Assembly (NCBI GenBank): GCA_965115985.1 | Contig: OZ220474.1 | Location: 2,974,707-3,038,706, forward strand | Direction of reading: 5' to 3' | DNA: 64,000 bases | DNA from: Acidimicrobiales bacterium | Lineage (GTDB): Bacteria; Actinomycetota; Acidimicrobiia; Acidimicrobiales; Bin134 | Shown: piece after piece, positions 1 through 64,000 of the stretch | How positions within the stretch are numbered: the first letter of the stretch is position 1 | How the letters are laid out: every line of letters starts with the position of its first letter | Program-made: the position numbers and the translations under genes | The notes under the pieces: generated by a model | Database searches by the model: none | What the model saw: only the letters and a program-made list of their open reading frames with translations | Told to the model about the DNA's origin: nothing

Positions 1-182
1 AGGCCGAATCCGATGAGGTCGTGGCCGGCACCAAGGTGCTGGCCGTGCTGGAGTCCCTTCCCGGTCTGGGAAAGGTTCGGGCCCGCAGGATGATGGAGGA
101 GGTCGGTATTGCCGACAACCGCCGCGTTCGCGGGTTGGGGGATCAGCAGCGGGCCGAACTGCTCGAACGCTGCGGCGACTAG
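1..182 (+). CDS. mihF: integration host factor mIHF, 3' partial
   Basis: The frame ending at TAG 180-182 reads ...LESLPGLGKVRARRMMEEVGIADNRRVRGLGDQQRAELLERCGD, the C-terminal region of actinobacterial mIHF. It sits at the head of the conserved mihF-gmk-rpoZ-coaBC-metK order. Confidence 0.8.
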   Translation, partial: AESDEVVAGTKVLAVLESLPGLGKVRARRMMEEVGIADNRRVRGLGDQQRAELLERCGD

Positions 183-202
183 ATCAGCCGCTGATAATCG
201 TC

Positions 203-754
203 TTGTCCGGCCCCGGCGGGGTCGGTAAGGGAACTCTCGCGGCTGCTCTGGTGGCGGCCGACCCCAAATTGTGGCTCAGCCGATCGTGGACCACCCGACC
301 TCGTCGCCCGGGGGAGGCCGAGACCGCTTACGTGTTCGCCGACGAGGCTGCTTTTGAGCGAACGGTGGCCGAGGGCGGCTTCGTGGAGTGGGCCGAGGTC
401 GCCGGCAACCTGTACGGCACCCCATGGCCCGATCCGCCCGAGGACAGCGATGTTCTGCTGGAGATAGACGTTCAGGGCGCGATCCAGGTCCGGGCCCGCC
501 ATCCCGACGCCCTGTGCATCTTCGTGGAGGCCCCGTCGGTCGCGGAGCAGGAGTCCCGCCTGCGGGGTCGGGGCGATTCCGAGGCCCACATTGCCCGAAG
601 GCTGGCCATGTCCGATGCCGAGCGGTCCCTGGCTCGCGATCTCGATGCCGTCCTGGTGGTCAACGACCGCTTCGACGAGGCGGTGGCCGAGATCGCCTCG
701 ATTATCGATGAGGCCCGCCGGGGACGGGGGGACGACCCGAGGACCGCAGGATGA
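203..754 (+). CDS. gmk: guanylate kinase
   Basis: 183-aa ORF with P-loop SGPGGVGKGT and the guanylate kinase core (SRSWTTRPRRPGE, FVEWAEVAGNLYGTP). The start is uncertain: TTG 203, or an upstream CTG near 191 that would give LIIVLSGPGG. Confidence 0.9.
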   Translation: MSGPGGVGKGTLAAALVAADPKLWLSRSWTTRPRRPGEAETAYVFADEAAFERTVAEGGFVEWAEVAGNLYGTPWPDPPEDSDVLLEIDVQGAIQVRARHPDALCIFVEAPSVAEQESRLRGRGDSEAHIARRLAMSDAERSLARDLDAVLVVNDRFDEAVAEIASIIDEARRGRGDDPRTAG

Positions 755-880
755 AGTCGGGAACGACGACGAATCGGAGTGATGGCTGAATAACGGATCC
801 GTCGGTCGGCCTTGTTATCATCTACCTGCTCTCCCGGTACCGCCAGGAGGAGGGCTGCTCATCGGAAGAAGGCCGTACAG

Positions 881-1252
881 ATGACCGAACAGCACGACAC
901 CATGATGTATCCGACCATCGAGGAGCTTCTGGGACGTACCGGTTCCAAGTTTCGCCTGGTCACCCTGGGGGCGCTGCGGGCCTGCCAGATCAACTCGTAC
1001 TTCGGCCAGCTCGGCGACGGCCTGGGAGCCATGGTTCCACCCCAGGTGATGACCACGTCCCGCAAGCCCTTGTCCATCGCCTTCGAGGAGGTCGCGGCCG
1101 ACAAGATCGTCGCGGCCGATCCGGTGGAGGCGTCGGAGCCGGAAGAGGCAATCCTGCCCGGTGCCATGATTCCCACCGGTGAGGCCGTTCTCGGCGGCGA
1201 TGCTTCCGACACCGCCGATGAGGACGGATCCGGCCTCGACCCTGCATCCTGA
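881..1252 (+). CDS. rpoZ: DNA-directed RNA polymerase subunit omega
   Basis: From the internal ATG at 881 the ORF 812-1252 reads MTEQHDTMMYPTIEELLGRTGSKFRLVTLGALRACQI, a typical omega N-terminus. It has an acidic C-terminal tail and lies between gmk and coaBC. Confidence 0.85.
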   Translation: MTEQHDTMMYPTIEELLGRTGSKFRLVTLGALRACQINSYFGQLGDGLGAMVPPQVMTTSRKPLSIAFEEVAADKIVAADPVEASEPEEAILPGAMIPTGEAVLGGDASDTADEDGSGLDPAS

Positions 1253-1260
1253 CCGAAGCC

Positions 1261-2580
1261 ATGTCCGCGGTTGCCGGCAAGCGCATCGTGCTCGGTGTGA
1301 GCGGGGGCATCGCGGCTTACAAGGCGATAGAGATCTGCCGGCTGCTGATGGACGGCGGGGCCCACGTGATTCCGGTGCTGACCAGGGGAGCCACCCGGTT
1401 CGTGGGCCGGACCACGTTCGACGCCCTGGCCTCCGAGCCGGCCCGCACCAGCCTGTTCGACGAGGACGATCCCATTCCCCACACCACCCTGGGGCAAACC
1501 GCGGACTGCATGGTGGTGGCTCCCGCCACGGCCAGGGTGATCGGTGCCCACGCCGCCGGCATCAGCTCCGATCTGTTGACCGCCACTCTTTTGGCCACCC
1601 GGGCTCCGGTGGTGATCTGCCCGGCCATGCACGCCGAGATGTGGGAGCACCCGGCGGTGGTCGCCAACGTGGCCACGCTGGTGGAGCGGGGCGTCCACAT
1701 CGTCGGACCGGAATCGGGCCTGCTGGCCGGTGGCGACGAGGGGGTCGGGCGCCTGAGTTCCCCGGAGGAGGTCGTGGCCGCGGTTGGTCGAGTTCTGTCT
1801 CGGGCCGAGGGCCCGGGCCCCGGGGCTCGCGATCGTGATGCCGAGGGCCCGGGCCCCGGGGCTCGCGATCGTGATGCCGAGGGCCCGGGCCCCGGAGCCC
1901 GCGATCGCGATATGGCCGGACTGTCGGTGGTGGTGACCGCCGGTGGCACCCGGGAACCCATTGATCCGATCCGCTACATCGGGAACCGGTCCTCGGGCAA
2001 GCAGGGTCATGCCTTCGCCGACGAGGCCGCCGGTCGGGGAGCCGAGGTGACCATCGTCACCACCGTGGCCCGTCCCGGGCCTCCGGGCGCGACCGTGGTC
2101 GTGGTGGACACCGCCGCGGAGATGGCCGCCGCCACCGCCGGGGCCGCCGCCGATGCCGACGTGGTGATAATGGCGGCCGCGGTGGCCGATTTTCGCCCGG
2201 TCGATCCGGCCGGCGTGAAGCTCAAAAAGCGCGATGGAATGCCGACCATCGAGCTGGAACCCACTCCCGACATCCTGGCCTCGCTGGGGGCGTCGAAGCC
2301 GGAGGGACAGATTCTGGTGGGTTTCGCGGCCGAGACCTGCGACCTGGCCGCCAATGCCGTCGCGAAACTCAGCGGCAAGGGGGCCGACTACATCGTGGCC
2401 AACGACGTGACCGCCGAGAACGCCGGTTTCGCCGGTGACACCAACGAAGTCCTGGTGCTGGCCTCCGACGGTCGCAGGCACCCGGTAGGTTTGCGCTCCA
2501 AGCGGGAGGTGGCCCGAGCCGTCCTCGACCTGGTGGTGGCCGACCGGAGTGGCCGGGGCGGATCCAATACTGGTAGCTAG
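1261..2580 (+). CDS. coaBC: bifunctional phosphopantothenoylcysteine decarboxylase / phosphopantothenate-cysteine ligase
   Basis: 439 aa. The N-terminal flavoprotein domain reads [23 protein letters not shown]. The C-terminal CoaB domain reads [27 protein letters not shown] and ANDV. Confidence 0.93.
1804..1911 (+). repeat. 36-bp x3 in-frame tandem repeat inside coaBC, encoding ([12 protein letters not shown])x3
   Basis: Copies at 1804-1839 and 1840-1875 are identical. The third copy (1876-1911) has 3 substitutions. The array falls in the CoaC-CoaB interdomain linker. Confidence 0.95.
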
Positions 2581-2588
2581 GAGATTCA

Positions 2589-3767
2589 ATGAGCCGAGGT
2601 TCCGACAGCCGGTACCGTTTCACGTCCGAATCGGTGACCGGCGGCCATCCCGACAAGATCGCCGATCAGATCTCCGACGGGGTGCTGGATGCCCTGATGG
2701 AGGCGGACCCCACCAGCCGGGTGGCGTGCGAGACCCTGGTCACCACCGGTTTGGTGGTGGTGGCCGGGGAGATCACCACCGAGGCCTACATCGACATCTC
2801 CCGGGTGGTGCGCGACACCATCACCGGGATCGGCTACGACCGGGAGGACTTCGGTTTCGACGGCAACACCTGCGGGGTCATGCTGTCCATCGACGACCAG
2901 TCCCCCGACATCGCCCAGGGGGTGGACCGGCCCGACCCGGGAGAGCAGGGGGCCGGCGACCAGGGCATGATGTTCGGCTTCGCCTGTGACGAGACCCCGG
3001 AGCTGATGCCCCTTCCCATCCACGTCGCCCACCGGATGGTGGAACGCCTCACCGAGGTTCGCCGCTCGGGGTCGGTGCCCTACCTGCGGCCCGACGGCAA
3101 GAGCCAGGTGACGTTCGAGTACGAGGGAAACCGGCCGGTGGCCCTCGGCACCGTGGTGATGTCGGCCCACCACCGCGACGGGATCACCATGGAGGAGATG
3201 AGGGACGACCTGAGGGAGCAGGTGGTCGATCCGGCGGTGCCCGAGCGGTTCCGGGGGGACGGCTACGAGGTTCTGATCAATCCCACCGGCAAGTTCGTCA
3301 GGGGCGGGCCGGTGGCCGATGCCGGGCTCACCGGGCGCAAGATCATCGTGGACACCTACGGGGGCATGGCCCGTCACGGCGGGGGGGCCTTCTCGGGCAA
3401 GGACCCCAGCAAGGTGGATCGCTCCGGGGCCTACGCCGCCCGCTGGGTGGCCAAGAACGTGGTGGCCTCGGGGGCGGCCACCCGGTGCGAGGTTCAGGTG
3501 TCCTACGCCATAGGCGTCGCCGACCCGGTGTCGGTGATGGTGGAGACCTTCGGGACCGAGACGGTGGATCCGGCCAGGATCGGCCACCAGGTACACGAGA
3601 TCTTCGACCTTCGACCCGCGGCCATCATCCGGGACCTGGATCTGCTGCGGCCCATCTACCGGCCGACCGCGGCCTACGGCCACTTCGGGCGCAGCCCCGA
3701 GAGCACGTTCACCTGGGAACGCACCAACCGGGTGGACGATCTCCGCGCCGCGTTGGGGTTGTCCTAA
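2589..3767 (+). CDS. metK: S-adenosylmethionine synthetase
   Basis: 392 aa with canonical MetK motifs: [48 protein letters not shown]. Confidence 0.97.
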
Positions 3768-3782
3768 CCGCTCACCGGAAAA

Positions 3783-5495
3783 TTGCATGTCCGGGTCCTG
3801 CCCGATGTCGTCGCCATAGATCGCGAGTTCACCTACACGGTTCCCGAGGGCTGGGACGACGACCCCCGCTTCGGGGTGGGATCCATGGTCCGGGTGATGC
3901 TGGGCGGTCGCCGGACGGGGGGGTGGATCACCGCGGTGGACGTGGAACCGCCCGAGGGGGTGGAGCCGGTGCCGCTGGCCCGGTTGAGCGGGTTGGGGCC
4001 CGACGGGGGGTTGATCGATCTGAGCGGGTGGGCGGCTTGGCGCTGGGCCGGCCGTCGGGCCCACTTCCTGCGCACCGCCTCGCCCTCCCGCATGGTGGCT
4101 GCCCGTCCCCGCCCTCGGCGCTCCCGGTTGGTGGCCTCCGACGACCATGCCGACCTGTTCGCCGGCGAGGGTTGTGTTCTGCGGTCGGGGCCCTCGACCG
4201 ATCTTCTGCCCATCGCCGTGGCCGCGGCGGCTCGGGGCCAGGCGTTGATCCTGGTGCCCGACCACGAGCGGGCCGATCACCTGGTGCGGGGTCTGCGTCG
4301 GGCCGGGGCGTGGGCCGTGCGCCACCCCGAGGGTTGGGCCTCGGCCTCGGCCGGGGCCACCGTGGTGGGTACCTTGTCGGCGGCGTGGGCTCCCGCTCCC
4401 GAGTTGGCCGCGGTGCTGGTGGTCGACGAGCACGACGAGTCGTACCGCTCGGAGTCCGCCCCCACCTGGAGCGGCCGGGACGTGGCCCTGGAGCGGGCCC
4501 GCCGGGCCGGTGCTCCCTGCGTCATGTTGTCGCCGGTGCCCAGCCTGGAGGCGCTCCGGTCCCGCCGTCTGCTGCGGCCGGCTCGGGGCGTCGAGCGCGA
4601 CGGTTGGCCGCGGGTGGAGGTGGTGGATCGTCGCGGCGAGGATCCGGTGCGGGCCGGTCTCTATTCCCCGACGTTGGTTCGGGCGCTGCGGGAGGGCACC
4701 CGGGTGGCGTGCGTGTTGAACCGGCTGGGACGTTCGGTGCTGCTGGCCTGCCGGGTGTGCGGCGAGCTGGCGGTATGCACCGAATGCCGGTCGTCCATGC
4801 GTCAGACCGACGACGGGCGGTTGCGGTGCCGGACGGGGGATCACACTCGCCCCCAGATTTGTGCCGACTGCGGCAGCACCGGGATGCGTAACCTTCGGGC
4901 CGGGGTGAACCGGGTCCGTGAGGAGGTGGAGGCGCTGGTGCGCTCCCCGGTGGCGGAGGTCACCGGTAGGGGCTACGACGGCGCGCCCACTGCTCGGGTG
5001 GTGGTGGGCACCGAGGCGGTTCTGCATCTGGGCCGCCCGTTCGACCTGGTGGCTTTTTTAGAGTTCGACCAGGAGCTGCTGGCCCCCCGGTTCCGGGCTC
5101 GGGAGCAGGCGCTGGCCCTCATGGCCCGGGCGGCCCGGGTGACCGGCCCCCGTGCCACCGGCGGGCGCATCCTGGCGCAGACCCGGCTCCCCGACGACCC
5201 CGTGGTGGTGGCCGCGTTCCGAGCCGATCCGGCGATCCTGGCCCGTTACGAGCGGGACCACCGCCAGGAACTCCGTCTGCCTCCCTACGGGGCCATGGCC
5301 GTGGTGTCCGGCCCGGCCGCCGGGGAGTACATGGAGCGCCTCGGCAACCCACCGGGCCTCCGCACGGCCCCCGGCCCGGACGACCGTTTCTTTCTGCGAG
5401 CCCCCGACCACGACGTCCTGTGCGACGCCCTGGCCTCGGTGGAGCGCCCTTCCGGCCGTCTCCGCATCGATGTGGATCCCGTCAGGGCCATCTAG
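3783..5495 (+). CDS. priA: primosomal protein N' (PriA), actinobacterial type
   Basis: 570 aa with a TTG start. It has the Cys-rich zinc-binding insert CRVCGELAVCTECRSSMRQ...CADCGS and keeps the conserved position after metK. Confidence 0.8.
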   Translation: MHVRVLPDVVAIDREFTYTVPEGWDDDPRFGVGSMVRVMLGGRRTGGWITAVDVEPPEGVEPVPLARLSGLGPDGGLIDLSGWAAWRWAGRRAHFLRTASPSRMVAARPRPRRSRLVASDDHADLFAGEGCVLRSGPSTDLLPIAVAAAARGQALILVPDHERADHLVRGLRRAGAWAVRHPEGWASASAGATVVGTLSAAWAPAPELAAVLVVDEHDESYRSESAPTWSGRDVALERARRAGAPCVMLSPVPSLEALRSRRLLRPARGVERDGWPRVEVVDRRGEDPVRAGLYSPTLVRALREGTRVACVLNRLGRSVLLACRVCGELAVCTECRSSMRQTDDGRLRCRTGDHTRPQICADCGSTGMRNLRAGVNRVREEVEALVRSPVAEVTGRGYDGAPTARVVVGTEAVLHLGRPFDLVAFLEFDQELLAPRFRAREQALALMARAARVTGPRATGGRILAQTRLPDDPVVVAAFRADPAILARYERDHRQELRLPPYGAMAVVSGPAAGEYMERLGNPPGLRTAPGPDDRFFLRAPDHDVLCDALASVERPSGRLRIDVDPVRAI

Positions 5496-5567
5496 CTGGT
5501 CGGTACCGTCCCGCTCGGAGTCGGTGCGGATGTCGGCATCGATGTGGATCCGGTCAGGACCATCTAG
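5464..5567 (+). repeat. Direct repeat of the priA 3' end including its TAG (period 72 bp, 2 copies of a 32-bp core)
   Basis: gcatcgatgtggatcccgtcagggccatctag at 5464-5495 recurs as gcatcgatgtggatccggtcaggaccatctag at 5536-5567. Confidence 0.9.
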
Positions 5568-5598
5568 GTATCGGGGTTGAGGGGTGTTTTGGGATGTG

Positions 5599-5630
5599 TT
5601 GTGCCCCCCGGGGGGACCCGGGGGGCACAA
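5599..5630. terminator. Bidirectional stem-loop between convergent priA and the FN3 gene
   Basis: Perfect 14-bp stem ttgtgccccccggg / cccggggggcacaa with loop ggga. It is followed on the + strand by a T/G-rich tract (ctgtttgggtttgggttttggg). Confidence 0.6.
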
Positions 5631-5658
5631 CTGTTTGGGTTTGGGTTTTGGGATCTTG

Positions 5659-8600
5659 TTATGGGCCGCAGACGTCGGCGGCTAGGTCTGCGGGGGTGTC
5701 GCCGTAGTTGGTTCCTTTGAGGCGGCGGCATTCCTCGGTGAGTGCGGTTTTGAACTCGTCGTGGTGGATGGCGGCGAGGGCGTCGCCTGCTTTTTGGCGG
5801 GCTATGGCTTCGCGGCGGGTGTAGGGCAGCGAGCAGACGTCGGCCACTCCGTCGCGGTCCGAGTCGAGGGGGTAGGTGGTGGGCCCGCCCAGGGAGCGGT
5901 TGGTGCAGTAGCCGGGGCCGGTGATGGTGCCCGAGTAGTAGGGGCCGCCGTCGTTGATGGGCGCGTATCCCGGAGCGGCCAGCGTGTCGCCGCCGCAGGC
6001 CTGGTCGCCGTCGGGTTCGGCGGCGCAGGCGGCGTTGACCAGTGCTCGGTATTGGTCGGGGTAACGGTTGGCCAGGGTGATTACCGCGTTTTGGCGGGCT
6101 ATGGCTTCGCGGCGGGTATAGGGCAGCGAGCAGGTGTCGGCCACGCCGTTGCCGTCGCCGTCGAGGGCGAACAGGCGGGCTCCGCCCAGGGATCGGTCGG
6201 TGCAGAAGTCGGGGCCGTCGACCACGCCTGAGTAGTAGTCGTCGTTCACCGGTGGGGCCGAAGTGGGTGTCACCGGGTCGGAGGTGGTGACCGCGCCGTC
6301 GCCGATGGCGTTGGTGGCTCTGACCTCGAATGTGTAGGCCACTGCGCCGGTGCCGGTGTCCAAACCGGTCAGGCTCGCCCCTTCTGCGTCGGCGGCCATC
6401 ATGGTCCACTCGCCGTAGTCGCCGACCCCAACTCGCATGCGGTAGTGCCAGCCGGTGATTTGTGAGCCGCCGTCGCCGGTCGAGGCCCATGACAGGGTGA
6501 TTTCCCCGTCGCCGCCGGTAACGGTCACCGTCGGCGCCGACGGTACCGTCGCCGGGGTGGCCGATTCGGTGGTTACCGCGCCGTCGCCCATGGCGTTGGT
6601 GGCTCGTACTCCGAAGGTGTAGGCGGTTCCGTTGGTCAAGTCGGAAACGACATGGCTAGTGGCATCGGCGGCGAGGTCGGCCCATTCGCCGTCGCCGGTT
6701 CGCACGTGCCATCCGGTGATCGCCGAACCGTTGTCGCCGTTGGAGGTCCACGACAACATCACCATCATGTCGCCGGCCTCGGCGGTCAGCGTCGGCGCCG
6801 GGGGTGTTCCTGCGGGGGTGGCCGACGCGGTGGCGGCCTCGCCGGCACCGACCGCGTTCACCGCCCGCACTCCGAAGGTGTATGCGGTTCCGTTGTCCAG
6901 GTTGGATATCGACACGGTGTTGGTCGCGGAGGTGGTCAGATCGGCCCATTCGCCGTCACCGGTTCGAGACTGCCAGCCGGTGATGACCGAACCGCCATCA
7001 CCGTTGGGGGTCCACGACAGAGTGACCGCCATATCACCGGCTTCGGCGGTCAGCGTCGGCGCGGGAGGCACCACCGCGGGCGTGGCCGAATCAGACCCGG
7101 CTTCGCTGGCTCCCATGGGGTTTATCGCCCGCACCTCGAACGTGTAGGGAACACCGTTGGTCAGATCGGTGATGGTGTGGCCGGTGGTGGTGGCGTCGCT
7201 GTCGGCGATGTCGGTCCACGTCGCGAAGGCGCCGTCGCCGGTTCTCGTGCGGTATTGCCAGCTCGTGGTGGGCGACGCCCAGGTGGGCTCGCCGGGTGTA
7301 CCGGGGGTGCCCGCGGTCCATGTCAGTATTACTTGGCGGTCGCCGCGAGAAGCGGTCACCTGGGCCGGTTGGGGCGGTGTGGTGGACGGGGTGACGGTGT
7401 TTGACTCGAACTCGAATCCTTTGACCTGCTGGTTGTTGGTCACTGCTCGTACTGCGAATCGGTAGCCGATCCCGTTGGACAAACCGGTCACGGTATGAGA
7501 GGTGGTGGCGGGGCCGCTGTTTTCTATGTCGGTCCATGCTGCGTAGCCGCCGTCGTCTTGGCGTTGGCGGTATTGCCAGGCGGTGATGGTGCTGCCGGCG
7601 GAGGCGGCTCCGGCCCATGACAGCATGACCTGGGTGTCGCCGGCTCGGGCGTTGAGTGTTCCTGCGGTGGGGGCGCCGATGGGTATCACCGCGGAGGTCT
7701 CCAGGTGGGGGCCTGGCCCGTAGGTGTTCACTGCTCGTACTTGGAAGGTGTAGCTGACGCCGTTTTCCAGGTTGCGTATCACCGCACCGGTTTCTGCCGA
7801 GGGGCGGTCCGTTTTGAAGTTCGCGGTCTTCGGTATCGTGGTGCCCAGAGTTTCCCAGGCCTCCCAGGGTTCGCCGACGCGTTTTTTGCGAACCTGGTAT
7901 CCGGTCACTCGGTCGCCGCGAACGGTCGCCGATTCGTCCGAAAGCGCAAGCAGCGATGGTTTGGTGACCCTGAACGTGACCTGGGCGTCGCCGGCCTCCA
8001 CCAGTGCTCGTACCGGTGGGTTGGGTACTCGGCCCGGGGTGACGGGCAACGTCTGGGCGGCGGCTCCGGCGCCGATGGCGTTTATCGCTCTGATCCTGTA
8101 GGTGTAGGCGGTGCCGTTGGTCAACCCCGACACGATCGCGGAGGCGGCGGCGGGGTTGCGGCCGGGCACGTCGGTCCAGTCGTCCGCGGCGTCGCAGTCG
8201 GTGGAGAAGTCGCAGTACTGCCACTTGGTGATCGCCGGGCCACCGCTGCCGGCCGACGTCCAGGTGAGGGTCACCTGTCGGTCGCCGCCGGTCGCGGTCA
8301 ACCCCTCGGGGGCCGGAGGAGGGACTCCGGGGGTGACTGGTTTGGATTCCATGGTTATGCCGGGCAACGAGCCCAGTACGGCGCGGATTCTGAATTGGTG
8401 GGCCACGCCGTTGCCGAGGCCGTCGATTTCGAGTTCTTGGCTGTTGTTGAACTGCAAGCCGTTGTTGACGAACGTCCACTCTCCCCAGTCGCCGTCGGCG
8501 ATCTTGTAGGAGTACTCCCAACCGATGGTGCCGCCGAGGTTTTCCATCTGGCTCCTGGTCGAGATCGCGGAGTTGGCCGCGGCGGTGTCCCTGAGGCTCA

Positions 8601-10854
8601 GGATCGCTTTGCTGGTCCCCGCCTTGGCATGAAGAACCGGAAGAACGAAGGTGCCGGCGCCGGTGGAGCCGCCGGCCGAGCCGAGCATCGCGCCGCCGCC
8701 GGGCAGGGGTGGCCCGCCGTAGACGAACGCGGGACCCTCGGTGGCCAGACTGGGACCGTTGTCGTTGTAGTGGCGCACTCTCACTTGGTAGGTCTCGCCT
8801 ATTTTGAAATCGGTGATTGTCGTGCGTTGGTCCAAGGTGCTGGCCACGGTCCACGGACCCCAGGGACCGTCCCCAACCTTCCAGGAAACCTCGTCCCCAA
8901 CCTTGCCTGGTCCACTTCCTCTGAAAACTCGAGGTTTGCCGCCGTTGCTGGGAGAGTCCACATAATAAGCTATGGTCACCCATTTAGGTGCCCCCGGTGG
9001 CCGCTCGTCGCCATGGCCTTTTACTTTGACGACCGCGGACGAGAAACCTTTGCCGAAACTGTTTTCCGCTCGCAAAACCAGGTAACGATCGGAAATATAA
9101 CCTAAAGTAATGCCATCGGGGGCTTGCCCGTTCGCCAGGATGCGGGGCAAAGTGATAGTGTTCAACCCGGCGCACTCCTGTGGGTCGGTGATGTCCACCT
9201 GGTCGTCGCTCGCGTCCTGCGTGCTGTCGCACAACGGAATCCATTTGGTCTCGGCCGCCAAATCCTCCACGGAACCGTCATGCTTGTACTCCCAGGCGGT
9301 GATCGGAGAACCACCATCGCTGCCAGGGGTCCACGACAAAGTAATCCTCGCCGACCCATTGCGCGCTATCCAGTCGGCCTCCCCGGAGAAGTCCAACGGG
9401 GCCGCAGGCACCGTACCCGGGTAAAGATCCTTGGGGGTCTCCACATAGGGGCCGGGGCCGATACGGTTCACCGCCCGAATCCTGAACCGGTAGGGTGTGC
9501 CCGCAGCCAAACCGGGGACCTTGTACGCCCTGGACCCTGTCTTATCCACCTTGGCCAACTCGGTTAAAATTTCTCCGGCTGTCCCGTTGGTTAGGAATGT
9601 TTGGTCGGCGGGGATGGTCATCCACTGGCCCCACTCGCCATCACCGGTCTTTTGCTGGTACTCGTAACGAATCAAAGGGGAATCCCCATCGTTCATGCGC
9701 GTAACACCTCGAGGTTCTGCCCACTTCAAGGTGATCGAGTCCTCTCCCGGATCCTGCCGGAACCAAGTGGTGTCCCCAGCGGGCGCACCGGTGGGTACGG
9801 CACCGGGAACGCTGCCGGGATCGACAACGGGGGTCACGGAGGACTCGGTGCCCGCACCGTTGATGTTCACCGCCCGAACCTGGAAGCGGTAATTCTTGGT
9901 GTTGTCCAAACCGGTCACCACATAAGAAGTGGTGCCCGCGCCGCTGCCGGGGATCCTGGTCCATGGTGTGTCGGAGGGAATCCTCCCTCGGTACTCCCAT
10001 CCGGTGATCGGCGAACCCCCGTCGCTGCTCGCCACCCACGACAAGGTGACCGACTTGTCTCCCGGTGTGGTTCTGAGGTTCTGGGGGCGGCCCGGTTTGC
10101 CCGAGGCCACCACCGGTCCCACCTCGGCGGCGGGACCCGCACCGTTGGCGTTCACGGCTCGAAGCCTGAACCGATAGGTCACCCCGTTGGTCAAACCCGT
10201 GACCTCGAAATCACCGGAATACTGGTCGGAGCCGGGAACGATGTTCCAGGAGGTCCAATCCCCATCACCGGTCTTCTGCTGATACTCGTAGCGCACCGGG
10301 TCAGTCCACCCGGTCTCCACGCTGTCGAACTGGGGCAACGTCCAGTTCAGGGTGATCTTCGAATCATCTGGAGTGGCTCTCAACCCGCCGGGAGCCTGCG
10401 GCAAGCCAGTGATAGTGACCCGTTCGATCCTGGTCGCCAGGTTGCTGTCGCCCTTTTGGCCCGCGGCGTTCACCGCGCGGAGCTTGAAAGTGTAGGAGTA
10501 ACCATTGCGCAGGCCGGTGACGGTGTAGGAAGTGGTGGAGCCGGTGCTTCCCGGGATCGGGTACCACACTCCCTTGTCGGTTTGGGTGGATCCAAAAGGG
10601 CCTACCAAATAGGTGTACTCGTATCCCACGATCGGACTGCCACCGTTGTCGGTCGGGGCACTCCACGTCAATGTCGCCTGCCTGAAACCGGCCACCGCAA
10701 CCGGCTTACTCCTATCACCACCACTGGGCCCCAGAACTATCGACGGCCCCACCTGCTGCTGCGCACCAACACTACCAACCGGCACCAAAACCGCAGCCAA
10801 CAACACCCCGACAGCGGCCCACCCACCAACAGATCGCCCGGTGGAACCGCCCAT
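5659..10854 (-). CDS. Giant secreted protein: signal peptide, about 14 fibronectin type III domains, duplicated Cys-rich DxDxDG-containing C-terminal module
   Basis: The ORF runs 5659-10965. The ATG at 10854 is preceded by AGGA at 5-nt spacing and gives a signal peptide MGGSTGRSVGGWAAVGVLLAAVLVPVGSVGA/QQ. There are about 14 units with the FN3 signature (xTLxW...GGSPITGWEY...TGLxNGxxYxFxVRAVNxxG). The C-terminus carries two roughly 95-aa repeats with LDGDGNGVADTCSLPYTRREAIARQ and LDSDRDGVADVCSLPYTRREAIARQ. Alternative starts are 10917 (ATG) and 10965 (TTG). Confidence 0.85.
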   Translation of the reverse strand: MGGSTGRSVGGWAAVGVLLAAVLVPVGSVGAQQQVGPSIVLGPSGGDRSKPVAVAGFRQATLTWSAPTDNGGSPIVGYEYTYLVGPFGSTQTDKGVWYPIPGSTGSTTSYTVTGLRNGYSYTFKLRAVNAAGQKGDSNLATRIERVTITGLPQAPGGLRATPDDSKITLNWTLPQFDSVETGWTDPVRYEYQQKTGDGDWTSWNIVPGSDQYSGDFEVTGLTNGVTYRFRLRAVNANGAGPAAEVGPVVASGKPGRPQNLRTTPGDKSVTLSWVASSDGGSPITGWEYRGRIPSDTPWTRIPGSGAGTTSYVVTGLDNTKNYRFQVRAVNINGAGTESSVTPVVDPGSVPGAVPTGAPAGDTTWFRQDPGEDSITLKWAEPRGVTRMNDGDSPLIRYEYQQKTGDGEWGQWMTIPADQTFLTNGTAGEILTELAKVDKTGSRAYKVPGLAAGTPYRFRIRAVNRIGPGPYVETPKDLYPGTVPAAPLDFSGEADWIARNGSARITLSWTPGSDGGSPITAWEYKHDGSVEDLAAETKWIPLCDSTQDASDDQVDITDPQECAGLNTITLPRILANGQAPDGITLGYISDRYLVLRAENSFGKGFSSAVVKVKGHGDERPPGAPKWVTIAYYVDSPSNGGKPRVFRGSGPGKVGDEVSWKVGDGPWGPWTVASTLDQRTTITDFKIGETYQVRVRHYNDNGPSLATEGPAFVYGGPPLPGGGAMLGSAGGSTGAGTFVLPVLHAKAGTSKAILSLRDTAAANSAISTRSQMENLGGTIGWEYSYKIADGDWGEWTFVNNGLQFNNSQELEIDGLGNGVAHQFRIRAVLGSLPGITMESKPVTPGVPPPAPEGLTATGGDRQVTLTWTSAGSGGPAITKWQYCDFSTDCDAADDWTDVPGRNPAAASAIVSGLTNGTAYTYRIRAINAIGAGAAAQTLPVTPGRVPNPPVRALVEAGDAQVTFRVTKPSLLALSDESATVRGDRVTGYQVRKKRVGEPWEAWETLGTTIPKTANFKTDRPSAETGAVIRNLENGVSYTFQVRAVNTYGPGPHLETSAVIPIGAPTAGTLNARAGDTQVMLSWAGAASAGSTITAWQYRQRQDDGGYAAWTDIENSGPATTSHTVTGLSNGIGYRFAVRAVTNNQQVKGFEFESNTVTPSTTPPQPAQVTASRGDRQVILTWTAGTPGTPGEPTWASPTTSWQYRTRTGDGAFATWTDIADSDATTTGHTITDLTNGVPYTFEVRAINPMGASEAGSDSATPAVVPPAPTLTAEAGDMAVTLSWTPNGDGGSVITGWQSRTGDGEWADLTTSATNTVSISNLDNGTAYTFGVRAVNAVGAGEAATASATPAGTPPAPTLTAEAGDMMVMLSWTSNGDNGSAITGWHVRTGDGEWADLAADATSHVVSDLTNGTAYTFGVRATNAMGDGAVTTESATPATVPSAPTVTVTGGDGEITLSWASTGDGGSQITGWHYRMRVGVGDYGEWTMMAADAEGASLTGLDTGTGAVAYTFEVRATNAIGDGAVTTSDPVTPTSAPPVNDDYYSGVVDGPDFCTDRSLGGARLFALDGDGNGVADTCSLPYTRREAIARQNAVITLANRYPDQYRALVNAACAAEPDGDQACGGDTLAAPGYAPINDGGPYYSGTITGPGYCTNRSLGGPTTYPLDSDRDGVADVCSLPYTRREAIARQKAGDALAAIHHDEFKTALTEECRRLKGTNYGDTPADLAADVCGP

Positions 10855-10931
10855 CGAAGTCCTAGCAACCCGCCGGACACGGCCGACGGCACGGCCCCAA
10901 AACCTGGATTCAATCATAGGGGCGAGTATCG

Positions 10932-10948
10932 CCCCCCCCCCCCCCCCC
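10932..10948 (-). repeat. Homopolymer G17 (C17 on + strand) upstream of, or at the extreme 5' end of, the FN3 gene
   Basis: Counted directly: 17 consecutive C at 10932-10948. This is 78-94 nt upstream of the preferred ATG 10854, or codons 7-11 (GGGGG) if TTG 10965 were used. Confidence 0.9.
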
Positions 10949-11090
10949 GTCAAGTCTCTGGGCAAAAAGTTCTAGGGTTTAGAGTGTTGCCCCCGGCGGG
11001 CCCGGAGGCGACAAAGGTCCAGATACCCGAGCCAAGAAACGCTTCAGGAAGTGGAGTCGCCCCGGGAGGGCTGGAAGCCCACCCGGCTGG

Positions 11091-11723
11091 CTAACGTACC
11101 TCCAGGATTCGGTAGCCCCGGCGGGATCCGAGCCGGGTGGTGGGGTGGCCCTGCTCCTCCAGCCATCGGGCCAGCGAGTCCGAGCCCAGGTTCTTGTTGA
11201 CCACTAGGTAGGCCCGCCCTCCGTCGTCCAGCCTTCCCAGCCAGGTGGTCAGCATCCGGTGGAGGGCGACCTTGCCGATACGGATGGGAGGGTTGGAGTA
11301 GATGGCGGCGAAGCGAACATCGGGAGGAACCTCGTCGGGCAGGCATGCGGTGGCGGTTCCACCGGCGTGGCGATCCAGGTTGGCCCGGCACAACTCCAGC
11401 GCTCGAGGGTTGACGTCCACGGCCCACAGCGGTACCTGGGGGGCCCACCGGCTCAGTGCCACCGCGATCGGCCCGTACCCGCAGCCCAGATCCAGCAGCG
11501 GTCCGGTTCGGGGTGGGCGAGGGCCCTCGGCCAGCAAGTACCGGGTTCCCCAGTCCACCTCGTCGGCCGCGAACACTCCCCGGTCGGTAGCCAGCTCGAC
11601 GTCCAGATCACCCACCCGCAACTCGACCGTCCCCGCCCGCCGCCCGCTCTCCGGCCCGGTGCTGAAGTAGTGGGAGTTGCTCACACCTCGACGGTACCCC
11701 GTCCGGCGGTCCTGCCCGCCCAT
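11091..11723 (-). CDS. Class I SAM-dependent methyltransferase, small-domain (RsmC/RsmD-like) type
   Basis: LLDLGCGYGPIAVALS (motif I) and IYSNPPIRIGK (NPPxR catalytic motif). The start is uncertain (ATG 11723 or GTG 11684). Confidence 0.8.
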   Translation of the reverse strand: MGGQDRRTGYRRGVSNSHYFSTGPESGRRAGTVELRVGDLDVELATDRGVFAADEVDWGTRYLLAEGPRPPRTGPLLDLGCGYGPIAVALSRWAPQVPLWAVDVNPRALELCRANLDRHAGGTATACLPDEVPPDVRFAAIYSNPPIRIGKVALHRMLTTWLGRLDDGGRAYLVVNKNLGSDSLARWLEEQGHPTTRLGSRRGYRILEVR

Positions 11724-11830
11724 CCGGCTCGGAGGCCTGCTGGGTGGTTCCGCCCGCCCATCCGGCTCGGAGGCTCCGTCCGGTGGTCCCGTCCGCTCAT
11801 CCGGCTCGGCTGCTTGGGTGCGGGCCTTCC
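11714..11830. repeat. 38-39 bp x3 tandem repeat at the methyltransferase 5' end / def upstream region
   Basis: gcccgcccatccggctcggaggc occurs at 11714 and 11752. A degenerate third copy (gtccgctcatccggctcggctgc) lies at 11791. Confidence 0.85.
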
Positions 11831-11854
11831 ATCGGTTGGCGGTAACCTGCGGCC

Positions 11855-12379
11855 ATGGCTCCGCTGCGGATACGAGTGTACGGCGACCCGGTGCTGCGGC
11901 GGGTGGCGGCGGACGTCACCGACATCGACGGGGCGATGGCCGATCTGTGCGGTCAAATGTTCACCGCCATGTACGAGGCCCCGGGCATCGGTCTGGCCGC
12001 GCCCCAGGTGGGGGTGTCCCAGCGGTTCTTCGTGTACGACATGGGTGAGGGGCCCGAGGTTCTGGTCAATCCCGAGATCGCCGACCGTGACGGCGAATGG
12101 GTCTACAACGAGGGCTGCCTGTCGGTGCCCGAACTGTCGTGGGAGATCGTCCGGCCCCGCCGCATCCACCTGAGGGCCCACGATCTGGACGGCAACGAGG
12201 TGTCCATCGAGGCCGAGGACCTCCAGGCCCGTCTCTTCCAGCACGAACTCGACCACCTCGATGGCAGGATCCTGCTCGACTATCTGGACGAGGATCAGCG
12301 TCGGGAGGCCAAGCGCATCCTGCGGCACCGGACGATGGGCGACCGCAGCCGTCCCCCTGGCCGCGGATTGTCGTTGTAG
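11855..12379 (+). CDS. def: peptide deformylase
   Basis: 174 aa with the three Def motifs: GIGLAAPQVG, EGCLSVP, QHELDHLDG. Confidence 0.95.
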   Translation: MAPLRIRVYGDPVLRRVAADVTDIDGAMADLCGQMFTAMYEAPGIGLAAPQVGVSQRFFVYDMGEGPEVLVNPEIADRDGEWVYNEGCLSVPELSWEIVRPRRIHLRAHDLDGNEVSIEAEDLQARLFQHELDHLDGRILLDYLDEDQRREAKRILRHRTMGDRSRPPGRGLSL

Positions 12380-13260
12380 TGATCGACCCGCCGGTCGAGG
12401 TCCACCGGCTCGTATACCTCGGCACCCCGGTGGAATCGGTGCCGTTCCTGGAAGCGCTGGTCGAGGCCGGTTTCGACGTGGTCCTGGTGGTCACCCGGCC
12501 CGACAAGCGCCGGGGACGGCGGACTGCTCCCACCCCCAGCCCGGTGAAGGCCGCCGCCCGGAGGTTGGGGGTTCCCACCACTTCCGAGGTGGACGACGTG
12601 CTCGACGTCGATGCCGACCTCGGCGTGGTGGTGGCCTTCGGGCGGATCATCAAACCCCATGTGCTCGACCGGTTGGCCATGGTCAACGTCCACTTTTCGC
12701 TACTGCCCCGTTGGCGGGGCGCGGCCCCGGTGGAGCGGGCCATCCTGGCCGGTGACCGGGTGACCGGGGTGGGCCTGATGGAGGTGGACGAGGGACTCGA
12801 CACCGGCCGGGTGTATCGCCAGGTCGAAGTGCCCGTGGCCCCCGATGCCACCGCGGCGTCGCTGCGGGCCGACATGGTGGAAGCCGCCGTTCCCATGCTG
12901 ATCGGGGCCCTCCAGGATGGCCTGGGCAGGCCCGAGCCCCAGCGGGGGGAGCCGGTGTACGCGGCCAGGATCACCCGTGACGAGCTTCGCCTCGACTGGG
13001 AGCAGCCGGCAGCGTTTTTGTGCCGGCAGGTCCGGGTCGGTGGGGCGTGGACGACCTGGCGAGGGAAAACCCTGAAAATCTGGTCGGCCCTCTCGGTCGG
13101 GGGGTCGCAACCGGTCGGCCGGATCGACGGCGATCTGGTCGGCACCGGCGAGGGACGGTTGCGGCTGCTGGAGGTTCAGGCCGAGGGCGGCCGCCGCCAG
13201 GCCGCCGGGGACTGGTACCGGGGGGCCCGCCCGACCCCCGACGACCGCCTCGGGCCGTGA
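12379..13260 (+). CDS. fmt: methionyl-tRNA formyltransferase
   Basis: Within ORF 12097-13260 the homology begins at VYLGTPVESVPFLEALVEAG. It continues with HFSLLPRWRGAAPVERAILAGD. The proposed GTG 12379 overlaps the def TAG by 1 nt. Confidence 0.85.
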   Translation: MIDPPVEVHRLVYLGTPVESVPFLEALVEAGFDVVLVVTRPDKRRGRRTAPTPSPVKAAARRLGVPTTSEVDDVLDVDADLGVVVAFGRIIKPHVLDRLAMVNVHFSLLPRWRGAAPVERAILAGDRVTGVGLMEVDEGLDTGRVYRQVEVPVAPDATAASLRADMVEAAVPMLIGALQDGLGRPEPQRGEPVYAARITRDELRLDWEQPAAFLCRQVRVGGAWTTWRGKTLKIWSALSVGGSQPVGRIDGDLVGTGEGRLRLLEVQAEGGRRQAAGDWYRGARPTPDDRLGP

Positions 13261-13400
13261 ACCCCGCCGGCGGAGGGCGAAACGCTCGGGCCGTGAACCC
13301 TACCGGCGGAGAGCGAAACGCTCGGGCCGTGAATCCTGCCGGCGGGGAGCGAAACGCTCGGGCCGTGAATCCTGCCGGCGGGGAGCGAAACGCTCGGGCC
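13249..13400 (+). repeat. 36-bp x4.2 tandem repeat of the fmt-stop / rsmB-start GTGA junction
   Basis: ctcgggccGTGAa recurs with TGA at 13258, 13294, 13330 and 13366 (period exactly 36). A fifth partial copy reads GTTG instead of GTGA. Confidence 0.95.
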
Positions 13401-14756
13401 GTTGCCGCCTCGCTTTTGAACCGAATCGAGGGCGATGGGGCCTACGCCAACCTGGTGCTGGCCTCGGCCGACCTGCCCGAGCGTGACGCGCCTTTCATCA
13501 CCGAGCTGGTCTACGGGGTTACCCGCATGCGCCGGGCCCTGGATTACCTGATCGACGGTTTCGTGGCCGACCCTCCCGACCTCGGCACCCGCAACCTGCT
13601 GCGGATCGGGGCCTACCAGCTCCACATGATGGCCACCCCGGCGTATGCCGCGGTGAGCGAGACCGTCCAAGCCTGCCCTCGTCGCCGCCGGGGATTCGTC
13701 AACGCCGTCCTGCGCCGGGTGGCCGAGATGGACCCGGTATGGCCTTCAGATGCGGTCCGATTGAGCTACCCGGATTGGATGTTGGAGCAACTGGAGGGCG
13801 ACCTCGGACCGGCTGATGCCCACGCCGCGCTGGAGCGGATGAACCAGCCGACCGCGGTCGCCACCCGATCCGACGGCTATGTCCAGGATCGGGCGTCGCA
13901 GTGGGTGGCCGAGCTGGTCGATCCCCAGCCGGGGAATCTGGTTCTGGACATGTGCGCCGGTCCGGGAGGAAAGGCCACGGCCATGGCCGGGAGATCGGTG
14001 ATTTCGGAGAGCCCAGCCGAAGCCGGGAGATCGGCAACGGCAAAGAGCCCAGCCGAAGCCGGGAGATCGGCAACGGCAAAGAGCCCAGCCGAAGCCGGGA
14101 GATCGGCAACGGCAAAGAGCCCAGCCGAAGCCGGGAGATCGGCAACGGCGGAGAGCCCAGCCGGAGCCGGGAGATCGGCAACGGCGGAGAGCCCAGGAAC
14201 GGCCAAAAGTCCGCCCATCGTGGTGGCTGCCGATCACCGCCGTCATCGAGCATTGCTGGTGGCGAACAACTCCATCCGCTCCGGTGTCCCCCTGGCCGGT
14301 GTGGTGGTCGCCGACGGCCGTCAACCGCCGTTTCGCTCCGGTTCTTTCGACCGGGTGCTGGTGGATGCCCCCTGCTCTGGTCTGGGGGTGCTGGGGCGTC
14401 GGGCCGATGCCCGCTGGCGGGTGGGTCCCGACGACGTGGAGGAGCTGGCCCGTCTCCAGTCCGAGTTGGTTCGGACCGCATTTCGTTTGGTCCGTCCCGC
14501 GGGAGTGGTGGTGTACAGCGTCTGCACCATGACCGTGGCCGAGACGGTGGCCATCGACGACATGGTGGCCCGGGAGCACCCGGATGCCGTGCCGGTGGTC
14601 ATCGACGACATGGTGGCTCGGGAGCACCCGGACACCGTGCCGGTGACCATCGACGACACCCGCTGGCGGCCCTGGGGCCGTGGAGCCCTCGTCCTCCCCC
14701 AGGACCACGACACCGACGGGATGTTCGTCGCCATCTACATGACTCCCGCAGGCTGA
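13257..14756 (+). CDS. rsmB: 16S rRNA (cytosine967-C5)-methyltransferase RsmB/Sun
   Basis: NusB-like N-domain (ARAVAASLLNRIEGDGAYANLVL), SAM motif DMCAGPGGKA, and catalytic region DRVLVDAPCSGLGVLGRRADARWR. The start can be any of four in-frame GTGs (13257, 13293, 13329, 13365). Confidence 0.85.
   Translation: MNPAGGGRNARAVNPTGGERNARAVNPAGGERNARAVNPAGGERNARAVAASLLNRIEGDGAYANLVLASADLPERDAPFITELVYGVTRMRRALDYLIDGFVADPPDLGTRNLLRIGAYQLHMMATPAYAAVSETVQACPRRRRGFVNAVLRRVAEMDPVWPSDAVRLSYPDWMLEQLEGDLGPADAHAALERMNQPTAVATRSDGYVQDRASQWVAELVDPQPGNLVLDMCAGPGGKATAMAGRSVISESPAEAGRSATAKSPAEAGRSATAKSPAEAGRSATAKSPAEAGRSATAESPAGAGRSATAESPGTAKSPPIVVAADHRRHRALLVANNSIRSGVPLAGVVVADGRQPPFRSGSFDRVLVDAPCSGLGVLGRRADARWRVGPDDVEELARLQSELVRTAFRLVRPAGVVVYSVCTMTVAETVAIDDMVAREHPDAVPVVIDDMVAREHPDTVPVTIDDTRWRPWGRGALVLPQDHDTDGMFVAIYMTPAG
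13986..14207 (+). repeat. 36-bp x~6 in-frame tandem repeat inside rsmB, encoding (SPAEAGRSATAK)n
   Basis: Units begin at 14009, 14045, 14081, 14117 and 14153, with partial copies at both edges. The array sits immediately after the GPGGKATAMAG SAM-binding motif. Confidence 0.93.
14553..14660 (+). repeat. 48-bp x2.2 in-frame tandem repeat near the rsmB C-terminus, encoding IDDMVAREHPD(A/T)VPV(V/T)
   Basis: atcgacgacatggtggc occurs at 14553 and 14601, with a partial copy at 14649. Confidence 0.92.
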
Positions 14757-14855
14757 TTGTCCTTGCATCGGTCGGGTGGGTGGGCCGGTACCCCGGTTGT
14801 CGAGTCGGCCGGCCCACTCGCCCCCCAGCCGGTCGGGTGGGTAATCTGGGCGGCG

Positions 14856-15344
14856 ATGACGGATCGGGACACCGCCGGATTGGTGGCCAGAGTCCTAACG
14901 GTGTCCGACGGGGTGATCGCCGGTACCCGAAAGGACGAATCGGGTGATGCTCTGGTGGAGCTGCTGGTTCGCGAGGGATACCGGGTGGACGATCGCCGAG
15001 CGATCGAGGACGGGGTCGAGTCGGTGCGTGATGCCCTGGTGGACCTGTCCAGCGGCTTCGCCGGGCTCGTCGTCACCACCGGAGGGACCGGTTTCGGGCC
15101 TCGGGATCTGACTCCCGAAGGCACTGCCGCGGTGGTGGAGCGGCGGGCCGACGGCCTGGCCGAGGCCACTCGGTTGGTGACCCCGTTCGGTCGTCTGTCC
15201 CGAGCCATCGCCGGCACCAGGGGCACCGCGCTGATCGTGAACCTCCCCGGATCACCGAAGGGGGCGGTGGAGTGTCTGGAAGCGGTGCTCGACGTCATCC
15301 CCCACGCACTGCGCCTGCTGGCCGACCAACCGACCGAGCATTGA
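14856..15344 (+). CDS. mog: Molybdenum cofactor biosynthesis protein MogA/MoaB family
   Basis: VLTVSDGV...GDALVELL...VVTTGGTGFGPRD.TPE...PGSPKGAVECL, the MoaB/Mog fold signature. The ATG at 14856 lies inside ORF 14757-15344. Confidence 0.85.
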   Translation: MTDRDTAGLVARVLTVSDGVIAGTRKDESGDALVELLVREGYRVDDRRAIEDGVESVRDALVDLSSGFAGLVVTTGGTGFGPRDLTPEGTAAVVERRADGLAEATRLVTPFGRLSRAIAGTRGTALIVNLPGSPKGAVECLEAVLDVIPHALRLLADQPTEH

Positions 15345-15345
15345 C

Positions 15346-15490
15346 GTCGCCCCCCGGTGGTGAGGAAGGGGGCCGGGGCTGATGGGGCGGCGGGGTGCCT
15401 CCCGGCCCGAGTCGCCCCCCGGTGGTGAGGAAGGGGGCCGGGGCTGATGGGGCGGCGGGATATCTCCCGGCCCGAATCGCCCCCCGGAGA
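15346..15490 (+). repeat. 65-bp x2.2 tandem repeat between mog and ribD, including the ribD start region
   Basis: gtcgccccccggtggtgaggaagggggccggggctgatggggcggcggg occurs at 15346 and 15411, with a partial third copy from about 15476. The ATGs at 15382 and 15447 are 65 nt apart and so in different frames. Confidence 0.92.
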
Positions 15491-16496
15491 TCAACGGGGC
15501 CGGGACGACCGGATGATGGATCTGGCGCTGGAGGCGGCTCGCTCCTGTCGGCTCGTCACCTCGCCCAATCCGTGGGTGGGAGCGGTGGTGGACGCCGGCG
15601 GGAAGCAGTTCACCGGGGCCACCTCGCCGCCGGGCGGCAACCATGCGGAGATCAACGCTCTCGGAGCCGCGGGGCCGAGAGCCGAGGGGGCCGATCTCTA
15701 CACCACCCTGGAACCTTGCGATCACCGAAGTCGCACCGGACCCTGCACCGAGGCCATCATCGCCGCGGGGGTTGCTCGGGTGGTGGTGGCGGTCGAGGAT
15801 CCCGACCCGGCGGTCCGGGGGCGGGGCATCTCCGCCCTGCAAAGAGCGGGTATTACCGTAAAGATGGGGGTGCGAGCCACCGATGCCGCCGAGCTGCTCG
15901 CCCCCTACCTCAAGCACCGTCGTACCGGACTTCCCTGGGTGGTGCTGAAGCTGGCCGCATCGCTGGACGGCCGCATCGCTGCTCCCGACACCACCAGCCG
16001 CTGGATCACCGGACCGCAGGCCCGGGCCGACAGCCACCGGTTGCGGGCCGAGAGCGATGCCGTGCTGGTGGGGGCGGGTACCGTGAGAGCCGACGATCCG
16101 GCACTCACCGTGCGTCGCTGGCAACCACCCCCGGGCGTGACCCCCGGCATCGACCAGCCCCTCAGGGTGGTTCTGGGCGTCGCTCCCCCCGGTGCCCGTG
16201 TTCACCCGGCATTGGAGATGGACGGCCCGCTCGAACAGGTGCTTCGGGAGCTGGGGGAGCGGGGCGTGATCCAACTCCTGGTGGAGGGGGGCGCGACCAC
16301 CGCCGCCTCCTTCCACCGAGCCGGCTTGGTGGATCACTACGCCGTCTACCTGGCTCCCGCCCTGTTCGGGGGCGACGACGGCCTTCCCCTGTTCTCCGGT
16401 CCGGGGGTGGCCACCATCTCCGATCTGTGGCGGGGAGAGATCGCCGATGTGTGCCGACTGGGCCCCGACCTGCGCATCGATCTCCGTCCTGGCTGA
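15447..16496 (+). CDS. ribD: Bifunctional riboflavin biosynthesis deaminase/reductase RibD
   Basis: Deaminase zinc motifs HAEINAL and PCDHRSRTGPC. Reductase domain LKLAASLDGRIA...SR.ITG. The start may instead be the MMDLALEAA methionine at 15513. Confidence 0.9.
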   Translation: MGRRDISRPESPPGDQRGRDDRMMDLALEAARSCRLVTSPNPWVGAVVDAGGKQFTGATSPPGGNHAEINALGAAGPRAEGADLYTTLEPCDHRSRTGPCTEAIIAAGVARVVVAVEDPDPAVRGRGISALQRAGITVKMGVRATDAAELLAPYLKHRRTGLPWVVLKLAASLDGRIAAPDTTSRWITGPQARADSHRLRAESDAVLVGAGTVRADDPALTVRRWQPPPGVTPGIDQPLRVVLGVAPPGARVHPALEMDGPLEQVLRELGERGVIQLLVEGGATTAASFHRAGLVDHYAVYLAPALFGGDDGLPLFSGPGVATISDLWRGEIADVCRLGPDLRIDLRPG

Positions 16497-16665
16497 ACCC
16501 GGGTATGGGCTCGACACCGACGAGGACGCGCACCTCGTCGTCACGTCGCATTGATCTCCGTCCCGGCTGAACCCGGGTATGGGTCGCATTGCCCCCAGTC
16601 CCGGCTGAACCCGGGTATGGGTCGCATTGCCCCCAGTCCCGGCTGAACCCGGGTATGGGTCGCAG
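16470..16665 (+). repeat. Repeat array (38-bp unit, 4 copies; first interval 74 bp) copying the ribD stop region
   Basis: ggctgaacccgggtatggg occurs at 16491 (containing the ribD TGA), 16565, 16603 and 16641. The first spacer contains an 8-bp-stem hairpin, cgacgagg-acgcgca-cctcgtcg. Confidence 0.92.
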
Positions 16666-16696
16666 CCCTGAACCGTTGATTCGGTAGCGTGGGGGC

Positions 16697-17572
16697 ATGC
16701 TCTCGTTGGTGCTGCCCAAGGGGTCGTTGGAGAAGGCGACCATGGATCTCTTCGCTGCCGCCGACATTCCGGTAAACCGCAGTTCGGATGTGGCCTACAA
16801 GGGGACGATCGACGACCCCCGGGTTGACCAGGTTCGCATCCTTCGACCCCAGGAGATCCCCCGGTACGTGGCCGATGGGCTGTTCGATCTGGGTATCACC
16901 GGGCGGGACTGGGTGGTGGAGACCGGCAGCGAGGTGGTGTCGTTGGGCGAACTCCGGTACTCGAAGAACACCTCCCGGCCGGTCCGGGTGGTGCTGGCCG
17001 TCCCCGCCGATTCGCCGTGGGACGCCGCCGAGGACCTGCCCCAGGGGGTGAGGATCTCCAGCGAGTATCCCGCCCTGACCAAGCAGTTCTTCGACGGCCT
17101 GGGCATCGAGGCCGACGTCGCCCTGTCCTACGGGGCCACCGAGGCCAAGGCCCCCGACATCGTGGACGCGGTGGTGGACGTCACCGAGACCGGTCGGGCG
17201 TTGCGGGCGGCCGGGCTCAGGATAATCCACACCATCCTCACGTCCTACACCGAGTTGGTGGCCAATCCGATCAGTCACGCCGACTCCGAGCGTCGCCACG
17301 CCATGGAGCAGATCCGAACCCTGTTGAGCGGGGTGCTGGAGGCCAGGGGCAAGGTGCTGGTGAAGATGAACGTGTCGGCCGGCAGTCTGGACAAGGTCAT
17401 CGACCTGCTGCCGTCCATGAAGGCCCCCACGGTGAACGAGCTGTTCGGGGGTCACGGCTACGCGGTGGAGACCGTCGTGCCCAAGACCGACATCAACATC
17501 TTGATTCCCGACCTGCGCGACGCCGGGGCCGGCGACATCATCGAGCTGCCCCTGGCCAAGATCGTCCATTGA
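16697..17572 (+). CDS. hisG: ATP phosphoribosyltransferase, long form
   Basis: 291 aa: LVLPKGSLEKATMDLF, DLGITGRDW, GATEAKAPDIVDAVVDVTETGRALRAAGL. It has the C-terminal regulatory domain. Confidence 0.95.
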   Translation: MLSLVLPKGSLEKATMDLFAAADIPVNRSSDVAYKGTIDDPRVDQVRILRPQEIPRYVADGLFDLGITGRDWVVETGSEVVSLGELRYSKNTSRPVRVVLAVPADSPWDAAEDLPQGVRISSEYPALTKQFFDGLGIEADVALSYGATEAKAPDIVDAVVDVTETGRALRAAGLRIIHTILTSYTELVANPISHADSERRHAMEQIRTLLSGVLEARGKVLVKMNVSAGSLDKVIDLLPSMKAPTVNELFGGHGYAVETVVPKTDINILIPDLRDAGAGDIIELPLAKIVH

Positions 17573-17793
17573 TCCCCACCGGCCCCGGCGTTCTGCTCAC
17601 CGGCAGCGTGACCGGTTTCGACGACGCGACCGGCTGGGGGTGGATCACCATCGGCGACGGCACCGGCTACCCGTTCCACTGCACGGCCATCGCCGGTGGG
17701 ACCCGCACGATCGAGGTCGGCACCGCGGTGGCGTTTTGGCCGTCGCCCGGTCACCGGGGCGCGTGGGAGGCGGCCGGGGTTACTCCTCGCTAG
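17569..17793 (+). CDS. Small cold-shock-domain-like protein
   Basis: The TTG at 17569 overlaps the hisG TGA (TTGA). GSVTGFDDATGWGWITIGDGTGYPFHCTAIAGG...IEVGTAVAF...GHRGAWEAAGV parallels the CspA pattern GxVKWFNxxKGFGFI...FxHxSAI. Confidence 0.55.
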   Translation: MIPTGPGVLLTGSVTGFDDATGWGWITIGDGTGYPFHCTAIAGGTRTIEVGTAVAFWPSPGHRGAWEAAGVTPR

Positions 17794-18220
17794 GTTCCTC
17801 GACGGCCCTGGATACCTGCACGAACACCATGCGGATCTGGTGGAGGGCTTCCTTCAGGGTGGCTTCGTGCTCGCCGAGGCGACCCTCCAGTTCCCCCACC
17901 AGCGCTCCGAGGGCGTCTATGGCCAGCCGGGCCTCCTCCAGGTTGGGCGGCTGCCGGCTGAGGTGGATCGCCCCCAGTTCGTACAGACCCATGGCATGGT
18001 TGCCCACCACCACCGAGGCCGGGGTGCCGGCGATCGCCTCCCGGGCCTCGGCCAACTGCTGGGCCATCTCCTCGGCCTGGGCCCGCTCCTCGTCGCTCAG
18101 CCCGGCCAGGGGATCCTCGGGGGTCTCGGGTTGGGCCCGCGGTGGAGGGGGTGCCGGTTGCTCGCGGCCGCTTCCCACCGGCACTTCGCCTCCTGGTGTC
18201 CACAGTGTGCTTCCCGTCAT
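17780..18220 (-). CDS. Conserved hypothetical protein, DUF1844-like (recalled, not verified)
   Basis: 146 aa with a Pro-rich N-terminus, followed by VVVGNHAMGLYELGAIHL...PPNLEEARLAIDALGALVGELEGRLG. This kind of gene is typically found upstream of infC in actinobacteria. Confidence 0.6.
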   Translation of the reverse strand: MTGSTLWTPGGEVPVGSGREQPAPPPPRAQPETPEDPLAGLSDEERAQAEEMAQQLAEAREAIAGTPASVVVGNHAMGLYELGAIHLSRQPPNLEEARLAIDALGALVGELEGRLGEHEATLKEALHQIRMVFVQVSRAVEEPSEE

Positions 18221-18376
18221 CGTCGGCTCCCTTTTGCCTCGTCTGGCGTGTTTGTCCCCGAACGCTGATATTGTTACCCCGCAACTTCGGTACGCAAGTG
18301 GGGGTGATCCATCCCCGCGTGCCGGCCCCCGTAATCGAGAGAGAGGAACATGCGCATTGCAGAGCGGTGATCAGCC

Positions 18377-18982
18377 ATAGCCTCGGCGGACGCCGAGCCC
18401 CGGATCAACGACCGGATCAGGGCCCGAGAGGTGCGTCTCGTGGCTCAGGACGGACAGCAGGTGGGCATTCGCCTACTGACCGAGGCGTTGGCCATGGCCA
18501 GTGAAGCCGGCCTGGACCTGGTGGAGGTTGCCGAAAAGGCAAACCCGCCCGTGTGCCGGATCATGGACTACGGGAAGTACAAGTACGAGGCCGCCCAGAG
18601 AGCCAAGGAATCCCGAAGAAACAGCACCAACATCATCGTCAAGGAGATGAAGTACCGGCCCAAGATCAGTTCCGGTGACTTCGAGACCAAGACGCGCAAG
18701 GTTCGGAGTTTTCTGGAGGAAGGGCACAAGGTCAAGGTCACGATCATGTTCCGCGGCCGTGAGGTTCAGCATCCCGAGTTGGGTCGTCGCATCCTCGACG
18801 GCATTGAGGAGGAGGTGACCGACGTGGCCAAGGTCGAGGTCTATCCGAGACTGGACGGTCGCAACATGGTCATGGTGCTGGGACCGGCCAAGCGGAAGTC
18901 CCGCAAGCAGGCTGCTCGGTCGGCCCGTCCTCCCGAGGAGGCGGCGGAGGCCGAGGCTGCTCCCCAGAGCGCAGGTAATTGA
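18377..18982 (+). CDS. infC: Translation initiation factor IF-3, probable non-canonical (ATA) start
   Basis: The frame is open only from the stop at 18368-18370. The conserved N-terminus [13 protein letters not shown] lies upstream of the first canonical start (GTG 18431). In-frame ATA 18377 or ATC 18404 is the only way to include it. The rest matches IF-3 ([26 protein letters not shown]). Confidence 0.8.
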
Positions 18983-18983
18983 A

Positions 18984-19178
18984 ATGCCCAAGATGAAAAC
19001 CCACCGAGGCGCGGCCAAACGGTTCAGAACCACCGGTTCCGGCAAGATCCGTCGCCGGCGCGCCTACAAGAACCATATCCTTGAGAAGAAGGCCCCCAAG
19101 CGCAAGCGTCAGCTACGCGGTTCCGCCCAGGTGTCGGACGCCGATGCCCCGGCGGTCAAGCGCCAGTTGGGCCTCTAG
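18984..19178 (+). CDS. rpmI: 50S ribosomal protein L35
   Basis: [36 protein letters not shown]. Confidence 0.97.
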
Positions 19179-19208
19179 TCACGGATTCGAGTCCAGGGAG
19201 AAGACACG

Positions 19209-19679
19209 ATGGCCAGGATCAAGCGCTCCGTTCCCGCCCGTAAGCGCCGCAAGGCGGTTCTCAAGCGGGCCAAGGGGTACTACGGCAACAAGAGCCGGAC
19301 CTTTCGAGCCGCCAACGAGCAGTTGCTGCACAGCGGGCAGTACGCCTTTCGGGATCGCCGGGCTCGCAAGGGTCAGTTCCGCCGCCTGTGGATCCAGCGC
19401 ATCAACGCCGCCTGCCGCCAGAACGGCACCACTTACAGCCGGTTCATCAACGGCCTCAAGCAGGCCGATGTGGAGGTGGACCGCAAGATCCTGGCCGAGT
19501 TGGCGGTCAGCGACCCCGCGGCCTTCGCCGCGCTGGTGGAGGTTGCCCGGGCCGGGGTCGGAGAGGGAACCGGTGCCGAGGCGGCAGTGGCCGAGGAGTC
19601 CGGCCCCGAGGCGGCAGTGGTCGATGAGGCCGACGTTGTAGAAGTCCCCGACGGGGAAGAAACCGTCCCGGTGGGGTAG
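19209..19679 (+). CDS. rplT: 50S ribosomal protein L20 with acidic C-terminal extension
   Basis: [26 protein letters not shown]...[21 protein letters not shown]. It carries roughly 35 extra Ala/Glu/Val-rich residues containing a 30-bp direct repeat (19576 and 19606). Confidence 0.93.
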
Positions 19680-19708
19680 CCGAGCTGCTCGGCGCGCGCA
19701 ACCCCCGG

Positions 19709-20407
19709 GTGGCGGAACTGCGCCGCCTGGTGAACCGACATCGTGACCGGGCGGCAACCGGAAAGTTCGTCGTGGACGGCCCCCGGCTTTTGGCCGAGGC
19801 GGTGGACGCGGGGATCGAGCTGGTCGATGTATTCGTCGAGCCGGGGGTCGATCCCGGTGTCACGGTCGACGTCCCCGTCCGGACGGTGGGCCACGGCGTT
19901 CTGGCCAGGGTGGGCTCGGTGGTCACTTCCCAGGGGGTCATGGCCACCGCCCGGATCCCCCGGTTGCCCCCTCCGAAGGACGGCGATTTCGTGGTCGAGC
20001 TGGCTGGGGTGGCCGATCCCGGTAACGCCGGCACCATCGTTCGCAGCGCGGTGGCGGCCGGTGCTCAGGCGGTGGTTTTCGGTCCCGGTTCGGTGGATCC
20101 GTGGAACCCCAAGACGGTGCGGGCCGCGGCCGGTGCCCTGTTCCGAATCCCCCTGACCGTGGCGGCTCCCGTGGGGTGCCGTGTCGGTGCCGACCCCCAT
20201 CGGGGCGATCCCTGCGATCAGGTCGATCTCACCGGCCCCCTCACCCTGGTGGTGGGCAACGAGTCCCACGGCCTCGACCCATCGGCCGCCGATCGCTGGG
20301 TGTCCATTCCCATGTCGGCCTCGGTCGAGTCCCTCAACGTGGCCTCCGCCGCCGCGGTGCTCTGCTTCGAGATCGCCCGCCAGCGCCGCCCATCCATACT
20401 CGATTGA
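19709..20407 (+). CDS. TrmH/SpoU family RNA 2'-O-methyltransferase
   Basis: SpoU motifs: DPGNAGTIVRSA, LVVGNESHGL, IPMSASVESLNVASAAAVLCFE. The upstream in-frame sequence ELLGARNPRVAELRRL suggests the true start may be a non-standard codon before 19709. Confidence 0.88.
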   Translation: MAELRRLVNRHRDRAATGKFVVDGPRLLAEAVDAGIELVDVFVEPGVDPGVTVDVPVRTVGHGVLARVGSVVTSQGVMATARIPRLPPPKDGDFVVELAGVADPGNAGTIVRSAVAAGAQAVVFGPGSVDPWNPKTVRAAAGALFRIPLTVAAPVGCRVGADPHRGDPCDQVDLTGPLTLVVGNESHGLDPSAADRWVSIPMSASVESLNVASAAAVLCFEIARQRRPSILD

Positions 20408-20410
20408 ACC

Positions 20411-20467
20411 GAGTACTGAATACTCCATTCAATGGAGTACTGAATACTCCATTCAATGGAGTCATAC
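20411..20467. repeat. 24-bp x2.3 low-GC tandem repeat, each unit carrying two short dyads
   Basis: gagtactgaatactccattcaatg occurs at 20411 and 20435, with a partial copy at 20459. The dyads are GAGTA-ctgaa-TACTC and CCATT-c-AATGG. It lies between convergent trmH and the Rieske gene. Confidence 0.9.
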
Positions 20468-20500
20468 CCGAGGGGCTCTCGCCGATGGAACCCGGGGGGC

Positions 20501-21892
20501 TCAGCCGACCGCCGGGCCGATGGCGGGGGGTTGGGCTCGGAGGGCTTCGAGTTCGGCGGTGGCTTCGGGGGAGAGTTCGTTGATGCCGATGAACTCCTCC
20601 AGGTTGTAGTGGAGGTTGATGATTCGCATCTCCTCCCGGCTCAGAACGATGTGGTCCAGACCGGGCTGGTGCAGGCCCCGCTGGGCCCGCTGGAGGTTGG
20701 AAAGATCCTGGTCGAACACCAGGTTCAGCGAGGCGTCCTCGGGGGCGATGGTGGCTTGCACCGGTCGGTCCCGGGCGCTCCCCGGTGGGCGGCGGTCGAG
20801 GTGGAGGACGTCCATGAGGGCGTCGTCGGGGGTGGCACCGGGTCGAGCTCGCAGCACGGTGACGCTGTCGCACATAACGATCACGGTGATGTTGGGGAAC
20901 AGGTTGAACTGGAACAGGTCCAGCACCTGGGACTGGTCGAGACCGTCCAGGTCGAGGCCCTTCTCGGCGGTGTGGGTTCTTAACAAGGTCTCGAGCACGT
21001 CCCGCACGCTGCCCCCCTCGGGGATCGGGGGACACGGCCCCGGGTTGGCGGAGTCCTGGCCGTAGCGGGCCCCCTGGGTGGTGATGATGGAGTCCCAGAT
21101 CTGCTGATCGGTGGCCCCGTCGCGCAGGCGGGGACTGGGCACCCCGTAGGGCTGGTGCAGTGATCCGTGCCGGCCGTACAAGCGGTTCACCGAGTTGACG
21201 TCGTCGCAGCTCGGCAGCATCTCCCGGTGTATGCCCTGCACGTGGTAGGTCTCGCTGAACGCCTCGATGAGCGTCTTCCAGTTGCACGGCAGCGGCACGG
21301 TCAGGTCGTAGGTGCAGGCGTACTCGTCCAGGTGGGCCCATTCCAGCAGGTCGGGGACGGCCTCCAGATATTCGTCCAGCGGCTCGGTGTTCGGGTCGAG
21401 GTTCACGAACACCATCGGCCCCCAGGTGGCCACCTGCACCGGAAAAAGAGGGTAGTCGTCGTTGCGGAGCGCTCCGAAGCCCCGACGCGACGGTACTTCT
21501 CGCAGTCGGCCGTCCAACGTCCACGACCACCGGTGGTAGATGCACCGCAACTCGCTCAGCCCCGATCCCGACCCGGTACACAGCACGTTGCCCCGGTGGC
21601 GGCACACGTTCTGAAATCCCCGCAGGACGCCGTCCTCGTCCCGCACCACCAGCACCGACAGCTTGCCCACCGAGTATTCGAACCAGTCGCCCGGCGAGGG
21701 CACGTGGTCCACGGTGCAGGCCAACTGCCAGACCCGGGGCCACACGTGGGCCATCTCCAACTCGGCCCACTCCGGGGAGATGTACCGGTGGGTGGGCACC
21801 CGAACCGGCGTGCGCCGGGGCGGGACCGCGCCGATGGCGGTACCCACCGGGGCGTCATTGGTCAGCTCGGGTCCGATCTCGACCGTGGTCAT
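20501..21892 (-). CDS. Rieske [2Fe-2S] non-heme iron oxygenase, alpha subunit
   Basis: The exact Rieske motif C-x-H-x17-C-x2-H is present in CRHRGNVLCTGSGSGLSELRCIYHRW. It is followed by a catalytic domain (SETYHVQGIHRE). Confidence 0.9.
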   Translation of the reverse strand: MTTVEIGPELTNDAPVGTAIGAVPPRRTPVRVPTHRYISPEWAELEMAHVWPRVWQLACTVDHVPSPGDWFEYSVGKLSVLVVRDEDGVLRGFQNVCRHRGNVLCTGSGSGLSELRCIYHRWSWTLDGRLREVPSRRGFGALRNDDYPLFPVQVATWGPMVFVNLDPNTEPLDEYLEAVPDLLEWAHLDEYACTYDLTVPLPCNWKTLIEAFSETYHVQGIHREMLPSCDDVNSVNRLYGRHGSLHQPYGVPSPRLRDGATDQQIWDSIITTQGARYGQDSANPGPCPPIPEGGSVRDVLETLLRTHTAEKGLDLDGLDQSQVLDLFQFNLFPNITVIVMCDSVTVLRARPGATPDDALMDVLHLDRRPPGSARDRPVQATIAPEDASLNLVFDQDLSNLQRAQRGLHQPGLDHIVLSREEMRIINLHYNLEEFIGINELSPEATAELEALRAQPPAIGPAVG

Positions 21893-22052
21893 ACCCGGGC
21901 CTCCCCCGGGGCGACGGGCGGAGTCGGCGGGCGGCCCTCCCCCGGGGCCGCGATCAGAGCCGGCGGGGGCTGGGGGTGCGGGGCGGTTTTCATGGCTGAA
22001 CAGTAGTGGTAGCCACCGGCAGGGTGTCGGGGTTACCTAGGCTTGAGCGGGT

Positions 22053-23198
22053 ATGAGCTGGGTGGAGGGGATCGTGTTCACGGTGGGGGCGCTGATCTCC
22101 CTGGGCACGCTGCTGGCCGCGGTCCGAACGGTTGTGGTTCCCCGAGCCGAGCGGAGCCTGCTGATCCGTTTCGTCTACGTCGGCGTGGGGTTGCTGTTCT
22201 CGTTGCTGGCCCGGCACCGCAAGTCCTACGAGTCGCGGGACACGCTTCTGGCCCGCTACGCCTCGACCACGCTGATGATGCTGCCGTTCGTGTGGGCCAC
22301 CGGGATCGTCTACGGGTTCTCGCTCATGTTCTGGGCCAACGGTGTGCGCCCGTACCGGGAGTCCTTGATGTTGAGCGGGTCTTCGCTGGCCACGTTGGGT
22401 TTCCGGGAGAAGAACGACCTGGTGAGCCTGATGCTGGCCATAATCGAGGCGCTCATAGGCCTGGGCATCGTGGCGCTTTTGATCAGCTTTCTTCCCGCCA
22501 TGTACAGCGCGTTCAGTTCTCGGGAGGCCGCGGTCGCCCGACTCGAGGTCAGGGCCGGCACCCCCCCGACGCCGGAGGCCATGATCATTCTGGCTCACAA
22601 GCACGGGGCCCTGGAGTCCATGGGCGATACCTGGACCGAGTGGGAGCACTGGTTCATCCAGATCGAGGAGACCCATCAGATCTTCCCGGCGCTGTCCTTC
22701 TTCCGGTCGGTCCGCTCCGACCGATCGTGGGTCGTCGCCGCCGGTGCCGTCCTGGACACCGCGGCCATCATGTTGTCCACGGTGGCGGTACCTCACTCGC
22801 CGACGGTGCCGTTCATGATCCGGTCGGGTTATATGGCCCTGCGGCACATCGCCGACTTCCTCGGTATCGACTACGACCCCGATCCGCGGCCCACCGACCC
22901 GATCACCGTGCGCCGCCACGAGTTCCACAAAACCTACGAGACGTTGAAAAACGCCGGGGTGCCGGTGGTGGAGGATCGTGACCAGGCGTGGCGTGACTTC
23001 GCCGGTTGGCGGGTCAACTACGACGATTGTCTGGTAGGGCTGGCCTCGATCACCTCGGCCCCACCGGGCAAGTGGAGCAGCGACCGTCCGTCCCCCTACC
23101 ACCGACTGCCATTGCTCCACCGCCCCCGACACCGCCCCCGGACTCCCCTGTTGCGCCAACTCCTGCGCCGATCCGACGATTCGGCGAGGCGGCGGTGA
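22053..23198 (+). CDS. Membrane protein with possible 2-TM pore-loop (ion-channel-like) N-terminal half and cytosolic C-terminal domain
   Basis: The layout is TM - SGSSLATLGFRE - TM (LVSLMLAIIEALIGLGIVALLISFL), which resembles a K+-channel pore helix, filter and inner helix. The function is not established. The stop TGA 23196-23198 lies in the first unit of the downstream 37-bp array. Confidence 0.7.
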   Translation: MSWVEGIVFTVGALISLGTLLAAVRTVVVPRAERSLLIRFVYVGVGLLFSLLARHRKSYESRDTLLARYASTTLMMLPFVWATGIVYGFSLMFWANGVRPYRESLMLSGSSLATLGFREKNDLVSLMLAIIEALIGLGIVALLISFLPAMYSAFSSREAAVARLEVRAGTPPTPEAMIILAHKHGALESMGDTWTEWEHWFIQIEETHQIFPALSFFRSVRSDRSWVVAAGAVLDTAAIMLSTVAVPHSPTVPFMIRSGYMALRHIADFLGIDYDPDPRPTDPITVRRHEFHKTYETLKNAGVPVVEDRDQAWRDFAGWRVNYDDCLVGLASITSAPPGKWSSDRPSPYHRLPLLHRPRHRPRTPLLRQLLRRSDDSARRR

Positions 23199-23393
23199 TT
23201 TCGTGGGAGCGTGCGGTTCGGCGAGGCGGCGGTGATTTCGTGGGAGCGTGCGGTTCGGCGAGGCGGCGGTGATTTCGTGGGAGCGTGCGGTTCGGCGAGG
23301 CGGCGGTGATTTCGTGGGAGCGTGCGGTTCGGCGAGGCGGCGGTGATTTCGTGGGAGCGTGCGGTTCGGCGAGGCGGCGGTGATTTCTTCGGG
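23180..23393. repeat. 37-bp x5.6 tandem repeat starting at the stop codon of the preceding gene
   Basis: ttcggcgaggcggcggtgatttcgtgggagcgtgcgg starts at 23180, 23217, 23254, 23291, 23328 and 23365. The full copies are identical. Confidence 0.95.
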
Positions 23394-23416
23394 ATGTCGG
23401 CACCGATGAAGCTGGC

Positions 23417-24349
23417 GTGATGAAGACTCGGATTACCGAACTCCTGGGCATCGATATACCGGTCGTGCAGGCCCCGATGGGCTATATCGCCCGATCCCGG
23501 TTGGCCTCGGCGGTGTCCAACGCCGGAGGCATGGGCATCATCGAGACCTCCTCGGGCCGGCTCGACGACATCAAGGGGGAGATCGCCCGGATGCGCGACC
23601 TCACCGATCGCCCGTGGGGGGTGAACATTGCCCAGCTCCTGGTGCCCGACGCCACCGTCATCGATTTCGTGATCGAGCACGGTGTGAGGTTCGTGACCAC
23701 CTCGGCGGGCGACCCCGGCCGGTTCACCACCGTGCTGAAGGACGCGGGAATCACCGTCTTCCATGTGGTGCCCACGCTGCGAGGAGCCCGCAAGGCGGTG
23801 GACGCCGGGGTGGACGGCCTCGTCGTCGAGGGGGTGGAGGGGGGTGGGTTCAAGAACCCTCATGGCGCGTCCACCATGGTGCTCGCTCCGCTGGTGCGGG
23901 CCTCGGTGGAGGTGCCGATCATTGCGGCCGGGGGGATATGCGACGGGGTGTCCATGGCGGCCGCTCTGGCACTGGGTGCCGATGGCGTGCAGATGGGCAC
24001 CCGGATGCTCTCGGCCGCGGAGTCGCCGGTACACGACAACTGGAAGCAGGCGGTGGTGGAAGCCGCCGAGACCGACACCGTGGTGCTGAACCGGTTCGGT
24101 CGCCCCGGAATGCGGGCGCTGCGCACCTCGCTGACCTCCGAGATGGAGCACCAGGATCAGGTATCGATGCCCGGTCTGGACCGGCTCATGGATCAGTATT
24201 TCGGCGGACGGATGGACGTGGCCGTTCCCTTCGGGGGCCAGGTGATGGGGCGCATAGACGAGGTACGTCCGGTGGCCGACATCCTGGGGGAGGCCTGGGA
24301 GGAATGTCGCCGTCGCCTGTACCGACTGGGCCGGGCTGCTTCGGGATAA
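23417..24349 (+). CDS. Nitronate monooxygenase (NMO / 2-nitropropane dioxygenase family, FMN-dependent)
   Basis: ITELLGIDIPVVQAPMGYIA...LASAVSNAGGMGII...GVDGLVVEGVEGGG...IAAGGI.DG. The start is GTG 23417 or ATG 23420. Confidence 0.9.
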   Translation: MMKTRITELLGIDIPVVQAPMGYIARSRLASAVSNAGGMGIIETSSGRLDDIKGEIARMRDLTDRPWGVNIAQLLVPDATVIDFVIEHGVRFVTTSAGDPGRFTTVLKDAGITVFHVVPTLRGARKAVDAGVDGLVVEGVEGGGFKNPHGASTMVLAPLVRASVEVPIIAAGGICDGVSMAAALALGADGVQMGTRMLSAAESPVHDNWKQAVVEAAETDTVVLNRFGRPGMRALRTSLTSEMEHQDQVSMPGLDRLMDQYFGGRMDVAVPFGGQVMGRIDEVRPVADILGEAWEECRRRLYRLGRAASG

Positions 24350-24413
24350 TCGGGGCGATGCCGCCACTCGTCCTGCGGTTGCCCGTTCGGGTCTCGGTCG
24401 GGGAACCGGGCTG

Positions 24414-25640
24414 ATGCCGTCCTTCGTCCGGTCGCCCCTGGCCCGGCTGCTCGGTCCCGATCCGAGAGGGGTGATCCAGTCGTTGGGGGCGCTGTGCGCG
24501 CTCGCGGTGACCAGCGTGGTTGCCGGGGTGGTGCTGGGTCGCAGCCACCAGCGACTGGCCGAGCTTCCCGGCCTGCTGCTGCTGGTGCCGGCGGCCATCG
24601 CGCTGCGGGGCAACATCTTCGGGGCGCTGGGCAGCCGGCTGGGAACTGCCATTCATGCCGGCACGTTCCGTCCGTCGCTGCGGTCGTCGAGCGTGGTGGG
24701 TCGAAACGTCTGGGCATCGATGGTGTTGACCCTGGCCCTGTCGCTGGCGCTGGCCCTGCTGGCCTCGGCGGTGGCGTCCGGTACCGGGGTGGAGGGGGCC
24801 ATCGGCGTGGCCGACTATGTGGTGATATCGGTGGTGGGGGGGACGCTGGCCTCGGTGTTCGTGCTGCTGGTGGCGCTGGGAATGGCCACCGGATCGGTGC
24901 GGTGGGGTTTGGATCCCGACAACGTGACCGCGCCGATGGTCACCGCCGCCGGTGACGTGCTGACCGTGCCGGCGCTGTTCTTGGCCTCCTATCTGGTGCG
25001 GCGCGACGTGGTGACCCCGGTGATCGCCGCCGCGGTGGCTGTGATCACGGTGATCTCGCTGGTTGCGGCCGTCCGGTCCGGGGGGCCCCGGTTGCGGGTC
25101 GTCCTACGGGAGTCGATCCCGGTTCTGGTGCTGGCCGGGGTCCTGTCGCTGATGGCCGGGGTCACGGTGGAGAACCGGTTCGAGGTGTTCGTCGCCCACC
25201 CGGTGCTGCTGGTGATGGTGCCCGGTTACCTGGCGGTGGCGGGAGCGTTGGGGGGAATCCTGGCCAACCGACTGTCCAGCAAGCTGCATCTGGGTCTGAT
25301 CGGTCCCTCGCCCCTGCCCCACCGGGGGGCCCGGGCCGACGTGGGGGTGACGTTCGGGTTGGCCGTGCCGGTCCTGGGGTTGGTGGCCCTGGTGTCGCAG
25401 TGGGGTGGGTTCCTGTTCGATCTGGCCGGGCCGGGAACGGGCCGGTTGGTGGCGATTGCCCTTATCGGTGGGGTTCTGTCGGTGGTGGTGGCCGTCACGG
25501 TGGCCTACTACGGGACGATCGCCGCGGTGCGGTTCGGGGTGGATCCCGACACGGTGGGCATTCCGCTGGTGACCGCGGTGCTCGATCTGGTGGGGGCTCT
25601 CACCCTGGTGTTCGCCATAGCCGCGGTAGGGGTGGGATGA
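24414..25640 (+). CDS. MgtE-like divalent cation transporter, tandem membrane domains (SLC41-like), no cytosolic sensor domain
   Basis: 408 aa, polytopic. The MgtE TM-domain signature LPGLLLLVPAAIALRGNIFGALGSRLGTAIHAG is repeated in the second half as VLLVMVPGYLAVAGALGGILANRLSSKLHLG. Confidence 0.75.
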   Translation: MPSFVRSPLARLLGPDPRGVIQSLGALCALAVTSVVAGVVLGRSHQRLAELPGLLLLVPAAIALRGNIFGALGSRLGTAIHAGTFRPSLRSSSVVGRNVWASMVLTLALSLALALLASAVASGTGVEGAIGVADYVVISVVGGTLASVFVLLVALGMATGSVRWGLDPDNVTAPMVTAAGDVLTVPALFLASYLVRRDVVTPVIAAAVAVITVISLVAAVRSGGPRLRVVLRESIPVLVLAGVLSLMAGVTVENRFEVFVAHPVLLVMVPGYLAVAGALGGILANRLSSKLHLGLIGPSPLPHRGARADVGVTFGLAVPVLGLVALVSQWGGFLFDLAGPGTGRLVAIALIGGVLSVVVAVTVAYYGTIAAVRFGVDPDTVGIPLVTAVLDLVGALTLVFAIAAVGVG

Positions 25641-25770
25641 GCCCGGCGGCCGATCGGCTCGGTGGGCCAACCCGAACCGCCCCACCTACACGATTTGGAC
25701 GTAGGGGTGGGATGAGTCCGGCGGCCGGGCCCGACGGCGGCATGAATGACTAACTTGGAGGGACTCCACG

Positions 25771-26997
25771 ATGGACGATAAACCCCGCAATCTCCGGGCC
25801 ATGCTCGCCGAGGCCAAGGATCTCTCCGAGCTCATGGTCGACCTGGCCTATGCCGCCCTGTACTTCGGTGATCCCGATATGGCCACCGAGGTGGACAACC
25901 TCGAGATGCGCATGACCGAGCTGGTCCAGGACATGCGGGCGGTGTGCATCATGGCGGTGCGCCACCCGAGGGAGGCCGAGGGCATGTCGTCGGTGCTCCA
26001 GGTGATCAGCGCCATCGAACGGATCGCCAACGATGCGGTGGACATCTCCCGGATCGTGACCCGTCGGCTGGGAATCCCGGCCGAGCTGGTGGCCGACATG
26101 TCCAGCGCGGAGGAGGTCTCGCACCGGCTGGTGGTGCGGGAGGGGTCCCACATGGCTCGCCGTCCCCTCGGGGATCTGGAGTTGCCGGTGGTGGCCGGGA
26201 TGCGGGTCATGGCAATCCGGCGGGATCGGAGCTGGATCACCGATGTGGGCGGCACCCAGCTCATGATGCCCGGCGATGTTCTCTTCCTGCGGGGTTCGCC
26301 CGCGGGGATCACGCGACTGCACCAACTGGCGGCCGCGCCCGGGTGGGAGGAGCCGGTCGCGCCCGAGGATCCATGGATCTCCGATCTGGATCGGGCGGTG
26401 GACGCCTTGGTGGAGATGAAGGATCTGTCGGAGGCCGCGGTGGGGCTGGCCTACTCGACGCTGGTGCTGAACGACCGGGGTCTGGCCGTGGAAGTGCGGC
26501 ACCTGGAGACCCGGCTGGACGAGATGAAGCACCAGTTGGAACTGTGGGTACTGCGGGCCGCGGCCGACAACATAGATCCCGCCCCCCTGCGAGGACTGCT
26601 GCACCTCGGCCAGGCGGCCGAGGACATCGGGGATCAGGCCCGCCAGATGGTCTCGTTGGTGGAGCAGGGGGAGGACGTGCATCCGATTCTGGAGATCGCC
26701 CTGGGGGACTCCGACGAAGTGGTGGTGGATCTTCCGGTGGCGTCGGGCAGCGAAGCCGATGGCGCCTCGCTGCGGGATTTGGCGCTGAGCATCGAACCGG
26801 GCTTCACCGTTCTGGCCATCCGCAGGGCCGGCCGCTACATCTACCACCCCCGGAGCCGAGCCGTGCTGGCGGCCGACGACCGGATCATCGCCTGCGGCCC
26901 CGACGAGGGCCGCGAGGCCCTGTCCGCCCGCCTCGGTTGGAACCTGGTGCGCGAGGAGGAGGGCCTGGAGGACGAACTCCAGCCCCTGGAATCCTGA
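25771..26997 (+). CDS. Cytosolic regulator with duplicated PhoU-like + TrkA-C (RCK-C) domains
   Basis: Two halves, each a helical PhoU-like segment (DLSELMVDLAYAALYFGD and DLSEAAVGLAYSTLVLND) followed by a TrkA-C-like segment (G..L.DL.LP...G..V.AIRR...). Confidence 0.7.
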   Translation: MDDKPRNLRAMLAEAKDLSELMVDLAYAALYFGDPDMATEVDNLEMRMTELVQDMRAVCIMAVRHPREAEGMSSVLQVISAIERIANDAVDISRIVTRRLGIPAELVADMSSAEEVSHRLVVREGSHMARRPLGDLELPVVAGMRVMAIRRDRSWITDVGGTQLMMPGDVLFLRGSPAGITRLHQLAAAPGWEEPVAPEDPWISDLDRAVDALVEMKDLSEAAVGLAYSTLVLNDRGLAVEVRHLETRLDEMKHQLELWVLRAAADNIDPAPLRGLLHLGQAAEDIGDQARQMVSLVEQGEDVHPILEIALGDSDEVVVDLPVASGSEADGASLRDLALSIEPGFTVLAIRRAGRYIYHPRSRAVLAADDRIIACGPDEGREALSARLGWNLVREEEGLEDELQPLES

Positions 26998-27075
26998 GCC
27001 GACTGCCCAGCAGTAATCTCCATCAGCAGGTCGAGCGGTGCCGCGTCAAAAGTCCGGGGCCGGTAATTTCACGAT

Positions 27076-28347
27076 GTGAGCGACGTCGCCCCTGCCTCCA
27101 CCACCGGGGTGTTCGCGTCGCTGTCCAATCGGAGCTACGCCATGTTGTGGTGGTCGGGGTTGGTGGCGTTCCTCGCGGTGGGCATGCAGATCCTGGCCCG
27201 GGGTTGGTTGGCCATTCAGCTCACCGACAGCAACTCCAGCTTTGCCCTGGTGCTGCTGGCTTTCGGCGTGGGCATGGTCACGGTAACCCCGTTCGGGGGG
27301 GTGGCCGCCGACCGGTTTCCCCGCCGGGCGCTGATACTGGGTTCCCACGTATCGCTGACCCTCAGTGCGGTCGGGATCGGGGTCATGGTGGTGCTGGGGC
27401 AAGAGCAGTTCTGGATGCTGCTGCTGGTGTCGTTCGTCCAGGGGGCGTCGTTCGCGTTCATGGGCCCGGCCCGGGTGGCCATGACCGGAGAGGTGGTGGA
27501 GCGCGAGCTTTTGTCCAACGCGATATCGCTCACCCAGCTCACCGTGGCCAGCACCCAGACGATCGGCCCCGCCCTGGCCGGAGTGCTGGCCGACACGCCC
27601 GGCTTCGGGCTGTCGGGGGTGTATCTGCTGAGCGCGGGCCTCACCGCGGTGGGGACGATCCCGGTCATGCTGCTGCCGGTGTCGCGTCCGAAGCAGCGAG
27701 AGGCTCGCAGCCCCTTCGAGGAGATCGCCGACGGGGTGTCCTATGTCCGACGGAAGCCCTATTTGCGAGTGGTGGTTGTCTCCACCGCGCTGATGATCAT
27801 CGCCGCCCTGCCCTATCTGGCGTTCCTCCCCAAATTCACCGAGAGCGTGTTCGGAGTGGGAGCGCTATGGCTGGGCATCCTCCAGGGGGCCAACGCTCTC
27901 GGGGGCACGGTCACCGCGCTTCAGGTGGCCCGGATGCGGGACAACACCAAGCTCTGGCGACTGCGGGTCACCAGTGGGATCGCGGTGGCCGGCGGCGTGG
28001 CCGTCCTGGCCGTCACCCCCAATCATCTGGTGGCGTTGGTGGTGTTGTTCGTGCTGGGGGGCGCGGCCACCACGTTCCAAACCGCCAACATGTCGATGTC
28101 GCTGCTGCTGTCCGAGCCGGTCTACCACGGCCGGGTGCAGAGCCTGCTGATGATCGCGTTCAGCGCCCAGAGCCTGATCGCGTTTCCGCTCGGCGTTCTG
28201 GCCGATCGGATCGGGTTGCGGGAGATGCACGGATACATGGCCGCGGCCACCGTCCTGGTGGTGCTGTGGTCGGTGGTTGCCGGCCGCACGGCCCGCCGTC
28301 AGACCCGGGCGGCAGCCAGGGACCGGACGACGGGGGCCGGTGGTTAG
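27076..28347 (+). CDS. MFS transporter (EntS/MFS_3-like)
   Basis: 423 aa with about 12 predicted TM segments. N-terminus: LSNRSYAMLWWSGLVAFLAVGMQILARGWL...GGVAADRFPRR. Confidence 0.85.
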   Translation: MSDVAPASTTGVFASLSNRSYAMLWWSGLVAFLAVGMQILARGWLAIQLTDSNSSFALVLLAFGVGMVTVTPFGGVAADRFPRRALILGSHVSLTLSAVGIGVMVVLGQEQFWMLLLVSFVQGASFAFMGPARVAMTGEVVERELLSNAISLTQLTVASTQTIGPALAGVLADTPGFGLSGVYLLSAGLTAVGTIPVMLLPVSRPKQREARSPFEEIADGVSYVRRKPYLRVVVVSTALMIIAALPYLAFLPKFTESVFGVGALWLGILQGANALGGTVTALQVARMRDNTKLWRLRVTSGIAVAGGVAVLAVTPNHLVALVVLFVLGGAATTFQTANMSMSLLLSEPVYHGRVQSLLMIAFSAQSLIAFPLGVLADRIGLREMHGYMAAATVLVVLWSVVAGRTARRQTRAAARDRTTGAGG

Positions 28348-28425
28348 GCTCGGGCGTTGACCGCCGTCAGACCCGAGCAGCCAGGGATCGGACGACGGTA
28401 TCGGGCTCTTAGGCTCGGGCGTTTA
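28293..28425. repeat. 65-68 bp x2 tandem duplication spanning the stops of two convergent genes
   Basis: ccgccgtcagacccg occurs at 28293 and 28361. ttaggctcgggcgtt occurs at 28344 and 28409. Copy 1 carries the MFS TAG (28345-28347) and copy 2 carries the TAA of the minus-strand methyltransferase (28409-28411). Confidence 0.9.
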
Positions 28426-29251
28426 CCAGCCAGGCGGCGGCGCCCATGACGATGCCGTCGGGAGTCCGACGGCGCTCGACCATGGTGCCGAGGGCGGCCT
28501 TGATCCGGTCGATCACGTGAACCTCGGCGTTCTCGGGGATGGTCGTGGCCGGCAGGAGGTCGATGTAGTAGCGAACCAACTCGTCGGTGGTGCCGTCGCC
28601 CACGGTCACCGGAAGGTCGTGGGGGGTGATGTCGATGTCCACCAGCCCGGCCTCGGTGAGGGTCGAGACGATGCGGTCGGCGGAGGCCAGCGAGAACGGC
28701 CCGGGAGCATCGGGATCCATCGGCTCGGGTGGCCCCAGCACCTCGGCCACCACCCGTCCCGGCTCGGTCACCCAGGAGTTCTCGTCGGGCGACCGCCAAC
28801 ATATGAAGCTCAGCCGCCCACCGGGTTGCAGTGCCCGCCTGAGGTTGGTGAATCCCGCCACCGGCTCGGCGAAGAACATGATTCCCATTCGTGAGAAGGC
28901 GGCGTCGTGGCACCGGGGCTCGAACTCGTGGACACTGGCGTCGGCCACCACGAACGACGTGTTGGCCATCCCGGCGGCCTCGGCCCGGCGACGAGCCTCG
29001 GCCACCATGGGTGCCGACACGTCCACCCCGGTCACATGGCCGCCCCCGCCCACCAGACGGGCCAGTTCCAGGCTGGTGGTGCCGGTACCGCAGCCGATGT
29101 CCAGCAGATCCTCGCCCGCACCGGGGTGCAACCGGGCGATGGCGGTCTCCCCCAGGGGGGCGAGCATGGAATCCAGCCTGTTCCGGTGCTCCACCCACAC
29201 CCGTCCCCGATTGTTCCAGTAGTTGCGCAGCGCCTCGGCCTGGTCGGGCAT
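28409..29251 (-). CDS. Class I SAM-dependent methyltransferase
   Basis: LLDIGCGTGTTSLELARLV (motif I) and Methyltransf_11-like spacing of later motifs. Confidence 0.85.
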   Translation of the reverse strand: MPDQAEALRNYWNNRGRVWVEHRNRLDSMLAPLGETAIARLHPGAGEDLLDIGCGTGTTSLELARLVGGGGHVTGVDVSAPMVAEARRRAEAAGMANTSFVVADASVHEFEPRCHDAAFSRMGIMFFAEPVAGFTNLRRALQPGGRLSFICWRSPDENSWVTEPGRVVAEVLGPPEPMDPDAPGPFSLASADRIVSTLTEAGLVDIDITPHDLPVTVGDGTTDELVRYYIDLLPATTIPENAEVHVIDRIKAALGTMVERRRTPDGIVMGAAAWLVNARA

Positions 29252-29279
29252 CCCCCCAGTCTGTCAGACCACCGGTATG

Positions 29280-29412
29280 GGTGGGTACGTGTACCGATGC
29301 TCCAACACCGGGGCCGGTGGGTACATGTACTGGGTACTCCAGGACCGGGACAAGTGGGTGCGTGTACCGATACCCTGTAGCGGGATTGGTGGGTGCGTGT
29401 ACCGATACTCCT
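29280..29412. repeat. Four direct repeats (period 35-37 bp) with GTAC-rich palindromic cores in a divergent promoter region
   Basis: The copies are ggtgggtacgtgtaccgat (29280), ggtgggtacatgtactggg (29316; GTACATGTAC is a perfect palindrome), agtgggtgcgtgtaccgat (29353) and ggtgggtgcgtgtaccgat (29388). Confidence 0.9.
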
Positions 29413-29425
29413 GCGAACCCGAGGG

Positions 29426-30334
29426 ATGGTCGGGCTACAGTCGCTCCCAGTGAAACCTGCTTCTTTTGAATACCACGCTCCCGAGACGGTGGCCGATGCC
29501 GTCTCCCTGCTGGCCGAGCACGGTGACGAAGCCAAGCCTCTGGCCGGCGGCCAGAGCCTGGTGCCCATGCTGGCCATGCGCCTCACCCGCTTCGAGCATC
29601 TGGTGGACCTGAACCGGGTGGACGAGCTGTTCGGGGTTGCATCGGTGGACGGCGGCGTGCGCATCGCGGCCATGACCCGCCAGGCCGACGTCGGAACCGA
29701 TCCCGTGGTGGCCGAGCGGGTGCCGCTGCTGCGTCTGGCCACCCCCCACATCGGTCATTTCCAGATTCGCAACCGGGGCACCATCGGCGGCTCGCTGGCC
29801 CACGCCGACCCGGTGTCGGAGTATCCCGCAGTGATGCTGGCGCTGGACGGCACCGCGGAGATCGCATCGGCGTCGGGCACCCGGGAGGTGCCGGCGGTCG
29901 AGTTCTTCGAGTCCACGTTCGCCACCGCGGTGGCCGCCGACGAGCTGCTGGTGGCCGTCCGGTTCCCGGCCTGGGACCAGCCGGCCGGGTTCGCGTTCGA
30001 CGAGATCGCCCGCCGCAGCGGCGACTTCGCGTTGGCCGGTGCCGCGGTGGCCATGGGTCTGGACAGCACCGGCCGCATCGACCGGGCCGCGGTGGGCATG
30101 CTGGGGGTTGGTCCCACCCCGCTGAGAGCCCCGACGGTGGAGGCGGCGTTGATCGGCCTGACCGTGGCCGATGCCGACCCCGCCGAGATCGGGTCCCTGG
30201 CAGCCGACGACATGGAACCGGTGGGTGATGTGCATGCCGGGGCCGACTACCGCCGCCGGGCCGGGTCCACCCTGGTGGGCCGGATCCTGGCCGACGCTCT
30301 CGCCCAGCTATCCCAGGAGGCAAACGGTGGCTGA
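29426..30334 (+). CDS. Molybdenum hydroxylase FAD-binding (medium, CoxM/XdhB-like) subunit
   Basis: KPASFEYHAPETVADAVSLLAEHGDEAKPLAGGQSLVPMLAMRL...IRNRGTIGGSLAHADP. The start is ATG 29426 or GTG 29450. Confidence 0.88.
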   Translation: MVGLQSLPVKPASFEYHAPETVADAVSLLAEHGDEAKPLAGGQSLVPMLAMRLTRFEHLVDLNRVDELFGVASVDGGVRIAAMTRQADVGTDPVVAERVPLLRLATPHIGHFQIRNRGTIGGSLAHADPVSEYPAVMLALDGTAEIASASGTREVPAVEFFESTFATAVAADELLVAVRFPAWDQPAGFAFDEIARRSGDFALAGAAVAMGLDSTGRIDRAAVGMLGVGPTPLRAPTVEAALIGLTVADADPAEIGSLAADDMEPVGDVHAGADYRRRAGSTLVGRILADALAQLSQEANGG

Positions 30335-30818
30335 TCCCGTCCCCCTTTCCATGACCGTCAACGGTCGAACCCGGCGAGGGTCGGCCGAGCCCCGGTTGAC
30401 ACTGGCCGACTTCCTGCGGGAACAGGCCCTGTGTACCGGGGTCCACCTGGGCTGCGAGCACGGGGTGTGCGGCTCTTGTACCGTGCTGGTGGACGGCCGG
30501 GCGGTGCGCTCCTGTCTGCTGTTCGCGGTGCAGGCCGACGGGGCCGACGTCACCACCGTGGAAGGGCTCGCTCCCGACGAGGAGACGCTCCATCCGGTGC
30601 AGGAGGCGTTTCGTGACTGCCACGGCCTCCAGTGCGGGTTCTGCACCCCGGGTTTCGTGATGTCGGTGACCGCCTTCCTCCGGGCCAATCCCGACCCCTC
30701 CGACGAGGAGATCCGCCACGGCATCGCCGGCAACCTCTGCCGCTGCACCGGTTACCAGGGCATCGTGGCCGCCACCCGCCAGGCGGCCGCGACCATGAGG
30801 GGAGACAGCCATGAGTAG
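30327..30818 (+). CDS. Molybdenum hydroxylase [2Fe-2S] (small, CoxS-like) subunit
   Basis: The GTG at 30327 follows a CAGGAGG Shine-Dalgarno and overlaps the upstream stop. Cluster motifs are CEHGVCGSCTV and GLQCGFCTPG...CRCTGY. Confidence 0.92.
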   Translation: MADPVPLSMTVNGRTRRGSAEPRLTLADFLREQALCTGVHLGCEHGVCGSCTVLVDGRAVRSCLLFAVQADGADVTTVEGLAPDEETLHPVQEAFRDCHGLQCGFCTPGFVMSVTAFLRANPDPSDEEIRHGIAGNLCRCTGYQGIVAATRQAAATMRGDSHE

Positions 30819-30911
30819 GGGAGACAGCCATGAGGCCAGGCGGCCGCGACCATGAGGGGAGACAGCCATGAGGCCAGGCGGCCGCGACCATGAGGGGAGA
30901 CAGCCATGAGT
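30779..30911 (+). repeat. Complex 19/38/57-bp tandem repeat of the small-subunit stop / large-subunit start junction (ATGAGTAG)
   Basis: ccaggcggccgcgaccatgaggggagacagccatgag occurs at 30779, 30836 and 30874. gggagacagccATGAGTAG occurs at the first copy (stop used at 30816-30818) and at the last copy (ATG used at 30906). Confidence 0.92.
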
Positions 30912-33224
30912 AGGACGGCCGCGGCCCGCTATGTGGGGCAGTCGGTCAAGCGCATCGAGGATCCCCGGCTGGTCACCGGGCACGGCCGGTACGTGGACGA
31001 CGTCGTTCTGCCCGGCATGGTCCACGCCGCCTTCGGGCGCAGCGACCTGGCCCGGGCGACCATCACCCGCCTCGACACCTCTGCGGCCGAGGCCCTGGAG
31101 GGGGTCCGCGCCGTCTTCGTCGGCACCGACCTGAACCCCCACAACGACTCGCTGCGGGCGTCGCTGCATCCACCGGAGTCGCCCGCCCCACCGGCCAACA
31201 TGCTGGCCGACGGCGATGTCCGTTTCGTGGGCGACCCCTACGTGATGGTGCTGGCCGAGAGTCGCTACATCGCCGAGGACGCCCTCGATCTGGTCGAGGT
31301 CGAGTTCGAGCCGTTGGCCCCGGTGGTGGATTACGAGGTCGCCGCCGACGCCGACGATCACGTTCACCCCGAACTGGGCGGCAACCTGGCCCATGATTTG
31401 GTCGTGCCCAACCCGGCCCTGGAGGAGGCCTTTGCCTTGGCCGCTCATGTCGTGACCGAGACCTGGCACCAGCACCGCCAGACCAACGTGCCCATGGAGA
31501 CCCGGGGGATCGTGGCGTCCTGGCAGCCCCATGGCGGGGTGATGGAGGTATGGGCGTCCACCCAGAGTCCCCACGAGATCCAGCACACCGGGGCCCGGGT
31601 GCTGGGCATCGGCGAGCACAAGATGGTGGTCCACTTCGGCGATGTGGGGGGCGGGTTCGGCCAGAAGATGTTCCTGGGGCGCGAGGACATGGCGGTGCTG
31701 GTGGCCGCCCGGCTCCTGGGCAGCCCGGTGAAGTGGATCGAGGATCGCAGGGAGAACCTGCTGGCCTCCAACCATGCTCGCATCGAGCAGGTCACCGTCA
31801 AGATGGCGGTGGGGGAGGATGGTGGTTTCCTGGCCGCCGATCTGGACCAGCTCGAGGACGACGGGGCCTACCCCCTGGGCGGGCCGGCCACGCCGGGGGC
31901 CATGACCGCGATGCAATTCCCCGGGCCCTACCGGATGGGGCCGGTGAGCTGGCGGGCCCGCACGGTGTACACCAACACCTGCGGCCGGGGGGCCTACCGG
32001 GGGCCGTGGCAGATGGAGAGCGTGGCCCGGGAGCAGATGATCGACCGGGTGGCTCGGGAGATCGGCATGGATCCGCTGGAGCTGCGCCGTCGCAACGTGC
32101 TGACCCCCGACGACCTGCCCTACCAGGGGCCCACCGGCCTGGCCTACGAGACCACCATCTCCCCCGATCAAACCCTGGAACAGGCGGCCGAGATGATCGG
32201 CTACGAGCGGTTCCGGGTCGAGCAGGCCCAGGCCCGGGAGCAGGGCCGCTACCTGGGGTTGGGCATCGCTCTGTACATCGAGCCCACATCCATGGGAATG
32301 GGGCCGTTGGGTACGGAATCGGCCATGCTCCGGGTGGAGGTGGACGGCCATGTCAACGTGTTCATGGGCACCGGCTCGCACGGCCAGAGCCTGGAGACCA
32401 CCATGGCCCAACTGGTGGCCGACGAGCTCGGGGTGCGCCCCGAGGACGTCACCCTCCATCAGGGTCACGGCTCGGGCTACGGGTTCGGTACCGGGGGCAG
32501 TCGCTCGGCGGTGATTGCCGGCAGCGCGGCCCGGGCCGCGGCCGCAGGGGTGAAGGAGAAGGTGGTCGCCATTGCCGCCCACCTGATGGAAGCCTCCGCC
32601 GACGACTTGGAGGTGGCCGACGGGGTGATCTCGGTCCGGGGCACACCGGCGGCCTCGACGACGCTGGCCCGGGTGGCGGCCACCGCTTATCAGAACTCCG
32701 ACGCCCTTCCCCCCGGCATGGAGGCCGGACTGGAGCACACCGCCCGTTACAAGGCCCCGCCGACCACCCACTCCAACGCCTGCCACATATGCACCTGCGA
32801 GGTGGATCCGGGAACCGGCAAGGTCACCCTCCTTCGTTACGTGGTCAGTGAGGACTGCGGGGTATTGATCAACCCCATGGTGGTGGACGGCCAGATCGCC
32901 GGAGGAGTGGCCCAGGGCATCGGCGGTGTGCTCTACGAGCATGCGGTGTACGACGAGAGCGGCAATCCACTGGCCTCCACCTTCCTCGACTACCTGGTGC
33001 CCACCGCGGCCGAGGTGCCCGAACTGGAGTGCGGCCACGTGGTGGTGCCCTCCGACACCCCCGGTGGGCACAAGGGGACCGGGGAGGGCGGTGCCATCGG
33101 GGCCCCTCCGGCGGTGTTCAACGCGGTGGCCGACGCTCTGGCCCCCTTCGGGGTGCATCCCAACCGTCAACCGCTCGACCCCGATGCCGTACTCGATCTG
33201 ATCGCTTCGTCCACCAACTCCTAG
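30906..33224 (+). CDS. Molybdopterin-binding large subunit, xanthine dehydrogenase / aldehyde oxidase family
   Basis: 772 aa: VGQSVKRIEDPRLVTGHGRYVDD, GGGFGQK, and a C-terminal GTGEGGAIGAPPAV motif. The active-site loop reads GAYRGPW, which is not the form-I CODH signature. Confidence 0.92.
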   Translation: MSRTAAARYVGQSVKRIEDPRLVTGHGRYVDDVVLPGMVHAAFGRSDLARATITRLDTSAAEALEGVRAVFVGTDLNPHNDSLRASLHPPESPAPPANMLADGDVRFVGDPYVMVLAESRYIAEDALDLVEVEFEPLAPVVDYEVAADADDHVHPELGGNLAHDLVVPNPALEEAFALAAHVVTETWHQHRQTNVPMETRGIVASWQPHGGVMEVWASTQSPHEIQHTGARVLGIGEHKMVVHFGDVGGGFGQKMFLGREDMAVLVAARLLGSPVKWIEDRRENLLASNHARIEQVTVKMAVGEDGGFLAADLDQLEDDGAYPLGGPATPGAMTAMQFPGPYRMGPVSWRARTVYTNTCGRGAYRGPWQMESVAREQMIDRVAREIGMDPLELRRRNVLTPDDLPYQGPTGLAYETTISPDQTLEQAAEMIGYERFRVEQAQAREQGRYLGLGIALYIEPTSMGMGPLGTESAMLRVEVDGHVNVFMGTGSHGQSLETTMAQLVADELGVRPEDVTLHQGHGSGYGFGTGGSRSAVIAGSAARAAAAGVKEKVVAIAAHLMEASADDLEVADGVISVRGTPAASTTLARVAATAYQNSDALPPGMEAGLEHTARYKAPPTTHSNACHICTCEVDPGTGKVTLLRYVVSEDCGVLINPMVVDGQIAGGVAQGIGGVLYEHAVYDESGNPLASTFLDYLVPTAAEVPELECGHVVVPSDTPGGHKGTGEGGAIGAPPAVFNAVADALAPFGVHPNRQPLDPDAVLDLIASSTNS

Positions 33225-33324
33225 AAGCCTCCCCACCATCATCAGTTCGCCATCTTCGGGAGAGTCCGAACCAGCAACAGGAGCGACCGGGGCCTCGTCG
33301 CCCGGAGCCGGCCTGGGGCTGGGA

Positions 33325-34155
33325 ATGTGGGCGGCCATTGCCGGCATCTTCCTGTTCAGTTGGGGTCCGATACTGGTTCGCGACAACGAGTTCGGGGCTC
33401 TGCCGTTCGCGTTCTGGCGACTCATCGGCGCGGCCACGTGGGCGGTGGCCGCGCTCCACCTGCGGGGAGGACGTCTCGACCGTCGGGTGTTGCGCCACTC
33501 CCTGGTCGGTGGGGTGGTGTTCACCATCAACGGAGCCACGTTCTTCACCGCCATCAAGACCACCACCATCGCCAACGCCATGGTCATCGGGGCCACCGCT
33601 CCCATCTGCCTGCTGTGGATCGCCGGCCGGGTGTTCGGCGAGCGGATAAGCCCCCGGGTGGTCCTGGCCACCCTGATGGCCATCGCCGGGGTGGCTCTGG
33701 TCTTCCTGGCCCGGCCCGGCGGGATCGGCGGCGGGTCCCGTTCGGGGGATGTGCTGGCGGTGGTGGCCATGCTCTCGTTCGCCGCCTATCTGGGGGCCTC
33801 CCGCATGGCCCGCAACCATCTGAGCGCTCTGGAGTACCAGGCGGGGTGGTCCACGATCGCCGCGGTGCTGATGCTGCCGGTCGCGCTCTTGTCGTTCGAT
33901 CCCCTGGTGGTCGGGGACGGCCGGAGTTGGGCGGTGGCCGCCATTATGGCGGTGACCGCCGGGATGGCTCACCTGATGGTCAACTACAGCCACCGGTTCG
34001 TGCCCCTGCGGGCGATATCGCTGTTGAACATCGCCGCTCCCGCCCTGGCGGTGGTTTGGGCCTGGTTCCTGTTCGACGAGCAGCTCGGCGGCTGGCAGTG
34101 GCTCGGCGTCCCCCTGGTGGTGGTATCGGTGGCGGCGGTCGTACTGGATCAGTGA
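33325..34155 (+). CDS. DMT superfamily (EamA-like) transporter
   Basis: About 10 TM segments in two EamA-like halves. The start may lie upstream of 33325. Confidence 0.8.
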   Translation: MWAAIAGIFLFSWGPILVRDNEFGALPFAFWRLIGAATWAVAALHLRGGRLDRRVLRHSLVGGVVFTINGATFFTAIKTTTIANAMVIGATAPICLLWIAGRVFGERISPRVVLATLMAIAGVALVFLARPGGIGGGSRSGDVLAVVAMLSFAAYLGASRMARNHLSALEYQAGWSTIAAVLMLPVALLSFDPLVVGDGRSWAVAAIMAVTAGMAHLMVNYSHRFVPLRAISLLNIAAPALAVVWAWFLFDEQLGGWQWLGVPLVVVSVAAVVLDQ

Positions 34156-34305
34156 CCCGACCCGCGGGCGGGGTTGACCGGCGGAGCAAGGACGAGCGTT
34201 TCGACCTGCGCCGCCATGTCTGGCACCGGTACCAGCGTCGAGGGGTGAGCCGGCGGAGTAAAGATGAGTGATCCGACCCGCGGGCAGGGTAAAATTGCCG
34301 GTCGA

Positions 34306-34378
34306 TCCGGGGTAGCTCAACCGGCAGAGCAAGCGGCTGTTAACCGCTAGGTTGTGAGTTCGAGTCTCACCCCCGGAG
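34306..34378 (+). tRNA. tRNA-Asn (anticodon GTT)
   Basis: I folded a full cloverleaf by hand. Acceptor TCCGGGG/CCCCGGA, D-stem GCTC/GAGC, anticodon arm AGCGG-CTGTTAA-CCGCT, T-arm GTGAG-TTCGAGT-CTCAC, discriminator G. No encoded CCA. Confidence 0.93.
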
Positions 34379-34422
34379 CCCACATCCAAAACGGTGCCCA
34401 TCCCCGGAACGCAACGACCGGG

Positions 34423-34592
34423 CTGTTGGCCGATTGGATCGGCCGACGGGATAGGCCGTTGGGATATCGGGTGGTTGACCGATTGGGTAGGCCGTTGGGA
34501 TATCGGACGGCTGGCCGATTGGGTAGGCCGTTGGGATATCGGACGGCTGGCCGATTGGGTAGGCCGTTGGGATATCGGACGGCATGCCAACA
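34423..34592. repeat. 36-bp x~4.5 tandem repeat filling the spacer between two tRNA genes
   Basis: taggccgttgggatatcggacggctggccgattggg starts at 34452, 34488, 34524 and 34560, with a partial copy from 34423. Confidence 0.93.
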
Positions 34593-34606
34593 GGGCCGGC
34601 CAATAA

Positions 34607-34682
34607 GATGTGGCCGGGCCCGTAGCTCAGTGGTCAGAGCAGGCGACTCATAATCGCTCGGTCGCGGGTTCGATCCCCGCCG
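34607..34682 (+). tRNA. tRNA with CAT anticodon, probably tRNA-Ile2 (lysidine) rather than elongator Met; CCA encoded
   Basis: Cloverleaf GGGCCCG/CGGGCCC, anticodon arm GGCGA-CTCATAA-TCGCT, T-arm GCGGG-TTCGATC-CCCGC. G1-C72 excludes an initiator. C4-G69/C5-G68 and an anticodon arm nearly identical to my recollection of E. coli ileX favour Ile2. Confidence 0.9.
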
Positions 34683-34904
34683 GGCCCACCACGCACCACC
34701 AGGGTGCCCATGCACCGCTGGGGGGGATGGCCGGAGATAATCCGGCGGGTTCTGCTATTAGTGACGGGCACCATAAGGGTGCCCATGCACCGCTGGGGGG
34801 AGGGGGGGATGGTGCCAGGGGGCTGTTCGGTTGAGGACCGGTCCGGTGTCCCGGCTACGGTGACGACGGGGGCGCACCCTCGGGGTTGCACCTTCGGGGT
34901 TGTT

Positions 34905-36026
34905 ATGAGCCAAACCGAACTAGATGCCCGCATCCACCAGGTTCTCTCCGAGTTCCGGTTGGTCGGGCCCTTCTCCGCCGGGTACCCCGTCAACCAGAGG
35001 TTCGACTACTCCGCGCTCTACCCGCTCCTGGACTTCGCCGCCAACAATGTGGGTGACCCGTTCGGCTATTCCCGCTACCAGGCCAATACCCACGAGACCG
35101 AGCGCGAAGTGGTACGCATGGTCGCCGAACTCCTGAAGCTGCCCGCCGACCAGGCCTGGGGTTACGTCACCGCCGGCGGCACCGAGGGCAACATGTATGG
35201 TATCTACGTGGGGCGGGAGATGCTTCACGAGCCCATCGCCTACTTCTCCCAGGACACCCACTACTCGGTACTCAAGATCCTCCACATTCTCAAGATTCGC
35301 AACATCATGATCCGCAGTCAGGACAACGGCGAGATCGACTACGACGACCTCCGCGAATCGATCAGCATCAACCGCGACACCCCGGCCCTCATCATCGCCA
35401 ACATCGGGACGACGATGAAGGGTGCGGTCGATGACCTGGACCGCATCCGCGGCATCATCGACGACCTCGCGCTCACCCGTTACTACATCCACGCCGACGA
35501 GGCCCTCAGCGGCATGATCCTGCCCTTCGTCGACGACCCTCAGCCGTTCGGATTCGACCGCGGCATCGACAGCGCCGCCGTCTCCGGGCACAAGATGTTC
35601 GGCTCCCCGGTGCCCAGCGGGGTGGTGGTGACCAAGCGCGAGCACACTGCTCAGATAGGTCGGGCCATCGAATACGTCGGAGCTCTCGACACCACCCTTC
35701 TCGGTTCCCGGAGCGCCATAGCCCCGGTGATTCTCTGGTACTCCCTGACCAAGCACGGCCGTGACGGCTTCCGCGAGATGGTGGCCAACATGCTCGACAC
35801 GGCCGAGTACGCCGTGCAACGGTTCAACGCCAACGGCATTCCGGCCTGGCGGAACAAGAACAGCCCCACCGTGGTCATCCCTCGTCCTTCCCCATACGTT
35901 CTCTTCCAGTGGCAGCTCGCCCCCCTCGACGACCTCGCCCACCTCATCACCATGCCGCAGGTCACCCGAGAGATGATCGACGCCATCGTTGCCGACTGCG
36001 TGGAAAGGCCGCCAACCGCCCAATGA
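34905..36026 (+). CDS. hdc: PLP-dependent histidine decarboxylase (group II decarboxylase)
   Basis: Colinear with the Gram-negative HDC family as recalled: GYP.N..FDYS.L...L.F..NN.GDP; WGYVT.GGTEGNM.G; SQDTHYSV.KI; NGEIDYDDL; ANIGTT.KGA.DD; HADEALSGMILPFVDDPQPF.F; PLP-lysine motif VSGHKMFGSPVPSGVVV; AWRNKNS.TVV.P. The ATG at 34905 lies inside ORF 34704-36026. Confidence 0.92.
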   Translation: MSQTELDARIHQVLSEFRLVGPFSAGYPVNQRFDYSALYPLLDFAANNVGDPFGYSRYQANTHETEREVVRMVAELLKLPADQAWGYVTAGGTEGNMYGIYVGREMLHEPIAYFSQDTHYSVLKILHILKIRNIMIRSQDNGEIDYDDLRESISINRDTPALIIANIGTTMKGAVDDLDRIRGIIDDLALTRYYIHADEALSGMILPFVDDPQPFGFDRGIDSAAVSGHKMFGSPVPSGVVVTKREHTAQIGRAIEYVGALDTTLLGSRSAIAPVILWYSLTKHGRDGFREMVANMLDTAEYAVQRFNANGIPAWRNKNSPTVVIPRPSPYVLFQWQLAPLDDLAHLITMPQVTREMIDAIVADCVERPPTAQ

Positions 36027-36463
36027 GCCAGACCCCCCCATCCAACCGAACCGACGGCCAGGAAGCACCCGACTCCCGTCTGATCGTCGTCGTGCCCCAT
36101 GAGCCCGGGCAGCTCGCCCACGTCGCCGGCCTGTTGGCCGAGGAGAACATCGACGTCGAGGCCATGGACGGGCACCTCGTCGGAGAGCTCGGTGTCCTCA
36201 TGCTCAGCACCAGCGACGACGACACCGCACTCCATGTCCTGCTCAAGGCCAACCTTCGGGCCGTGACCTCCGACGCTCTCGTCTTCCACATGCTCGACCG
36301 TCCCGGTGCCCTGGCCGGCGTTGTGCAGTTGTTCGAGCAGAACGGCCTCAACGTCCGTACCATCCATATCATCCACCGCCATGCCGGCTCTGCCGTGGTC
36401 GCCGTCTCCACCGACAACGACGACCTCGCGCTCACCCTGCTCGACCGCGATTCCCTCCTCTAG
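36023..36463 (+). CDS. Tandem ACT-domain protein, translationally coupled to hdc
   Basis: The ATG at 36023 overlaps the hdc TGA (ATGA). Two ACT-like units are present (LIVVVPHEPGQLAHVAGLLAEENIDVEAM and LVFHMLDRPGALAGVVQLFEQNGLNVRTI). Confidence 0.75.
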   Translation: MSQTPPSNRTDGQEAPDSRLIVVVPHEPGQLAHVAGLLAEENIDVEAMDGHLVGELGVLMLSTSDDDTALHVLLKANLRAVTSDALVFHMLDRPGALAGVVQLFEQNGLNVRTIHIIHRHAGSAVVAVSTDNDDLALTLLDRDSLL

Positions 36464-36590
36464 TGGTTCCTGCCGGTAGCCGCAGCCAAAGCTGCTCGAC
36501 CGCGATTCCCTCCTCTAGTGGTTCCTGCCGGTAGCCGCAGCCAAAGCTGCTCGACCGCGGCTCTCTGCTCTGTCTGTTCCTCCCAGCAAC
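36437..36590. repeat. 55-bp x2 (+ degenerate third) tandem repeat copying the ACT-gene stop region
   Basis: ctgctcgaccgcgattccctcctctagtggttcctgccggtagccgcagccaaag occurs at 36437 and 36492, with a diverged copy from 36547. The first copy contains the TAG at 36461-36463. Confidence 0.92.
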
Positions 36591-36639
36591 TGCCGGGATC
36601 TCCTCACCCGGTGATGGAACCACCGGGAGTTCGCTCAGG

Positions 36640-37443
36640 TCAGGAAGTGGTCGGTTCGGGGGCCAACGGAGCCTGGTTGCCCTCGGCCGGTGCATCTTGC
36701 GGCTCTCGCCAACTGCGGGTGAGCCAGCCCAGCCGGTGGGCGGCGTAGAGGCCGATCAGGGCCAGCGCGGTGCCCACAAAACCGTCGACCACCCAGTGAT
36801 TGCCGGTGAGCACCACCGCGATCGACATCAGTATCGGGGATGTGACCGCGAACACCCGAACGACGACCGACCGGGTGCTGCGGAACAGCACGACCCCGGC
36901 GAGCACGTTCCACCCCACGTGGAAGCTGGGCAGAGCGGCGTATTTGTTGATCACCGACGGGGGTTGAAGGTACTTGTAGGAGGTGGACAGCTCGGTGACC
37001 GTGTCGGTGAAGCCGTCCAGGAAGCGGGGCGGGGCCACCGGAAAGAAGGCGAAGAACAGCAGCCCCAGCGCCCCGGATATGAGCATGGCGTTGCGCATCA
37101 GCGTGTAGCGGTGCCGGTTGTAGAAGTACAGCAGAAGCAGGGCCCCGATGATCATCGGCCAGTGCAACCAGATGTACACCCAGTTGAAGAAGGTCACCAC
37201 CCAGCGGTAGTCGAGCACTGCCGATTGGGACCAGGCTTCGAAGTCCAGTCCCAGGGAGGCCTCGAAGGTCAGCAGGTCGTAGGCGTTGCTGAACGCGACG
37301 GCCTCGGCTCCCTCGGTCAACATCCGCACCCCGAAGTAGACGAGTGCAGCCAACGTTATGATGCCGATCTGGCCCGGGAAGCCGCGCCATCCCCGGCTGC
37401 CGAAGATATCCGGTGCCAGTACCTGCTTCAGCCGTCGACCCAT
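36640..37443 (-). CDS. PAP2-superfamily membrane phosphatase/phosphotransferase (PAP2_3 / IPC-synthase-like)
   Basis: Polytopic, with motifs AALPSFHVGW and TGNHWVVDG (the PSxH and HxxxD pattern of PAP2 C2/C3). Confidence 0.75.
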   Translation of the reverse strand: MGRRLKQVLAPDIFGSRGWRGFPGQIGIITLAALVYFGVRMLTEGAEAVAFSNAYDLLTFEASLGLDFEAWSQSAVLDYRWVVTFFNWVYIWLHWPMIIGALLLLYFYNRHRYTLMRNAMLISGALGLLFFAFFPVAPPRFLDGFTDTVTELSTSYKYLQPPSVINKYAALPSFHVGWNVLAGVVLFRSTRSVVVRVFAVTSPILMSIAVVLTGNHWVVDGFVGTALALIGLYAAHRLGWLTRSWREPQDAPAEGNQAPLAPEPTTS

Positions 37444-37453
37444 GAGGTTCGCA

Positions 37454-37636
37454 TTCTACCGGGGGTTTGTCGGTCCGTCGTTGCGGGTTGACCGGGCCGG
37501 GATCGTGGAACGGGTTCTACCGGGGGTTTGTCGGTCCGTCGTTGCGGGTTGACCGGGCCGGGATCGTGGAACGGGTTCTACCGGGGGGTTGCCGGTCTGT
37601 CGTCGCGGGTTGACCGGGCCGGGATCGTGGATCGGG
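37454..37636. repeat. 61-bp x3 tandem repeat between two co-directional genes (5' region of the PAP2 gene)
   Basis: ttctaccgggggtttgtcggtccgtcgttgcgggttgaccgggccgggatcgtggaacggg starts at 37454, 37515 and 37576. Confidence 0.93.
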
Positions 37637-37640
37637 TGGG

Positions 37641-38210
37641 TTAGGCCAGGCCCTCCCCGAGCCAGGCCGGAGCCCGGTCCAGGAGGAACTCGCTGATTTC
37701 CGCCACCTTGGGCAAGGCTCCGCCCAGGCATTCCTCGCCGGTGAACATGCCGCTGATCGAAACCTCCACCCGGGCCGAGATGGTGATGCTCCGCTGGGGA
37801 GCGTCGGTAACCGCGGCATAGGCGTCCATGGCCGATACGTCCAGGGGCAGGTCCATGCCCCCGATGCCCGCCAGTTCGGTGGCCAGCAGCAGAAGATCGG
37901 GGCCGTCGGTCAACGGGGGAAGGCTCCACGACACCACCATCGGCAGCTTGAAGTCCTCGGTGGGGTCCGCTCCTTCGGGCAGTTCCATCACGTGGTCCTC
38001 GAAGCTCAGCATCACCCGGGGATCGACCTCCAGCGCGATGTGTACGTCCAGAGGTCCGCCGCAGGCGTTGGCGGGGTGCAGATCCACCTCCCAGGCCTGG
38101 CGCATGGAGTAGGTCTCGACGAAGTGGCGGTCGTCGTGGATGTGGAAGCCGAGGTCGGCGGCATGATCCTTGAGGTCGGCGATGAAGGTTGAGATATCGA
38201 CGATGGCCAA
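37641..38210 (-). CDS. Hypothetical protein (no family recognised)
   Basis: 189-aa ORF with protein-like, non-repetitive, acidic composition, flanked by clean intergenic arrays. It has no recognisable motifs. Confidence 0.6.
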   Translation of the reverse strand: MAIVDISTFIADLKDHAADLGFHIHDDRHFVETYSMRQAWEVDLHPANACGGPLDVHIALEVDPRVMLSFEDHVMELPEGADPTEDFKLPMVVSWSLPPLTDGPDLLLLATELAGIGGMDLPLDVSAMDAYAAVTDAPQRSITISARVEVSISGMFTGEECLGGALPKVAEISEFLLDRAPAWLGEGLA

Positions 38211-38243
38211 GAGCCCTACACTGCCACGCCGGAGCCGGTCATT

Positions 38244-38378
38244 GCTATCCGCGGGGTGTGGCTATCCGTGAGTTCTGGCTATGGGCGGGTTCTGGTTATC
38301 CGCGGGTCTCGTGGCTATCGGCGGGTTCTTGCTATCGGCGGGTTCTGGCTCGCGGTTAGGGCTATCCGGTGGAGGTCG
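38244..38378. repeat. 17-bp x~8 direct-repeat array in a divergent promoter region
   Basis: Units starting gctat/gttat occur at 38244, 38261, 38278, 38295, 38314, 38331, 38348 and 38361. The consensus is roughly GCTATCSGCGGGTTCTG. Confidence 0.88.
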
Positions 38379-38417
38379 GCAGCGGGTAGTTTCGCCTCGG
38401 TGGATGGTGACCAGATC

Positions 38418-39332
38418 ATGGCGGTTCTCGACCGGGCGGCCGGGGCGGTGGCCGCGGCGGTCGCCCGGACCAAGGGTGGGGAAACGACCGGGATGCGGGA
38501 GGGCCAGTACGACTTCGACGTGGCCGCCGACGAGGCGGCCCTGGCGGTACTGACCGGGGCCGGCTTCGGGGTGTACAGCGAGGAGTCGGGGTGGCACGAC
38601 GCCGACCGGGAGATGGTGGTGGTGCTCGATCCGGTGGATGGCTCCACCAACGCGGCGCGCGGTCTCCCCTGGGTCTCCACCAGCCTGTGCGTGGTGGACT
38701 CGGAGGGAATGCTGGCCGCGCTGGTGCAGAACCTGGTGAACGGCCGGGCCTACCGGGCGATCAGGGGCCGGGGTTCCACCGTGGACGGCCGACCGCTGGT
38801 GTCTTCGGCCGGACCGGGTAATCCCTGGGGCTCGGGCCCGTCCGCCCAGGTGTCTTCGGCCGGACCGGGTAATCCCTGGGGCTCGGGCCCGTCGGCCCAG
38901 GTGTCTTCGGCCGGACCGGGTAATCCCTGGGGCTCGGGCCCGTCGGCCCAGGTGTCTTCGGCCGGACCGGGTAATCCCTGGGGCTCGGGCCCGTCGGCCC
39001 AGGAGTCGTTGGCCGCGGCCACCGTGGGGTTGACCGGCCTGCCACCCCGGAACCTGGGGTGGGGGCAGTACCGATCCATGGGATCCATCGCCCTGGATCT
39101 GTGCGCCGTGGCCGAGGGAGTGCTGGACGCCTACATCGACTGCACCCCCGAAGGTCATGCCACATGGGACTATCTGGGCGGCATCCTGGTGTGTGACGAG
39201 GCCGGGGTGGCGGTGGACGAGGCCCGGGGGTGCTCCCTGCTGCCCGACGACCTGGCGGAGCGCCGCCTCCCCGTGGCGGCCGCCACCGACCCACTGCTCT
39301 TCGAGGTTCTGGTTCAGCGCCGCAAGTTCTAA
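38418..39332 (+). CDS. Inositol monophosphatase family protein (SuhB/ImpA/CysQ-like)
   Basis: Metal-binding motifs are EESG, VVLDPVDGSTNAARG and WDYLGGILVCDEAG. The ATG at 38418 lies inside ORF 38256-39332. Confidence 0.85.
   Translation: MAVLDRAAGAVAAAVARTKGGETTGMREGQYDFDVAADEAALAVLTGAGFGVYSEESGWHDADREMVVVLDPVDGSTNAARGLPWVSTSLCVVDSEGMLAALVQNLVNGRAYRAIRGRGSTVDGRPLVSSAGPGNPWGSGPSAQVSSAGPGNPWGSGPSAQVSSAGPGNPWGSGPSAQVSSAGPGNPWGSGPSAQESLAAATVGLTGLPPRNLGWGQYRSMGSIALDLCAVAEGVLDAYIDCTPEGHATWDYLGGILVCDEAGVAVDEARGCSLLPDDLAERRLPVAAATDPLLFEVLVQRRKF
38799..39002 (+). repeat. 51-bp x4 in-frame tandem repeat inside the IMPase gene, encoding (VSSAGPGNPWGSGPSAQ)x4
   Basis: gtgtcttcggccggaccgggtaatccctggggctcgggcccgtcSgcccag starts at 38799, 38850, 38901 and 38952. 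Confidence 0.95.
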
Positions 39333-39348
39333 ACTCCGGTTTCGGTCG

Positions 39349-39422
39349 GGGCGCGTAGCTCAGATGGCAAGAGCGCTTCCCTTACAAGGAAGAGGCCGGG
39401 GGTTCAAGTCCCTCCGCGCCCA
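39349..39422 (+). tRNA. tRNA-Val (anticodon TAC)
   Basis: Acceptor GGGCGCG/CGCGCCC, anticodon arm CTTCC-CTTACAA-GGAAG, T-arm GGGGG-TTCAAGT-CCCTC, discriminator A. Confidence 0.92.
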
Positions 39423-39430
39423 CCTCTCCG

Positions 39431-39540
39431 GGCGGAATACGCCTCGATGGAATGTCCGCTTTCGGGCGGGATACGCTCGTAGGCAATGGGGTACGCCTCG
39501 ATGGAATGTCCGCTTTCGGGCGGGATACGCTCGTAGGCAC
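39431..39540. repeat. 54-bp x2 tandem repeat immediately 3' of tRNA-Val
   Basis: tacgcctcgatggaatgtccgctttcgggcgggatacgctcgtaggca occurs at 39438 and 39492. Confidence 0.92.
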
Positions 39541-39566
39541 GCCGGATATCGAGGGGGAACCGACCC

Positions 39567-40856
39567 ATGCCCAGCCCAATGGTAGACGTTGACCGGAGCA
39601 ACTCTCCCTACGTCATCGTTTCGTCCGATACCCACGCCGGATTGTTCGTCGAGGATTACCGGGAGTACCTCGAGTCGTCGGTCCATCCCGAGTTCGACGA
39701 GTGGCTGGTCACCCGCCATCGGCACCGGGCAATGGTGGAGGAGGTCAACGGCGAGTACGTGGAGCAGTGGGAGCGCGACAACGAGATCGGTCTGAAGGGG
39801 GCCTACGATCCCGAGATTCGTGACAAGACCCTTGACGCCGATGGGGTCGCGGGCGAGATCATCTTTGCCGACGGCGACGCGGTCACCGGTATGGAGTCCC
39901 CGCCGTTCGGAGCCGGTCTGTCCGCCGGGCAGATAACCGATTCCCGGCTCGCCTGGGCCGGAGCCCGGGCCCACAACCGTTGGCTGGAGGAGTTCTGCGC
40001 CACCAACCCGCCGCGCCGGGCCGGTGTCGCCCTGGTGCCGGTGACCCACGGGGTGGAGGAGTCGGTGAGGGAGATCGAAGCACTGGCCGGCAAGCCCGGC
40101 ATCAGGGGCATCATGATCCCGACCATGTGGCACGAACACCCGTCCTACGGTCACCAAAGCTATGAGCCGGTGTGGGCCGCCTGCGCCGAGGCCGGTCTGG
40201 TGGTCCACACTCACTCGGGCGAGGCCGACACCCCGTCGTACAACGAGAACATGGCCCAGTACATGCTCGAGGTTGCGTTCTGGACCCACCGCCCCTTGTG
40301 GCAACTGTTGTTCTCCGGTGCCTTCGACCGTCACCCCGGCCTGCGGTACGTGCCGGTGGAGTGCGGTTCATGGTGGCTCGGTGATCTGCTGTTCAAGGCC
40401 GACGCCATGTTCGGGGGACGCAACTGGAAGGTGAAGAAGATGAGCTCGCGCACCCGGGGCCTCATCCGGCGTCTGCCGTCGGAGTACATCGGCACCAACG
40501 TGTTCATCGGAGCCTCCACCATGAGCAAGGTGGAGCTGCGGAGGCGCTACGCCAACGGTGTGGATGCGCTGATGTGGGGTACCGACTACCCCCATCCCGA
40601 GGGAAGCTGGCCCAACACGGTCGAGCGTCTCGAGACCGACTTCCAGCAAATCCCGGTCGAGGAGACCCGCCTCTTGCTCGGACTCAACGCCGTGCGCTGC
40701 TACAACCTGGATATCGACGGTTTGTCGATCATCGCCGACCAGATCGGCCCGACCCCCGAACAGCTCAACCAGAACCTCGATCTGCGAACCGACCCCAACG
40801 CCATCCGCGAGGCCCGGTTCTGGTTCGACGACTACAACATCGACTGGCCCGGCTGA
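39567..40856 (+). CDS. Amidohydrolase-family (Amidohydro_2-like) metal-dependent hydrolase/decarboxylase
   Basis: 429 aa: VIVSSDTHAG at the N-terminus, HTHSGE, and WGTDYPHPEG near the C-terminus, matching the TIM-barrel amidohydrolase_2 pattern. Confidence 0.65.
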   Translation: MPSPMVDVDRSNSPYVIVSSDTHAGLFVEDYREYLESSVHPEFDEWLVTRHRHRAMVEEVNGEYVEQWERDNEIGLKGAYDPEIRDKTLDADGVAGEIIFADGDAVTGMESPPFGAGLSAGQITDSRLAWAGARAHNRWLEEFCATNPPRRAGVALVPVTHGVEESVREIEALAGKPGIRGIMIPTMWHEHPSYGHQSYEPVWAACAEAGLVVHTHSGEADTPSYNENMAQYMLEVAFWTHRPLWQLLFSGAFDRHPGLRYVPVECGSWWLGDLLFKADAMFGGRNWKVKKMSSRTRGLIRRLPSEYIGTNVFIGASTMSKVELRRRYANGVDALMWGTDYPHPEGSWPNTVERLETDFQQIPVEETRLLLGLNAVRCYNLDIDGLSIIADQIGPTPEQLNQNLDLRTDPNAIREARFWFDDYNIDWPG

Positions 40857-40900
40857 GCATCGACTGGCCCGGCTGAGGGTCGGTTGGTTCGGCTGAGCAT
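40838..40900. repeat. 20-bp x2-3 tandem repeat containing the amidohydrolase stop codon
   Basis: catcgactggcccggctgag occurs at 40838 (TGA 40854-40856) and 40858, with a degenerate ggttcggctgagcat at about 40886. Confidence 0.85.
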
Positions 40901-40942
40901 TGCACGGGACTGGCCTGCGGTAGTGCCTGATACATTCTGGTT

Positions 40943-41737
40943 GTGGAGATTCGGCGATTGGGCGGAGCGCTGGGTGCGGAGGTGGTGGGGCTCGATACGG
41001 CTCGGGAAGTGGACGGCGATGGGTTCGATGCGGTACGCGACGCTCTCCATCAGAATGGTGTGATCTGCATCCGGGATCAGGGGGCGATGACCCCCGAGGA
41101 ACAGCTTGCCTTTGCCGCCCGATGGGGGCCGATCTCCATCCACCCCTACGTGCCGTCGATCGAGGGGCATCCCGGGATCATGAGGATCTACGACCCGAAC
41201 CCCATCACCCAGACCTGGCATTCCGATTCGACCCACATGCGCGAACCTCACGCCTACACCCTGTTGCTGGCCCGGACTCTGCCCGAGGTGGGGGGCGATA
41301 CGATGTTCGCCAGCGCCACCAAGGCGTTCGAGTCGCTTTCGTCCGGGCTCCGGTCGATGTTGCGCTCCCTCTCGGCCGTTCACGAGGGCACCGATCGAGC
41401 CGCTGATGCCGGGTTGGACCACGATTCGGTGGTGGCGATCCATCCGGTGGTGATAACCCACCCGAGTACCGGGGCCGAGGCGCTGTTCGTCAACGACAAC
41501 TACGTGACCCGCATTGATGGGTGGACCCCCGAGGAAAGTCGCCCGCTTCTGGAGTACCTCTATTCGGTGGTGGGGCGTTACGAGAACACCTACCGGCATC
41601 GCTGGCGCGAGGGCGATCTGGTTGTCTGGGACAACCGATCCACCCAGCACGCCGTGGTCGGTGACGTCGGTGGAGCCGAGCGGGTGCTTCATCGGGTCAC
41701 GATTGCCGGGAGTGCTCCTGTTCGATCCGCTGCCTGA
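40943..41737 (+). CDS. TauD/TfdA-family Fe(II)/2-oxoglutarate dioxygenase
   Basis: The WHSDSTH (HxD) iron motif, ARTLPEVGGDTMFAS, and a C-terminal WDNRSTQHAVV...R.LHRVTI. Confidence 0.9.
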   Translation: MEIRRLGGALGAEVVGLDTAREVDGDGFDAVRDALHQNGVICIRDQGAMTPEEQLAFAARWGPISIHPYVPSIEGHPGIMRIYDPNPITQTWHSDSTHMREPHAYTLLLARTLPEVGGDTMFASATKAFESLSSGLRSMLRSLSAVHEGTDRAADAGLDHDSVVAIHPVVITHPSTGAEALFVNDNYVTRIDGWTPEESRPLLEYLYSVVGRYENTYRHRWREGDLVVWDNRSTQHAVVGDVGGAERVLHRVTIAGSAPVRSAA

Positions 41738-41813
41738 TCGGTCCGATCGGTTCATCGGGTCACGATTGCCGGGAGCGCTCCTGTTCGATCAGCAGCCTGA
41801 TCGGCCCGATCAG
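41688..41813. repeat. 63-bp x2 tandem duplication spanning the stops of convergent TauD and acyl-CoA dehydrogenase genes
   Basis: ttcatcgggtcacgattgccgggag occurs at 41688 and 41751. The TauD TGA (41735-41737) is in copy 1 and the ACAD stop (41810-41812, minus strand) is at the end of copy 2. Confidence 0.92.
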
Positions 41814-43393
41814 GTGGTCAGGTCGGCCAAACGCTCCAGGTGCTCGGCGGTTGTCCCGGCCCTGCTCTGGGCGGCCCACGCCCATTGGGCATAGGACGCA
41901 AGGACGTGGTCGGCGTAGTAGCCGTCCGCGCCGTGCAACTGGTGAGCGTCGGCCACGATGTTCAGCAAGTGTTCGTTGGCAACCACCTTGGCCCCTGATG
42001 CCAGGTAATCGTGCTGGGGTCCGGGAGGGGTTCTCGCGGCCTCCATGGCGGTGAGCTCCATGGCTTCGACCGCTATCGCCATATCCACGAATCGGTGGCG
42101 AGCAGCCTGAAAGTCCCCCACCGTCCTCCCGTACAACGGGCGCTGAAGGGCGTGGCGGGCGGTAACGGCCAGGATCCGCCGGGCGTGCTCCGCCATTGCC
42201 GCGCACTCAGCGACAACCGGGTCGTCACCCGGCGCGGTTGGGGCAGTGGCGGTCGATGGGTCGGCATCGGGGTCGAGCAGGGCAGTGGCGATCATGTCGC
42301 GGTGGGTCTCGTTGGCACCGACGGAGATGGTGGGGTGGATGGCCTCGAGGGCGTTGTACAAGTAAGGCGGGCCATCGCCGAACATCGGCGCCCACTCGGA
42401 TTCGCCGGCCCCGACCGCCGAGAGCGCACTCCGAGCGATGGTTTGGAGCAGCTCGGTGACGGTCACCTTGACCACCGAAGCCTCGTAGCCCACCGGTCGC
42501 CCGGTCTCCTCGAGGTCGATCAACCGTTGGCAGAAGGCCCGGACGCAAACCGCGTGCGCGTGCAGACGGGCCCGGTCCCGGGCCGGCAGGCCGGGGGGAA
42601 GCCTCTCCAACCAGCGCTCGGCCCACCCGTAGTGGGCCAGCGACCCCCTCTCGGTGGCCACCGCGGCCATTACCTGGGACCATCCCTCGCCCACCCGGCC
42701 CAGCACGCAACCATCATCCAGGCGTACCTGGTGGAAGGTGATCTCGTCCAGGGTCCACCGGTTTATGGTCGGCCTCCGGCGGACCCGCACCCCCGGTGCA
42801 TCCAGCGGGACCAAAAACATGGTCATCGACGAGCGGGGACTTCCCCCCGGGTCGGTCACCGCCAGCACCACGGCCACCTCGGCCTTGTGGGCTCCGGTCA
42901 CATGGGCCTTGGTGCCGGACAGTTCCCACCCGTCGGAGTGGCGCGTCGCGGTGGTCGAGATGGCGGCCAGGCTGTTGCCCGCACCGGCTTCGCTGTAGGC
43001 AATCGCCCCCAGAATGTCCCCCGAAACCATGGGGGCCAGCCACCGGCTCTTCTGGGCCGGGGTGCCGAAGCGGGAGAGCACGGATCCGCACAGGGTCACT
43101 CCGGTGTCGATGGACGGCGCACCGTGGTAGGCGGCTTCCCGATCGAACACGTGTTTCCAGGCCCGTGAACGTCCGCCACCGCCATCGGCGGTCGGCAGCG
43201 ACACCGCCGGCATTCCCCGGCGAGCGGCCTCTTTCTGGTGACGCAATTCGAAGGTTCGATCCAGTCCGGTGAGGTCGGAGGGATCGGTGTGCCCGGCCAC
43301 GTTCCCGGGTTCCATCTCGGTGCCGAGAAAATCACGAACCTCGTCGCGCCACCGGGCCAGTTCCGCCCCCAGTCGGAGTTCAGTGAGTCGCAT
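41810..43393 (-). CDS. Acyl-CoA dehydrogenase family protein (extended, 527 aa)
   Basis: ACAD N and middle domain pattern (GAIAYSEAGAGNSLAAISTTA...DGWELSGTKAHVTGA), plus a second helical C-terminal region ending LHGADGYY. Confidence 0.75.
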   Translation of the reverse strand: MRLTELRLGAELARWRDEVRDFLGTEMEPGNVAGHTDPSDLTGLDRTFELRHQKEAARRGMPAVSLPTADGGGGRSRAWKHVFDREAAYHGAPSIDTGVTLCGSVLSRFGTPAQKSRWLAPMVSGDILGAIAYSEAGAGNSLAAISTTATRHSDGWELSGTKAHVTGAHKAEVAVVLAVTDPGGSPRSSMTMFLVPLDAPGVRVRRRPTINRWTLDEITFHQVRLDDGCVLGRVGEGWSQVMAAVATERGSLAHYGWAERWLERLPPGLPARDRARLHAHAVCVRAFCQRLIDLEETGRPVGYEASVVKVTVTELLQTIARSALSAVGAGESEWAPMFGDGPPYLYNALEAIHPTISVGANETHRDMIATALLDPDADPSTATAPTAPGDDPVVAECAAMAEHARRILAVTARHALQRPLYGRTVGDFQAARHRFVDMAIAVEAMELTAMEAARTPPGPQHDYLASGAKVVANEHLLNIVADAHQLHGADGYYADHVLASYAQWAWAAQSRAGTTAEHLERLADLTT

Positions 43394-43422
43394 CGCCGAC
43401 CAGGGGATCAGGCGGCCACCGC

Positions 43423-43863
43423 TCAGCAGTCGGCGCAGTGGCCGTGGAGGTCAAGGCTGTGGTGGGCGGGGGTGAACCCGGTGCGCTCGGCGATGTCGTC
43501 CAGGCTCCGGTGAACGAGATTCTCAAGATCGTTCTCGAGATGGATGTCCTCGATGGTGCCGCAGCCGATGCAGATCATGTGATGATGGTGCCCCAGCAGG
43601 GGCTCGGCCAGTTCAAAGTGGACCCGATCCCCCCCGGAGACGATACGACGGACGACCCCGCTGCGAACCAGCAGATCCAGATTGCGGTACACCGAACTCG
43701 GGGCCAAATCCGGGTCGGCCGCCACGATGTCGGGCAGGGTCATCGGCTGGTCGGAACCGTGGATCACCTCGATGAGCTTCCTCCGGCCTTTGGTGTAGCG
43801 ATGATCCTGGCGGGCCAGCTTGGCTCCTACCTGTAGGTGAAGTTCGTTCAAATAGCTTCTCAT
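43423..43863 (-). CDS. zur: Fur-family metalloregulator, probably Zur
   Basis: 146 aa from ATG 43863 (alternative 43896). Winged-helix part: RYTKGRRKLIEVI...MTLPDIV. Metal sites: HHHHMICIGCG...HGHCADC. It is divergent from a znuA-type gene. Confidence 0.8.
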   Translation of the reverse strand: MRSYLNELHLQVGAKLARQDHRYTKGRRKLIEVIHGSDQPMTLPDIVAADPDLAPSSVYRNLDLLVRSGVVRRIVSGGDRVHFELAEPLLGHHHHMICIGCGTIEDIHLENDLENLVHRSLDDIAERTGFTPAHHSLDLHGHCADC

Positions 43864-43924
43864 ATGAGGGTATTCGAGGATTTGACCGCCATCCATGCCC
43901 AGTATTTCACCTGGGCCTGGCTGG

Positions 43925-43975
43925 TTGCGTCCATTGTTCGACATTTGTATAATAATGAGAATGATTACTAATATC
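43925..43975. promoter_or_regulatory. AT-rich divergent control region: candidate -35/-10 promoter plus Fur/Zur-box-like dyad overlapping the znuA start
   Basis: This is among the most AT-rich stretches of the window. TTGCGT (43925-43930), then 17 nt, then a perfect TATAAT (43948-43953). The 19-mer aataatgagaatgattact (43951-43969) matches 14/19 positions of the classical Fur box GATAATGATAATCATTATC. An ATG at 43961 lies 7 nt after the -10 box, so the mRNA could be leaderless. Confidence 0.5.
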
Positions 43976-45367
43976 AAAAAGGCGTTGGCCGGTGGCTTTG
44001 CTGCTCTGGCCGTTCTGGCCCTGGTGGCATCGGGTTGCGGTAACGATGACGATGCCGCCGACGGCCAAGTATCGGATGATCGGCCGACGGTGATGGCCAC
44101 CACCTCAATCTGGGCCGATGTGGTGACCAACGTGGCTTGTGACGGGCTGGCCGACGTGGTGACGCTGATTCCCCCGGGCGGGGATCCTCACGCCTTTCAA
44201 CCTTCCTTGCAGGACCGGGGCCGCATGGACGATGCCGTCATGATCGTGGCCAACGGTCTTGACTTGGAGGAGGGTGTGATCGACACCATCGAAGCGGTTG
44301 AGGAGGCCGGCACGCCGGTATTTCACGTAGCCGATCACGTCGAGACCATCGGATTCGCCCCCGGTATGGAGTTGGACCACGACGACGAGGACGATCACGG
44401 CGACGATCACGGCGACGAGGACGATCATGGCGACGAGGACGACCATGGCGAGGAAGATGGTGACCACGGCGAGGAAGAGGCTGACGATCATGGCGACGAG
44501 GACGATCATGGCGACGAAGATGGTGACCACGGCGAGGAAGAGGCTGACGATCATGGCGACGAGGACGATCACGGCGAGGAAGAGGCTGACCACGGCGAGG
44601 AAGAGGCTGACGATCATGGCGACGAGGACGATCACGGCGAGGAAGAGGCTGACGATCATGGCGACGAGGACGATCACGGCGAGGAAGAGGCTGACGATCA
44701 TGGCGACGAGGACGATCACGGCGAGGAAGAGGCTGACGATCATGGCGACGAGGACGATCACGGCGAGGAAGAGGCTGACGATCATGGCGACGAGGACGAT
44801 CACGGCGACGAGGACGACGGCCATGGGCACGACCATGGGGCGGAGGACCCCCATATTTGGTTCGATCCGGTGAAGGTGGCGGGCGCGCTGCCTGCGCTCG
44901 GCGAGGCTCTGGGGTCGGCTGCTGGTCTGGATGCTGATGCACTGGATGCTTGCGTGGCGGCATACCGGGAGGAACTGATGGCCCTCGACGCGGAGGTCGA
45001 GAGAATCCTGGAACCGATTGCCCAGGAGGATCGCCTGATGGTCACCAACCACGATGCCCTGGGATATTTCGCCGACCGCTACGGATTCCGGCTGATCGGG
45101 ACGGTTATCCCCGGCGGCTCATCCATGGGCACGGCCAACCCGGCCAACCTTCAGGAGCTGGTGGAACTGATCGACCAGACCGGAGTGCGGGCCATATTCG
45201 CCGAGTCCACGCACAGTTCCCAGGACGCGGAGGCTCTGGGCCGGGAGGCCGGTGTGCAGGTTGTGGTGCTGGATACCGGGTCGCTGGGTCCCGCGGGCAG
45301 CGATTCGGGCACCTACATAGGCTTCATGCGGGCCAACGCCCATAGGATCGCCATCGGCCTCGGCTGA
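43955..45367 (+). CDS. znuA: Metal (Zn/Mn)-binding lipoprotein of an ABC importer, ZnuA/TroA family, with giant His/Asp/Glu-rich loop
   Basis: Lipoprotein signal MRMITNIKKALAGGFAALAVLALVASGC. Cluster-9 SBP blocks: VMATTSIWADVV, GGDPHAFQPS, DPHIWFDP, VTNHDALGYFADRYGF. Between them lies an acidic/His segment of about 150 residues. Alternative starts are 43961 and 43895. Confidence 0.88.
   Translation: MRMITNIKKALAGGFAALAVLALVASGCGNDDDAADGQVSDDRPTVMATTSIWADVVTNVACDGLADVVTLIPPGGDPHAFQPSLQDRGRMDDAVMIVANGLDLEEGVIDTIEAVEEAGTPVFHVADHVETIGFAPGMELDHDDEDDHGDDHGDEDDHGDEDDHGEEDGDHGEEEADDHGDEDDHGDEDGDHGEEEADDHGDEDDHGEEEADHGEEEADDHGDEDDHGEEEADDHGDEDDHGEEEADDHGDEDDHGEEEADDHGDEDDHGEEEADDHGDEDDHGDEDDGHGHDHGAEDPHIWFDPVKVAGALPALGEALGSAAGLDADALDACVAAYREELMALDAEVERILEPIAQEDRLMVTNHDALGYFADRYGFRLIGTVIPGGSSMGTANPANLQELVELIDQTGVRAIFAESTHSSQDAEALGREAGVQVVVLDTGSLGPAGSDSGTYIGFMRANAHRIAIGLG
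44383..44835 (+). repeat. In-frame repeat region encoding the (DHGDEDDHGEEEAD)n loop; five perfect 42-bp units
   Basis: gaggaagaggctgacgatcatggcgacgaggacgatcacggc occurs at 44597, 44639, 44681, 44723 and 44765. More divergent copies lie upstream from about 44383. Confidence 0.93.
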
Positions 45368-45402
45368 CCGAATTTCCGGGCAAGCTGCGGTAGGTTCGGG
45401 AG

Positions 45403-46266
45403 ATGGAGTTCTTGACCAACCCGGTCGAGTGGTGGGTCGAGCCCTTCATCGACAACATCTTCATGCGCAATGCCCTGTGGTCGGGACTGCTGGCCGTTTT
45501 GACCACCTCGACGGTCGGAACCTGGGTGGTGCTCCGAGGGATGAGCTTCTTGGGCGAAGCTCTGGCTCACGGGGTGCTGCCCGGCCTGGCCATCGCTTTC
45601 ATCATCGGGGGTGATACCACCATTGGTGCGTTGGTGGCCGCCCTGGCCATGGTGGGCGGCATCAATATCGTTCGTAGTCACTCGCCGCTGCCCGACGACA
45701 GCACCATCGGGTTGCTCTATGTGGGATTCCTGGCCACGGCGGTGGTGATCATGTCCACCAGTTCGGGGGCGTACTCCGGTGAGCTCACCCGGTTCCTGTT
45801 CGGTTCGATCACCGGGGTGACGGACAGTGATCTTGTCCGCCAGCTCGTCATTGCCGGGATCGTGATGGTCGGGGTGGTGGTGCTGCACCGGGCGTTTCTG
45901 GTCTTGACCTTCGACATGGTCCAGGCTCGCCTCTTCGGATTCCGCCCCCAGTTGACCCACGCCGCTCTGCTGGCGCTTCTGGCCATCTCGATCGTGGCGT
46001 CGTTCCAAGCCGTCGGAAATCTGCTGGTGTTCGCGTTCTTGGTGGCCCCTCCGTCGGCCGCGGCCATGCTGGTGCGCCGGATCCCGGCAATCATGGTCGT
46101 CGCAGTTGGTCTCGGTGTGGTCTCGGTGGTGGTCGGTCTGCTCATCAGCTACCACCACGACACCGCGGCCGGTGCCACCATGGCGCTGGGGGCGGTGGTG
46201 CTGTTCCTGGTCGCTATTTTGATCCGGGCCTGCTTGGGGTCCTACAACGTCAGGTTGGCCACCTAG
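45403..46266 (+). CDS. znuB: ABC-3 family metal importer permease
   Basis: 287 aa with 8-9 TM segments: FMRNALWSGLLAVLTTSTVGTWVVLRGMSFLGEALAHGVLPG. Confidence 0.9.
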   Translation: MEFLTNPVEWWVEPFIDNIFMRNALWSGLLAVLTTSTVGTWVVLRGMSFLGEALAHGVLPGLAIAFIIGGDTTIGALVAALAMVGGINIVRSHSPLPDDSTIGLLYVGFLATAVVIMSTSSGAYSGELTRFLFGSITGVTDSDLVRQLVIAGIVMVGVVVLHRAFLVLTFDMVQARLFGFRPQLTHAALLALLAISIVASFQAVGNLLVFAFLVAPPSAAAMLVRRIPAIMVVAVGLGVVSVVVGLLISYHHDTAAGATMALGAVVLFLVAILIRACLGSYNVRLAT

Positions 46267-46370
46267 CTCGGGGGTTCGTCACCTGATCAGGGGGATTGGC
46301 CACCTAGTTCGGGGGTTCGTCACCTGATCAGGGGGATTGGCCACCTAGTTCGGGGGTTCGTCACCTGGTT
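46257..46370. repeat. 41-bp x2.7 tandem repeat beginning with the znuB stop codon
   Basis: ggccacctag occurs at 46257 (TAG 46264-46266), 46298 and 46339. Confidence 0.9.
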
Positions 46371-46407
46371 GAGGAACTGGGTGCCGGGCCGTCCAGGGCG
46401 GGGCCCA

Positions 46408-46902
46408 TCACCGGGCAGAGCCCATCGCCAGGGTGGCGGTCCCGGCCAGCACCGGGTGGGTGCCGTCACGAGCCAGCCAGACGTCGCACTCCACCGTGCC
46501 GTCGTCGCCCACCGAGGTGACCGAGCCACCGGCCTCCAGGCGATCACCGGCGAACACGTTGTCCAAGAAACGCACCCGTATCCGCCGGATGTGCTCGGTA
46601 CCACCGGCCCAGTCGGCCAGCATGTTCATCACGTAGGCCATGTTGTTGGGTCCCTGGTTCACGGGTTGATCCCCCATGCCCAGTTCCCGCACCGCCTCGA
46701 CGTCCCAGTGGATGGGGTTGGGGTCGCCGAGCAGGGCGGCCATGGTCTTCATTTTCTCGGCGTCCACCGACTCGATCACCATCCGGGGCAGATCGTCGCC
46801 CACCGACGGTGTCGGCCGCTTCGACGCACCGGGCGCAGGCGACCCGGACGGGGCCGGCCGGGACGGATCCTCGCCCACCGACGGTGTTGATACTGCGCTC
46901 AT
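46408..46902 (-). CDS. MaoC-like (R)-hydratase hotdog-fold protein
   Basis: From ATG 46902 the sequence reads GDPNPIHWDVEAVRELGMGDQPVNQGPNNMAYVMNML (hydratase 2 motif region). The Pro/Ser-rich N-terminus has a 75-bp-spaced direct repeat (46796 and 46871). Confidence 0.82.
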   Translation of the reverse strand: MSAVSTPSVGEDPSRPAPSGSPAPGASKRPTPSVGDDLPRMVIESVDAEKMKTMAALLGDPNPIHWDVEAVRELGMGDQPVNQGPNNMAYVMNMLADWAGGTEHIRRIRVRFLDNVFAGDRLEAGGSVTSVGDDGTVECDVWLARDGTHPVLAGTATLAMGSAR

Positions 46903-47357
46903 GTCGATCTCCGAGGATAGATGAAGGAGTTGGACACCACTCCGGCCACGTCGCCGTCGGGGGCCACCACCTCCAGCCGGAAGGCCACTATGTCGAAGGT
47001 GCCGGTCCGGGTGCCCTGCTTGCGCACCGCGCTGGTGATTTGCCCCCGCACGGTGTAGGTGGTGCCGACCTCCAGGGGGCGGAGTTGGCGGAGGTCGGAT
47101 TCTCCGAACATGGGGCCGTCGTCGGCCGACGCCCGGCACAGGGTGAACAGCTCGTCGATGCTCAGGCCCATGCCGGCCATGGCCGCGTAGTAGCAGAACA
47201 TGGGGTGGGCGATACCGTCGGTGTGCTGGGGCGCACCCACCACGTCGTTGGTCAGCCATACCCGCCAGGGCTCGACGGTGTAGGTACCGCCCGGGAACTG
47301 CCACCCCACCAGGGCCTCCAGTTCCTCGACGGTCGGAATTGCGGGTAGATCGCTCAT
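46899..47357 (-). CDS. Hotdog-fold protein, MaoC N-terminal-like partner subunit (HadA-like arrangement)
   Basis: 152 aa, overlapping the downstream MaoC gene by ATGA. It has the FAS1-DH-N/UPF0336-like pattern (WQFPGGTYTVEPWRVWL...HPMF). Confidence 0.7.
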   Translation of the reverse strand: MSDLPAIPTVEELEALVGWQFPGGTYTVEPWRVWLTNDVVGAPQHTDGIAHPMFCYYAAMAGMGLSIDELFTLCRASADDGPMFGESDLRQLRPLEVGTTYTVRGQITSAVRKQGTRTGTFDIVAFRLEVVAPDGDVAGVVSNSFIYPRRST

Positions 47358-47423
47358 CGGTTCACCACCGGCAGGCCTCGGGGTGGATCGCTCATCGGTT
47401 CACCACCGGCAGGCCTCGGGGAT
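47348..47423. repeat. 38-bp x2 tandem duplication of the LLM-stop / hotdog-start junction
   Basis: gatcgctcatcggttcaccaccggcaggcctcgggg occurs at 47348 and 47386. The start used is in copy 1 (CAT 47355-47357) and the stop used is in copy 2 (TCA 47400-47402). Confidence 0.93.
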
Positions 47424-48482
47424 GGCCGGATGGTCGGGGGCGGGGTACTTGCGGTGCAGAGGTTGTACCACCTCCTCGCCGAATCGCTGGATCTGCTCCC
47501 GGGTGGCCTCGAAAGAGGGGCCGGTGACCATGCGGAACTGCACGGTGAAGTATTGCACCCCCAGATCCTCGTGGTACTGCTCCAAGCGCTCCCGGCACTG
47601 GGCCGGAGAACCCACCACTATGTGCTCGCGGGCCGATTCGGTGGTGATCTTCTCCGGGGAGTCGAACTCGGGATGGTGGGCCAGGATCCCCTGCTCGCAG
47701 TAGAAGCGCATCTCGGGTACGTAGTGGGTGCCGTACTGCTCGGCGGCCTGCTCGAAGCTGTCGGCCACCCACGCCTTGCGCATCAGGACTACGAACGGCT
47801 CCTTGCCATGTTCGATGGCTCTGGCCCGATAGGCCCCGGCCTGTTGGTCCCAGGTCTCCTTCAGGATGGGGAAGTCGTCGCAGGTCCACGACTCGGCGTA
47901 TGCCCCGCACCGCTCTATGGCGGCGGGCAACTGGCCACCGCCCCAGAACGGGAATCGGGGTTGCTGGTAGGAGTTGGGCGACAAAAGGCCGTCGCTCACC
48001 CGGTAGAAGTCCCCGTCCCAGTCGAACCGCTCGCCCTTGGATTGCAGGGCTTTGTCGATGATGGCCACGTTCTCCAGGTAGCGGCCCAGCATTCGCTCGG
48101 GCGGAACCCCGAACTGCCCCCAGTAGCCGGCGTGGAAGCCCCGGCCCCAGGTCATGTACAGCCGACCCCGGGAAAGGTTGTCGATGATGGCGCACTGCTC
48201 GGCCACCTGCATGGGGTGGTAGAGGGTGTTGACCAGGCAGTAGGAGCCGATGGCCACCCGAGTGGTCTCCCGGGCCAGGATCATCAGCAGATTCAGCGGG
48301 GAGCCGAAGTAGGACTCGGTTCGACCGTGGCGGTCGGGCACCTGGATGGAATGAAACCCCGACCGCTCGGCCAGTATGCCCTCCTCCACCATGGCGTCGA
48401 GGACGTCGGCGGCGTTGTCGGGGGTGGGCAGGGGCTGGTCGTAGGACCCGTGGTTGGTGTCGATCAGATAGCCGATGCGCAA
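47400..48482 (-). CDS. LLM-class (luciferase-like) flavin-dependent oxidoreductase
   Basis: 360 aa: ERSGFHSIQVPDRHG, YHPMQVAEQCAIIDNLSRGRLYMTWGRGFH. Confidence 0.85.
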   Translation of the reverse strand: MRIGYLIDTNHGSYDQPLPTPDNAADVLDAMVEEGILAERSGFHSIQVPDRHGRTESYFGSPLNLLMILARETTRVAIGSYCLVNTLYHPMQVAEQCAIIDNLSRGRLYMTWGRGFHAGYWGQFGVPPERMLGRYLENVAIIDKALQSKGERFDWDGDFYRVSDGLLSPNSYQQPRFPFWGGGQLPAAIERCGAYAESWTCDDFPILKETWDQQAGAYRARAIEHGKEPFVVLMRKAWVADSFEQAAEQYGTHYVPEMRFYCEQGILAHHPEFDSPEKITTESAREHIVVGSPAQCRERLEQYHEDLGVQYFTVQFRMVTGPSFEATREQIQRFGEEVVQPLHRKYPAPDHPAIPEACRW

Positions 48483-48644
48483 GAGGTACTCGCTTTCGAT
48501 GGATGGTGGTCGCCGGTCATCCTCCCCACCTTATTGGTCGCCGCCCGTGGATGTCTCCGGCACTCGGCCCAAAAGGCAGTAGCCGCCGCTCCCTGGGCCT
48601 ACGCTGAGCCTCGCGTACAATTCGAGTCGGGCAAAGGAGTACAC

Positions 48645-49412
48645 GTGGCCATTCACACCGAGATCGATGGGCAGGGCATTGCCGTGGTCACCATGGACAA
48701 TCCCCCGGTGAACGCCCTCAACATCGCCGACACCTACAAGCTGGCCGAGGTCTTTCGCGGTTTCAAGCACGATCCCGAGGTGCGGGTTGCGATCCTGACC
48801 GCGGTGGGACGGGGGTTCAACGCCGGGGTGGACATCAAGGAGATGCAGGCCATGGAGGGCTTCGAGGGCGTTCTGGGCACCGGCGACGCCTGTTACGAGG
48901 CCTTCGGCGCGGTGTACGACTGTGCGGTGCCGGTGGTGGCGGCCGTTCAGGACTTCTGTTTGGGTCTGGGCATCGGCTTGGCCGGCAACTGCGACCTGGT
49001 GGTGGCCGCCGAGGGAGTCAAGTTCTCCATGCCCGAGGTGGACAATGGTGCCCTGGGAGCAGCCACCCACACCGCCCGGCTGGTGCCGGAGAAGGTGATG
49101 CGGTGGATGATGTACAGTTGCCAGCCGGTGGCCGCCGAGGACCTGCACCGGTGGGGAACCGTGCTGAGCGTGGTTCCCGGCGACGAGCTCATGGCCGAGG
49201 CCCGGCGAGTGGCCGGGGTGATCGCGTCGAAGCCGCCCGGTGTCATCCGCAAGGCCAAGTGGTCGATCAACGGGATCGACCCGGTGGACGTACACCGCAG
49301 CTATCGCTTCGAGCAGGGGTTCACCTACGAGCTCAACCTCATGGGGGAGGGCGACAAGGCTCGGGAGGCGTTCATCCGGGGAGAACGGGAGTCCAACAAG
49401 GCAGCCGGATAG
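48645..49412 (+). CDS. Enoyl-CoA hydratase/isomerase (crotonase) family protein
   Basis: The GTG at 48645 is preceded by AAGGAG. Sequence: IAVVTMDNPPVNAL, GRGFNAGVDIKE, GLGIGLAGNCDLVVAAE. Confidence 0.88.
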   Translation: MAIHTEIDGQGIAVVTMDNPPVNALNIADTYKLAEVFRGFKHDPEVRVAILTAVGRGFNAGVDIKEMQAMEGFEGVLGTGDACYEAFGAVYDCAVPVVAAVQDFCLGLGIGLAGNCDLVVAAEGVKFSMPEVDNGALGAATHTARLVPEKVMRWMMYSCQPVAAEDLHRWGTVLSVVPGDELMAEARRVAGVIASKPPGVIRKAKWSINGIDPVDVHRSYRFEQGFTYELNLMGEGDKAREAFIRGERESNKAAG

Positions 49413-49426
49413 GGCTTGAGCGCAGA

Positions 49427-49640
49427 CATCGTAATCGTGGGGGCCGGTTCGGGGGTTGGGGCATGAACGGGGCGACGGCCTCCCAGCCGGTCGATACCGT
49501 CGTCGTGGGGGCCGGTTCGGGGGTTGGGGCATGAACGGGGCGACGGCCTCCCAGCCGGTCGATACCGTCGTCGTGGGGGCCGGTTCGGGGGTTGGGGCAT
49601 GAACGGGGCGACGGCCTCCCAGCCGGTCGATACCGTCGTC
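49427..49640 (+). repeat. 68-bp x3.1 tandem repeat of the GMC oxidoreductase 5' end (start codon plus first 22 codons)
   Basis: atgaacggggcgacggcctcccagccggtcgataccgtcgtcgtgggggccggttcgggggttggggc has its ATG at 49463, 49531 and 49599. Confidence 0.95.
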
Positions 49641-51140
49641 GTGGGGGCCGGTTCGGCGGGGTCGGTGCTGGCTGCCCGGTTGTCCGAGGATCCCGCTCGC
49701 CGGGTGGTGCTGCTCGAAGCCGGTCCCGATCATGGTGACCGCCCGCCCCCGGAACTGGCCGACGTCACCGAGTCGTCCCACCCTGATCATGATTGGGGCG
49801 ATGAGGTGCGTCTGCCCGGGGGTCGAACCCAGCACTATCCCCGGGGACGGGTGGTGGGCGGCAGTTCGGCGGTCAACGGCGGCATCGCCGTCCGGGCCAT
49901 GCCCGCCGATTTCGATGCCTGGGGATTTCCCGAATGGCGGTGGGAGGCGATTCTGGATGGCTTCCGGCGACTGGAATCCGATCCTGACGGCGAGGATCGC
50001 TGGCACGGTCGAAACGGCCCGTTGCCCATTGTCCGCACGCCCGAGGCCGATCTCCACCCGGTTCATGTCGCCTTCTACGAGGCGTGCCGGTGGGCCGGTC
50101 ACGGCTTTGTCGCCGATCACAACGCCCCGGATTCCACCGGTGTGGGTCCGCTGCCCCGCAATCGCCGGGGTCGGCAACGGGTATCGGCGGCGGACGCCTA
50201 CCTGACTCCCGAGGTCCGGGGCCGCCCCAACCTGGAGGTTCGAGGCGGTTGCCCGGTTTCGTCGGTGCGGTGGAGCGGCCGCCGGGCCGTGGGGGTAAAC
50301 GTGGCCGGCAGCCACGGGCTGGAGGCCGTCGTCGCCGGGGAGGTGATAGTGGCGGCCGGGGTGGTGCAGTCCCCGCTGCTGTTGTGGCGTTCCGGTATCG
50401 GCCCGGCCTCGGAGCTGGCCGGTTTGGGGCTGGACGTCGTGGTGGACCGCCCCGGGGTGGGGGCGAACCTCTCCGATCACCCCGCGATCTATCAGTTCGC
50501 CGTACCCAAGCCCCGGATGGTGTCCCCGAGCGACGTCACCATCCAGACCCTATTGCGGTTCACCAGCTCGACCGGCCCTACCAACGATCTCCAACTGTTC
50601 CCCGTAGGGGTGATCGACCTGTCGGCCAACCCCCGGCGGCGGGCCGAGGCCGGCGGAGTGGACACCGTCTTCGCGTTGGTGGCGGCCCTGCAACGGGTGG
50701 AGAGCCGGGGGTCGGTGCGACCGGTATCGGCCGATCCCGGGTATCCGCCCGCCATCACCTATCCGTTCATGGCTCACAAGCCCGACCGGGATCGACTGGT
50801 CGAGGCTCTGGAGCTGGGGCTGGAGCTGCTGGGCTCGCCCCCGTATCAAAACGTGGCCGACGGTCCCTTGTTCCTGCCCGACAAGCTCGACCGTGACGAA
50901 CTGTCCGCCCATGTGTTCGCCAATCATGTGGCCTTCTATCACGGAGCGGGCACGTGTGCGATGGGCTCGCCCGACGATTCCGGCGCGGTGGTCGGCCCCC
51001 ACGGGCAGGTGTGGGGCACCGAGGGGCTGCGGGTGTGCGATGCCTCCATCATCCCCGAAACCCCGAGAGCCAACACCAACCTGAACGTCATCGCCATCGC
51101 CGAGCACATGTCCGACCTGCTCCGAAAGGGTGGGCCATAG
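49599..51140 (+). CDS. GMC-family FAD oxidoreductase (choline dehydrogenase-like)
   Basis: MNGATASQPVDTVVVGAGSAGSVLAARLSEDP..VLLEAG (Rossmann GxGxxG). GMC signature regions GG.S.VNG and a C-terminal HGAGTCAMG. Confidence 0.9.
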   Translation: MNGATASQPVDTVVVGAGSAGSVLAARLSEDPARRVVLLEAGPDHGDRPPPELADVTESSHPDHDWGDEVRLPGGRTQHYPRGRVVGGSSAVNGGIAVRAMPADFDAWGFPEWRWEAILDGFRRLESDPDGEDRWHGRNGPLPIVRTPEADLHPVHVAFYEACRWAGHGFVADHNAPDSTGVGPLPRNRRGRQRVSAADAYLTPEVRGRPNLEVRGGCPVSSVRWSGRRAVGVNVAGSHGLEAVVAGEVIVAAGVVQSPLLLWRSGIGPASELAGLGLDVVVDRPGVGANLSDHPAIYQFAVPKPRMVSPSDVTIQTLLRFTSSTGPTNDLQLFPVGVIDLSANPRRRAEAGGVDTVFALVAALQRVESRGSVRPVSADPGYPPAITYPFMAHKPDRDRLVEALELGLELLGSPPYQNVADGPLFLPDKLDRDELSAHVFANHVAFYHGAGTCAMGSPDDSGAVVGPHGQVWGTEGLRVCDASIIPETPRANTNLNVIAIAEHMSDLLRKGGP

Positions 51141-51207
51141 CTGGGCCATATCCACGAGGGTGGCCCAGGCCGGGGAGATTGTCGGTCCGGCGATATAACG
51201 TCGGGGT

Positions 51208-52191
51208 ATGACTGCGGCGGCCCGGCATGCCTACGACACCCATGACGACCTGGTGGAGGACTACTACGAGAGGGGGTGGACCGACGGGTTGCCGGTCGTG
51301 GCTCCCACTCCCGACAAGGTGTCCGCCTTCCTGGAGCACGCCGGATTGCCGGGAGACGAGGTGTTGGGGGCGGTGCCCACCCGAGAGGTGATCTGCACCG
51401 CGGAGCAGGCCGCGGTCAACGCGGTCATGGCCGGCTGTCTGACCGAGTACTTTCCCGCAGTGGTGGCGGCCGTGCGGGCCCACCTCCACCCCAAGGGGAA
51501 CTGCCACTCCACCACGGGCACGTTGTCGGGCGCGGCCCAGGCGGTGATAATCAACGGCCCCGTCCGCAACCGGTTGGGGGTGGTCTCGGGAGCGGGTTGC
51601 TTCGGGCCGGGGTTCCGGGCCAACGCCACCATCGGTCGGGCGCTGCGGCTGGTGATCCGCAACGTGTGCCGAGGCATCCCCGGGTTCTTGGACCGGGCCA
51701 GCTTCTCCACCCCGGCCCGCTACTCCTTCTGCTTCGGGGAGAACGAGGAGGCCTCCGACTGGTTGCCGCTGCACGTGCAGCGGGGGCTGGCTCCCGACCG
51801 GAGCGCGGTGACGGTTCATTCCCTGATGAAGATGGTCGAGGTCACCGATTTCATCAGCCGCACCGCCGAGGGGGTGTGCAACTCCCTGGTGACCCAGATA
51901 CGGGCCAACGGCATTACCGGGGACTCCTGGCTGGGCGAGGACGGCAACGTGGTCGTGGTGGTAGGTCACGAGCACCATCGGTTCTTCATCGAGGAGGGAT
52001 GGTCGAAGGCCGACATCCAGGATTATCTGTGGCCCCGGCTGAACGCCCCCGCCACCAGCGCCACCGACCGCATGGCTCGCATCGGCAAACCGGAGGGCAT
52101 CCTGATCGTGGCCGCCGGGGGAGCGGGCATGGGGGCAAGCTGGCTGTTGCTGCCCCACCTGGCTCTGGCCATCACCGAGCCCATCGTCTGA
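51208..52191 (+). CDS. Conserved hypothetical protein (no family recognised), immediately upstream of the UGSC gene
   Basis: 327-aa ORF with globular, non-repetitive composition (GWTDGLPVVAPTPDKV..., NCHSTTGT...). It has no recognisable motifs. Confidence 0.7.
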   Translation: MTAAARHAYDTHDDLVEDYYERGWTDGLPVVAPTPDKVSAFLEHAGLPGDEVLGAVPTREVICTAEQAAVNAVMAGCLTEYFPAVVAAVRAHLHPKGNCHSTTGTLSGAAQAVIINGPVRNRLGVVSGAGCFGPGFRANATIGRALRLVIRNVCRGIPGFLDRASFSTPARYSFCFGENEEASDWLPLHVQRGLAPDRSAVTVHSLMKMVEVTDFISRTAEGVCNSLVTQIRANGITGDSWLGEDGNVVVVVGHEHHRFFIEEGWSKADIQDYLWPRLNAPATSATDRMARIGKPEGILIVAAGGAGMGASWLLLPHLALAITEPIV

Positions 52192-52211
52192 GCGCCGGCT
52201 AGTATTGCCTC

Positions 52212-52760
52212 ATGTCAGCTCTCATTGGTCTTGATCCCACATCCGGCCCCCTCGACAGGGTCGGCGATCATGATTTCGTCCCCCGACCGGCCAGCCTGGA
52301 TGGGGCGGTGGTCGGTCTGGTGGCCAACGGCCTCGGCGAGGGGGAGATCTTCCTGGATGCCCTCTACGACGAGTTGGCCGGGCTGAGCGACCTGAAGGCC
52401 CCGCTGAAAGTGGTGAAGGGCTCGGTGTCGATCCCGCCCGATCCGGGGGATTGGAGCCGTCTGACCGAGGAGGCCACGGTCGCCATCACCGGCTTCGGCG
52501 GTTGAGGAAGCTGTAGTGCCCGCAGTTTGCGGGACGCAGTGGAGCTGGAGTGGGCCGGTGTACCCAGCGTCGCCATAGTCCACGAGCAGATGAGGGGCTC
52601 GGCCCAGGCCATCGCCCGGGTGAGCGGATGCCCCGACTACGAGTTCCTCGCCGCCGACTATCCCTGGATCCCCACCGCCATCTGGTCCAAGGAGGAATGC
52701 CTGGAACTGGCCGAGATCATGGCCCCCAAAGTTCTGGCCACCCTCACCGGCCGGCACTGA
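52212..52760 (+). CDS. UGSC-motif selenoprotein candidate (in-frame TGA 52503-52505 read as selenocysteine)
   Basis: Track ORFs 52212-52505 and 52527-52760 share one frame and are separated only by TGA. The joined product reads ...ATVAITGFGG-U-GSCSARSLRDAVELEWAGVPSVAIVHE.... The second ORF has no ATG or GTG start and no Shine-Dalgarno, and a hairpin follows the TGA. Confidence 0.7.
52506..52546 (+). promoter_or_regulatory. Candidate bacterial SECIS element
   Basis: A stem cccgca/tgcggg (52519-52524 / 52528-52533) with apical loop GTT begins 13 nt after the UGA. Possible lower helices are agct(52509-52512)/agct(52543-52546) or ctg/cag. Confidence 0.55.
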
Positions 52761-52863
52761 TACTCACCCACCCGGCAGGGAGGCCGCTGCCGCAGGGAAG
52801 CACCAACCGCAAGACAGCCGAAGCATCCTAATTTCGCCTATCTCCACTCTGGTCTATGTCCAC

Positions 52864-54255
52864 TCAGTTGGTGAAGGCCGCGGAGGATGGGCGGACGGCG
52901 AGGGCTCCGAGTACGCCGATGGTGGCGATGGCCATGCCTACCCAGAAGCCGTTGGCGAAGGCGGTGCTGGTGCTCTCCTCTCCTTTGGCCAGTACCAGCA
53001 CCTGAATACCCACCGCGGTGCCCAAGCTGGTTGACATTTGGAACATGCCGGTGGCTGCGCCCAACTCCCGCAGGGGCACCGTACCGGCCAGTGCCACTTG
53101 ATAGGCGGGGCCGGCGGTTCCCAGTCCGGCTCCCGAGAGGCCGAGGCCCAGGATCACCAGGGCCACCGCCGAGGTCAACGCACTGCCCAGGAATGCGGCC
53201 ATGGCCAGTACCACCAAAAGGGTGCCGACCATGACCGGGAAGCGTTCCCCCCGGGTGCGGGCCAGAAATCCGCCCACCGGCGAGGCCAGGGTGAAGCTCA
53301 GCAATCGGGTCACCAGAACCATGGTGGCCGCGGTGAGGGAGTAGCCGTATCGTTCCTGCAACAGCAGCGGGGTCAGCACGAAACCGCCCATGTAGGCGGC
53401 GTTGGAGGCGGCGGAGGCGACGATCGGGCCGCTGAAGTTGGGCAGTCCGAACCATTCCAGCGGGACCATGGGGTGGGCCGAGCGACTCTCCACCGCCACG
53501 AAGGCGGCCACTGCGACCGGAGTGGCCAACAGCAGGCCCAACGGCAGGGGATGGGAGAAGCCCCGGGCCGTCCCCTGCGACAGGCCCAGCATGAGGGCGA
53601 CCACTGCGGTCACCAGGGTGGCCGCGCCGGCCATGTCCAGTGGCTTGGGCTCGCTGCGGGTACCGGGTCGCACCACCAGAACCACTGCCACCAGCCCCAG
53701 GGCGGCAATCGGGGTGTAGACGGCGAAGACGGCCCGCCAGCCGAGGGCGTCCACCAGGGCCCCGCCGGTGAACAACCCGAAGGTCGGGCCTCCCACGGCG
53801 GCGAACTGGAACCACCCCATGGCCCGGGCCCGATCCCGGGGGTTGAACGCGGCCAGCATCAAGGCGTTGCCGTTGGGGAGCATCATCGCCCCGCCGACCC
53901 CCACCAGCAGGCGGAACACGATGAAGCTGACCGCGTTCCAGGCCAGCCCGCTGAGGCCGGTGGCCACGGCGAGCAGTGCCAACCCGATGATGAGCATCCG
54001 CCGGTGGCCGTACATGTCGCCCAGCGATCCCGACAGGGTGGTGCCCGCAGCCAGACCCAGAAACGGAGCGGTGAGCGCCCAGGACAGGGTGGCTTGGGTG
54101 GTGTCCAGCGCCTCGGCGATCTCGGCCAACGAGGCCCCGATGATGGTCATGGTCGAGCCGAACACCACCGAGCCCACCAGCACGATGCGCAGCAGACGCC
54201 ATGCATAGGCGGGGTCGTTCGGGCCGCCCGGCTCTGCCGGGGGTGAGGCGGTCAC
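52864..54255 (-). CDS. MFS transporter, 14-TM DHA2 (EmrB/QacA-like) type
   Basis: 463 aa: LRIVLVGSVVFGSTMTIIGASLAEIA, GSLGDMYGHRRML, about 14 hydrophobic segments. Confidence 0.85.
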   Translation of the reverse strand: MTASPPAEPGGPNDPAYAWRLLRIVLVGSVVFGSTMTIIGASLAEIAEALDTTQATLSWALTAPFLGLAAGTTLSGSLGDMYGHRRMLIIGLALLAVATGLSGLAWNAVSFIVFRLLVGVGGAMMLPNGNALMLAAFNPRDRARAMGWFQFAAVGGPTFGLFTGGALVDALGWRAVFAVYTPIAALGLVAVVLVVRPGTRSEPKPLDMAGAATLVTAVVALMLGLSQGTARGFSHPLPLGLLLATPVAVAAFVAVESRSAHPMVPLEWFGLPNFSGPIVASAASNAAYMGGFVLTPLLLQERYGYSLTAATMVLVTRLLSFTLASPVGGFLARTRGERFPVMVGTLLVVLAMAAFLGSALTSAVALVILGLGLSGAGLGTAGPAYQVALAGTVPLRELGAATGMFQMSTSLGTAVGIQVLVLAKGEESTSTAFANGFWVGMAIATIGVLGALAVRPSSAAFTN

Positions 54256-54305
54256 CGTTGGATCGGGATTGGGGCTGGATCAGGGGATCAGGATTGAGGC
54301 CGAAA

Positions 54306-54626
54306 TCAATCCTTCAGCTCAACGAGAATTTCGTAGTAGGGCTCGGTGCCGGTGTTGACCGCGGTCTCGATGCCGCCGCGGGAGATGAACATCGTCTGGC
54401 CGGGGATCACGTCGCCCTCCACCGAACCGGAGAACTCCCCGGCGGTGTCGGGCTCGAACTCGCCGGTGATCCTGTCGCCGGCCACCTGCACGAGCACGTA
54501 GTCGTGATCATGGCGGTGAAGGTCGGACCGCTGGCCCGGGTCCAGGCGCATCTCCCAGATGCGCACCCGGTCGTTCTCCATCAGCAGCTTGGTGGCCACG
54601 TCTCCCAATGCTCTTTGTGCGCTCAT
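54306..54626 (-). CDS. Cupin-domain protein
   Basis: From ATG 54626: 106 aa, LMENDRVRIWEMRLDPGQRSDLHRHDHDYVLVQV...G....F...G..ETAVNTG. Confidence 0.75.
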   Translation of the reverse strand: MSAQRALGDVATKLLMENDRVRIWEMRLDPGQRSDLHRHDHDYVLVQVAGDRITGEFEPDTAGEFSGSVEGDVIPGQTMFISRGGIETAVNTGTEPYYEILVELKD

Positions 54627-54645
54627 GGCTGCATCGTAGGCGATT

Positions 54646-54750
54646 GCGGGTTGCCACCGGAGCGCCGCCAAAGGACTTGCAGGGCCGCCCCGTCTTTTTG
54701 CTTCTGGCGGCGCGGCGGCGGGTTGCCACCGGAGCGCCGCCAAAGGACTC
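54646..54750. repeat. 32-bp core repeated at 72-bp spacing upstream of the cupin gene
   Basis: gcgggttgccaccggagcgccgccaaaggact occurs at 54646 and 54718. Confidence 0.88.
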
Positions 54751-54765
54751 GCAGCGCTTGTGCGG

Positions 54766-56829
54766 TCAGTCGGGGTTGTTTAGAGCCCTTTGGGCTCCGG
54801 GTGCGGTGATGTGGACGGCGGCGGTCAGCCCGGCGAGCGTGGCCGCGGCGATGGTGGCGGCGGCGATCACCGCCGAAGGGGCGTAGTTGGGAGGGACCGA
54901 CCCGTCCACCAGGGCATAGGCCACGGCGCCGATGGTGCCCACGGCGGTGCCGCCGAGGCCGACGATGGCCACCAGCGCGAACGACTCGGCGGCGGCCAGA
55001 CGGCGAATGGTTGCGAGTTTGGCTCCCAGGGCGATGAGGCGTAGCCGGGTTCTGGCCGATTGCGAAGCGTTGGTGGCAACCGACAACAACAAGGCCGCGA
55101 ACGCACCGACACCGGCGATCTTGAAAGCGGCGAGAATCCAGGGAACCGCCCTGTCCTCCTTCTGCACGCCGTCGGCCGGGCTCCTCACCGAAAGGTCGGG
55201 GCCTGCACGGTTCACCACGAATTTCCGGACGACCCGTTCCGCCCTCAGCTCATCGGGGGCGACCAGGAGGCGGTAAGCGAACCTTGTTGCGGCCGGTGGG
55301 GCGGTGGAGCCGGTTCCATGCTTGGCGAAAGCACCGGCGGCTTCGGGGGCCACCATGATCCCATCCGGCCCGCATTTTTCGAACTCCACGTACCGACCGA
55401 GGCTCGAGCAGTCGCCAACCCAGGTGAAGGTCGGGGCGGCGTTGCCCATGGGTTCGGTTCGGTAGACGTCCAGGAAGTCGCCACCGGCTTCGGTTTCGAG
55501 CCATCTCAGCTCGGAGTTGTCCAGGTCGCCGTTGACTATGATGGCCGCGACGGTCGATTGGGGTGGTTCGTCGTCGCCTTGTCGGGCTACCGCGATGTAG
55601 GACGCGGCGACCGGGATGAGAACGGCGACACCGGCCAGCGCCATGAGCGAACGGGCCGAGGTGGCCGCGTTCCAACTCAACCGCCGACCCACCAGCTTGG
55701 CCAGAGGGGAGGCTCCTTTGGCGATGGCGGCTCCGAGGTGGTTGACAATGACGGGCAGGGCGAAAGTTACGCTCAGCGACGCCGCCAAAAGCCAGGTGAG
55801 CAAAAGACGCACTGCGGCTTCGCCCGATTGGGTGGTGGAGTAGAGGATCAGGCCGATCGAACCGGCCAACGGCAGAGCCCGCCACAGAGCCGGGGATTGC
55901 GGGATTCGAGACGTTGGGCGCGACCCGACTCGGCTGCCGAGATGACGAAGACCGAGCAAACCGGCAAGCACGGTCACAACGGCTGCGGTGACCGCGACGA
56001 CCCACAGAGGAACCGCCATATCACCCCTAAACACTCGCTCGCCCACCAGCGGGACCGATGAGAGCTTCGGCGCGACCCAGTACCAGGCTCCCGCAGCAAG
56101 GACCGCGCCCGGTAACGCCACCACGGCCGTGCTGAGAACAGAGAGGCGAGCCAGCGTCAATCGAGGGGCACCAAGAAGGTGCAGTACCTGGAGTCGGCGC
56201 TCCAGCCCGATGGAGACCGGCCCCAGCGCAGCCCGCAAAAACCCAACACCGATGACAAGGACCAAACCAAAAGTGGCCAGAGCCACGGTCGGGGCCCCAA
56301 CAGCCGACTTGATCCCGGACCACTCCGAACCGCTTTCTGCGGTTCGGCGCGTTCGCAGGGGGACATCGGGGCCGACAATACGATATGCGAGAAGCTCGTC
56401 GGCGGCACCGATACCGGCTTTCGCGATAACACCGGGGTTGTCACCGAAGCGGCCGGTCAACACCGGTTCGGTGCGTATGCGACGGTCAAGCTCGGGGCTG
56501 ACGAACCAATCTCCTACCTTCGCGGTGGGCGGCACCCCCGGAATCAGTGCCCCGGGGGTCTCTATGCGCCAGTAAGTGATGGAGATGGACTCACCGTTGA
56601 CCGAATCGTAGTTGAAATCGGAGCTGAAGGCCGCAGGCTCGCCCTCGACAGCATGCCTAAAAGTGCGGCCGATTGCCCGATCGTCAATCCGTTCGGCGAG
56701 CAGGGTGGCACTGACTCCAGCCAAAGCGACCACGGTCACGACCGTGGTCGCAGCCGCGAGCACCAGGCTCTTGAGCCGGTTTGTCCAGCCCCCGCCCCAA
56801 CCGGCAGCCAAAGCGATGGACCAGATCAC
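54766..56829 (-). CDS. FtsX-like (MacB-type) ABC transporter permease
   Basis: 687 aa, multi-TM, with large extracytoplasmic loops. It overlaps the upstream ATPase gene by 4 nt. Confidence 0.8.
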   Translation of the reverse strand: MIWSIALAAGWGGGWTNRLKSLVLAAATTVVTVVALAGVSATLLAERIDDRAIGRTFRHAVEGEPAAFSSDFNYDSVNGESISITYWRIETPGALIPGVPPTAKVGDWFVSPELDRRIRTEPVLTGRFGDNPGVIAKAGIGAADELLAYRIVGPDVPLRTRRTAESGSEWSGIKSAVGAPTVALATFGLVLVIGVGFLRAALGPVSIGLERRLQVLHLLGAPRLTLARLSVLSTAVVALPGAVLAAGAWYWVAPKLSSVPLVGERVFRGDMAVPLWVVAVTAAVVTVLAGLLGLRHLGSRVGSRPTSRIPQSPALWRALPLAGSIGLILYSTTQSGEAAVRLLLTWLLAASLSVTFALPVIVNHLGAAIAKGASPLAKLVGRRLSWNAATSARSLMALAGVAVLIPVAASYIAVARQGDDEPPQSTVAAIIVNGDLDNSELRWLETEAGGDFLDVYRTEPMGNAAPTFTWVGDCSSLGRYVEFEKCGPDGIMVAPEAAGAFAKHGTGSTAPPAATRFAYRLLVAPDELRAERVVRKFVVNRAGPDLSVRSPADGVQKEDRAVPWILAAFKIAGVGAFAALLLSVATNASQSARTRLRLIALGAKLATIRRLAAAESFALVAIVGLGGTAVGTIGAVAYALVDGSVPPNYAPSAVIAAATIAAATLAGLTAAVHITAPGAQRALNNPD

Positions 56830-57527
56830 CGGCTACGTCGCACCAGACGGCCGTGGGCAAGGTCATATACCTCTCCCATCTGGTCGGCAACCGACTGGTC
56901 ATGGGTGGAAACCACCAGAGTGGCCCCGGAATCGGCAGAGGCAATCCGCAGCACCGACATCACTTGTCGCGAACCGGCCTCGTCGAGCGAACCGGTCGGC
57001 TCGTCGCACAAGATTACTTCGGGGCGAGTAACCAGAGCTCGGGCCATTGCAACCCTTTGGGTCTCACCCCCGGACAACTGAGCCGGCCACGCCCTCGGAT
57101 TGTCGAAACCAACAGCCTCAAGCGCATCATTTACGAGATCGGCCGAGGGCCTATCACCTCTAAGCAACAGCGGAAGCACCAGGTTCTCACCAACCCTTAA
57201 TTCCGGCAACAACTCACCGAACTGGAAAACCATCGAGAGCTTGCTCTGGCGCAGAACTGCCCTGTCTTTTGCATGAGCTCGTAGAAGATCCAAACCGGCA
57301 ACGCTCACCCGACCACCATCGGGAACAATGATCCCCGCCAGAATGTGCAACAAGGTTGTCTTACCCGACCCACTCGGACCCATAACCGCTACCTGACTCC
57401 CCCTCGGAGCATCCCAGCAAAGCCCATTCAACACCCGCCGCTCCCCAAAAGAGAGAACAATGTCCACACACGAAATGGCGGAATTCGGGGTGGCGTTCAT
57501 AGGATTTCTGCTCTCGAGCTTATGCAA
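56826..57527 (-). CDS. ABC transporter ATP-binding protein (MacB/LolD-like)
   Basis: Walker A GPSGSGKTT, signature LSGGETQR, Walker B ILCDEPTGSLD. It is visibly lower in GC than its surroundings. Confidence 0.93.
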   Translation of the reverse strand: MHKLESRNPMNATPNSAISCVDIVLSFGERRVLNGLCWDAPRGSQVAVMGPSGSGKTTLLHILAGIIVPDGGRVSVAGLDLLRAHAKDRAVLRQSKLSMVFQFGELLPELRVGENLVLPLLLRGDRPSADLVNDALEAVGFDNPRAWPAQLSGGETQRVAMARALVTRPEVILCDEPTGSLDEAGSRQVMSVLRIASADSGATLVVSTHDQSVADQMGEVYDLAHGRLVRRSR

Positions 57528-57584
57528 AGACTCGGACTGTCGGTGAACCTACGTCTGCGATCGGGGGTTGTCAACCGAATGGTC

Positions 57585-57621
57585 TTTCAAAAGACGACAA
57601 ATTTTATGTCCACTTTTGAAA
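57585..57621. promoter_or_regulatory. 9-bp inverted repeat (TTTCAAAAG-19 nt-CTTTTGAAA) in the AT-rich region upstream of the ABC operon
   Basis: Read directly at 57585-57593 and 57613-57621. A second small dyad, GGTTG-t-CAACC, lies at 57566-57576. Confidence 0.4.
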
Positions 57622-57622
57622 A

Positions 57623-59311
57623 TCAGCGGGGCACGACATAGCCCGATTGTTCCCGGTCCCAGGTATCGGGGGTGATGCCCTGCTCGCGTAGTTTGAACTT
57701 CTGGACCCGCTCGGAGGGGGTCTTGGGCAGTTCGTTCGCCCAGCGTACGAAGCGGGGTACGGCGAAATGGGCCATGCGGGGCACGCAGAAGTCGAGCAGG
57801 GCGACCTCGGAGAGCTCGTGGTCGGCCTTGAGCACCACCACGGCCATCACCTCCTCCTCGCCCAGCTCGGAGGGCACGCCGATCACCGCCGACTCCAGTA
57901 CCGCTTCGCAGGTGTTGATCACCGCCTCCACCTCGTAGGAGGAGATGTTCTCCCCCCGGCGGCGCACGCAGTCCTTCATACGGTCGATGAACGTCAGATA
58001 GCCGTCGGAGTCCAGGCGGCCCCGGTCGCCGGTATGGAACCACAGGTTGCGAAACGCCTCCACCGTGGCATCGGCCATGTCGAAGTAGTGGTCGAACATG
58101 ACGTAGGGCTTCTTGGGACGCACCACGATCTCGCCCGCGGTGCCGGCGGGAACGGGGCGGTCCTCGGAGTCCACCACCGCCACGTGATAGAGGGCCGATT
58201 CCCGCCCGGCGGTGCCGATCCTGCGCACTCCCCGGCGGTTCTCGGTGGCGATGGCTGCCTCGGTCATGCCGTACACCTCGGTCAGGTGGACCCCGAAGCG
58301 CTCCTCGAACCGCTCCCATATCTCCACCGGGCAGGGGGCCCCGAAGCCGTTGCGCACCGGGTTGTCGGCGTCGTCGGGCCGCTCGGGCTGCTTCCACAGC
58401 ATCATCAGGAGCCCGCCCTGGTAGTTGAACGCGGTGATGCCGTCGGCCCGGCAGCGGTCCCAGAAGCGGCTGGCCGAGAACCGCCGGTCCATCACCAGTC
58501 GGGCGTCGGCCTCCATGGCGCACATCACGCTGGTGTACTTGGCGTTTATGTGGAACAGCGGGAAGGCGGTGTAGAGCACGTCGTCGGCGTGGTAGCCCAC
58601 CAGATCGACGGTGTGGCGGGCCAGGTTCAGATTGGCCTCGTGGCTCAGCATCACCCCCTTGGACGGGCCGGTGGTGCCCGAGGTGTACAGGATCACCGCG
58701 GTGTTCCGGTAGTCGATGGCGGGCTCGGGCGGCGAGGAGCCGAGGTACAGATCGGCCAGCTCGTGGACGGTGACATGGCCGGGAAACTCGGGGGTGCCGG
58801 TGGCGCTTCCCCCACGCCCGTCGGCCCGGGTGGGGGCACCGCCGGTGACATGGCCGGGGAACTCGGGGGTGCCGGTGGCGTTCGGGCCGGGCGGCCGATT
58901 CACCACCACGTGCTCGAGGTCGGGCAGGCTCCTGGCCGCCTCGGCGATGCGGTCCAGGTACTCGGCGTCGCACACCACCGCCCGCGAGCGGGACTGGGCC
59001 ACCAGGTATTCCAGCAGGTGGCCCCGGTAGGCCTGGTTGATGGGCACCTCCACCACTGCGGCCTTGGTCATGGCGAACCAGGCGTCTATGCACTCCAGCG
59101 AGTTCTGCATCATCAAGCACGAACGGTCGCCCGGCTCCAGCCCCAGCGAGACCAGACCGGCCGCCAGCCTGTCCGAGTCCAGATGAACCCCGACGTAGGA
59201 CTTGTCCCGCCCCTCCACGGTCAGCGCCCGCCGCTCGCCGTTCACCTCCGCCTTGTGGCGAATCCAAGCCCCGATGGTGGGGGGATCGTCGGGGGTGCCG
59301 GTCGAACTCAT
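57623..59311 (-). CDS. AMP-dependent acyl-CoA synthetase/ligase
   Basis: YTSGTTGPSKGV (AMP-binding motif), YGMTE, HTGDRG, and a C-terminal K in LPKTPSERVQK. The preferred start is ATG 59311 (the ORF runs to 59362). Confidence 0.9.
   Translation of the reverse strand: MSSTGTPDDPPTIGAWIRHKAEVNGERRALTVEGRDKSYVGVHLDSDRLAAGLVSLGLEPGDRSCLMMQNSLECIDAWFAMTKAAVVEVPINQAYRGHLLEYLVAQSRSRAVVCDAEYLDRIAEAARSLPDLEHVVVNRPPGPNATGTPEFPGHVTGGAPTRADGRGGSATGTPEFPGHVTVHELADLYLGSSPPEPAIDYRNTAVILYTSGTTGPSKGVMLSHEANLNLARHTVDLVGYHADDVLYTAFPLFHINAKYTSVMCAMEADARLVMDRRFSASRFWDRCRADGITAFNYQGGLLMMLWKQPERPDDADNPVRNGFGAPCPVEIWERFEERFGVHLTEVYGMTEAAIATENRRGVRRIGTAGRESALYHVAVVDSEDRPVPAGTAGEIVVRPKKPYVMFDHYFDMADATVEAFRNLWFHTGDRGRLDSDGYLTFIDRMKDCVRRRGENISSYEVEAVINTCEAVLESAVIGVPSELGEEEVMAVVVLKADHELSEVALLDFCVPRMAHFAVPRFVRWANELPKTPSERVQKFKLREQGITPDTWDREQSGYVVPR
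58769..58885 (-). repeat. 75-bp x1.5 in-frame duplication inside the acyl-CoA synthetase, TGTPEFPGHVT...(25 aa)...TGTPEFPGHVT
   Basis: ggtgacatggccgggRaactcgggggtgccggtggcg occurs at 58769 and 58844. Confidence 0.9.
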
Positions 59312-59339
59312 CGAGATTCCCTGCCGCCGCCGACCCGTC

Positions 59340-60122
59340 TCAGCCCAGAACTTCGGGAGCATCGCGCAACAAACGCCGAACAGCCCCCTCCCAGTAGTAC
59401 CGCACGGTCATGTGGTGACTGTTGATGGCCGCCTTGAGCGGGGGGCGCTGCTCGGGAGGCACGGGCACCGGGGTTTGCCCGGCGATCATGGCATCGTGGT
59501 TGAGCCTGCACACCCGCTCGAAGTTCGATGCCCGATAGACGGCCTGCTCGGTGGTCTCGCCGGTGATGAGCACCCCGTGGTTGGCCAGGATCACCGCGGT
59601 GGCCTCTCCAACCGCGTCGGCCAGGTGCCGTCCGCCGGAAGCGTCGTCCACCCCACCGGTATAGGTGCCGAACAGGGCGATGTCGCCGTCGAACATGCAG
59701 GCCTGCTGATCGGTGATCTCCGGCAGTCGGTGCAGGGTGGAGAGCAGGCTCCCGTAGTAGGGGTGGTTGTGGATCACCACCCGGGCATCGGGGCGGGCTC
59801 GGTGCAACTCGGTGTGAATGAACACCGCCGGGGTCACGTCCCAGCGGCCCTCCAACACCTCGCCGTCGGCATCGATCACCAAAATGTCCGATGCGGTGAT
59901 CTCGCCCCACCACAGCCCGTAGGGGGTACACCACATGGAGCCGTCATCGGCCTCGTCGCGGACCACGGTGATGTGGCCGGCCACATCCAGGGCGTATCCC
60001 TCGGCATCGAGAATCCGGGCCGCACAGGCCATCTTCTGCGGCACGGTCAGGGAATGGTCCAGGCCGGGCATCACCCGGGGAAATGCGCTCTGCCCGGCGA
60101 TGGCGGCATCGAGCTTGCCCAT
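59340..60122 (-). CDS. Class II aldolase/adducin-domain protein
   Basis: From ATG 60122: GHITVR, IHTELHRARPD..VVIHNHP, ILANHGVLITGET. Confidence 0.85.
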   Translation of the reverse strand: MGKLDAAIAGQSAFPRVMPGLDHSLTVPQKMACAARILDAEGYALDVAGHITVVRDEADDGSMWCTPYGLWWGEITASDILVIDADGEVLEGRWDVTPAVFIHTELHRARPDARVVIHNHPYYGSLLSTLHRLPEITDQQACMFDGDIALFGTYTGGVDDASGGRHLADAVGEATAVILANHGVLITGETTEQAVYRASNFERVCRLNHDAMIAGQTPVPVPPEQRPPLKAAINSHHMTVRYYWEGAVRRLLRDAPEVLG

Positions 60123-60254
60123 ACCCTGTTGGATAGCACATCGAGCCGATCCCCGAGGAATGTTCGGACACCGGCAGGGTCGGCCGATAGCCTGAAGCGG
60201 GCAGGAGCGAGGAAGGTGGGCAGGCATGAGCAATTCCAACGAGAGGCGTAAGTT

Positions 60255-60611
60255 GTGACAAGCAAGCTGAAGGACAAGCACCGCGAGGCAATTGTCACAA
60301 TAATTTCTGCCAATGACCGAGTGGAAAAAGCGGTGCTGTTCGGATCCAGGGCGACCGGAACGAACACCGTGTCGTCCGACGTGGATATTGCCTTGTTCGG
60401 CAACTGCTTGACTTTCACGGATCAGGCCCGTATAAGCGCCGCTTTGGAAGCGCTCCCGATGGTCCAGTCGGTAGATCTTGTGTTGTACGAATCAATACAA
60501 AAGGAAGCCTTGAAGGGGCACATCCGAAAACAAGGCATCACCTGGTACGAACGACCACCTCACGAACAGAGCTTGGGTGGGCGGGGGTCAGAGGCCGAGT
60601 TCGGCGCGTAG
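60255..60611 (+). CDS. Nucleotidyltransferase-domain protein (MNT-type antitoxin-like), orphan
   Basis: LFGSRATGTNTVSSDVDIALFG is the minimal NTase GS-x9-DxD motif. The gene is low in GC. Its last 24 nt overlap the 3' end of the convergent synthetase gene. No HEPN partner ORF follows. Confidence 0.7.
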   Translation: MTSKLKDKHREAIVTIISANDRVEKAVLFGSRATGTNTVSSDVDIALFGNCLTFTDQARISAALEALPMVQSVDLVLYESIQKEALKGHIRKQGITWYERPPHEQSLGGRGSEAEFGA

Positions 60612-62228
60612 TTTGTCGGCCAGGCGGAACTTCTGGATCTTGGTGGCGGACAGGGGCCATTCGTTGGGGGCGACGAAACGGATGTGGTGGGGGATCTTGA
60701 AACTGGCAATTTCGCCCCGGCAGAACTCGATCAGCTCGTCCTCGCCGACCTCGGTGCCGGGCTTCAGCTCGCAGAAGGCGGCGGGCACCTCCTGGTACTT
60801 TTCGTCGGGCAGGGCCACCACCTGGGCGATGGCCACCGCCGGGTGGGTCTGGAGGTAGCTCTCTATCTCCACCGCGGCCACGTTCTCGCCCCCCACCTTG
60901 AGCATGTCCTTGGTGCGGCCCAGGTAGCTGATGCGCCCTTCGGGGTCGAGCGAACCGATGTCGCCGGTGAAGAACCAGCCCTCGTCGTCGAAGCACTCGG
61001 CGTTCTTGGCGGGATCCTTGTAGTAGCCCTCGAACAGGTTGTAACCCCTAACCCAGATCTCGCCCCGCTGGTGGGGTTCGGTCAGCGTTCGGCGGGTATC
61101 GAGGTCCTTTATCCTGATCTCGATGCCCCGGAACGGGCGGCCCGACGACACCGCCCACGTCTCCGGCGGGTCCTCGGGACCGGAGAAGGCCACCACCCCG
61201 CCGCACTCGGTGAGGCCGTAGGCGTTGATGTGACGAGCCCAGGGCAGCAGGGCGTGTATGGCCCGTAGCGCATCGGGGGGAGCCACGTTGTTCATCAGCC
61301 GAATACGCTGGAACTCGTCGGCGTCCCAGTCGGGGTGATTTATCATCGCCTGGGTCACCGGCGGGAAGGTGGAGAAGCACACCGTGGCCTTCTCCTCACG
61401 CATCTGGGCGATGGCGGCACCCGGATCGAAGTGGGTGAGCGTCACGTACGACGACCCGGCGTCGAGGCAGCCGATGAGCGGCAGGATCGAGCTCATGTGG
61501 AACAGGGGGAGCGGATCCCAGAACACGTCGGTGGCGGTCAGCTCGAACCGGGTCCGACAGGCGGTAACCGCGGTACGCACCAGAGCCTCGTGGTTCAGGG
61601 GACAGCCCTTGGGCTCGGCGGTGGTGCCCGAGGTGTAGATCATGAGCGCCACGTCCCGAATGGCCACCCGGGAACGGAGCAGCTCCACCTCGTCGTCGGT
61701 GACCTGGTCGGCACAAGCCTCGAATCCGGCCCGGTCCACCATACCGGTGGGGGTGGTGCTGCCCAGCAGCACCACCGACTTGAGCTCGGGAGCGACGTCG
61801 AGATCCAGGTCGGCGGGATCGGGGGCATCGGCCAGGCCGGGGAGGCAGTCGTGGAGAATCGCCACGTAGTCGGTGTGCTGGTCGATGATGTCGCTGGTGA
61901 CCAGTACCCTCAGATCGGCGTTCTCGGTGACGTAGGCCAGCTCCCGGCCCTTGAAGCGAGCGTTGATGGGAACCGGGGTGGCACCGATGAGGGCGGCACC
62001 GAACATGACCTCGATGAAGTCCATGCAGTTGGGCATGAGGATCCCCACCCGGTCCTTGGGCCCAACTCCCAGCCCCAGCAGCGACCGGGCCGACCGGCGG
62101 GCCGCCTCCTCCAGCGACTCGAAGCTGTGCCGATCGTCGGGGAACACCACCGCGTCCCCGCCCCCGTACAACGCCGCGGCCCGCACGACCAGGTCGCCGA
62201 ACGTGGTGACGTCAATCCAAGTGCTCAT
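60588..62228 (-). CDS. AMP-dependent acyl-CoA synthetase (fatty-acid-CoA ligase-like)
   Basis: IYTSGTTAEPKGC, YGLTECGG, FFTGDIG, KDMLKVGGENV, and a C-terminal SATKIQKF. The preferred start is ATG 62228. Confidence 0.9.
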   Translation of the reverse strand: MSTWIDVTTFGDLVVRAAALYGGGDAVVFPDDRHSFESLEEAARRSARSLLGLGVGPKDRVGILMPNCMDFIEVMFGAALIGATPVPINARFKGRELAYVTENADLRVLVTSDIIDQHTDYVAILHDCLPGLADAPDPADLDLDVAPELKSVVLLGSTTPTGMVDRAGFEACADQVTDDEVELLRSRVAIRDVALMIYTSGTTAEPKGCPLNHEALVRTAVTACRTRFELTATDVFWDPLPLFHMSSILPLIGCLDAGSSYVTLTHFDPGAAIAQMREEKATVCFSTFPPVTQAMINHPDWDADEFQRIRLMNNVAPPDALRAIHALLPWARHINAYGLTECGGVVAFSGPEDPPETWAVSSGRPFRGIEIRIKDLDTRRTLTEPHQRGEIWVRGYNLFEGYYKDPAKNAECFDDEGWFFTGDIGSLDPEGRISYLGRTKDMLKVGGENVAAVEIESYLQTHPAVAIAQVVALPDEKYQEVPAAFCELKPGTEVGEDELIEFCRGEIASFKIPHHIRFVAPNEWPLSATKIQKFRLADKLRAELGL

Positions 62229-62370
62229 CCCCGTAGCTTCGCGCACCCGAGCGGGGCGATGCCCGACCCGCAGGTGTACCAGTGGGAAACTGCCACTGGA
62301 TGTTCATGCACCGCCCGCCCCCATCGTTTTCGACCAGCCGGTCGGTTCCGGCCCAGTGGGAAATGCCGTT

Positions 62371-63534
62371 CTAGTGGGAGTGGGAGAAGAACTGGAGGAT
62401 CTTGGACTTGTGACGGATTTCCTTCTCGGTGGCCAGGAGATGATCCACATGGTGGTTCTCGTTGCCGCAGTCGTCCACCGAGTGCTCGAGCTGAATGGTG
62501 GAGTGCTGGATTCCGTACCGACTGGCGATCGAGCGAATCCGTTTTAGCTGCGAGTCGGTTCCGCCCTCGTACTCGTAGTCCGGGTCGGCCAGAACGTGGG
62601 CGGTCATCGACAGATACCCGGAGGTGATGGTTCGGACATGTACGTCGTGGACGATGGTTACGCCCTCCACGTCTTCGATTTCGGCGCAGAGCTTGAACAC
62701 GTCCACGTGCTCGGGAGTTCCGTCGATCAGCACGTGGAACACCTCGGTCACCAGATTCCAGGAACTCATGAGGATCAGCAAGCCAATGACCATACTGAGG
62801 ATCGGGTCAACGACGTCCCAGCCCAGGCTGAGCACCACGACCCCGGAAACCACCACGGCCACCGACCCCAGCAGGTCGGCCAATACATGCTGGAAGGCAC
62901 CCTCCACGTTCAGACTGTGCTGGGACTGCCGATGGAGAATCCAGGCCACCAGGACATTGATCAACAGACCGGCGGCACCGACGATGAGCATGAGCGCGCC
63001 CTCGACTTCGGCCTCGTCGCCGATTCGGTGGAAGGCCTCGTAGAAGATCCAGGCCACGATCACCCACAGGGACAAAACGTTGAACAACGCGGCCAGTATC
63101 TCGGTTCGATAGAAGCCGAAGGTCCGGTGGGTCGAGGGCGGCCGGTCGGCGGCCCACATGGCGAACAGCGCCAGCCCGATGGCCGCGCTGTCGGTGAGCA
63201 TGTGCCCGGCATCGGCGATAAGCGCCAAGCTGCCCGAGGCAATACCGCCGATCACCTCGATCACCATGAAGGTGGTGGTCAAGGTAACCGCCAGAATCAG
63301 ACTGCGGCGGCTGGCCTCCCGCAGGTCGTGATGGTGGTGCCCGTGATCGTGGTCATGGTGGTGGTCGTGCCCATGATCGTGGTCATGACTGTGGTCGTGA
63401 CCATGGTGGTGATCGTGCTCATGACTGTGGTCATGCCCGTGATTGTGACCATGGCCACCACCATGATCTTCCTCGTGACCATGGTGGTGATCGTGCCCAT
63501 GCTCATGGTCGTGACCACGATCAGATTTTGCCAC
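62371..63534 (-). CDS. Cation diffusion facilitator (CzcD/ZitB-type) exporter with 65-residue His-rich N-terminus
   Basis: CDF TM core (GSLALIADAGHMLTDSAAIG, HVLADLLGS) and a C-terminal cytosolic domain. The N-terminus reads GHDHEHGHDHHHGH...HDHDHGHHHH. The GTG start shares one base with the upstream TAG (TAGTG). Confidence 0.92.
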   Translation of the reverse strand: MAKSDRGHDHEHGHDHHHGHEEDHGGGHGHNHGHDHSHEHDHHHGHDHSHDHDHGHDHHHDHDHGHHHHDLREASRRSLILAVTLTTTFMVIEVIGGIASGSLALIADAGHMLTDSAAIGLALFAMWAADRPPSTHRTFGFYRTEILAALFNVLSLWVIVAWIFYEAFHRIGDEAEVEGALMLIVGAAGLLINVLVAWILHRQSQHSLNVEGAFQHVLADLLGSVAVVVSGVVVLSLGWDVVDPILSMVIGLLILMSSWNLVTEVFHVLIDGTPEHVDVFKLCAEIEDVEGVTIVHDVHVRTITSGYLSMTAHVLADPDYEYEGGTDSQLKRIRSIASRYGIQHSTIQLEHSVDDCGNENHHVDHLLATEKEIRHKSKILQFFSHSH

Positions 63535-63761
63535 TAGGCCGCTTTACAGCACTCGTCGGTGTGGACGTGTACTGGGATGTTGCAGTGGTCCTCGTGGTCG
63601 GCATGGGTGTGCTCACCGGCATCGCAGTGAGCAGAGTGATCGTGACTGTCGTCACAGTGATCGGCGTGGTTGTGCTCCACCTGATCGCAGTGATCCTCGT
63701 GGTCGGCGTGGGTGTGCTCCGGGTGGTCGTAGCACGAATCGGAGTGGACATGATCTGACAT
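63534..63761 (-). CDS. 75-aa His/Cys/Asp-rich putative metal-binding protein, translationally coupled to the CDF gene
   Basis: The ATG at 63761 is preceded by GAAAGG 7 nt upstream. The product MSDHVHSDSCYDHPEHTHADHEDHCDQVEHNHADHCDDSHDHSAHCDAGEHTHADHEDHCNIPVHVHTDECCKAA has 19 His, 7 Cys and 14 Asp (counted), with an internal repeat EHTHADHEDHC x2. Confidence 0.7.
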   Translation of the reverse strand: MSDHVHSDSCYDHPEHTHADHEDHCDQVEHNHADHCDDSHDHSAHCDAGEHTHADHEDHCNIPVHVHTDECCKAA

Positions 63762-63785
63762 GATCTGGCCTTTCTGATGGTGGCT

Positions 63786-63842
63786 GGCACCCACTTGGTG
63801 CCCGGTATCGCAAACGATAATCACCACTGTCCCCCAAGTCAA
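63786..63842 (-). promoter_or_regulatory. Candidate promoter and two operator-like dyads upstream of the His/Cys-rich gene
   Basis: On the minus strand: TTGACT (63842-63837), then 17 nt, then TATCGT (63819-63814). The dyads are TATCG-caaa-CGATA (63806-63819) and GGCACC-cactt-GGTGCC (63786-63802). Confidence 0.35.
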
Positions 63843-63849
63843 TAGCCTT

Positions 63850-63948
63850 GAGTCAACGGCTTTGGAGCTTGGGTTTTTCGCTACCGCAATCATCCACGGC
63901 GCTGTCAACGGTCTTCGAGTCAACGGCTTTGGAGCTTGGGTTTTTCGC
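63850..63948. repeat. 32-bp core repeated at 67-bp spacing upstream of the metal-export operon
   Basis: gagtcaacggctttggagcttgggtttttcgc occurs at 63850-63881 and 63917-63948. Confidence 0.9.
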
Positions 63949-64000
63949 CTCTTCAGCCGTTGGCGGCGGCCGTACCGGCGGAATGGGCGGCGACGAGGAT

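What the first reader, a model, noticed from the sequence alone, without database searches (positions are those of the whole stretch)
30779..30911. Small/large subunit junction (ATGAGTAG overlap) of a molybdenum hydroxylase is pulled apart by nested 19/38-bp repeats
Seen: gggagacagccATGAGTAG occurs at the first copy, where GAG-TAG ends the 2Fe-2S subunit at 30818. It occurs again at the last copy, where ATG-AGT-AGG starts the large subunit at 30906. The copies in between read ccatgagGCC, and the larger unit ccaggcggccgcgaccatgaggggagacagccatgag recurs at 30779, 30836 and 30874. Inference: the ancestral genes overlapped by ATGAGTAG, and amplification inserted 88 nt of repeat between stop and start. 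The 19- and 38-bp periods are not multiples of 3. The internal copies carry extra ATGs (ccATGagg) that could act as decoy starts and lower large-subunit translation relative to the small subunit.
Basis: partly seen in the sequence, partly recalled or inferred. Interest (0 to 1): 0.65.

Follow-up and report, generated by a model that had tools for sequence, protein, structure and literature searches.

The report
Tandem duplications split coupled gene junction
A very recent local tandem duplication (19- and 38-base units, 95 extra bases) has pushed apart the once-overlapping stop and start codons of two subunit genes of a molybdenum enzyme in a sponge-symbiont bacterium. It is one of about two dozen such mini-repeat arrays in this 64-kb stretch, so the wider story is a genome that is unusually prone to short duplications.

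Summary
Window 30778-30913 reads A-B-TAG-B-A-B-A-B-TAG (A = 22 nt, B = 16 nt), with all copies identical. Removing 95 nt (19+38+38) restores an 8-nt ATGAGTAG stop/start overlap that lines up base for base with unexpanded orthologues.

The window comes from a sponge-associated Acidimicrobiia ("Ca. Poriferisocius" clade). In 12 of 35 related genomes the same S/L junction carries an independent expansion. The M/S junction of the same operon never does.

In every expanded junction the spacer is tiled by mini-ORFs. Each starts on the previous stop and ends on the next start. So a termination-reinitiation relay from S to L is kept on paper.

The array is not special to this operon. About 23 unrelated, locally derived minisatellites (periods 17-68 nt, clustered at 35-38) sit at gene junctions, in intergenic spacers and in-frame in protein loops across the window. 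The nearest relatives have about ten-fold fewer.

My best reading is a lineage-specific burst of short tandem duplications filtered by selection for intact reading frames. The closest analogues are mycobacterial VNTR/MIRU loci, but this is not a dispersed element. Copy-number polymorphism and the mutational cause remain untested.

The parts
29426..30334 (+). FAD-binding medium subunit (M) of an XDH/CODH-family molybdenum hydroxylase. The 5' end is uncertain; the stop is TGA 30332-30334.
   Evidence: Pfam FAD_binding_5 and CO_deh_flav_C. ORF listed. Relatives-279 aa.
30327..30818 (+). 2Fe-2S small subunit (S). Its GTG start sits in GTGGCTGA, overlapping the M stop by 8 nt. It ends ...ATMRGDSHE-TAG inside the first repeat copy.
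   Evidence: Pfam Fer2_2/Fer2. Sequence. The M/S junction [A/G/T]TGGCTGA is conserved in 32 relatives.
30778..30799 (+). Unit A, copy 1 (GCCAGGCGGCCGCGACCATGAG). This is the original copy and codes for the S tail residues QAAATMR.
30800..30818 (+). Unit B, copy 1, plus TAG. It holds an SD-like GGGGAGA, ATG 30811 and the S stop TAG 30816-30818 (ATGAGTAG).
30819..30834 (+). Unit B, copy 2 (the product of the 19-nt period), with an SD and ATG 30830.
30835..30872 (+). A copy 2 plus B copy 3, one 38-nt unit. ATGs at 30852 and 30868.
30873..30913 (+). A copy 3 plus B copy 4 plus TAG. It holds ATG 30890, then the SD and ATG 30906 that start L, and TAG 30911-30913. It is identical to 30778-30818.
30811..30855 (+). 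Relay mini-ORF 1 (MSRGDSHEARRPRP). Its start overlaps the S stop by 8 nt. Its stop TGA 30853-30855 overlaps ATG 30852.
30852..30893 (+). Relay mini-ORF 2 (MRGDSHEARRPRP). Its stop TGA 30891-30893 overlaps ATG 30890.
30890..30913 (+). Relay mini-ORF 3 (MRGDSHE). Its stop TAG 30911-30913 overlaps the L start ATG 30906 by 8 nt, as in the ancestral junction.
30830..30909 (+). Second chain of two 13-codon mini-ORFs (MRPGGRDHEGRQP; 30830-30871 and 30868-30909). Each is preceded by the SD and the two are linked by ATGA. The last stop, TGA 30907-30909, overlaps the L start ATG 30906.
30906..33224 (+). Molybdopterin-binding large subunit (L), 772 aa. Its N-terminus MSRTAAARYVGQSVKRIED matches orthologues.

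Best explanation
The feature is a young, locally generated minisatellite. It formed when the segment holding the overlapping stop of S and start of L (ATGAGTAG), together with the S tail and the L ribosome-binding site, was tandemly duplicated at least three times (one 19-nt unit and two 38-nt units).

Such duplications are tolerated for three reasons. S still ends at the first copy. L still starts at the last copy. The copies in between are tiled by mini-ORFs whose stops overlap the next start, so ribosomes leaving S can in principle be handed on to L by successive termination-reinitiation steps.

This array is one product of a lineage-specific, genome-wide tendency to make short tandem duplications, with preferred unit lengths of about 35-38 nt and 48-68 nt. 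Selection removes those that break reading frames. The survivors sit at gene junctions, in spacers, and as in-frame inserts in protein loops.

Shown:
- the repeat anatomy;
- its local origin;
- the ancestral overlap;
- recurrence at this junction in relatives;
- the genome-wide abundance of arrays;
- the in-frame rule inside genes;
- the unbroken ORF tiling.

Inferred:
- that the relay is actually used;
- that selection for coupling shaped which duplications survive;
- the mutational cause.
For: - Anatomy: searches give exact copy structure.
- Local origin and ancestral overlap: collapsing 95 nt gives a junction colinear with orthologues. 23 of 35 clade genomes have overlaps of 1, 4 or 8 nt.
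- Recurrence: 12 of 35 clade genomes have an expanded S/L junction, from at least 6-7 independent events. Examples are a perfect 68-nt x2 in L001, 70-nt x2.4 in L057, 31/38-nt copies in L021, and a 15-nt tandem inside an 83-nt insert in L020. L002-type and L025-type inserts are old, diverged copies of the S tail (TALGVSAAR versus TGYQGIVAATR).
- The M/S junction is unexpanded in 32 of 32 genomes.
- Unexpanded S/L junctions are flanked by a 9-11-nt direct repeat (AGCCGCCGC...) 41-44 nt apart. M/S junctions have only 6-8-nt repeats that do not straddle the junction.
- Relay: in all expanded junctions every mini-ORF stop overlaps the next start. Simulated random junction-spanning duplications give a relay in 67% of cases for the window's ATGAGTAG and in only 34-45% for the other junction types. 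My own rough product over the independent events is about 0.004.
- Direct coupling would be lost at 87 nt. Reinitiation is almost abolished by gaps of about 20 nt (PMC10666635).
- Genome-wide process: about 23 arrays in 64 kb. Their units are unrelated to each other and absent outside their own arrays.
- Other junctions in the window are pulled apart in the same way. These include 47343-47421 (38 nt x2.1, ATGA relay), 49435-49656 (68 nt x3.3, two 23-codon relay ORFs) and 23180-23387 (37 nt x5.6). The fmt/rsmB junction at 13249-13402 is expanded in frame.
- Arrays inside confirmed genes have periods that are multiples of 3: 36, 36, 36, 48 and 51.
- Lineage specificity: the nearest relatives (92-93% aa identity) have about 1 array of period >=30 nt in 22 kb, against 11 in the matched 22 kb of the window. 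The IMPase-family protein has 4 copies of a 17-aa unit where relatives have 1. The tRNA-Asn/tRNA-Met spacer is 235 nt against 44-63 nt in relatives.
Against: - No translation data exist. L has its own SD, so it may start independently of any relay.
- For this particular junction, a relay is the default outcome of two-thirds of random duplications. The window array alone therefore says little about selection.
- The cross-species statistic is modest, and the events are not fully independent.
- The founding 38-nt junction (GAG|GCC) shows no microhomology, and the L001 junction has a 2-nt filler. Simple replication slippage does not explain how the arrays were founded.
- The order of the 19-nt and 38-nt events could not be reconstructed with fewer than 3-4 steps.
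- Only 64 kb of the genome was seen, so 'genome-wide' is an extrapolation.
- No sequence of the same species was found, so instability of copy number is unproven.
Confidence: 0.62

Rival explanations
1. The array is a neutral passenger. It is an ordinary slippage or duplication product with no effect on expression. It persists only because S and L stay intact and L initiates from its own Shine-Dalgarno sequence. The mini-ORF tiling is a by-product of duplicating an ATGAGTAG motif.
For: For the window's junction, 67% of random duplications give a relay by construction. Each B copy carries GGGGAGA 6 nt upstream of its ATG. All copies are identical, so the array is too young for selection to have acted much.
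Against: In relatives, where a relay is expected in only 34-45% of random events, every one of the independent expansions is relay-compatible, or extends S in frame back to an ATGA overlap. Old, diverged inserts (the L002 and L025 types) have kept both overlapping ends across several species.
Confidence: 0.25
2. The array is a decoy or attenuator. The extra ATGs and SD copies capture ribosomes and lower L translation relative to S.
For: Six extra ATGs, three of them with an SD, lie upstream of the true start. Each reinitiation step is probably less than fully efficient, so a three-step relay could reduce L output (inference).
Against: No decoy ORF reads through or past the L start. All end exactly on a downstream start codon. 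S and L are subunits of one complex with fixed stoichiometry (established knowledge of the XDH/CODH family), so lowering L has no obvious benefit. The same kind of array occurs at unrelated junctions and at a tRNA spacer.
Confidence: 0.07
3. The array is an assembly or sequencing artefact, and the perfect copies are not in the real genome.
For: All copies are 100% identical, and no second assembly of this species could be found to confirm them.
Against: - Many other arrays in the window have diverged copies (76-98% identity), which artefacts do not produce.
- Arrays obey reading-frame rules inside genes.
- Independent assemblies of other species, short-read and long-read, show expansions at the same junction.
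Confidence: 0.04
4. The array is an inserted mobile or dispersed repeat (MIRU- or MITE-like), or a phase-variable contingency switch.
For: The position inside an operon and the coupled mini-ORFs resemble MIRUs (PMC12548453, PMC3184786). Units that are not multiples of 3 are typical of switches.
Against: - The units are copies of the adjacent S tail and L start and occur nowhere else in the window.
- There are no terminal inverted repeats beyond a NotI-like palindrome.
- Any number of 19- or 38-nt copies leaves S, L and the relay intact, because ATGAGTAG closes both alternative frames. Copy number therefore cannot toggle expression on and off.
Confidence: 0.02

Closest known systems
Mycobacterial interspersed repetitive units (MIRU-VNTR; Supply et al. 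1997, as described in PMC12548453, PMC3184786 and PMC2734929)
   Same: Both are short (tens of bp) tandem units inside operons, between co-directional genes. In both, the units carry small ORFs whose ends overlap the stop and start codons of the flanking genes. This is thought to keep translational coupling. Both occur in a high-GC Actinomycetota genome.
   Different: MIRUs are one dispersed sequence family (about 40-50 loci) that appears to insert at start codons. Here each array is a copy of its own local sequence. Units at different loci are unrelated. The units are shorter (19/38 nt). The density is far higher: about 1 array per 3 kb here, against 41 MIRU locations in the M. tuberculosis H37Rv chromosome (PMC2734929).
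Locus-specific bacterial VNTRs or minisatellites (for example M. tuberculosis ETR/QUB loci such as ETR-F/VNTR3239 in the rnc-fpg spacer; PMC2734929)
   Same: Both are locally derived intergenic tandem repeats. Some are composed of two unit lengths. They are presumed to grow and shrink by slippage once founded.
   Different: Copy-number polymorphism, the defining property of a VNTR, could not be tested here. The density of arrays, the clustering of periods at 35-38 nt, and the recurrent hits on one junction across species have no parallel that I found in the papers searched.
Translational coupling by termination-reinitiation at 1- and 4-nt overlaps of genes for heteromeric complexes (PMC6728339, PMC10666635)
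   Same: The ancestral S/L and M/S junctions are textbook overlapping pairs that encode subunits of one complex. The relay mini-ORFs reproduce the same 4- and 8-nt overlaps at each step.
   Different: The two genes are now 87 nt apart, a distance at which direct coupling is reported to fail. Coupling, if kept, needs two or three intermediate mini-ORFs. That arrangement has not been tested experimentally for natural duplications.
Duplication-mutator signatures of flap-processing defects (yeast rad27/FEN1, bacterial Pol I 5'-nuclease mutants). Recalled from memory, not checked in the library.
   Same: These also give many de novo tandem duplications of tens of bp, often flanked by short direct repeats. 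Several window arrays end in partial copies of 3-14 nt.
   Different: No repair-gene defect could be examined in a 64-kb window. Some founding junctions have no microhomology, or have filler bases.

Membership tests
MIRU (mycobacterial interspersed repetitive unit) | Tandem units of about 40-100 bp in intergenic regions within operons | tested here: inconclusive
   The position matches, between S and L of one operon. The units are 19 and 38 nt, below the stated range (PMC2734929).
MIRU (mycobacterial interspersed repetitive unit) | Small ORFs in the unit whose ends overlap the stop and start codons of the flanking genes | tested here: met
   Mini-ORFs at 30811-30855, 30852-30893 and 30890-30913, and at 30830-30871 and 30868-30909. 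All stops overlap the next ATG.
MIRU (mycobacterial interspersed repetitive unit) | One sequence family dispersed at many loci of the genome | tested here: not met
   Units A and B occur only in this array. The 23 array units in the window share no more sequence than shuffled controls, and none matches outside its own array.
MIRU (mycobacterial interspersed repetitive unit) | Insertion of foreign sequence at the site (filled versus empty sites, flanking direct repeats) | tested here: not met
   The 'insert' is a copy of the adjacent S tail and L start. The collapsed sequence is colinear with orthologues.
VNTR / bacterial minisatellite | Head-to-tail copies of a 10-100-bp unit derived from local sequence | tested here: met
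   TRF finds periods of 19 and 38 at 100% identity. Local origin is shown.
VNTR / bacterial minisatellite | Copy number varies among strains of one species | not testable with these tools
   No same-species sequence was found. Exact-protein look-ups were empty. The best relatives are 93% identical in L. Two pairs of contigs that encode an identical L, from other species (L156/L157, L158/L159), have unexpanded junctions.
Termination-reinitiation coupled gene pair | Co-directional genes whose stop and start overlap by 1 or 4 nt, or lie within a few nt | tested here: not met
   The S stop is at 30818 and the L start at 30906, a gap of 87 nt. The ancestral state and 23 of 35 orthologues do meet this feature. 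The relay of mini-ORFs meets it step by step, at sequence level only.
XDH/CODH-family molybdenum hydroxylase (M, S, L subunits) | FAD_binding_5 + CO_deh_flav_C; Fer2 + Fer2_2; Ald_Xan_dh_C + MoCoBD_1/2 domains in adjacent genes | tested here: met
   All domains score above the Pfam cut-offs.
Aerobic CO dehydrogenase (CoxL) or any named NCBIfam equivalog | Score above the curated family cut-off | tested here: not met
   The best hits are CODH_aero_grp5 at 572 bits (cut-off 950) and glyceraldDH_alpha at 557 bits (cut-off 790). The substrate is unknown.
Phase-variable contingency locus | A change in repeat copy number switches a gene on or off (frame or promoter spacing) | tested here: not met
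   ATGAGTAG closes both alternative frames. Units of 19 nt (1 mod 3) and 38 nt (2 mod 3) both leave S, L and the relay intact. No promoter-like site lies in the array.

The most novel reading that the evidence does not exclude
This lineage of sponge-symbiotic Acidimicrobiia carries an unrecognised, size-biased duplication process. It founds tandem duplications of preferred lengths, about 35-38 nt and about 50-68 nt, all over the genome.

One speculative cause is failed processing of long replication flaps, or fill-in of staggered nicks. On that idea the unit lengths reflect a protein footprint, such as the roughly 35-nt and 65-nt binding modes of SSB.

Selection for unbroken translational coupling then decides which duplications survive at overlapping gene junctions. 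That would make this genome a natural experiment on termination-reinitiation relays and on how overlapping genes become separated.
Probability: 0.15. Interest if true: 0.8.

Novelty: new variant of a known kind. Interest (0 to 1): 0.5.

Why it matters
Three things would follow if the picture holds.

- Evolution of gene overlaps. Tandem duplication across a stop/start overlap separates the genes without damaging either. It also automatically creates linker mini-ORFs that can keep the genes translationally coupled. MIRUs reach the same solution by insertion.
- A test of coupling. Recurrent, independent expansions at one junction in many related genomes, all relay-compatible, give comparative evidence on whether coupling between enzyme subunits is under selection. 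The expansions also supply ready-made constructs with 0, 1, 2 or 3 relay steps for testing how far reinitiation can be chained.
- A possible mutational syndrome. The window has about one array per 3 kb, ten-fold more than its nearest relatives. The arrays include 12-17-residue repeats inserted in frame into housekeeping enzymes. This points to a lineage-specific mutational syndrome in an uncultured symbiont. A full-genome census and the gene content for DNA replication and repair could explain it.

For annotation, such arrays will mislead gene callers about start codons and inflate apparent intergenic space.

Tried and rejected
- Same-strain copies for copy-number variation. Exact look-ups of L and of two versions of S found nothing. 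The metagenome scan gave only three relatives at 87-88% identity, all with the L005-type insert. A protein search plus cluster listing found nothing closer than 93%.
- Structured RNA. The fold of 30760-30940 is not better than shuffles (z = -0.84). Rfam finds only three tRNAs in the window.
- Internal promoter or terminator. None was found in 30300-31300.
- Dispersed element. Rejected by all-against-all comparison of units and by BLAST of the units against the window.
- Simple slippage between flanking direct repeats as the founding event. The window's ancestral junction has an 8-nt CGGCCGCG repeat 37 nt apart, read by eye. The observed 38-nt unit boundaries (GAG|GCC) do not use it and have no microhomology. 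I could not derive A-B-TAG-B-A-B-A-B-TAG from A-B-TAG in fewer than 3-4 steps, so the order of events is left open.
- The relay as proof of selection. Simulation shows it is the default outcome for this junction (67%), so I lowered the claim.
- My first automatic call of L starts (first start codon after a stop) over-extended L in many relatives. I read the junction classes from the sequences themselves.
- A GC3-based gene map was only approximate. I confirmed the genes next to arrays with Pfam.

Full report
**1. What is in the sequence**

Window 30778-30913 reads A B TAG B A B A B TAG, where A = GCCAGGCGGCCGCGACCATGAG (22 nt) and B = GGGAGACAGCCATGAG (16 nt). B occurs four times and A three times. 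All copies are exact and none occurs elsewhere in the window. Shuffles expect 0.02 and 0.00 matches. TRF reports periods of 19 (B+TAG) and 38 (A+B), both at 100% identity. The repeat finder gives the same register.

There is an FAD-binding subunit (to 30334) and a 2Fe-2S subunit that ends at TAG 30816-30818. The 772-aa molybdopterin-binding subunit starts at ATG 30906. Pfam domains confirm all three. None reaches an NCBIfam equivalog cut-off, so this is an XDH/CODH-family hydroxylase of unknown substrate. The stop-to-start gap is 87 nt. The net insertion is 95 nt (19+38+38).

**2. Where it comes from and what the ancestor looked like**

A scan of species-representative genomes with L returned about 35 loci at 79-93% identity. 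All are from sponge-associated Acidimicrobiia MAGs labelled Candidatus Poriferisocius / Sva0996. In 23 of these 35 junctions S and L overlap by 4 nt (ATGA), 1 nt (TAATG or TAGTG) or 8 nt (GTGAGTAA in L008). With the 95 nt removed, the window junction aligns colinearly with them.

**3. The same junction is hit again and again**

Twelve of the 35 clade junctions are expanded, by different events:
- L001, the closest genome-scan relative, has a perfect 68-nt duplication with a 2-nt filler at the joint.
- L057 has 2.4 copies of a 70-nt unit.
- L021 has three diverged copies (31/38 nt) that lengthen S by 23 residues and bring it back to an ATGA overlap.
- L020 has an 83-nt insert that contains a 15-nt tandem.
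- L002, L005, L010, L023 and L027, plus three metagenome contigs, share a 56-nt insert.
- L025 and L030 share a 70-nt insert.

The two shared inserts are old copies of the S tail. Their peptide ...TALGVSAAR..KGEH matches the S tail ...TGYQGIVAATR...KGE..

The M/S junction of the same operon ([A/G/T]TGGCTGA, an 8-nt overlap) is unchanged in all 32 genomes where I could read it. Unexpanded S/L junctions are straddled by a 9-11-nt direct repeat of alanine codons (AGCCGCCGC...) 41-44 nt apart. M/S junctions have nothing comparable. That may make S/L mutationally hotter, but the observed unit boundaries do not use that repeat. The cause of the hot spot is therefore an inference.

**4. Relay rather than decoy**

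In the window, ATG 30811 overlaps the S stop. It opens a 14-codon ORF that ends at TGA 30853-30855, on ATG 30852. The next ORF ends at TGA 30891-30893, on ATG 30890. The one after that ends at TAG 30911-30913, on the L start.

A second chain starts at the SD-preceded ATG 30830, 11 nt after the S stop. It runs 30830-30871, then 30868-30909, and its last stop overlaps ATG 30906. The same unbroken tiling holds in every expanded relative.

Published reporter work shows that termination-reinitiation is almost abolished by gaps of about 20 nt, and that short upstream ORF ends suffice for it (PMC10666635). So an 87-nt gap would uncouple S and L unless such a relay operates.

I tested how surprising the tiling is by simulating all junction-spanning duplications of 12-80 nt. 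A relay arises in 67% of cases for the window's ATGAGTAG, because TGA and TAG close both alternative frames. It arises in only 34-45% for the other junction types. The window array alone is therefore not evidence of selection. Across the roughly seven independent events, my own rough product of these probabilities is about 0.004. That is suggestive but modest, and the events are not fully independent.

No translation data exist. L also keeps its own SD in the last B copy. The RNA is not unusually structured (z = -0.84), it matches no Rfam family, and it has no promoter- or terminator-like site.

**5. The array is one of many**

TRF finds about 23 non-trivial arrays in the 64-kb window (periods 17-68 nt, 2-5.6 copies, many 94-100% identical), beside two coding His/Asp-rich repeat regions. 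Their units are unrelated to one another and absent outside their own arrays. They are local duplications, not a dispersed element.

Their positions follow a rule.

Arrays that start on a gene's stop codon or span a junction:
- 13249-13402, fmt/rsmB, 36 nt. It is in frame and gives RsmB four N-terminal 12-residue repeats.
- 15346-15487, between the MoCF-domain gene and ribD.
- 23180-23387, 37 nt x5.6.
- 28293-28427, between the convergent MFS and methyltransferase genes, which overlap by 4 nt in relatives.
- 37454-37637.
- 40838-40900.
- 46255-46367.
- 47343-47421, 38 nt x2.1, with a 13-codon ATGA relay ORF.

Other positions:
- 49435-49656 spans the RBS, the start and the first 18 codons of a GMC oxidoreductase. 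It creates two 23-codon relay ORFs.
- 34441-34583 lies between tRNA-Asn and tRNA-Met. The spacer is 235 nt here and 44-63 nt in relatives.

Arrays inside confirmed genes all have periods that are multiples of 3:
- 36 nt in the CoaBC linker;
- 36 and 48 nt inside RsmB;
- 51 nt x4.3 inside an IMPase-family protein, where relatives have a single copy of the 17-residue unit.

Eight of the 16 arrays with at least 90% identity have periods of 36-38 nt.

**6. It is specific to this lineage**

The nearest relatives found (92-93% identical in L, 22 kb each) have about one array of period >=30 nt. The matched 22 kb of the window has 11. Relatives in the genome scan average about 0.2 such arrays per 10 kb around the operon, against about 4 in the window.

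Diverged copies in many arrays, the reading-frame rule, and independent assemblies that show expansions at the same junction all argue against an artefact.

**7. Mechanism**

Shown:
- local tandem duplication of a segment containing the stop/start overlap;
- at least three events at this locus, followed or accompanied by copy gain within an already repeated tract;
- a genome enriched in such events;
- survivors restricted to frame-compatible positions.

Inferred:
- the duplications are tolerated because S ends in the first copy, L starts in the last, and the copies between form a reinitiation relay;
- the lineage has an elevated rate of founding short duplications.

The founding mechanism is open. 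The 38-nt joint has no microhomology and the L001 joint has filler bases. That fits end-joining or fill-in of staggered breaks as well as it fits slippage. Several other arrays end in 3-14-nt partial copies, as in flap-ligation duplications. The clustering of periods near 35-38 and 50-68 nt recalls SSB footprints. That is my speculation only.

**8. Comparison with what is known**

The closest analogue is the mycobacterial MIRU/VNTR. MIRUs also sit inside operons and carry ORFs coupled to the flanking genes (PMC12548453, PMC3184786, PMC2734929). This array fails the defining MIRU features of being a dispersed family and an insertion. It is better filed as a locus-specific minisatellite, although copy-number polymorphism is untested.

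My literature searches on the clade, on sponge symbionts with tandem repeats, and on tandem duplication at overlapping genes found no description of this pattern. The library is incomplete.

**9. Verdict**

The 'pulled apart' inference is right. The 'decoy' inference is not supported. The wider phenomenon, a duplication-prone genome filtered by reading-frame and probably coupling constraints, is more interesting than the single locus.

I rate it a new variant of a known kind, with moderate interest.

Noticed in passing
window 1804-1911, 11698-11809, 13249-13402, 14008-14196, 14538-14658, 15346-15487, 16545-16664, 20396-20462, 21896-21967, 23180-23387, 28293-28427, 29281-29411, 34441-34583, 36437-36559, 37454-37637, 38244-38350, 38798-39015, 40838-40900, 41688-41811, 46255-46367, 47343-47421, 49435-49656: About 22 further minisatellite arrays (periods 17-68 nt, 2-5.6 copies, several 100% identical). 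Their units are unrelated to each other. Nearly all lie at gene ends, in spacers or in protein loops. The density is about ten-fold higher than in the nearest relatives.
   Followed up: partly
window, all arrays with at least 90% identity: Unit lengths are not spread evenly. Eight of 16 young arrays have periods of 36-38 nt, and most of the rest have 48-68 nt. None has 25-34 nt. Relatives also show 36-, 38-, 68- and 70-nt units. The cause is unknown.
   Followed up: no
window 13020-14756 (+), rsmB-like ORF: One methyltransferase gene carries three in-frame arrays. The first is 12-residue repeats (RAVNPAGGERNA x4) at the N-terminus, made by duplicating the fmt stop / rsmB GTGA start junction. 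The second is SPAEAGRSATAK x5, just after the SAM-binding loop. The third is a 16-residue x2.5 repeat near the C-terminus.
   Followed up: partly
window 38798-39015, inside ORF 38193-39332 (+): An IMPase-family protein has four copies of a 17-residue unit (VSSAGPGNPWGSGPSAQ). Orthologues in L156 and L158 have one copy. This is an in-frame insert of three extra 51-nt units in the middle of the domain.
   Followed up: yes
window 34306-34691: The spacer between tRNA-Asn and tRNA-Met is 235 nt and holds a 36-nt x4 array. In L001, L020 and L050 the spacer is 44-63 nt and the tRNAs are 99-100% identical.
   Followed up: yes
window 28293-28427: A 65-nt duplication (81% identity) separates the stops of the convergent MFS transporter and methyltransferase genes by 61 nt. 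In relatives L156 and L157 these two genes overlap by 4 nt.
   Followed up: partly
window 47343-47421 (- strand) and 49435-49656 (+): Two more start-codon duplications with ATGA-linked relay mini-ORFs. One is a 13-codon ORF between a luciferase-like monooxygenase gene and a 152-aa gene. The other is two identical 23-codon ORFs in front of a GMC oxidoreductase, whose first 18 codons are part of the 68-nt unit.
   Followed up: yes
window 23180-23420: In a 37-nt x5.6 perfect array, GTGA-linked 25-codon ORFs step two units at a time. They run from the upstream gene's stop to the GTG/ATG start of a nitronate monooxygenase gene (23417/23420).
   Followed up: partly
L002, L005, L010, L023, L027 at about 3945-4004; L025 and L030 at 3925-4002; L076-L078: A conserved 19-25-codon mini-ORF (MIHLTALGVSAARPKGEHL and variants) lies between S and L in several species. 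It has overlapping stop/start codons at both ends. It looks like an old, diverged copy of the S tail that has been kept.
   Followed up: partly
window 5659-10971 (-): A very large ORF (about 1770 aa) contains 11 fibronectin type III domains. This kind of eukaryote-like repeat protein is often reported in sponge symbionts (my recollection, not checked).
   Followed up: no
window 44105-45118 (-) and 62371-63543 (-): Two ORFs have long, degenerate Asp/Glu/His-rich coding repeats (periods of 18/42/63 nt and 12/18/48 nt). They are of a different kind from the junction minisatellites.
   Followed up: no
window 21889-21993 (-): A 34-codon proline-rich ORF contains a 36-nt x2 repeat. It ends in an ATGA overlap with the start of the 463-aa gene at 20501-21892.
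   Followed up: no

Follow-up and report, generated by a model that had tools for sequence, protein, structure and literature searches.

Two decades on, the role of the histidine-rich loop in zinc-binding proteins is still described as 'enigmatic', since model organisms tolerate the loss of their short loops with little effect (PMC7731109). What is such a loop for, and how does it come by its length? Both questions are raised in acute form by a gene in the 64-kb stretch of DNA analysed here (the window), which encodes a binding protein whose loop runs to around 160 residues. The organism is a marine member of the Acidimicrobiia, from the sponge-associated/marine clade around 'Candidatus Poriferisocius', and is probably itself sponge-associated.

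The binding protein and its neighbours

The gene and its surroundings comprise the following features (coordinates are those of the window):

43955..45367 (including stop), + strand: gene for a metal (zinc-type) substrate-binding lipoprotein of cluster A-I, 470 aa (Pfam, NCBIfam, AF2)
43955..44038, + strand: signal peptide with lipobox (LVASG-C28), MRMITNIKKALAGGFAALAVLALVASGC (sequence, conservation, AF2)
43423..43863 (alternative start 43896), - strand: Fur-family metalloregulator gene, presumptively Zur (Pfam FUR PF01475, E=1.9e-18)
45403..46266, + strand: ABC-3 family permease gene, ZnuB/AztB-like (Pfam ABC-3 PF00950, E=4.7e-58)
43946..43975, no strand assigned: AT-rich control region, with TGTATAAT at 43946-43953 (conservation, motif count)

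The original prediction was of a ZnuA-type protein, and at the level of the family this stands. The product matches Pfam ZnuA (PF01297) at 176.8 bits (cutoff 29; E=8e-52) across profile positions 1-261 of 263, the loop appearing as an insertion, and on this sequence evidence it is a member of cluster A-I (the ZnuA/TroA family). The narrower label fares less well: the nearest curated NCBIfam model is AztC (NF040870; 223.6 bits, below the equivalog cutoff of 350, with the match broken into two parts by the loop) rather than E. coli-type ZnuA (NF007091; 60.3 bits against 268), and neither cutoff is reached. Among solved structures the best sequence match is TroA (2e-26). The AF2 model of the core has pLDDT values above 90, with helices at residues 305-323 and 327-352 C-terminal to the loop, and a Foldseek comparison with the PDB gave target TM scores of 0.85-0.92 to YfeA, TroA, AztC, PsaA, MntC and ZnuA; as modelled, the core has the ordinary two-lobe cluster A-I fold. 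The signal peptide (residues 1-27) is modelled with pLDDT below 50, and Cys28 of the lipobox is conserved at 90% or above in homologue alignments. Translation from an ATG further upstream, at 43895, would extend the product to 490 aa; exact-sequence look-ups with the 470- and 490-aa versions found 0 identical sequences, and two exact 35-36-mers flanking the loop had no match in JGI metagenome contigs, so that the collections searched yielded neither an identical nor a near-identical counterpart.

Three histidines align with metal ligands of TroA:

44189..44191, + strand: His79 codon, metal ligand 1 (GGDPH motif), an invariant column aligning with TroA His68
44852..44854, + strand: His300 codon, metal ligand 2 (DPHIW motif), immediately 3' of the loop and aligning with TroA His133
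45050..45052, + strand: His366 codon, metal ligand 3 (TNHDALGYF), invariant and aligning with TroA His199

Residues D298, P299, H300 and W302 are invariant among aligned homologues, and the position of the fourth TroA ligand, Asp279, is occupied by Gly442, a glycine conserved at 90% or above in the clade. Read from the alignment, the metal site is of the three-His zinc type (H79, H300 and H366), with Asp absent. Histidine rather than glutamate at the third ligand position marks a zinc-type site (PMC7731109), and we infer that the importer is specific for zinc.

The regulator gene is divergent from the binding-protein gene, and NCBIfam and PDB sequence scores fail to separate its product as Fur, Zur or PerR. 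The permease scores 252.9 bits against NCBIfam AztB, below the cutoff of 280. This arrangement is shared: in the 12 closest loci zur is found in 11 (it was not detected in L038) and znuB in 11 (the L065 contig ends inside znuA). Inspection of the flanking genes in the 64-kb window found no ATPase gene near the operon, the sole ABC ATPase (56832-57548) being 10 kb off and seemingly unrelated, and the closest relatives likewise have no adjacent ATPase. Nor does the window hold an AztD-, ZinT- or other chaperone-like gene beside the operon, which is flanked by genes for an acyl-CoA dehydrogenase, TauD, MaoC and an enoyl-CoA hydratase. An Rfam search of the window returned three tRNAs only, none close to the locus.

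Within the control region, which has promoter-like hexamers on both strands, a conserved element (ATGAGAAyGATTAyT.ATA) overlaps the binding-protein start codon. Across 12 loci, 20 invariant columns are concentrated in this element, and the window contains a single copy of the motif, where chance would predict 0.07. Inspection by eye for a Zur box revealed a weak palindrome only, and we therefore call it a conserved element and not a proven operator. It is nonetheless a candidate Zur operator; the binding-protein gene may be under Zur control and its mRNA may be leaderless.

Anatomy of the loop and its repeats

44375..44845, + strand: expanded flexible loop, residues 141-297 (composition, modules, TRF, AF2)
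44591..44808, + strand: perfect period-42 run of 5.19 copies, 218 bp (exact periodicity test)

The His/Asp/Glu stretch to which the original prediction drew attention translates exactly as quoted there. Its ~160 residues lie just before the DPH.W ligand motif, the canonical flexible-loop site. Residues 141-300 (the last three of which, D-P-H300, already belong to the conserved motif) comprise 59 Asp, 39 Glu, 26 His, 26 Gly, 9 Ala and 1 Pro, with no Lys or Arg, and the net charge is -98. Gly follows His in 23 of the 26 cases, at a spacing of 6-8 residues, and the loop can be divided into 22 HG-terminated modules of 4-9 residues each, the first starting at D141. In the AF2 model, residues 136-296 have pLDDT values of about 44-50 and secondary structure is absent; the loop is predicted to be intrinsically disordered.

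At the DNA level, five 42-bp units (GAGGAAGAGGCTGACGATCATGGCGACGAGGACGATCACGGC = EEEADDHGDEDDHG) starting at 44597, 44639, 44681, 44723 and 44765, and ending at 44806, are identical base for base, as had been claimed. TRF reports a wider array of period 42 (9.8 copies, 44402-44808, 80% match) with a 63-bp super-period, and the periods it finds within the loop are 42, 63, 18 and 30. The older diverged copies noted upstream are also present: splitting the loop into HG modules shows two 63-bp blocks at 44450-44575. Differences between modules are mostly synonymous or Asp/Glu swaps. A 218-bp perfect periodic run cannot have arisen by chance, and the run of five identical units is the newest expansion. 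The identical 42-bp units and diverged 63-bp blocks support the proposal that the loop grew via in-frame tandem duplication and that the last step was recent.

All loop periods reported by TRF, for this protein and for its 12 closest relatives alike, are multiples of 3 (the scan of relatives' loops for perfect runs covered multiples of 3 only), so that slippage alters loop length whilst the reading frame is kept; the frameshift on/off switching that characterises contingency loci is not found. Tandem duplication had been described as occurring throughout the window, and this is borne out by 29 tandem-repeat loci (intergenic arrays with 35-38-bp units among them), or 4.5 per 10 kb, compared with around 2 per 10 kb (loop included) in the znuA neighbourhoods of relatives. 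The placement of repeats relative to ORFs came from a crude GC3 gene finder, which miscalled the zur strand and was used loosely.

Loop length among relatives

How unusual is this loop? By two-anchor alignment, the 144 nearest homologues (taken as marine or sponge Acidimicrobiia) have a median loop length of 72 aa and a maximum of 211, with loops of at least 100 aa in 36 of them (25%) and at least 150 aa in six. An unbiased sample of the wider family, drawn by a search with a short-loop homologue (P0019) against 50%-identity representatives (804 at E<=1e-30), has a median of 26 aa, and characterised cluster A-I proteins have flexible loops of 17-35 residues. The 'few tens of residues' given in the original prediction hence describes characterised proteins and the family at large but not the close relatives. 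The loop-length statistics that had been suggested as a check cut both ways: the window's loop is extreme, the second longest of 145, yet long loops are common in close relatives, which makes it much less exceptional and places it in the upper tail of a continuous distribution. The search was run with the full protein and then with a loop-deleted query; the two runs shared their closest 85 proteins and largely the same set overall, so the result for the clade is no search artefact. The gene is, then, extreme without being unique, its clade being one with normally long loops, and the textbook view that loops are short in Gram-positive-type zinc-binding proteins is corrected.

The predicted length polymorphism holds at the level of the clade. 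More than 25 homologue pairs, a count biased by 90%-identity clustering and short-read assemblies, have 100% identical cores and unequal loops, differing by up to ~65 aa; loop lengths among identical-core proteins include 14/48/79, 52/93/107, 49/74/91 and 42/93 aa. Relatives also carry perfect runs of their own (24 bp x8.3 in L067, 36 bp x5.1 in L051, 27 bp x4 in L060 and 24 bp x4 in L034), with mutually unrelated unit peptides and no conserved unit sequence or length. That unit peptides and periods differ in this way indicates independent expansions, and together with the identical cores it marks the loop as one that is changing clade-wide and no one-off: across the clade it keeps growing and shrinking via in-frame slippage, making its length a fast-evolving quantitative trait. 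Throughout, and over long divergence, the loops remain nearly pure D/E/H/G with regular His spacing. Median length is 64 aa under sponge/marine names and 17 aa under soil/sediment names (Mann-Whitney p=1e-7), a comparison that ignores phylogeny and reads habitats from the isolate/taxon names of MAGs, some with uncertain labels; it is suggestive of a concentration of long loops in sponge/marine MAGs.

Explanations for the loop and known systems

The account that we favour, and consider reasonably probable as a whole, is that this is a zinc importer lipoprotein with a loop inflated by tandem duplication into a zinc-capturing tether. The binding protein would be the membrane-anchored receptor of a high-affinity zinc ABC importer, whose module would consist of the divergent zur, the binding protein and the permease, with an unlinked ATPase. 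Near-identical units rich in GAC/GAG/CAY/GGC would have undergone repeated in-frame tandem duplication, by slippage during replication or by unequal recombination, inflating the loop before the second ligand to ~160 residues, the latest step bringing the 42-bp unit to five identical copies. The product would be a tether that is disordered and polyanionic (net charge about -98) and in which His-Gly recurs every 6-8 residues. Its many weak His/carboxylate sites could gather Zn2+ close to the cell surface and deliver it to the tight three-His site, which adjoins the C-terminal anchor of the loop. Such low-affinity, high-capacity capture and hand-off is the probable function of the loop. Shorter loops offer a precedent, providing low-affinity Zn sites and chaperone hand-off whilst being dispensable for tight binding and permease docking (PMC7731109, PMC7463823, PMC9175090). 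When the loop is deleted from ZnuA/AztC of P. denitrificans, ZnuA of Salmonella or ZrgA of V. cholerae, laboratory growth suffers little if at all (PMC7731109, PMC9820375), and since these deletions are nearly harmless, loop length may not matter. In seawater, moreover, the 98 carboxylates would leave the loop largely filled with Mg2+/Ca2+, and the D/E/H composition might be maintained for no other reason than that duplication copies existing sequence.

The strongest alternative is a neutral by-product, which we think unlikely but would take seriously. Here a high rate of tandem duplication in the lineage meets a disordered loop that, as few other coding sites do, tolerates in-frame expansion without harm, and length drifts without function, the loop's role, whatever its nature, being done by a short ancestral His/acidic loop. 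The repeat density of the window speaks for this, with at least 14 of its repeat loci being non-coding (so called because their periods are indivisible by 3), and the wide length range at identical core, including near-complete loss (14 versus 79 aa), the lack of any unit sequence or length shared by relatives and the mild deletion phenotypes in model organisms (PMC7731109, PMC9820375) all sit comfortably with it. Drift accounts less readily for a near-pure D/E/H/G composition and regular His spacing kept over long divergence, or for the clustering of long loops by sponge/marine names (64 versus 17 aa, phylogeny ignored), and relatives' neighbourhoods are far poorer in repeats, their loops being long nonetheless.

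The zinc-capture account can be taken further, to an evolvable zinc 'antenna' in which slippage tunes capture radius and capacity between strains, with zinc-poor seawater or a metal-sequestering host favouring 100-200 residues and very long loops perhaps holding 10 or more Zn sites. We regard this as speculative and rather improbable; if true, a nutrient-uptake protein would here be encoded by a contingency locus of a quantitative, non-frameshifting sort, and there would be a natural length series for settling the purpose of His-rich loops.

It is quite improbable that the number of units, or some stretch of the array, is an assembly artefact and the true loop shorter or longer. The 218-bp perfect run is longer than typical short reads and the identical sequence is absent from the collections searched, but the diverged upstream units alone encode a loop of more than 70 aa, and numerous independent assemblies have loops of similar or greater length, with chromosome-level examples of 187 (L072), 142 (L067) and 100 aa (L046). 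Further perfect arrays of 208-222 bp within the same 64-kb contig suggest long-read assembly, and assemblers usually collapse arrays and seldom inflate them.

Still less probable is an interaction or regulatory loop, acting either as a docking arm for a surface metallochaperone, by analogy with the AztC D-loop and AztD or the ZnuA loop and ZinT, or as an autoinhibitory sensor when zinc is plentiful. The best curated match is to AztC, whose loop is required for transfer from AztD (PMC7463823, PMC7731109), and a sensor role was proposed for the Synechocystis ZnuA loop (Wei et al. 2007, as relayed in PMC9175090 and PMC8786288). No chaperone-like gene adjoins the operon in the window, however, and a specific docking surface is hard to square with units and lengths that vary at identical core.

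Least probable of all is a non-zinc system, for Mn2+/Fe2+ import or with a polyanionic loop for bulk Ca2+/Mg2+ binding or surface charge: the core is about equally similar, in sequence and structure, to the Mn/Fe binders YfeA, PsaA and MntC as to Zn binders, the regulator scores marginally higher on Fur than on Zur models and carboxylates outnumber His in the loop by 98 to 26, but the third-ligand His and missing Asp/Glu pair are a zinc-type signature and Mn/Fe uptake in Actinobacteria is usually under DtxR-family, not Fur-family, regulators. The group III Mn/Fe proteins, furthermore, have no flexible loop (PMC7731109).

Zinc capture by an inflated loop remains the preferred account, and the clade offers material that model organisms do not: loops 5-10 times longer, and strains of identical core that differ in loop length alone, a ready natural series in which to follow the dependence of zinc stoichiometry, on-rate and uptake on length. 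The locus also illustrates how a genome-wide tendency to tandem duplication can quickly remodel a surface nutrient receptor.

Closest among known systems are the sponge/marine Acidimicrobiia homologues (P0108, P0117, P0090, P0098, P0010; L072, L067, L062), in which the same gene is found in the same synteny. Their cores are 49-79% identical and their D/E/H/G-only loops of 130-211 residues have tandem units of their own, which differ (DHDEDEDGH, HEHDEDE, DDDHA and others; 24, 27 and 36 bp). No description of these long-loop proteins was found in the literature searched, and none is characterised.

Paracoccus denitrificans AztC and Treponema pallidum TroA (group III-like) share the fold (target TM 0.85-0.90) and have three His ligands at matching positions, the AztC D-loop likewise lying before the second His. 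TroA has no loop and that of AztC has 17 residues with 3 His (PMC7463823), compared with ~160 residues and 26 His here. In place of Asp279, the fourth ligand of TroA/AztC, this protein has Gly, so the 3His/1Asp arrangement of AztC is not found, and neither the aztD chaperone nor the aztA ATPase of the AztABCD operon lies near the locus in the window.

With the group II ZnuA proteins of E. coli, Salmonella, Synechocystis 6803 and P. denitrificans the likeness extends to the three-His zinc-type site, to the disordered His/Asp/Glu loop beside it, which in those proteins supplies extra low-affinity zinc sites (PMC9175090, PMC7731109, PMC8786288), and presumptively to control by a Fur-family protein (Zur), for which the Fur-family neighbour is the candidate here. 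Their loops are ~20-35 residues long, that of P. denitrificans being termed 'extremely long (over 30 residues)' (PMC7731109), and have no tandem arrays of identical units, unlike the loop described here. The present protein is, moreover, an actinobacterial lipoprotein, a group reported to have shorter loops (PMC9175090).

Vibrio cholerae ZrgA lies outside the ZnuA family and has a ferredoxin-like fold, and repeat-driven length variation is undescribed for its loop, which at 61 aa is 2.6 times shorter. It too is a zinc-import binding protein with a long unstructured His/Asp/Glu loop, one that provides 4-5 zinc sites, most of them of low affinity, and that cultured cells can do without (PMC9820375). 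By analogy, ZrgA is the best experimental guide to the function of such loops.

A TroA-type binding protein with a polyanionic loop

The gene under study lies within a small putative zinc module:

43423-43863, - strand: Fur-family regulator gene (PF01475), divergent and upstream of the binding-protein gene
43955-45367, + strand: binding-protein ORF, 470 residues (490 from an alternative upstream ATG at 43895)
44375-44845, + strand: loop, residues 141-297, between conserved blocks
45403-46266, + strand: ABC-3 permease gene, downstream

Pfam assigns the protein to the ZnuA/TroA family: PF01297 scores 176.8 bits (cutoff 29), and the match covers the whole profile, interrupted by the loop as an inserted segment. 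AlphaFold2, given 40 homologues, models with confidence a core (blocks at pLDDT 90-98) that superposes on solved cluster A-I proteins, among them YfeA, TroA, AztC, PsaA, MntC and ZnuA (target-normalised TM 0.85-0.92), and leaves residues 136-296 at pLDDT ~44-50 without secondary structure. A lipoprotein signal, MRMITNIKKALAGGFAALAVLALVASG-C28, opens the protein. Two alignments, of 20 and of 40 homologues, show its cysteine conserved to at least 90% and H79 (GGDPH), H300 (DPH.W) and H366 (NHD.LGYF) invariant. In a phmmer alignment these histidines fall on the ligands His68, His133 and His199 of T. pallidum TroA (numbering checked against the chain index); the position of TroA Asp279 is occupied by Gly442. 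Three histidines without the Asp/Glu pair, together with a flexible loop, form the zinc-type signature of a published classification (PMC7731109), which the protein appears to bear.

The best NCBIfam model is AztC (223.6 bits, cutoff 350); only 60 bits are reached with the E. coli-type ZnuA model (cutoff 268). For the downstream permease, AztB is the nearest model (252.9 bits, cutoff 280). The protein is therefore a zinc-type member of cluster A-I that sides with AztC and TroA within the family, and an orthologue of neither AztC nor E. coli-type ZnuA.

Residues 141-300, a count whose last three residues, D-P-H300, already belong to the conserved motif, comprise 59 Asp, 39 Glu, 26 His, 26 Gly, 9 Ala and 1 Pro; as basic residues are absent, the net charge is -98. 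His-Gly accounts for 23 of the 26 histidines, spaced 6-8 residues apart. The original prediction of a His/Asp/Glu stretch with five identical 42-bp units and diverged upstream copies is borne out throughout, five being the copy number as assembled: the units at 44597, 44639, 44681, 44723 and 44765 are base-for-base identical and lie in a perfect period-42 run (44591-44808, 5.19 copies). Tandem Repeats Finder (TRF) reports period 42 with 9.8 copies at 80% match, and also a 63-bp super-period. Dissection into HG-terminated modules resolves two 63-bp blocks (E/D-EDGDHG, EEEADDHG, DEDDHG) in the older, upstream part of the loop and DDHG/DEDDHG modules that are older still. Copies of the same module type vary by synonymous changes only; between related types, the differences extend to an Asp/Glu change and the loss of one codon.

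Gene neighbourhood and control region

The gene order recurs in the 12 closest GTDB loci, with the regulator gene (zur) in 11/12 and the permease gene (znuB) in 11/12; zur was not detected at locus L038, and at L065 the contig stops inside znuA. The genes flanking the module encode unrelated metabolic enzymes. No ATPase gene adjoins the module (43423-46266), the sole ABC ATPase in the window being 10 kb off at 56832-57548, and none adjoins it in the 12 closest loci either (L001-L004, L023, L033, L034, L046, L047 and L051 among them); in more distant Acidimicrobiia an ATPase gene lies divergently upstream. Sequence comparison does not separate Zur from Fur for the regulator, which we infer from its context to be Zur. 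An AT-rich element, ATGAGAAyGATTAyT.ATA, is conserved over the start codon in 12/12 aligned loci and occurs once in the window, where a Zur operator is plausible. TGTATAAT (within 43946-43975) ends 2 nt before the ATG at 43955 and 7 nt before an in-frame ATG at 43961, a spacing suggestive of a leaderless mRNA. The element conserved in the 12 related loci takes in the gene's first seven codons, and the N-terminus of the signal peptide may therefore be operator-constrained.

Loop length and turnover among relatives

Measured between the conserved anchors ETIGF and DPHIW, the loop is 163 residues long. Solved single-domain relatives are all 260-330 residues in total, so their loops can be at most ~40 residues. 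The AztC D-loop has 17 (PMC7463823), the 61-residue loop of ZrgA, a protein of unrelated fold, was termed 'particularly long' (PMC9820375), and Gram-positive loops are usually shorter according to a review (PMC9175090). For an unbiased family sample, the short-loop homologue P0019 was used as query against 1.84 billion 50%-identity representatives; 133 of the best 150 matches could be measured (16 of the others are loopless and one lacks the N-anchor), with a median of 26 residues, at least 50 in 26, at least 100 in 5 and at least 150 in two, namely P0175 (187 residues, DDDHA repeats) and P0233 (209 residues, a non-repetitive insert). The 144 nearest homologues, for which full-length and loop-deleted queries agreed in most of the proteins retrieved and fully in the closest 85, have a median of 72.5, with at least 50 residues in 95, at least 100 in 36 and at least 150 in 6; only P0108 (211) exceeds our protein, second of 145. 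The median falls to 30 in a set of 75 species-representative genomes, where five loops reach at least 100 and only that of L072 (187 residues, chromosome-level assembly) is longer than the one in the window. The original prediction that ZnuA loops span a few tens of residues thus describes the characterised family but not the nearest homologues, and the loop is far less exceptional within its clade, where long loops are largely common.

Named matches include 'Candidatus Poriferisocius' (which belongs to Acidimicrobiales), Sva0996, Aldehydirespiratoraceae and sponge-derived bins; sponge-symbiont lineages have been described within Aldehydirespiratoraceae and Poriferisodalaceae in a paper silent on zinc (PMC11706023). 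When loci are grouped by reading their isolate names, the median loop is 64 residues for sponge/marine-type labels (n=23) and 17 for soil, sediment or freshwater-type labels (n=27; 0/27 reach 50), with a Mann-Whitney p of 1e-7 on labels as read and with phylogeny ignored; for both reasons the contrast is a lead rather than a result. Some related genomes encode two paralogous binding proteins with long but unrelated loops (L062/L067, one genome, 130/142 residues; P0025/P0032, one 3.57-Mb contig, 118/63 residues).

More than 25 homologue pairs have identical cores (100% over ~247 aligned residues) yet unequal loops, for example 14/48/79 residues in P0121/P0125/P0127, 52/93/107 in P0041/P0024/P0023, 49/74/91 in P0048/P0027/P0061 and 42/93 in P0077/P0049. 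The median difference is 21.5 residues among pairs with core identity of at least 98%. Both figures come from a database whose clustering at 90% identity hides identical pairs, and short-read assembly can collapse repeat arrays. Contraction occurs as well as expansion. A scan restricted to multiples of three found perfect DNA runs in the loops of L067 (24 bp x8.3), L051 (36 bp x5.1), L060 (27 bp x4.0) and L034 (24 bp x4.0). With periods of their own and mutually unrelated peptide units in these relatives, loop expansion is recurrent and independent. All TRF periods in the loops of the window and its 12 closest relatives are multiples of three; slippage therefore alters length, not frame.

Repeat-rich surroundings and a proposed role of the loop

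The window is unusually rich in repeats: it holds 29 tandem-repeat loci with a period of at least 15, which make up 6% of its bases at a density of 4.5 per 10 kb, many of them in short spacers between ORFs and at least 14 of the 29 non-coding by period (not divisible by 3). Relatives' znuA neighbourhoods carry only ~2 such loci per 10 kb, loop included, and this richness supports the original prediction of a tandem-duplication process common to the window. Periods of 35-38 bp occur in 11 loci and of 61-68 bp in five, several at 100% identity; the units appear unrelated to each other. These and other features are:

23180-23387, 49435-49656, 46255-46367, 41688-41811, 36437-36559, 37454-37637, 14008-14196, 38798-39015: example tandem-repeat loci
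34306-34378, 34616-34688, 39349-39422, + strand: three tRNA genes (Rfam RF00005), with a 36-bp x4 tandem repeat at 34441-34583 between the first two
62371-63534, - strand: cation-diffusion-facilitator (CDF) exporter (TIGR01297, 277 bits; closest to ZitB)
63534-63764, - strand: small ORF, ~76 residues, immediately upstream of the CDF gene, whose start overlaps the stop of this ORF

The exporter is the window's second metal-handling protein with a repeat-built His-rich region, an N-terminal tail of ~70 residues (HDHEHGHDHHHGH...) encoded by diverged tandem repeats at 63328-63523. In the product of the small ORF, His, Cys and Asp abound and H.DH.DHC motifs recur (MSDHVHSDSCYDHPEHTHADHEDHCDQVEHNHADHC...); the ORF has no match in Pfam or NCBIfam, and could encode a metallothionein-like protein or metallochaperone. 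Further tandem repeats (periods 18, 36, 117 and 126 bp) lie at ~7900-8830 in L003, L033, L046 and L051, ~2 kb past znuB, presumably in another repeat-containing gene.

We lean towards a zinc-import lipoprotein under Zur control, in which in-frame slippage would have lengthened a flexible loop into a disordered, polyanionic tether where His-Gly recurs at regular intervals; its many weak His/carboxylate sites would gather Zn2+ and pass it to the three-His site next to it. Published work on shorter loops agrees with such a role: they add low-affinity sites and are dispensable for tight binding and permease docking (PMC7731109, PMC9175090), and 4-5 sites come from the 61-residue loop of ZrgA (PMC9820375). 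In simple proportion, the 26 histidines here could provide roughly 9-13.

The main rival seems to us possible but rather unlikely: duplication at a high rate would have produced the added length as a by-product, and the protein would simply tolerate it. Less likely again are a docking or sensor role, an artefactual copy number and a non-zinc role.

We found no description of clade-wide long, fast-evolving loops in the searchable literature. Since such loops typify the whole sponge/marine Acidimicrobiia clade, the one described here is not unique; it is a real loop, in a protein whose membership of a known family is plain to see, and it takes an already known element to an extreme.

Follow-up and report, generated by a model that had tools for sequence, protein, structure and literature searches.

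Within the window analysed here, a 64-kb stretch of Acidimicrobiales DNA with a G+C content of 67%, the 5′ end of a gene encoding a GMC-family oxidoreductase is built into a perfect 68-bp tandem repeat that multiplies the start of the gene and leaves a chain of overlapping mini-ORFs between it and the gene upstream. This array is in our judgement probably a young, lineage-specific minisatellite, likely to be near-neutral and tolerated by its host, and not a regulator that has evolved to control expression of the enzyme.

The gene itself is intact. It is located on the + strand at 49599..51140 (stop codon TAG at 51138-40) and encodes a 513 amino acid FAD-dependent oxidoreductase of the GMC family, with Pfam matches to GMC_oxred_N (3.8e-34) and GMC_oxred_C (5.8e-30) and an FAD-binding GxGxxG motif (GAGSAG) at residues 16-21. 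The best curated match is MftG-like (NCBIfam TIGR03970) but as its score of 345 bits lies under the equivalog cutoff of 387, the gene can be assigned to the GMC family only. The ATG at 49599 is the best start by a codon-usage model, and an identical protein (P0001) is present in public databases, where the annotated product is likewise 513 amino acids long. Around 30 orthologues are found at 75-81% identity, one of which is named as Candidatus Poriferisocius sp.

The repeat at the start of this gene was identified by TRF as 3.3 copies of a 68-bp unit with 100% matches and no indels (score 444). A direct check showed that 68-nt periodicity is perfect across exactly 49435-49656 and is seen nowhere outside these limits, a result with which a repeat-family search agrees; a run of self-identity over 154 positions cannot be the product of chance. 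The array is thus somewhat displaced from the interval of 49427-49640 given in an earlier note on this DNA, which had otherwise correctly described three copies of a 68-bp unit with ATGs at 49463, 49531 and 49599. With head-to-tail units within the range of 10-100 bp, present 3.26 times at 100% identity, it is a minisatellite. Each unit consists of an 18-bp core A (TCGTGGGGGCCGGTTCGG), occurring four times in all (at 49435, 49503, 49571 and 49639), and a 50-bp segment B (GGGTTGGGGCATGAAC...GATACCGTCG), occurring three times, in which an SD-like G-run precedes the ATG and opening codons of the GMC gene. Taken as a whole, the unit therefore extends over the ribosome-binding site, start codon and initial 19 codons of the gene; the earlier count of 22 codons was too high, since just 19 match the real protein.

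Neither the 68-bp unit nor B recurs elsewhere in the 64 kb or in any of 29 related loci, and the consensus units of the other 25 arrays in the window are all unrelated to it. A search for the source of B with blastn-short against the masked window and the 29 loci returned only chance-level matches of 12-21 nt, and scans of the JGI metagenomes, one with B and one with the pre-repeat junction, matched neither. For the first ~40 nt of B in particular, no source is detectable in the window, the 29 fetched loci or the JGI metagenomes.

The gene immediately upstream, also on the + strand, encodes a protein of the enoyl-CoA hydratase/isomerase family (ECH; 48645..49412, Pfam ECH_1 E=1.6e-38). It begins with GTG, preceded by AAGGAG, and ends with TAG at 49410-12. 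From this stop codon, an unbroken series of short ORFs on the + strand leads to the GMC start. The first (rung 0, 49416..49466), which the earlier note had overlooked, is a 16-codon ORF (SADIVIVGAGSGVGA*) with a TTG start 3 nt past the ECH stop and a TGA stop (49464-66) that overlaps the first ATG (49463) as ATGA. The two that follow had been recognised, and reading of the ORFs confirms that they are identical 23-codon decoys: rung 1 (MNGATASQPVDTVVVGAGSGVGA*, 49463..49534) ends with a TGA at 49532-34 overlapping the ATG at 49531, and rung 2 (49531..49602) with a TGA at 49600-02 overlapping the ATG at 49599, both in an ATGA. Codons 1-19 of the decoys are common to the real protein, and codons 20-23 (GVGA) derive from the next unit read out of frame; as the note had also stated, the third copy alone continues into the enzyme, in the form of the 513 amino acid protein that ends at 51140. 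The ATGA relay arises because the 68-bp period is 2 mod 3 and the second codon of the GMC gene begins with A. Between ECH and GMC the links are thus +3, -4, -4 and -4, so that each ORF is followed on the same strand by the next, with either a spacer of only 3 nt or an overlap of stop and start. An overlap of -4 is the classic arrangement for coupling by termination-reinitiation, which requires an overlap or a very short spacer (reviewed in PMC12548453).

The reading frame of the gene stays open whatever the number of units that precede it. Three units amount to 204 nt (3 x 68), which is frame-neutral, and when all three are deleted in silico, TTG 49416 is fused in frame to give an intact 506 amino acid ORF starting SADIVIVGAGSAGSVLAARL. 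If one unit or two are deleted in silico, the gene is again intact and its last ATG is still preceded by the whole of its upstream context. Since every copy number, zero included, preserves an intact gene, the array is not an on/off switch.

To place the array in an evolutionary context, we used 26 orthologous loci from sponge-associated Acidimicrobiia (the Ca. Poriferisocius clade), taken from species-representative genomes among which the source genome does not figure. Many of these loci lie on chromosome-level assemblies. Inspection of orthologous 5′ regions had been proposed in the earlier note, and the outcome was uniform: a tandem repeat at the GMC 5′ end is absent from all 26, the relatives being 75-85% identical. 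This absence, together with the 100% identity of the copies, indicates that the array is very recent. The geometry of the termination-reinitiation ladder that had been proposed stands, and is extended by rung 0 to a +3/-4/-4/-4 chain, but the idea that the ladder is a built-in means of tuning expression is not supported by an array found at none of the 26 loci.

The same loci reveal what the junction looked like beforehand. The N-termini of the orthologues all fit the pattern M(x0-9)[FVI]DTVIVGGGSAGSVLAARLSEDP. ECH lies upstream of GMC in 13 relatives, with its 3′ end conserved, and in nine of these the stop of ECH and the start of GMC overlap, by 1 nt (TAATG or TAGTG) in eight cases and by 11 nt in one; the remaining four have a spacer of 12-40 nt. 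On the strength of the overlap in 9/13 relatives, it seems probable that GMC was ancestrally coupled to ECH at the level of translation. In a MAFFT alignment, the repeat-free reconstruction of the locus is collinear with the compact relatives, running from TAGGGC through a short spacer to the start and on to GAC AxC GTx ATx GTG GGG; these relatives lack any counterpart of the 68 bp. The start site of rung 0 corresponds to the position at which compact relatives begin the GMC gene, and rung 0 carries the N-terminal codons of GMC a second time in slightly diverged form (GAC ATC GTA ATC and then core A, which together encode DIVIVGAGS). Both 12-nt stretches that code for D-x-V-x agree with the consensus of the relatives (GAC ACC GTC ATC) at 10 of 12 positions, with the mismatches at different sites, and this level of agreement implies that both are genuine copies of GMC N-terminal codons.

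The GMC array is not an isolated case. TRF detects 26 tandem arrays across the window, their periods ranging from 17 to 68 bp and their identities from 76 to 100%, and the context of each was assigned using a codon-usage gene map checked with Pfam. The seven located wholly within genes each have a period that is a multiple of 3, and those whose period breaks the frame, 14 in number, occur without exception between genes or across a gene end (Fisher p=0.0012). The hosts of the in-frame arrays are real genes with ordinary housekeeping roles, encoding CoaBC, RsmB, inositol monophosphatase, ZnuA and ribosomal protein L20. In 530 kb of sequence from the 26 relatives there are 47 arrays, with 33/33 in-gene arrays in frame and only four that are frame-breaking, so that frame-breaking arrays occur there at 0.075 per 10 kb and are ~29 times denser in the window, at 2.2 per 10 kb. 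Such a distribution is what purifying selection leaves behind when short tandem duplications arise at a high rate, and the spread of identities among the arrays, from 76% to 100%, indicates that the duplication process is continuing. The units that it generates in the window are mostly 33-68 bp in length.

The ladder at the GMC gene is one of at least five duplications within the 64 kb that span a start codon. At 30798-30910, the junction between genes for a [2Fe-2S] small subunit and a molybdopterin large subunit (identified by Pfam) carries 19- and 38-bp units; here an ancestral ATGAGTAG stop/start overlap has been duplicated and ATGA-linked mini-ORFs precede the real start at 30906. At 47343-47421 on the minus strand, between a luciferase-like monooxygenase gene and the next gene, a 38-bp duplication has copied a stop, a 4-nt spacer and an ATGA start to create MSDPPRGLPVVNR*, whose stop overlaps the true start in an ATGA; this site is single copy in 24/24 relatives examined. 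A 65-bp duplication at 15346-15487 links two genes via TTGA and TGATG overlaps. At 13249-13402, a 36-bp in-frame unit has copied the GTGA junction of fmt and rsmB, and the array adds four 12-residue repeats to the RsmB N-terminus.

The recurrence of such structures bears on the strongest of the alternatives to a tolerated minisatellite, namely that the ATGA-coupled mini-ORFs form an adaptive ladder, or rheostat, that is maintained to set GMC output, with slippage giving heritable and reversible variation in expression. We think this unlikely. The chain from ECH to GMC is certainly unbroken, all of its links being -4 or +3, and in M. tuberculosis repeat copy number is known to tune expression (PMC12817950). 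Moreover, when relay chains are defined by links of -4 to +12, they are found at six of the eight co-directional junction arrays, against ~1.5 expected in total from a shuffled-gap control (in which chains were seen in 3-50% of trials per junction), an excess that leaves room for selection preserving coupling. Mutation alone, however, gives a relay about half the time when the period is 2 mod 3: when random duplications spanning a start were simulated at the 13 tight junctions of the window itself, relays were formed in 52%, 34% and 11% of cases for periods of 2, 1 and 0 mod 3, respectively. Where a start has A as its fourth base (ATGA), or the junction is TGATG, a period of 2 mod 3 causes each copy's ORF to end at the next overlap. 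All four frame-breaking start-spanning arrays have such a period and all form relays, and 11 of the 14 frame-breaking arrays in the window share it (p=0.03), but the bias is equally strong at convergent and divergent gaps and, as coupling is irrelevant there, the value of the relay as evidence for selection is weakened. The relay is thus compatible with selection for preserved coupling but is poor evidence of it, being suggestive only. The history of the GMC array also tells against a maintained device, with conservation in 0/26 relatives and zero divergence among the copies, as does the fact that the native context of the last ATG is kept at any copy number, leaving no off state.

Signals for initiation and RNA structure can be read in favour of the rheostat too. 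The G-run before the ATG of each unit has a predicted anti-SD duplex of -9.3 kcal/mol, placing it in the top 8% of the window's genes, whereas the SD-like score for TTG 49416 is only median (-4.6 kcal/mol). The strength of the SD-like run makes the decoy ATGs credible initiation sites and would equip the rungs for the role that the rheostat assigns to them. In addition, a motif scan identifies a canonical G-quadruplex motif (GGGGG N7 GGGGG N2 GGGG N7 GGGG) on the + strand at 49575..49608, over the SD-like run and ATG of the last unit, with identical motifs at 49439-49472 and 49507-49540. G4-aware folding predicts one G4 per unit; in an alternative fold, the G-run is paired with a downstream CCUCCC in a hairpin. 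If a G4 or hairpin enclosed each SD and ATG, initiation would have to rely on ribosomes coming from further upstream. The predicted RNA structure does not robustly exceed what base composition would give, however: shuffled sequences fold at least as well as the 301-nt region (z=+1.7) and, although a 58-nt core hairpin reaches z=-2.3, the full unit gives z=-0.7 and a rotation-aware control z=+0.5, so that the case for special structure at the array is weak and not robust.

Three related ideas were considered and set aside. A leader-peptide attenuator, conserved uORF or cis-acting RNA was rejected on the grounds that the array is absent in 26 relatives, that it contains no terminator-like site, that a search of Rfam at the ladder matched no family and that the folding energy of the region as a whole is not below that of shuffles. 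G-quadruplexes are not a general driver of array formation, the motif being present in 3/26 arrays against 0.8 expected (p about 0.05), and we retain the G4 as a local feature only. Nor are hairpin-forming units a general property of the arrays, for which the mean z is -0.3 with only 4/21 below -1.64.

A broader version of the adaptive view, to which we give very slightly less credence, would see the arrays as the locally generated, non-mobile counterpart of the M. tuberculosis MIRUs. In this scheme, arrays that keep an unbroken relay would be those that mainly survive at operon junctions, and the GMC ladder would be a copy-number-dependent translational rheostat of four rungs, each with a strong SD-like run that is perhaps sequestered in a G4 or hairpin, that provides reversible variation in enzyme output in an uncultured sponge symbiont.

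Alternatively, the unit might contain a promoter element, in which case triplication would change the transcription of GMC instead of its translation. An actinobacterial -10-like sequence, TACCGT (TANNNT-like), is found at the 3′ end of B, once per unit, and is missing from the relatives' sequence, and in M. tuberculosis tens-of-bp promoter repeats just upstream of genes vary in copy number and affect expression (PMC12817950). One TANNNT hexamer will turn up fairly often by chance, however, and a scan for sigma-70-type promoters found no match in 48300-51400, with the proviso that such a scan does not cover actinobacterial promoters that lack a strong -35. The array also occupies an operon-internal position, and the stop/start overlap in relatives argues for read-through from ECH. 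We infer that ECH and GMC are likely to share one transcript, since neither a terminator-like nor a promoter-like site is present between them on the + strand. For these reasons a promoter repeat seems improbable.

Still less probable is that the triplication is an artefact of assembly or polishing and that the true genome has one copy or none. It is the case that the sequence comes from a single public assembly, the identical protein being found on one contig only and no independent contig having been found. Artefacts would not be expected to respect reading frames as the window's arrays do (7/7 in-gene arrays in frame, 14/14 frame-breaking arrays outside genes or at their edges), many of the arrays have diverged copies (76-98% identical), and sister genomes that presumably come from the same sequencing project, judging by the style of accessions and isolate names, show no excess of arrays. 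An array of 222 bp is, furthermore, well within the length of one long read. A longer protein, translated from the in-frame TTG at 49524 so that the repeat encodes an Arg/Gly-rich N-terminal extension, is just as improbable, for although a 538 amino acid ORF from this TTG is listed and the GMC frame is open from 49467, the codon-usage score peaks at ATG 49599, orthologues have just 1-9 residues ahead of the beta1 strand, the strong SD-like run precedes the ATGs and not TTG 49524, and the public annotation gives the 513 amino acid product.

If the array is, as we favour, a young and tolerated minisatellite, its origin may be sketched as follows. An unusually active process of short tandem duplication in this genome, with purifying selection acting on its products, would be the source of the array. 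Slippage in replication, or unequal recombination between the 18-bp core A repeats, would have expanded the 68-bp unit to three copies, the unit happening to span the RBS, the start and 19 codons at the ECH-GMC operon junction. Each upstream copy would then be read into the next unit and, in frame, end at that unit's ATGA, producing the chain now seen: the ECH stop, 3 nt, the 16-codon TTG ORF, two 23-codon ORFs and the GMC gene. In the one-unit progenitor, core A was already present as two copies separated by 50 bp. Between the two sets of N-terminal codons, 4/10 positions differ, and the adjacent 18 nt are identical. One possibility is that the progenitor arose via ectopic recombination at the core, which encodes the GxGxxG motif. 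The idea that an older, diverged duplicate of ~40 nt had acted as the seed was dropped, as flank-extension scores were not above those of shuffles (946/5000 on the left, 2694/5000 on the right).

There are three reasons why such an expansion might be tolerated. The last copy would retain the complete native initiation context; the enzyme would remain intact at any copy number, zero included; and the stop/start overlaps could pass ribosomes from ECH to the real start. The effect of the array on GMC expression, as the balance between decoy initiation and relay, is on this basis probably modest, might be in either direction and would vary with copy number. A copy-number effect on expression is possible, and the decoy ATGs, each with a strong SD-like sequence, could alter expression substantially.

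For the GMC gene alone the array is of little importance, given an intact enzyme and a repeat that is probably a tolerated accident, although it does illustrate one route to a new start and N-terminus with the relic of the old one lying upstream. The lineage-specific excess of arrays is a more interesting result than the ladder itself. Should it hold over all of the 3.37-Mb chromosome, it would offer a natural experiment on the origin of short tandem duplications and their selective filtering by frame, and the question of whether translational coupling limits which junction arrays are tolerated could be tested on hundreds of independent local events. A constraint from coupling at operon junctions is the logic already proposed for MIRUs.

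The comparison with the MIRUs of M. tuberculosis is the closest that can be drawn. There, the unit contains an ORF that is coupled at -4 spacing to the gene that follows, an arrangement thought to minimise the impact on expression (PMC12548453), and in the GMC array too the unit ORF makes -4 overlaps, at 49463, 49531 and 49599. Like the MIRU-VNTR loci, the array is composed of tandem units in the range of 40-100 bp at a junction of co-directional genes (ECH stop 49412, GMC start 49599) in an actinobacterium. Most MIRU-VNTR typing loci have units of 53 or 77 bp (PMC3558156), and both of these lengths are 2 mod 3, as is 68. MIRU-VNTR copy number varies by slippage; for the GMC array, slippage is what we infer. 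The differences are equally clear. MIRUs are a dispersed and apparently mobile family present at dozens of loci, whereas the GMC unit is unique in the searches of the 64-kb window, the 29 related loci and the JGI metagenomes, and it is built from the gene's own RBS, start and 19 codons, so that its mini-ORFs are decoy copies of the N-terminus. By analogy, the GMC ladder would work like a MIRU without being a member of that family.

Repeats of the VNTR3690 type, also from M. tuberculosis, resemble the GMC array in comprising tens-of-bp units directly upstream of a gene in an actinobacterium. At these promoter tandem repeats (VNTR3690, for example, lies upstream of lpdA), units are gained and lost at a rate of 1e-2 to 1e-3 per chromosome, and this affects how strongly the neighbouring gene is expressed (PMC12817950). 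They act by changing promoter strength, however, and the GMC unit is found inside an operon and carries an RBS and ATG with no promoter detected. Coupling of the kind seen in the trp operon offers a parallel for the 4-nt stop/start overlap at each ATGA link and for the TAATG or TAGTG overlap of ECH and GMC in relatives, but there two functional genes are linked, whereas here three recent and non-conserved mini-ORFs are interposed.

Simple-sequence contingency loci have units of 1-7 bp and switch a reading frame on and off by slipped-strand phase variation. The GMC array shares with them a slippage-prone repeat at the 5′ end of a gene and a unit that is not a multiple of 3, but a phase-variable contingency locus can be ruled out, as copy numbers of 0, 1, 2 and 3 all keep an intact ORF with its own start and the unit is 68 bp in length. 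Minisatellites at gene junctions with coupling-compatible mini-ORFs are, by contrast, a type that is already known, and the array at the start of the GMC gene is a new example of it.

Tandem arrays are abundant in the 64-kb window, which contains 26 of them, with periods ranging from 17 to 68 bp and identities between 76 and 100%. Frame-breaking arrays, that is, those whose period is not divisible by three, occur at 2.2 per 10 kb in the window, versus 0.075 per 10 kb in the comparison set, which comprises 530 kb from 26 related genomes (loci L001–L028, from sponge-associated Acidimicrobiia). Array periods are concentrated at 33–39 bp in the window and in the relatives alike.

Several in-frame arrays lie within housekeeping genes. 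These include repeats in the inter-domain linker of CoaBC (1804–1911; 36 × 3), in the C-terminal tail of ribosomal protein L20 (19576–19632; 30 × 1.9), in an inositol monophosphatase (38798–39015; 51 × 4.3, 97% identical), the Pfam domain of which is broken into two parts, and in the His/Asp/Glu-rich loop of ZnuA (44402–44818; 42/63-bp periods), which is greatly enlarged at ~140 residues. The rsmB gene has three in-frame arrays. The first (13249–13402; 36 bp) duplicates the GTGA junction between fmt and rsmB, and from it the RsmB N-terminus gains four 12-residue repeats (VNPAGGERNARA); the second (14008–14196; 36 bp) and third (14538–14658; 48 bp) are positioned in the inter-domain linker and the interior of the methyltransferase domain.

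Other arrays are found between genes. A perfect 37-bp × 5.6 array (23180–23387) starts within the last 19 nt of one gene (22062–23198) and extends towards the nitronate monooxygenase gene (23417–24349), forming GTGA-linked mini-ORFs of two units apiece (74 nt, or 2 modulo 3). Between a MoCF_biosynth-domain gene (14856–15344) and ribD lies a 65-bp × 2.2 array (15346–15487) with TTGA and TGATG overlaps as its links; the ribD start is ambiguous, with candidates at 15447 and 15513. A further 36-bp × 4.0 array, 92% identical (34441–34583), is flanked by tRNA genes (34306–34378 and 34616–34688). Separately, the gap between the minus-strand genes 5659–10629 and 11091–11684 holds a homopolymeric run of 17 C residues (10932–10948); slippage can make tracts like this one variable.

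In the array at the start of the GMC oxidoreductase gene, the sense strand of each 68-bp unit bears a canonical G-quadruplex motif (49439–49472, 49507–49540 and 49575–49608) covering both the SD-like run (a putative ribosome-binding G-run) and the ATG. G4-aware folding predicts one G-quadruplex per unit, and such motifs are present in only three of the 26 window arrays. Among the relatives, the GMC orthologue at locus L005 has a 36-bp × 3.1 array at its 3′ end (11482–11592). In the closest relative (L022), the GMC match (10001–11196) fits query residues 4–510 into just 1196 nt, suggesting that this orthologue has suffered an internal deletion or is a pseudogene.

Gene junctions have also been duplicated. 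On the minus strand, a 38-bp × 2.1 duplication (47343–47421), flanked by a luciferase-like monooxygenase gene (47400–48482) and the next gene (46899–47357), copies a stop codon, a 4-nt spacer and an ATGA start; the resulting mini-ORF, MSDPPRGLPVVNR*, terminates via ATGA at the true start. The unit is single-copy in all 24 relatives examined. At 30798–30910, units of 19 and 38 bp, 100% identical between copies, tandemly duplicate the stop/start overlap (ATGAGTAG) between a [2Fe–2S] small-subunit gene (30351–30818) and a molybdopterin large-subunit gene (30906–33224). Following this duplication, ATGA-linked mini-ORFs precede the true large-subunit start, an anatomy identical to that of the GMC ladder, the 68-bp array with its own ATGA-linked mini-ORFs.
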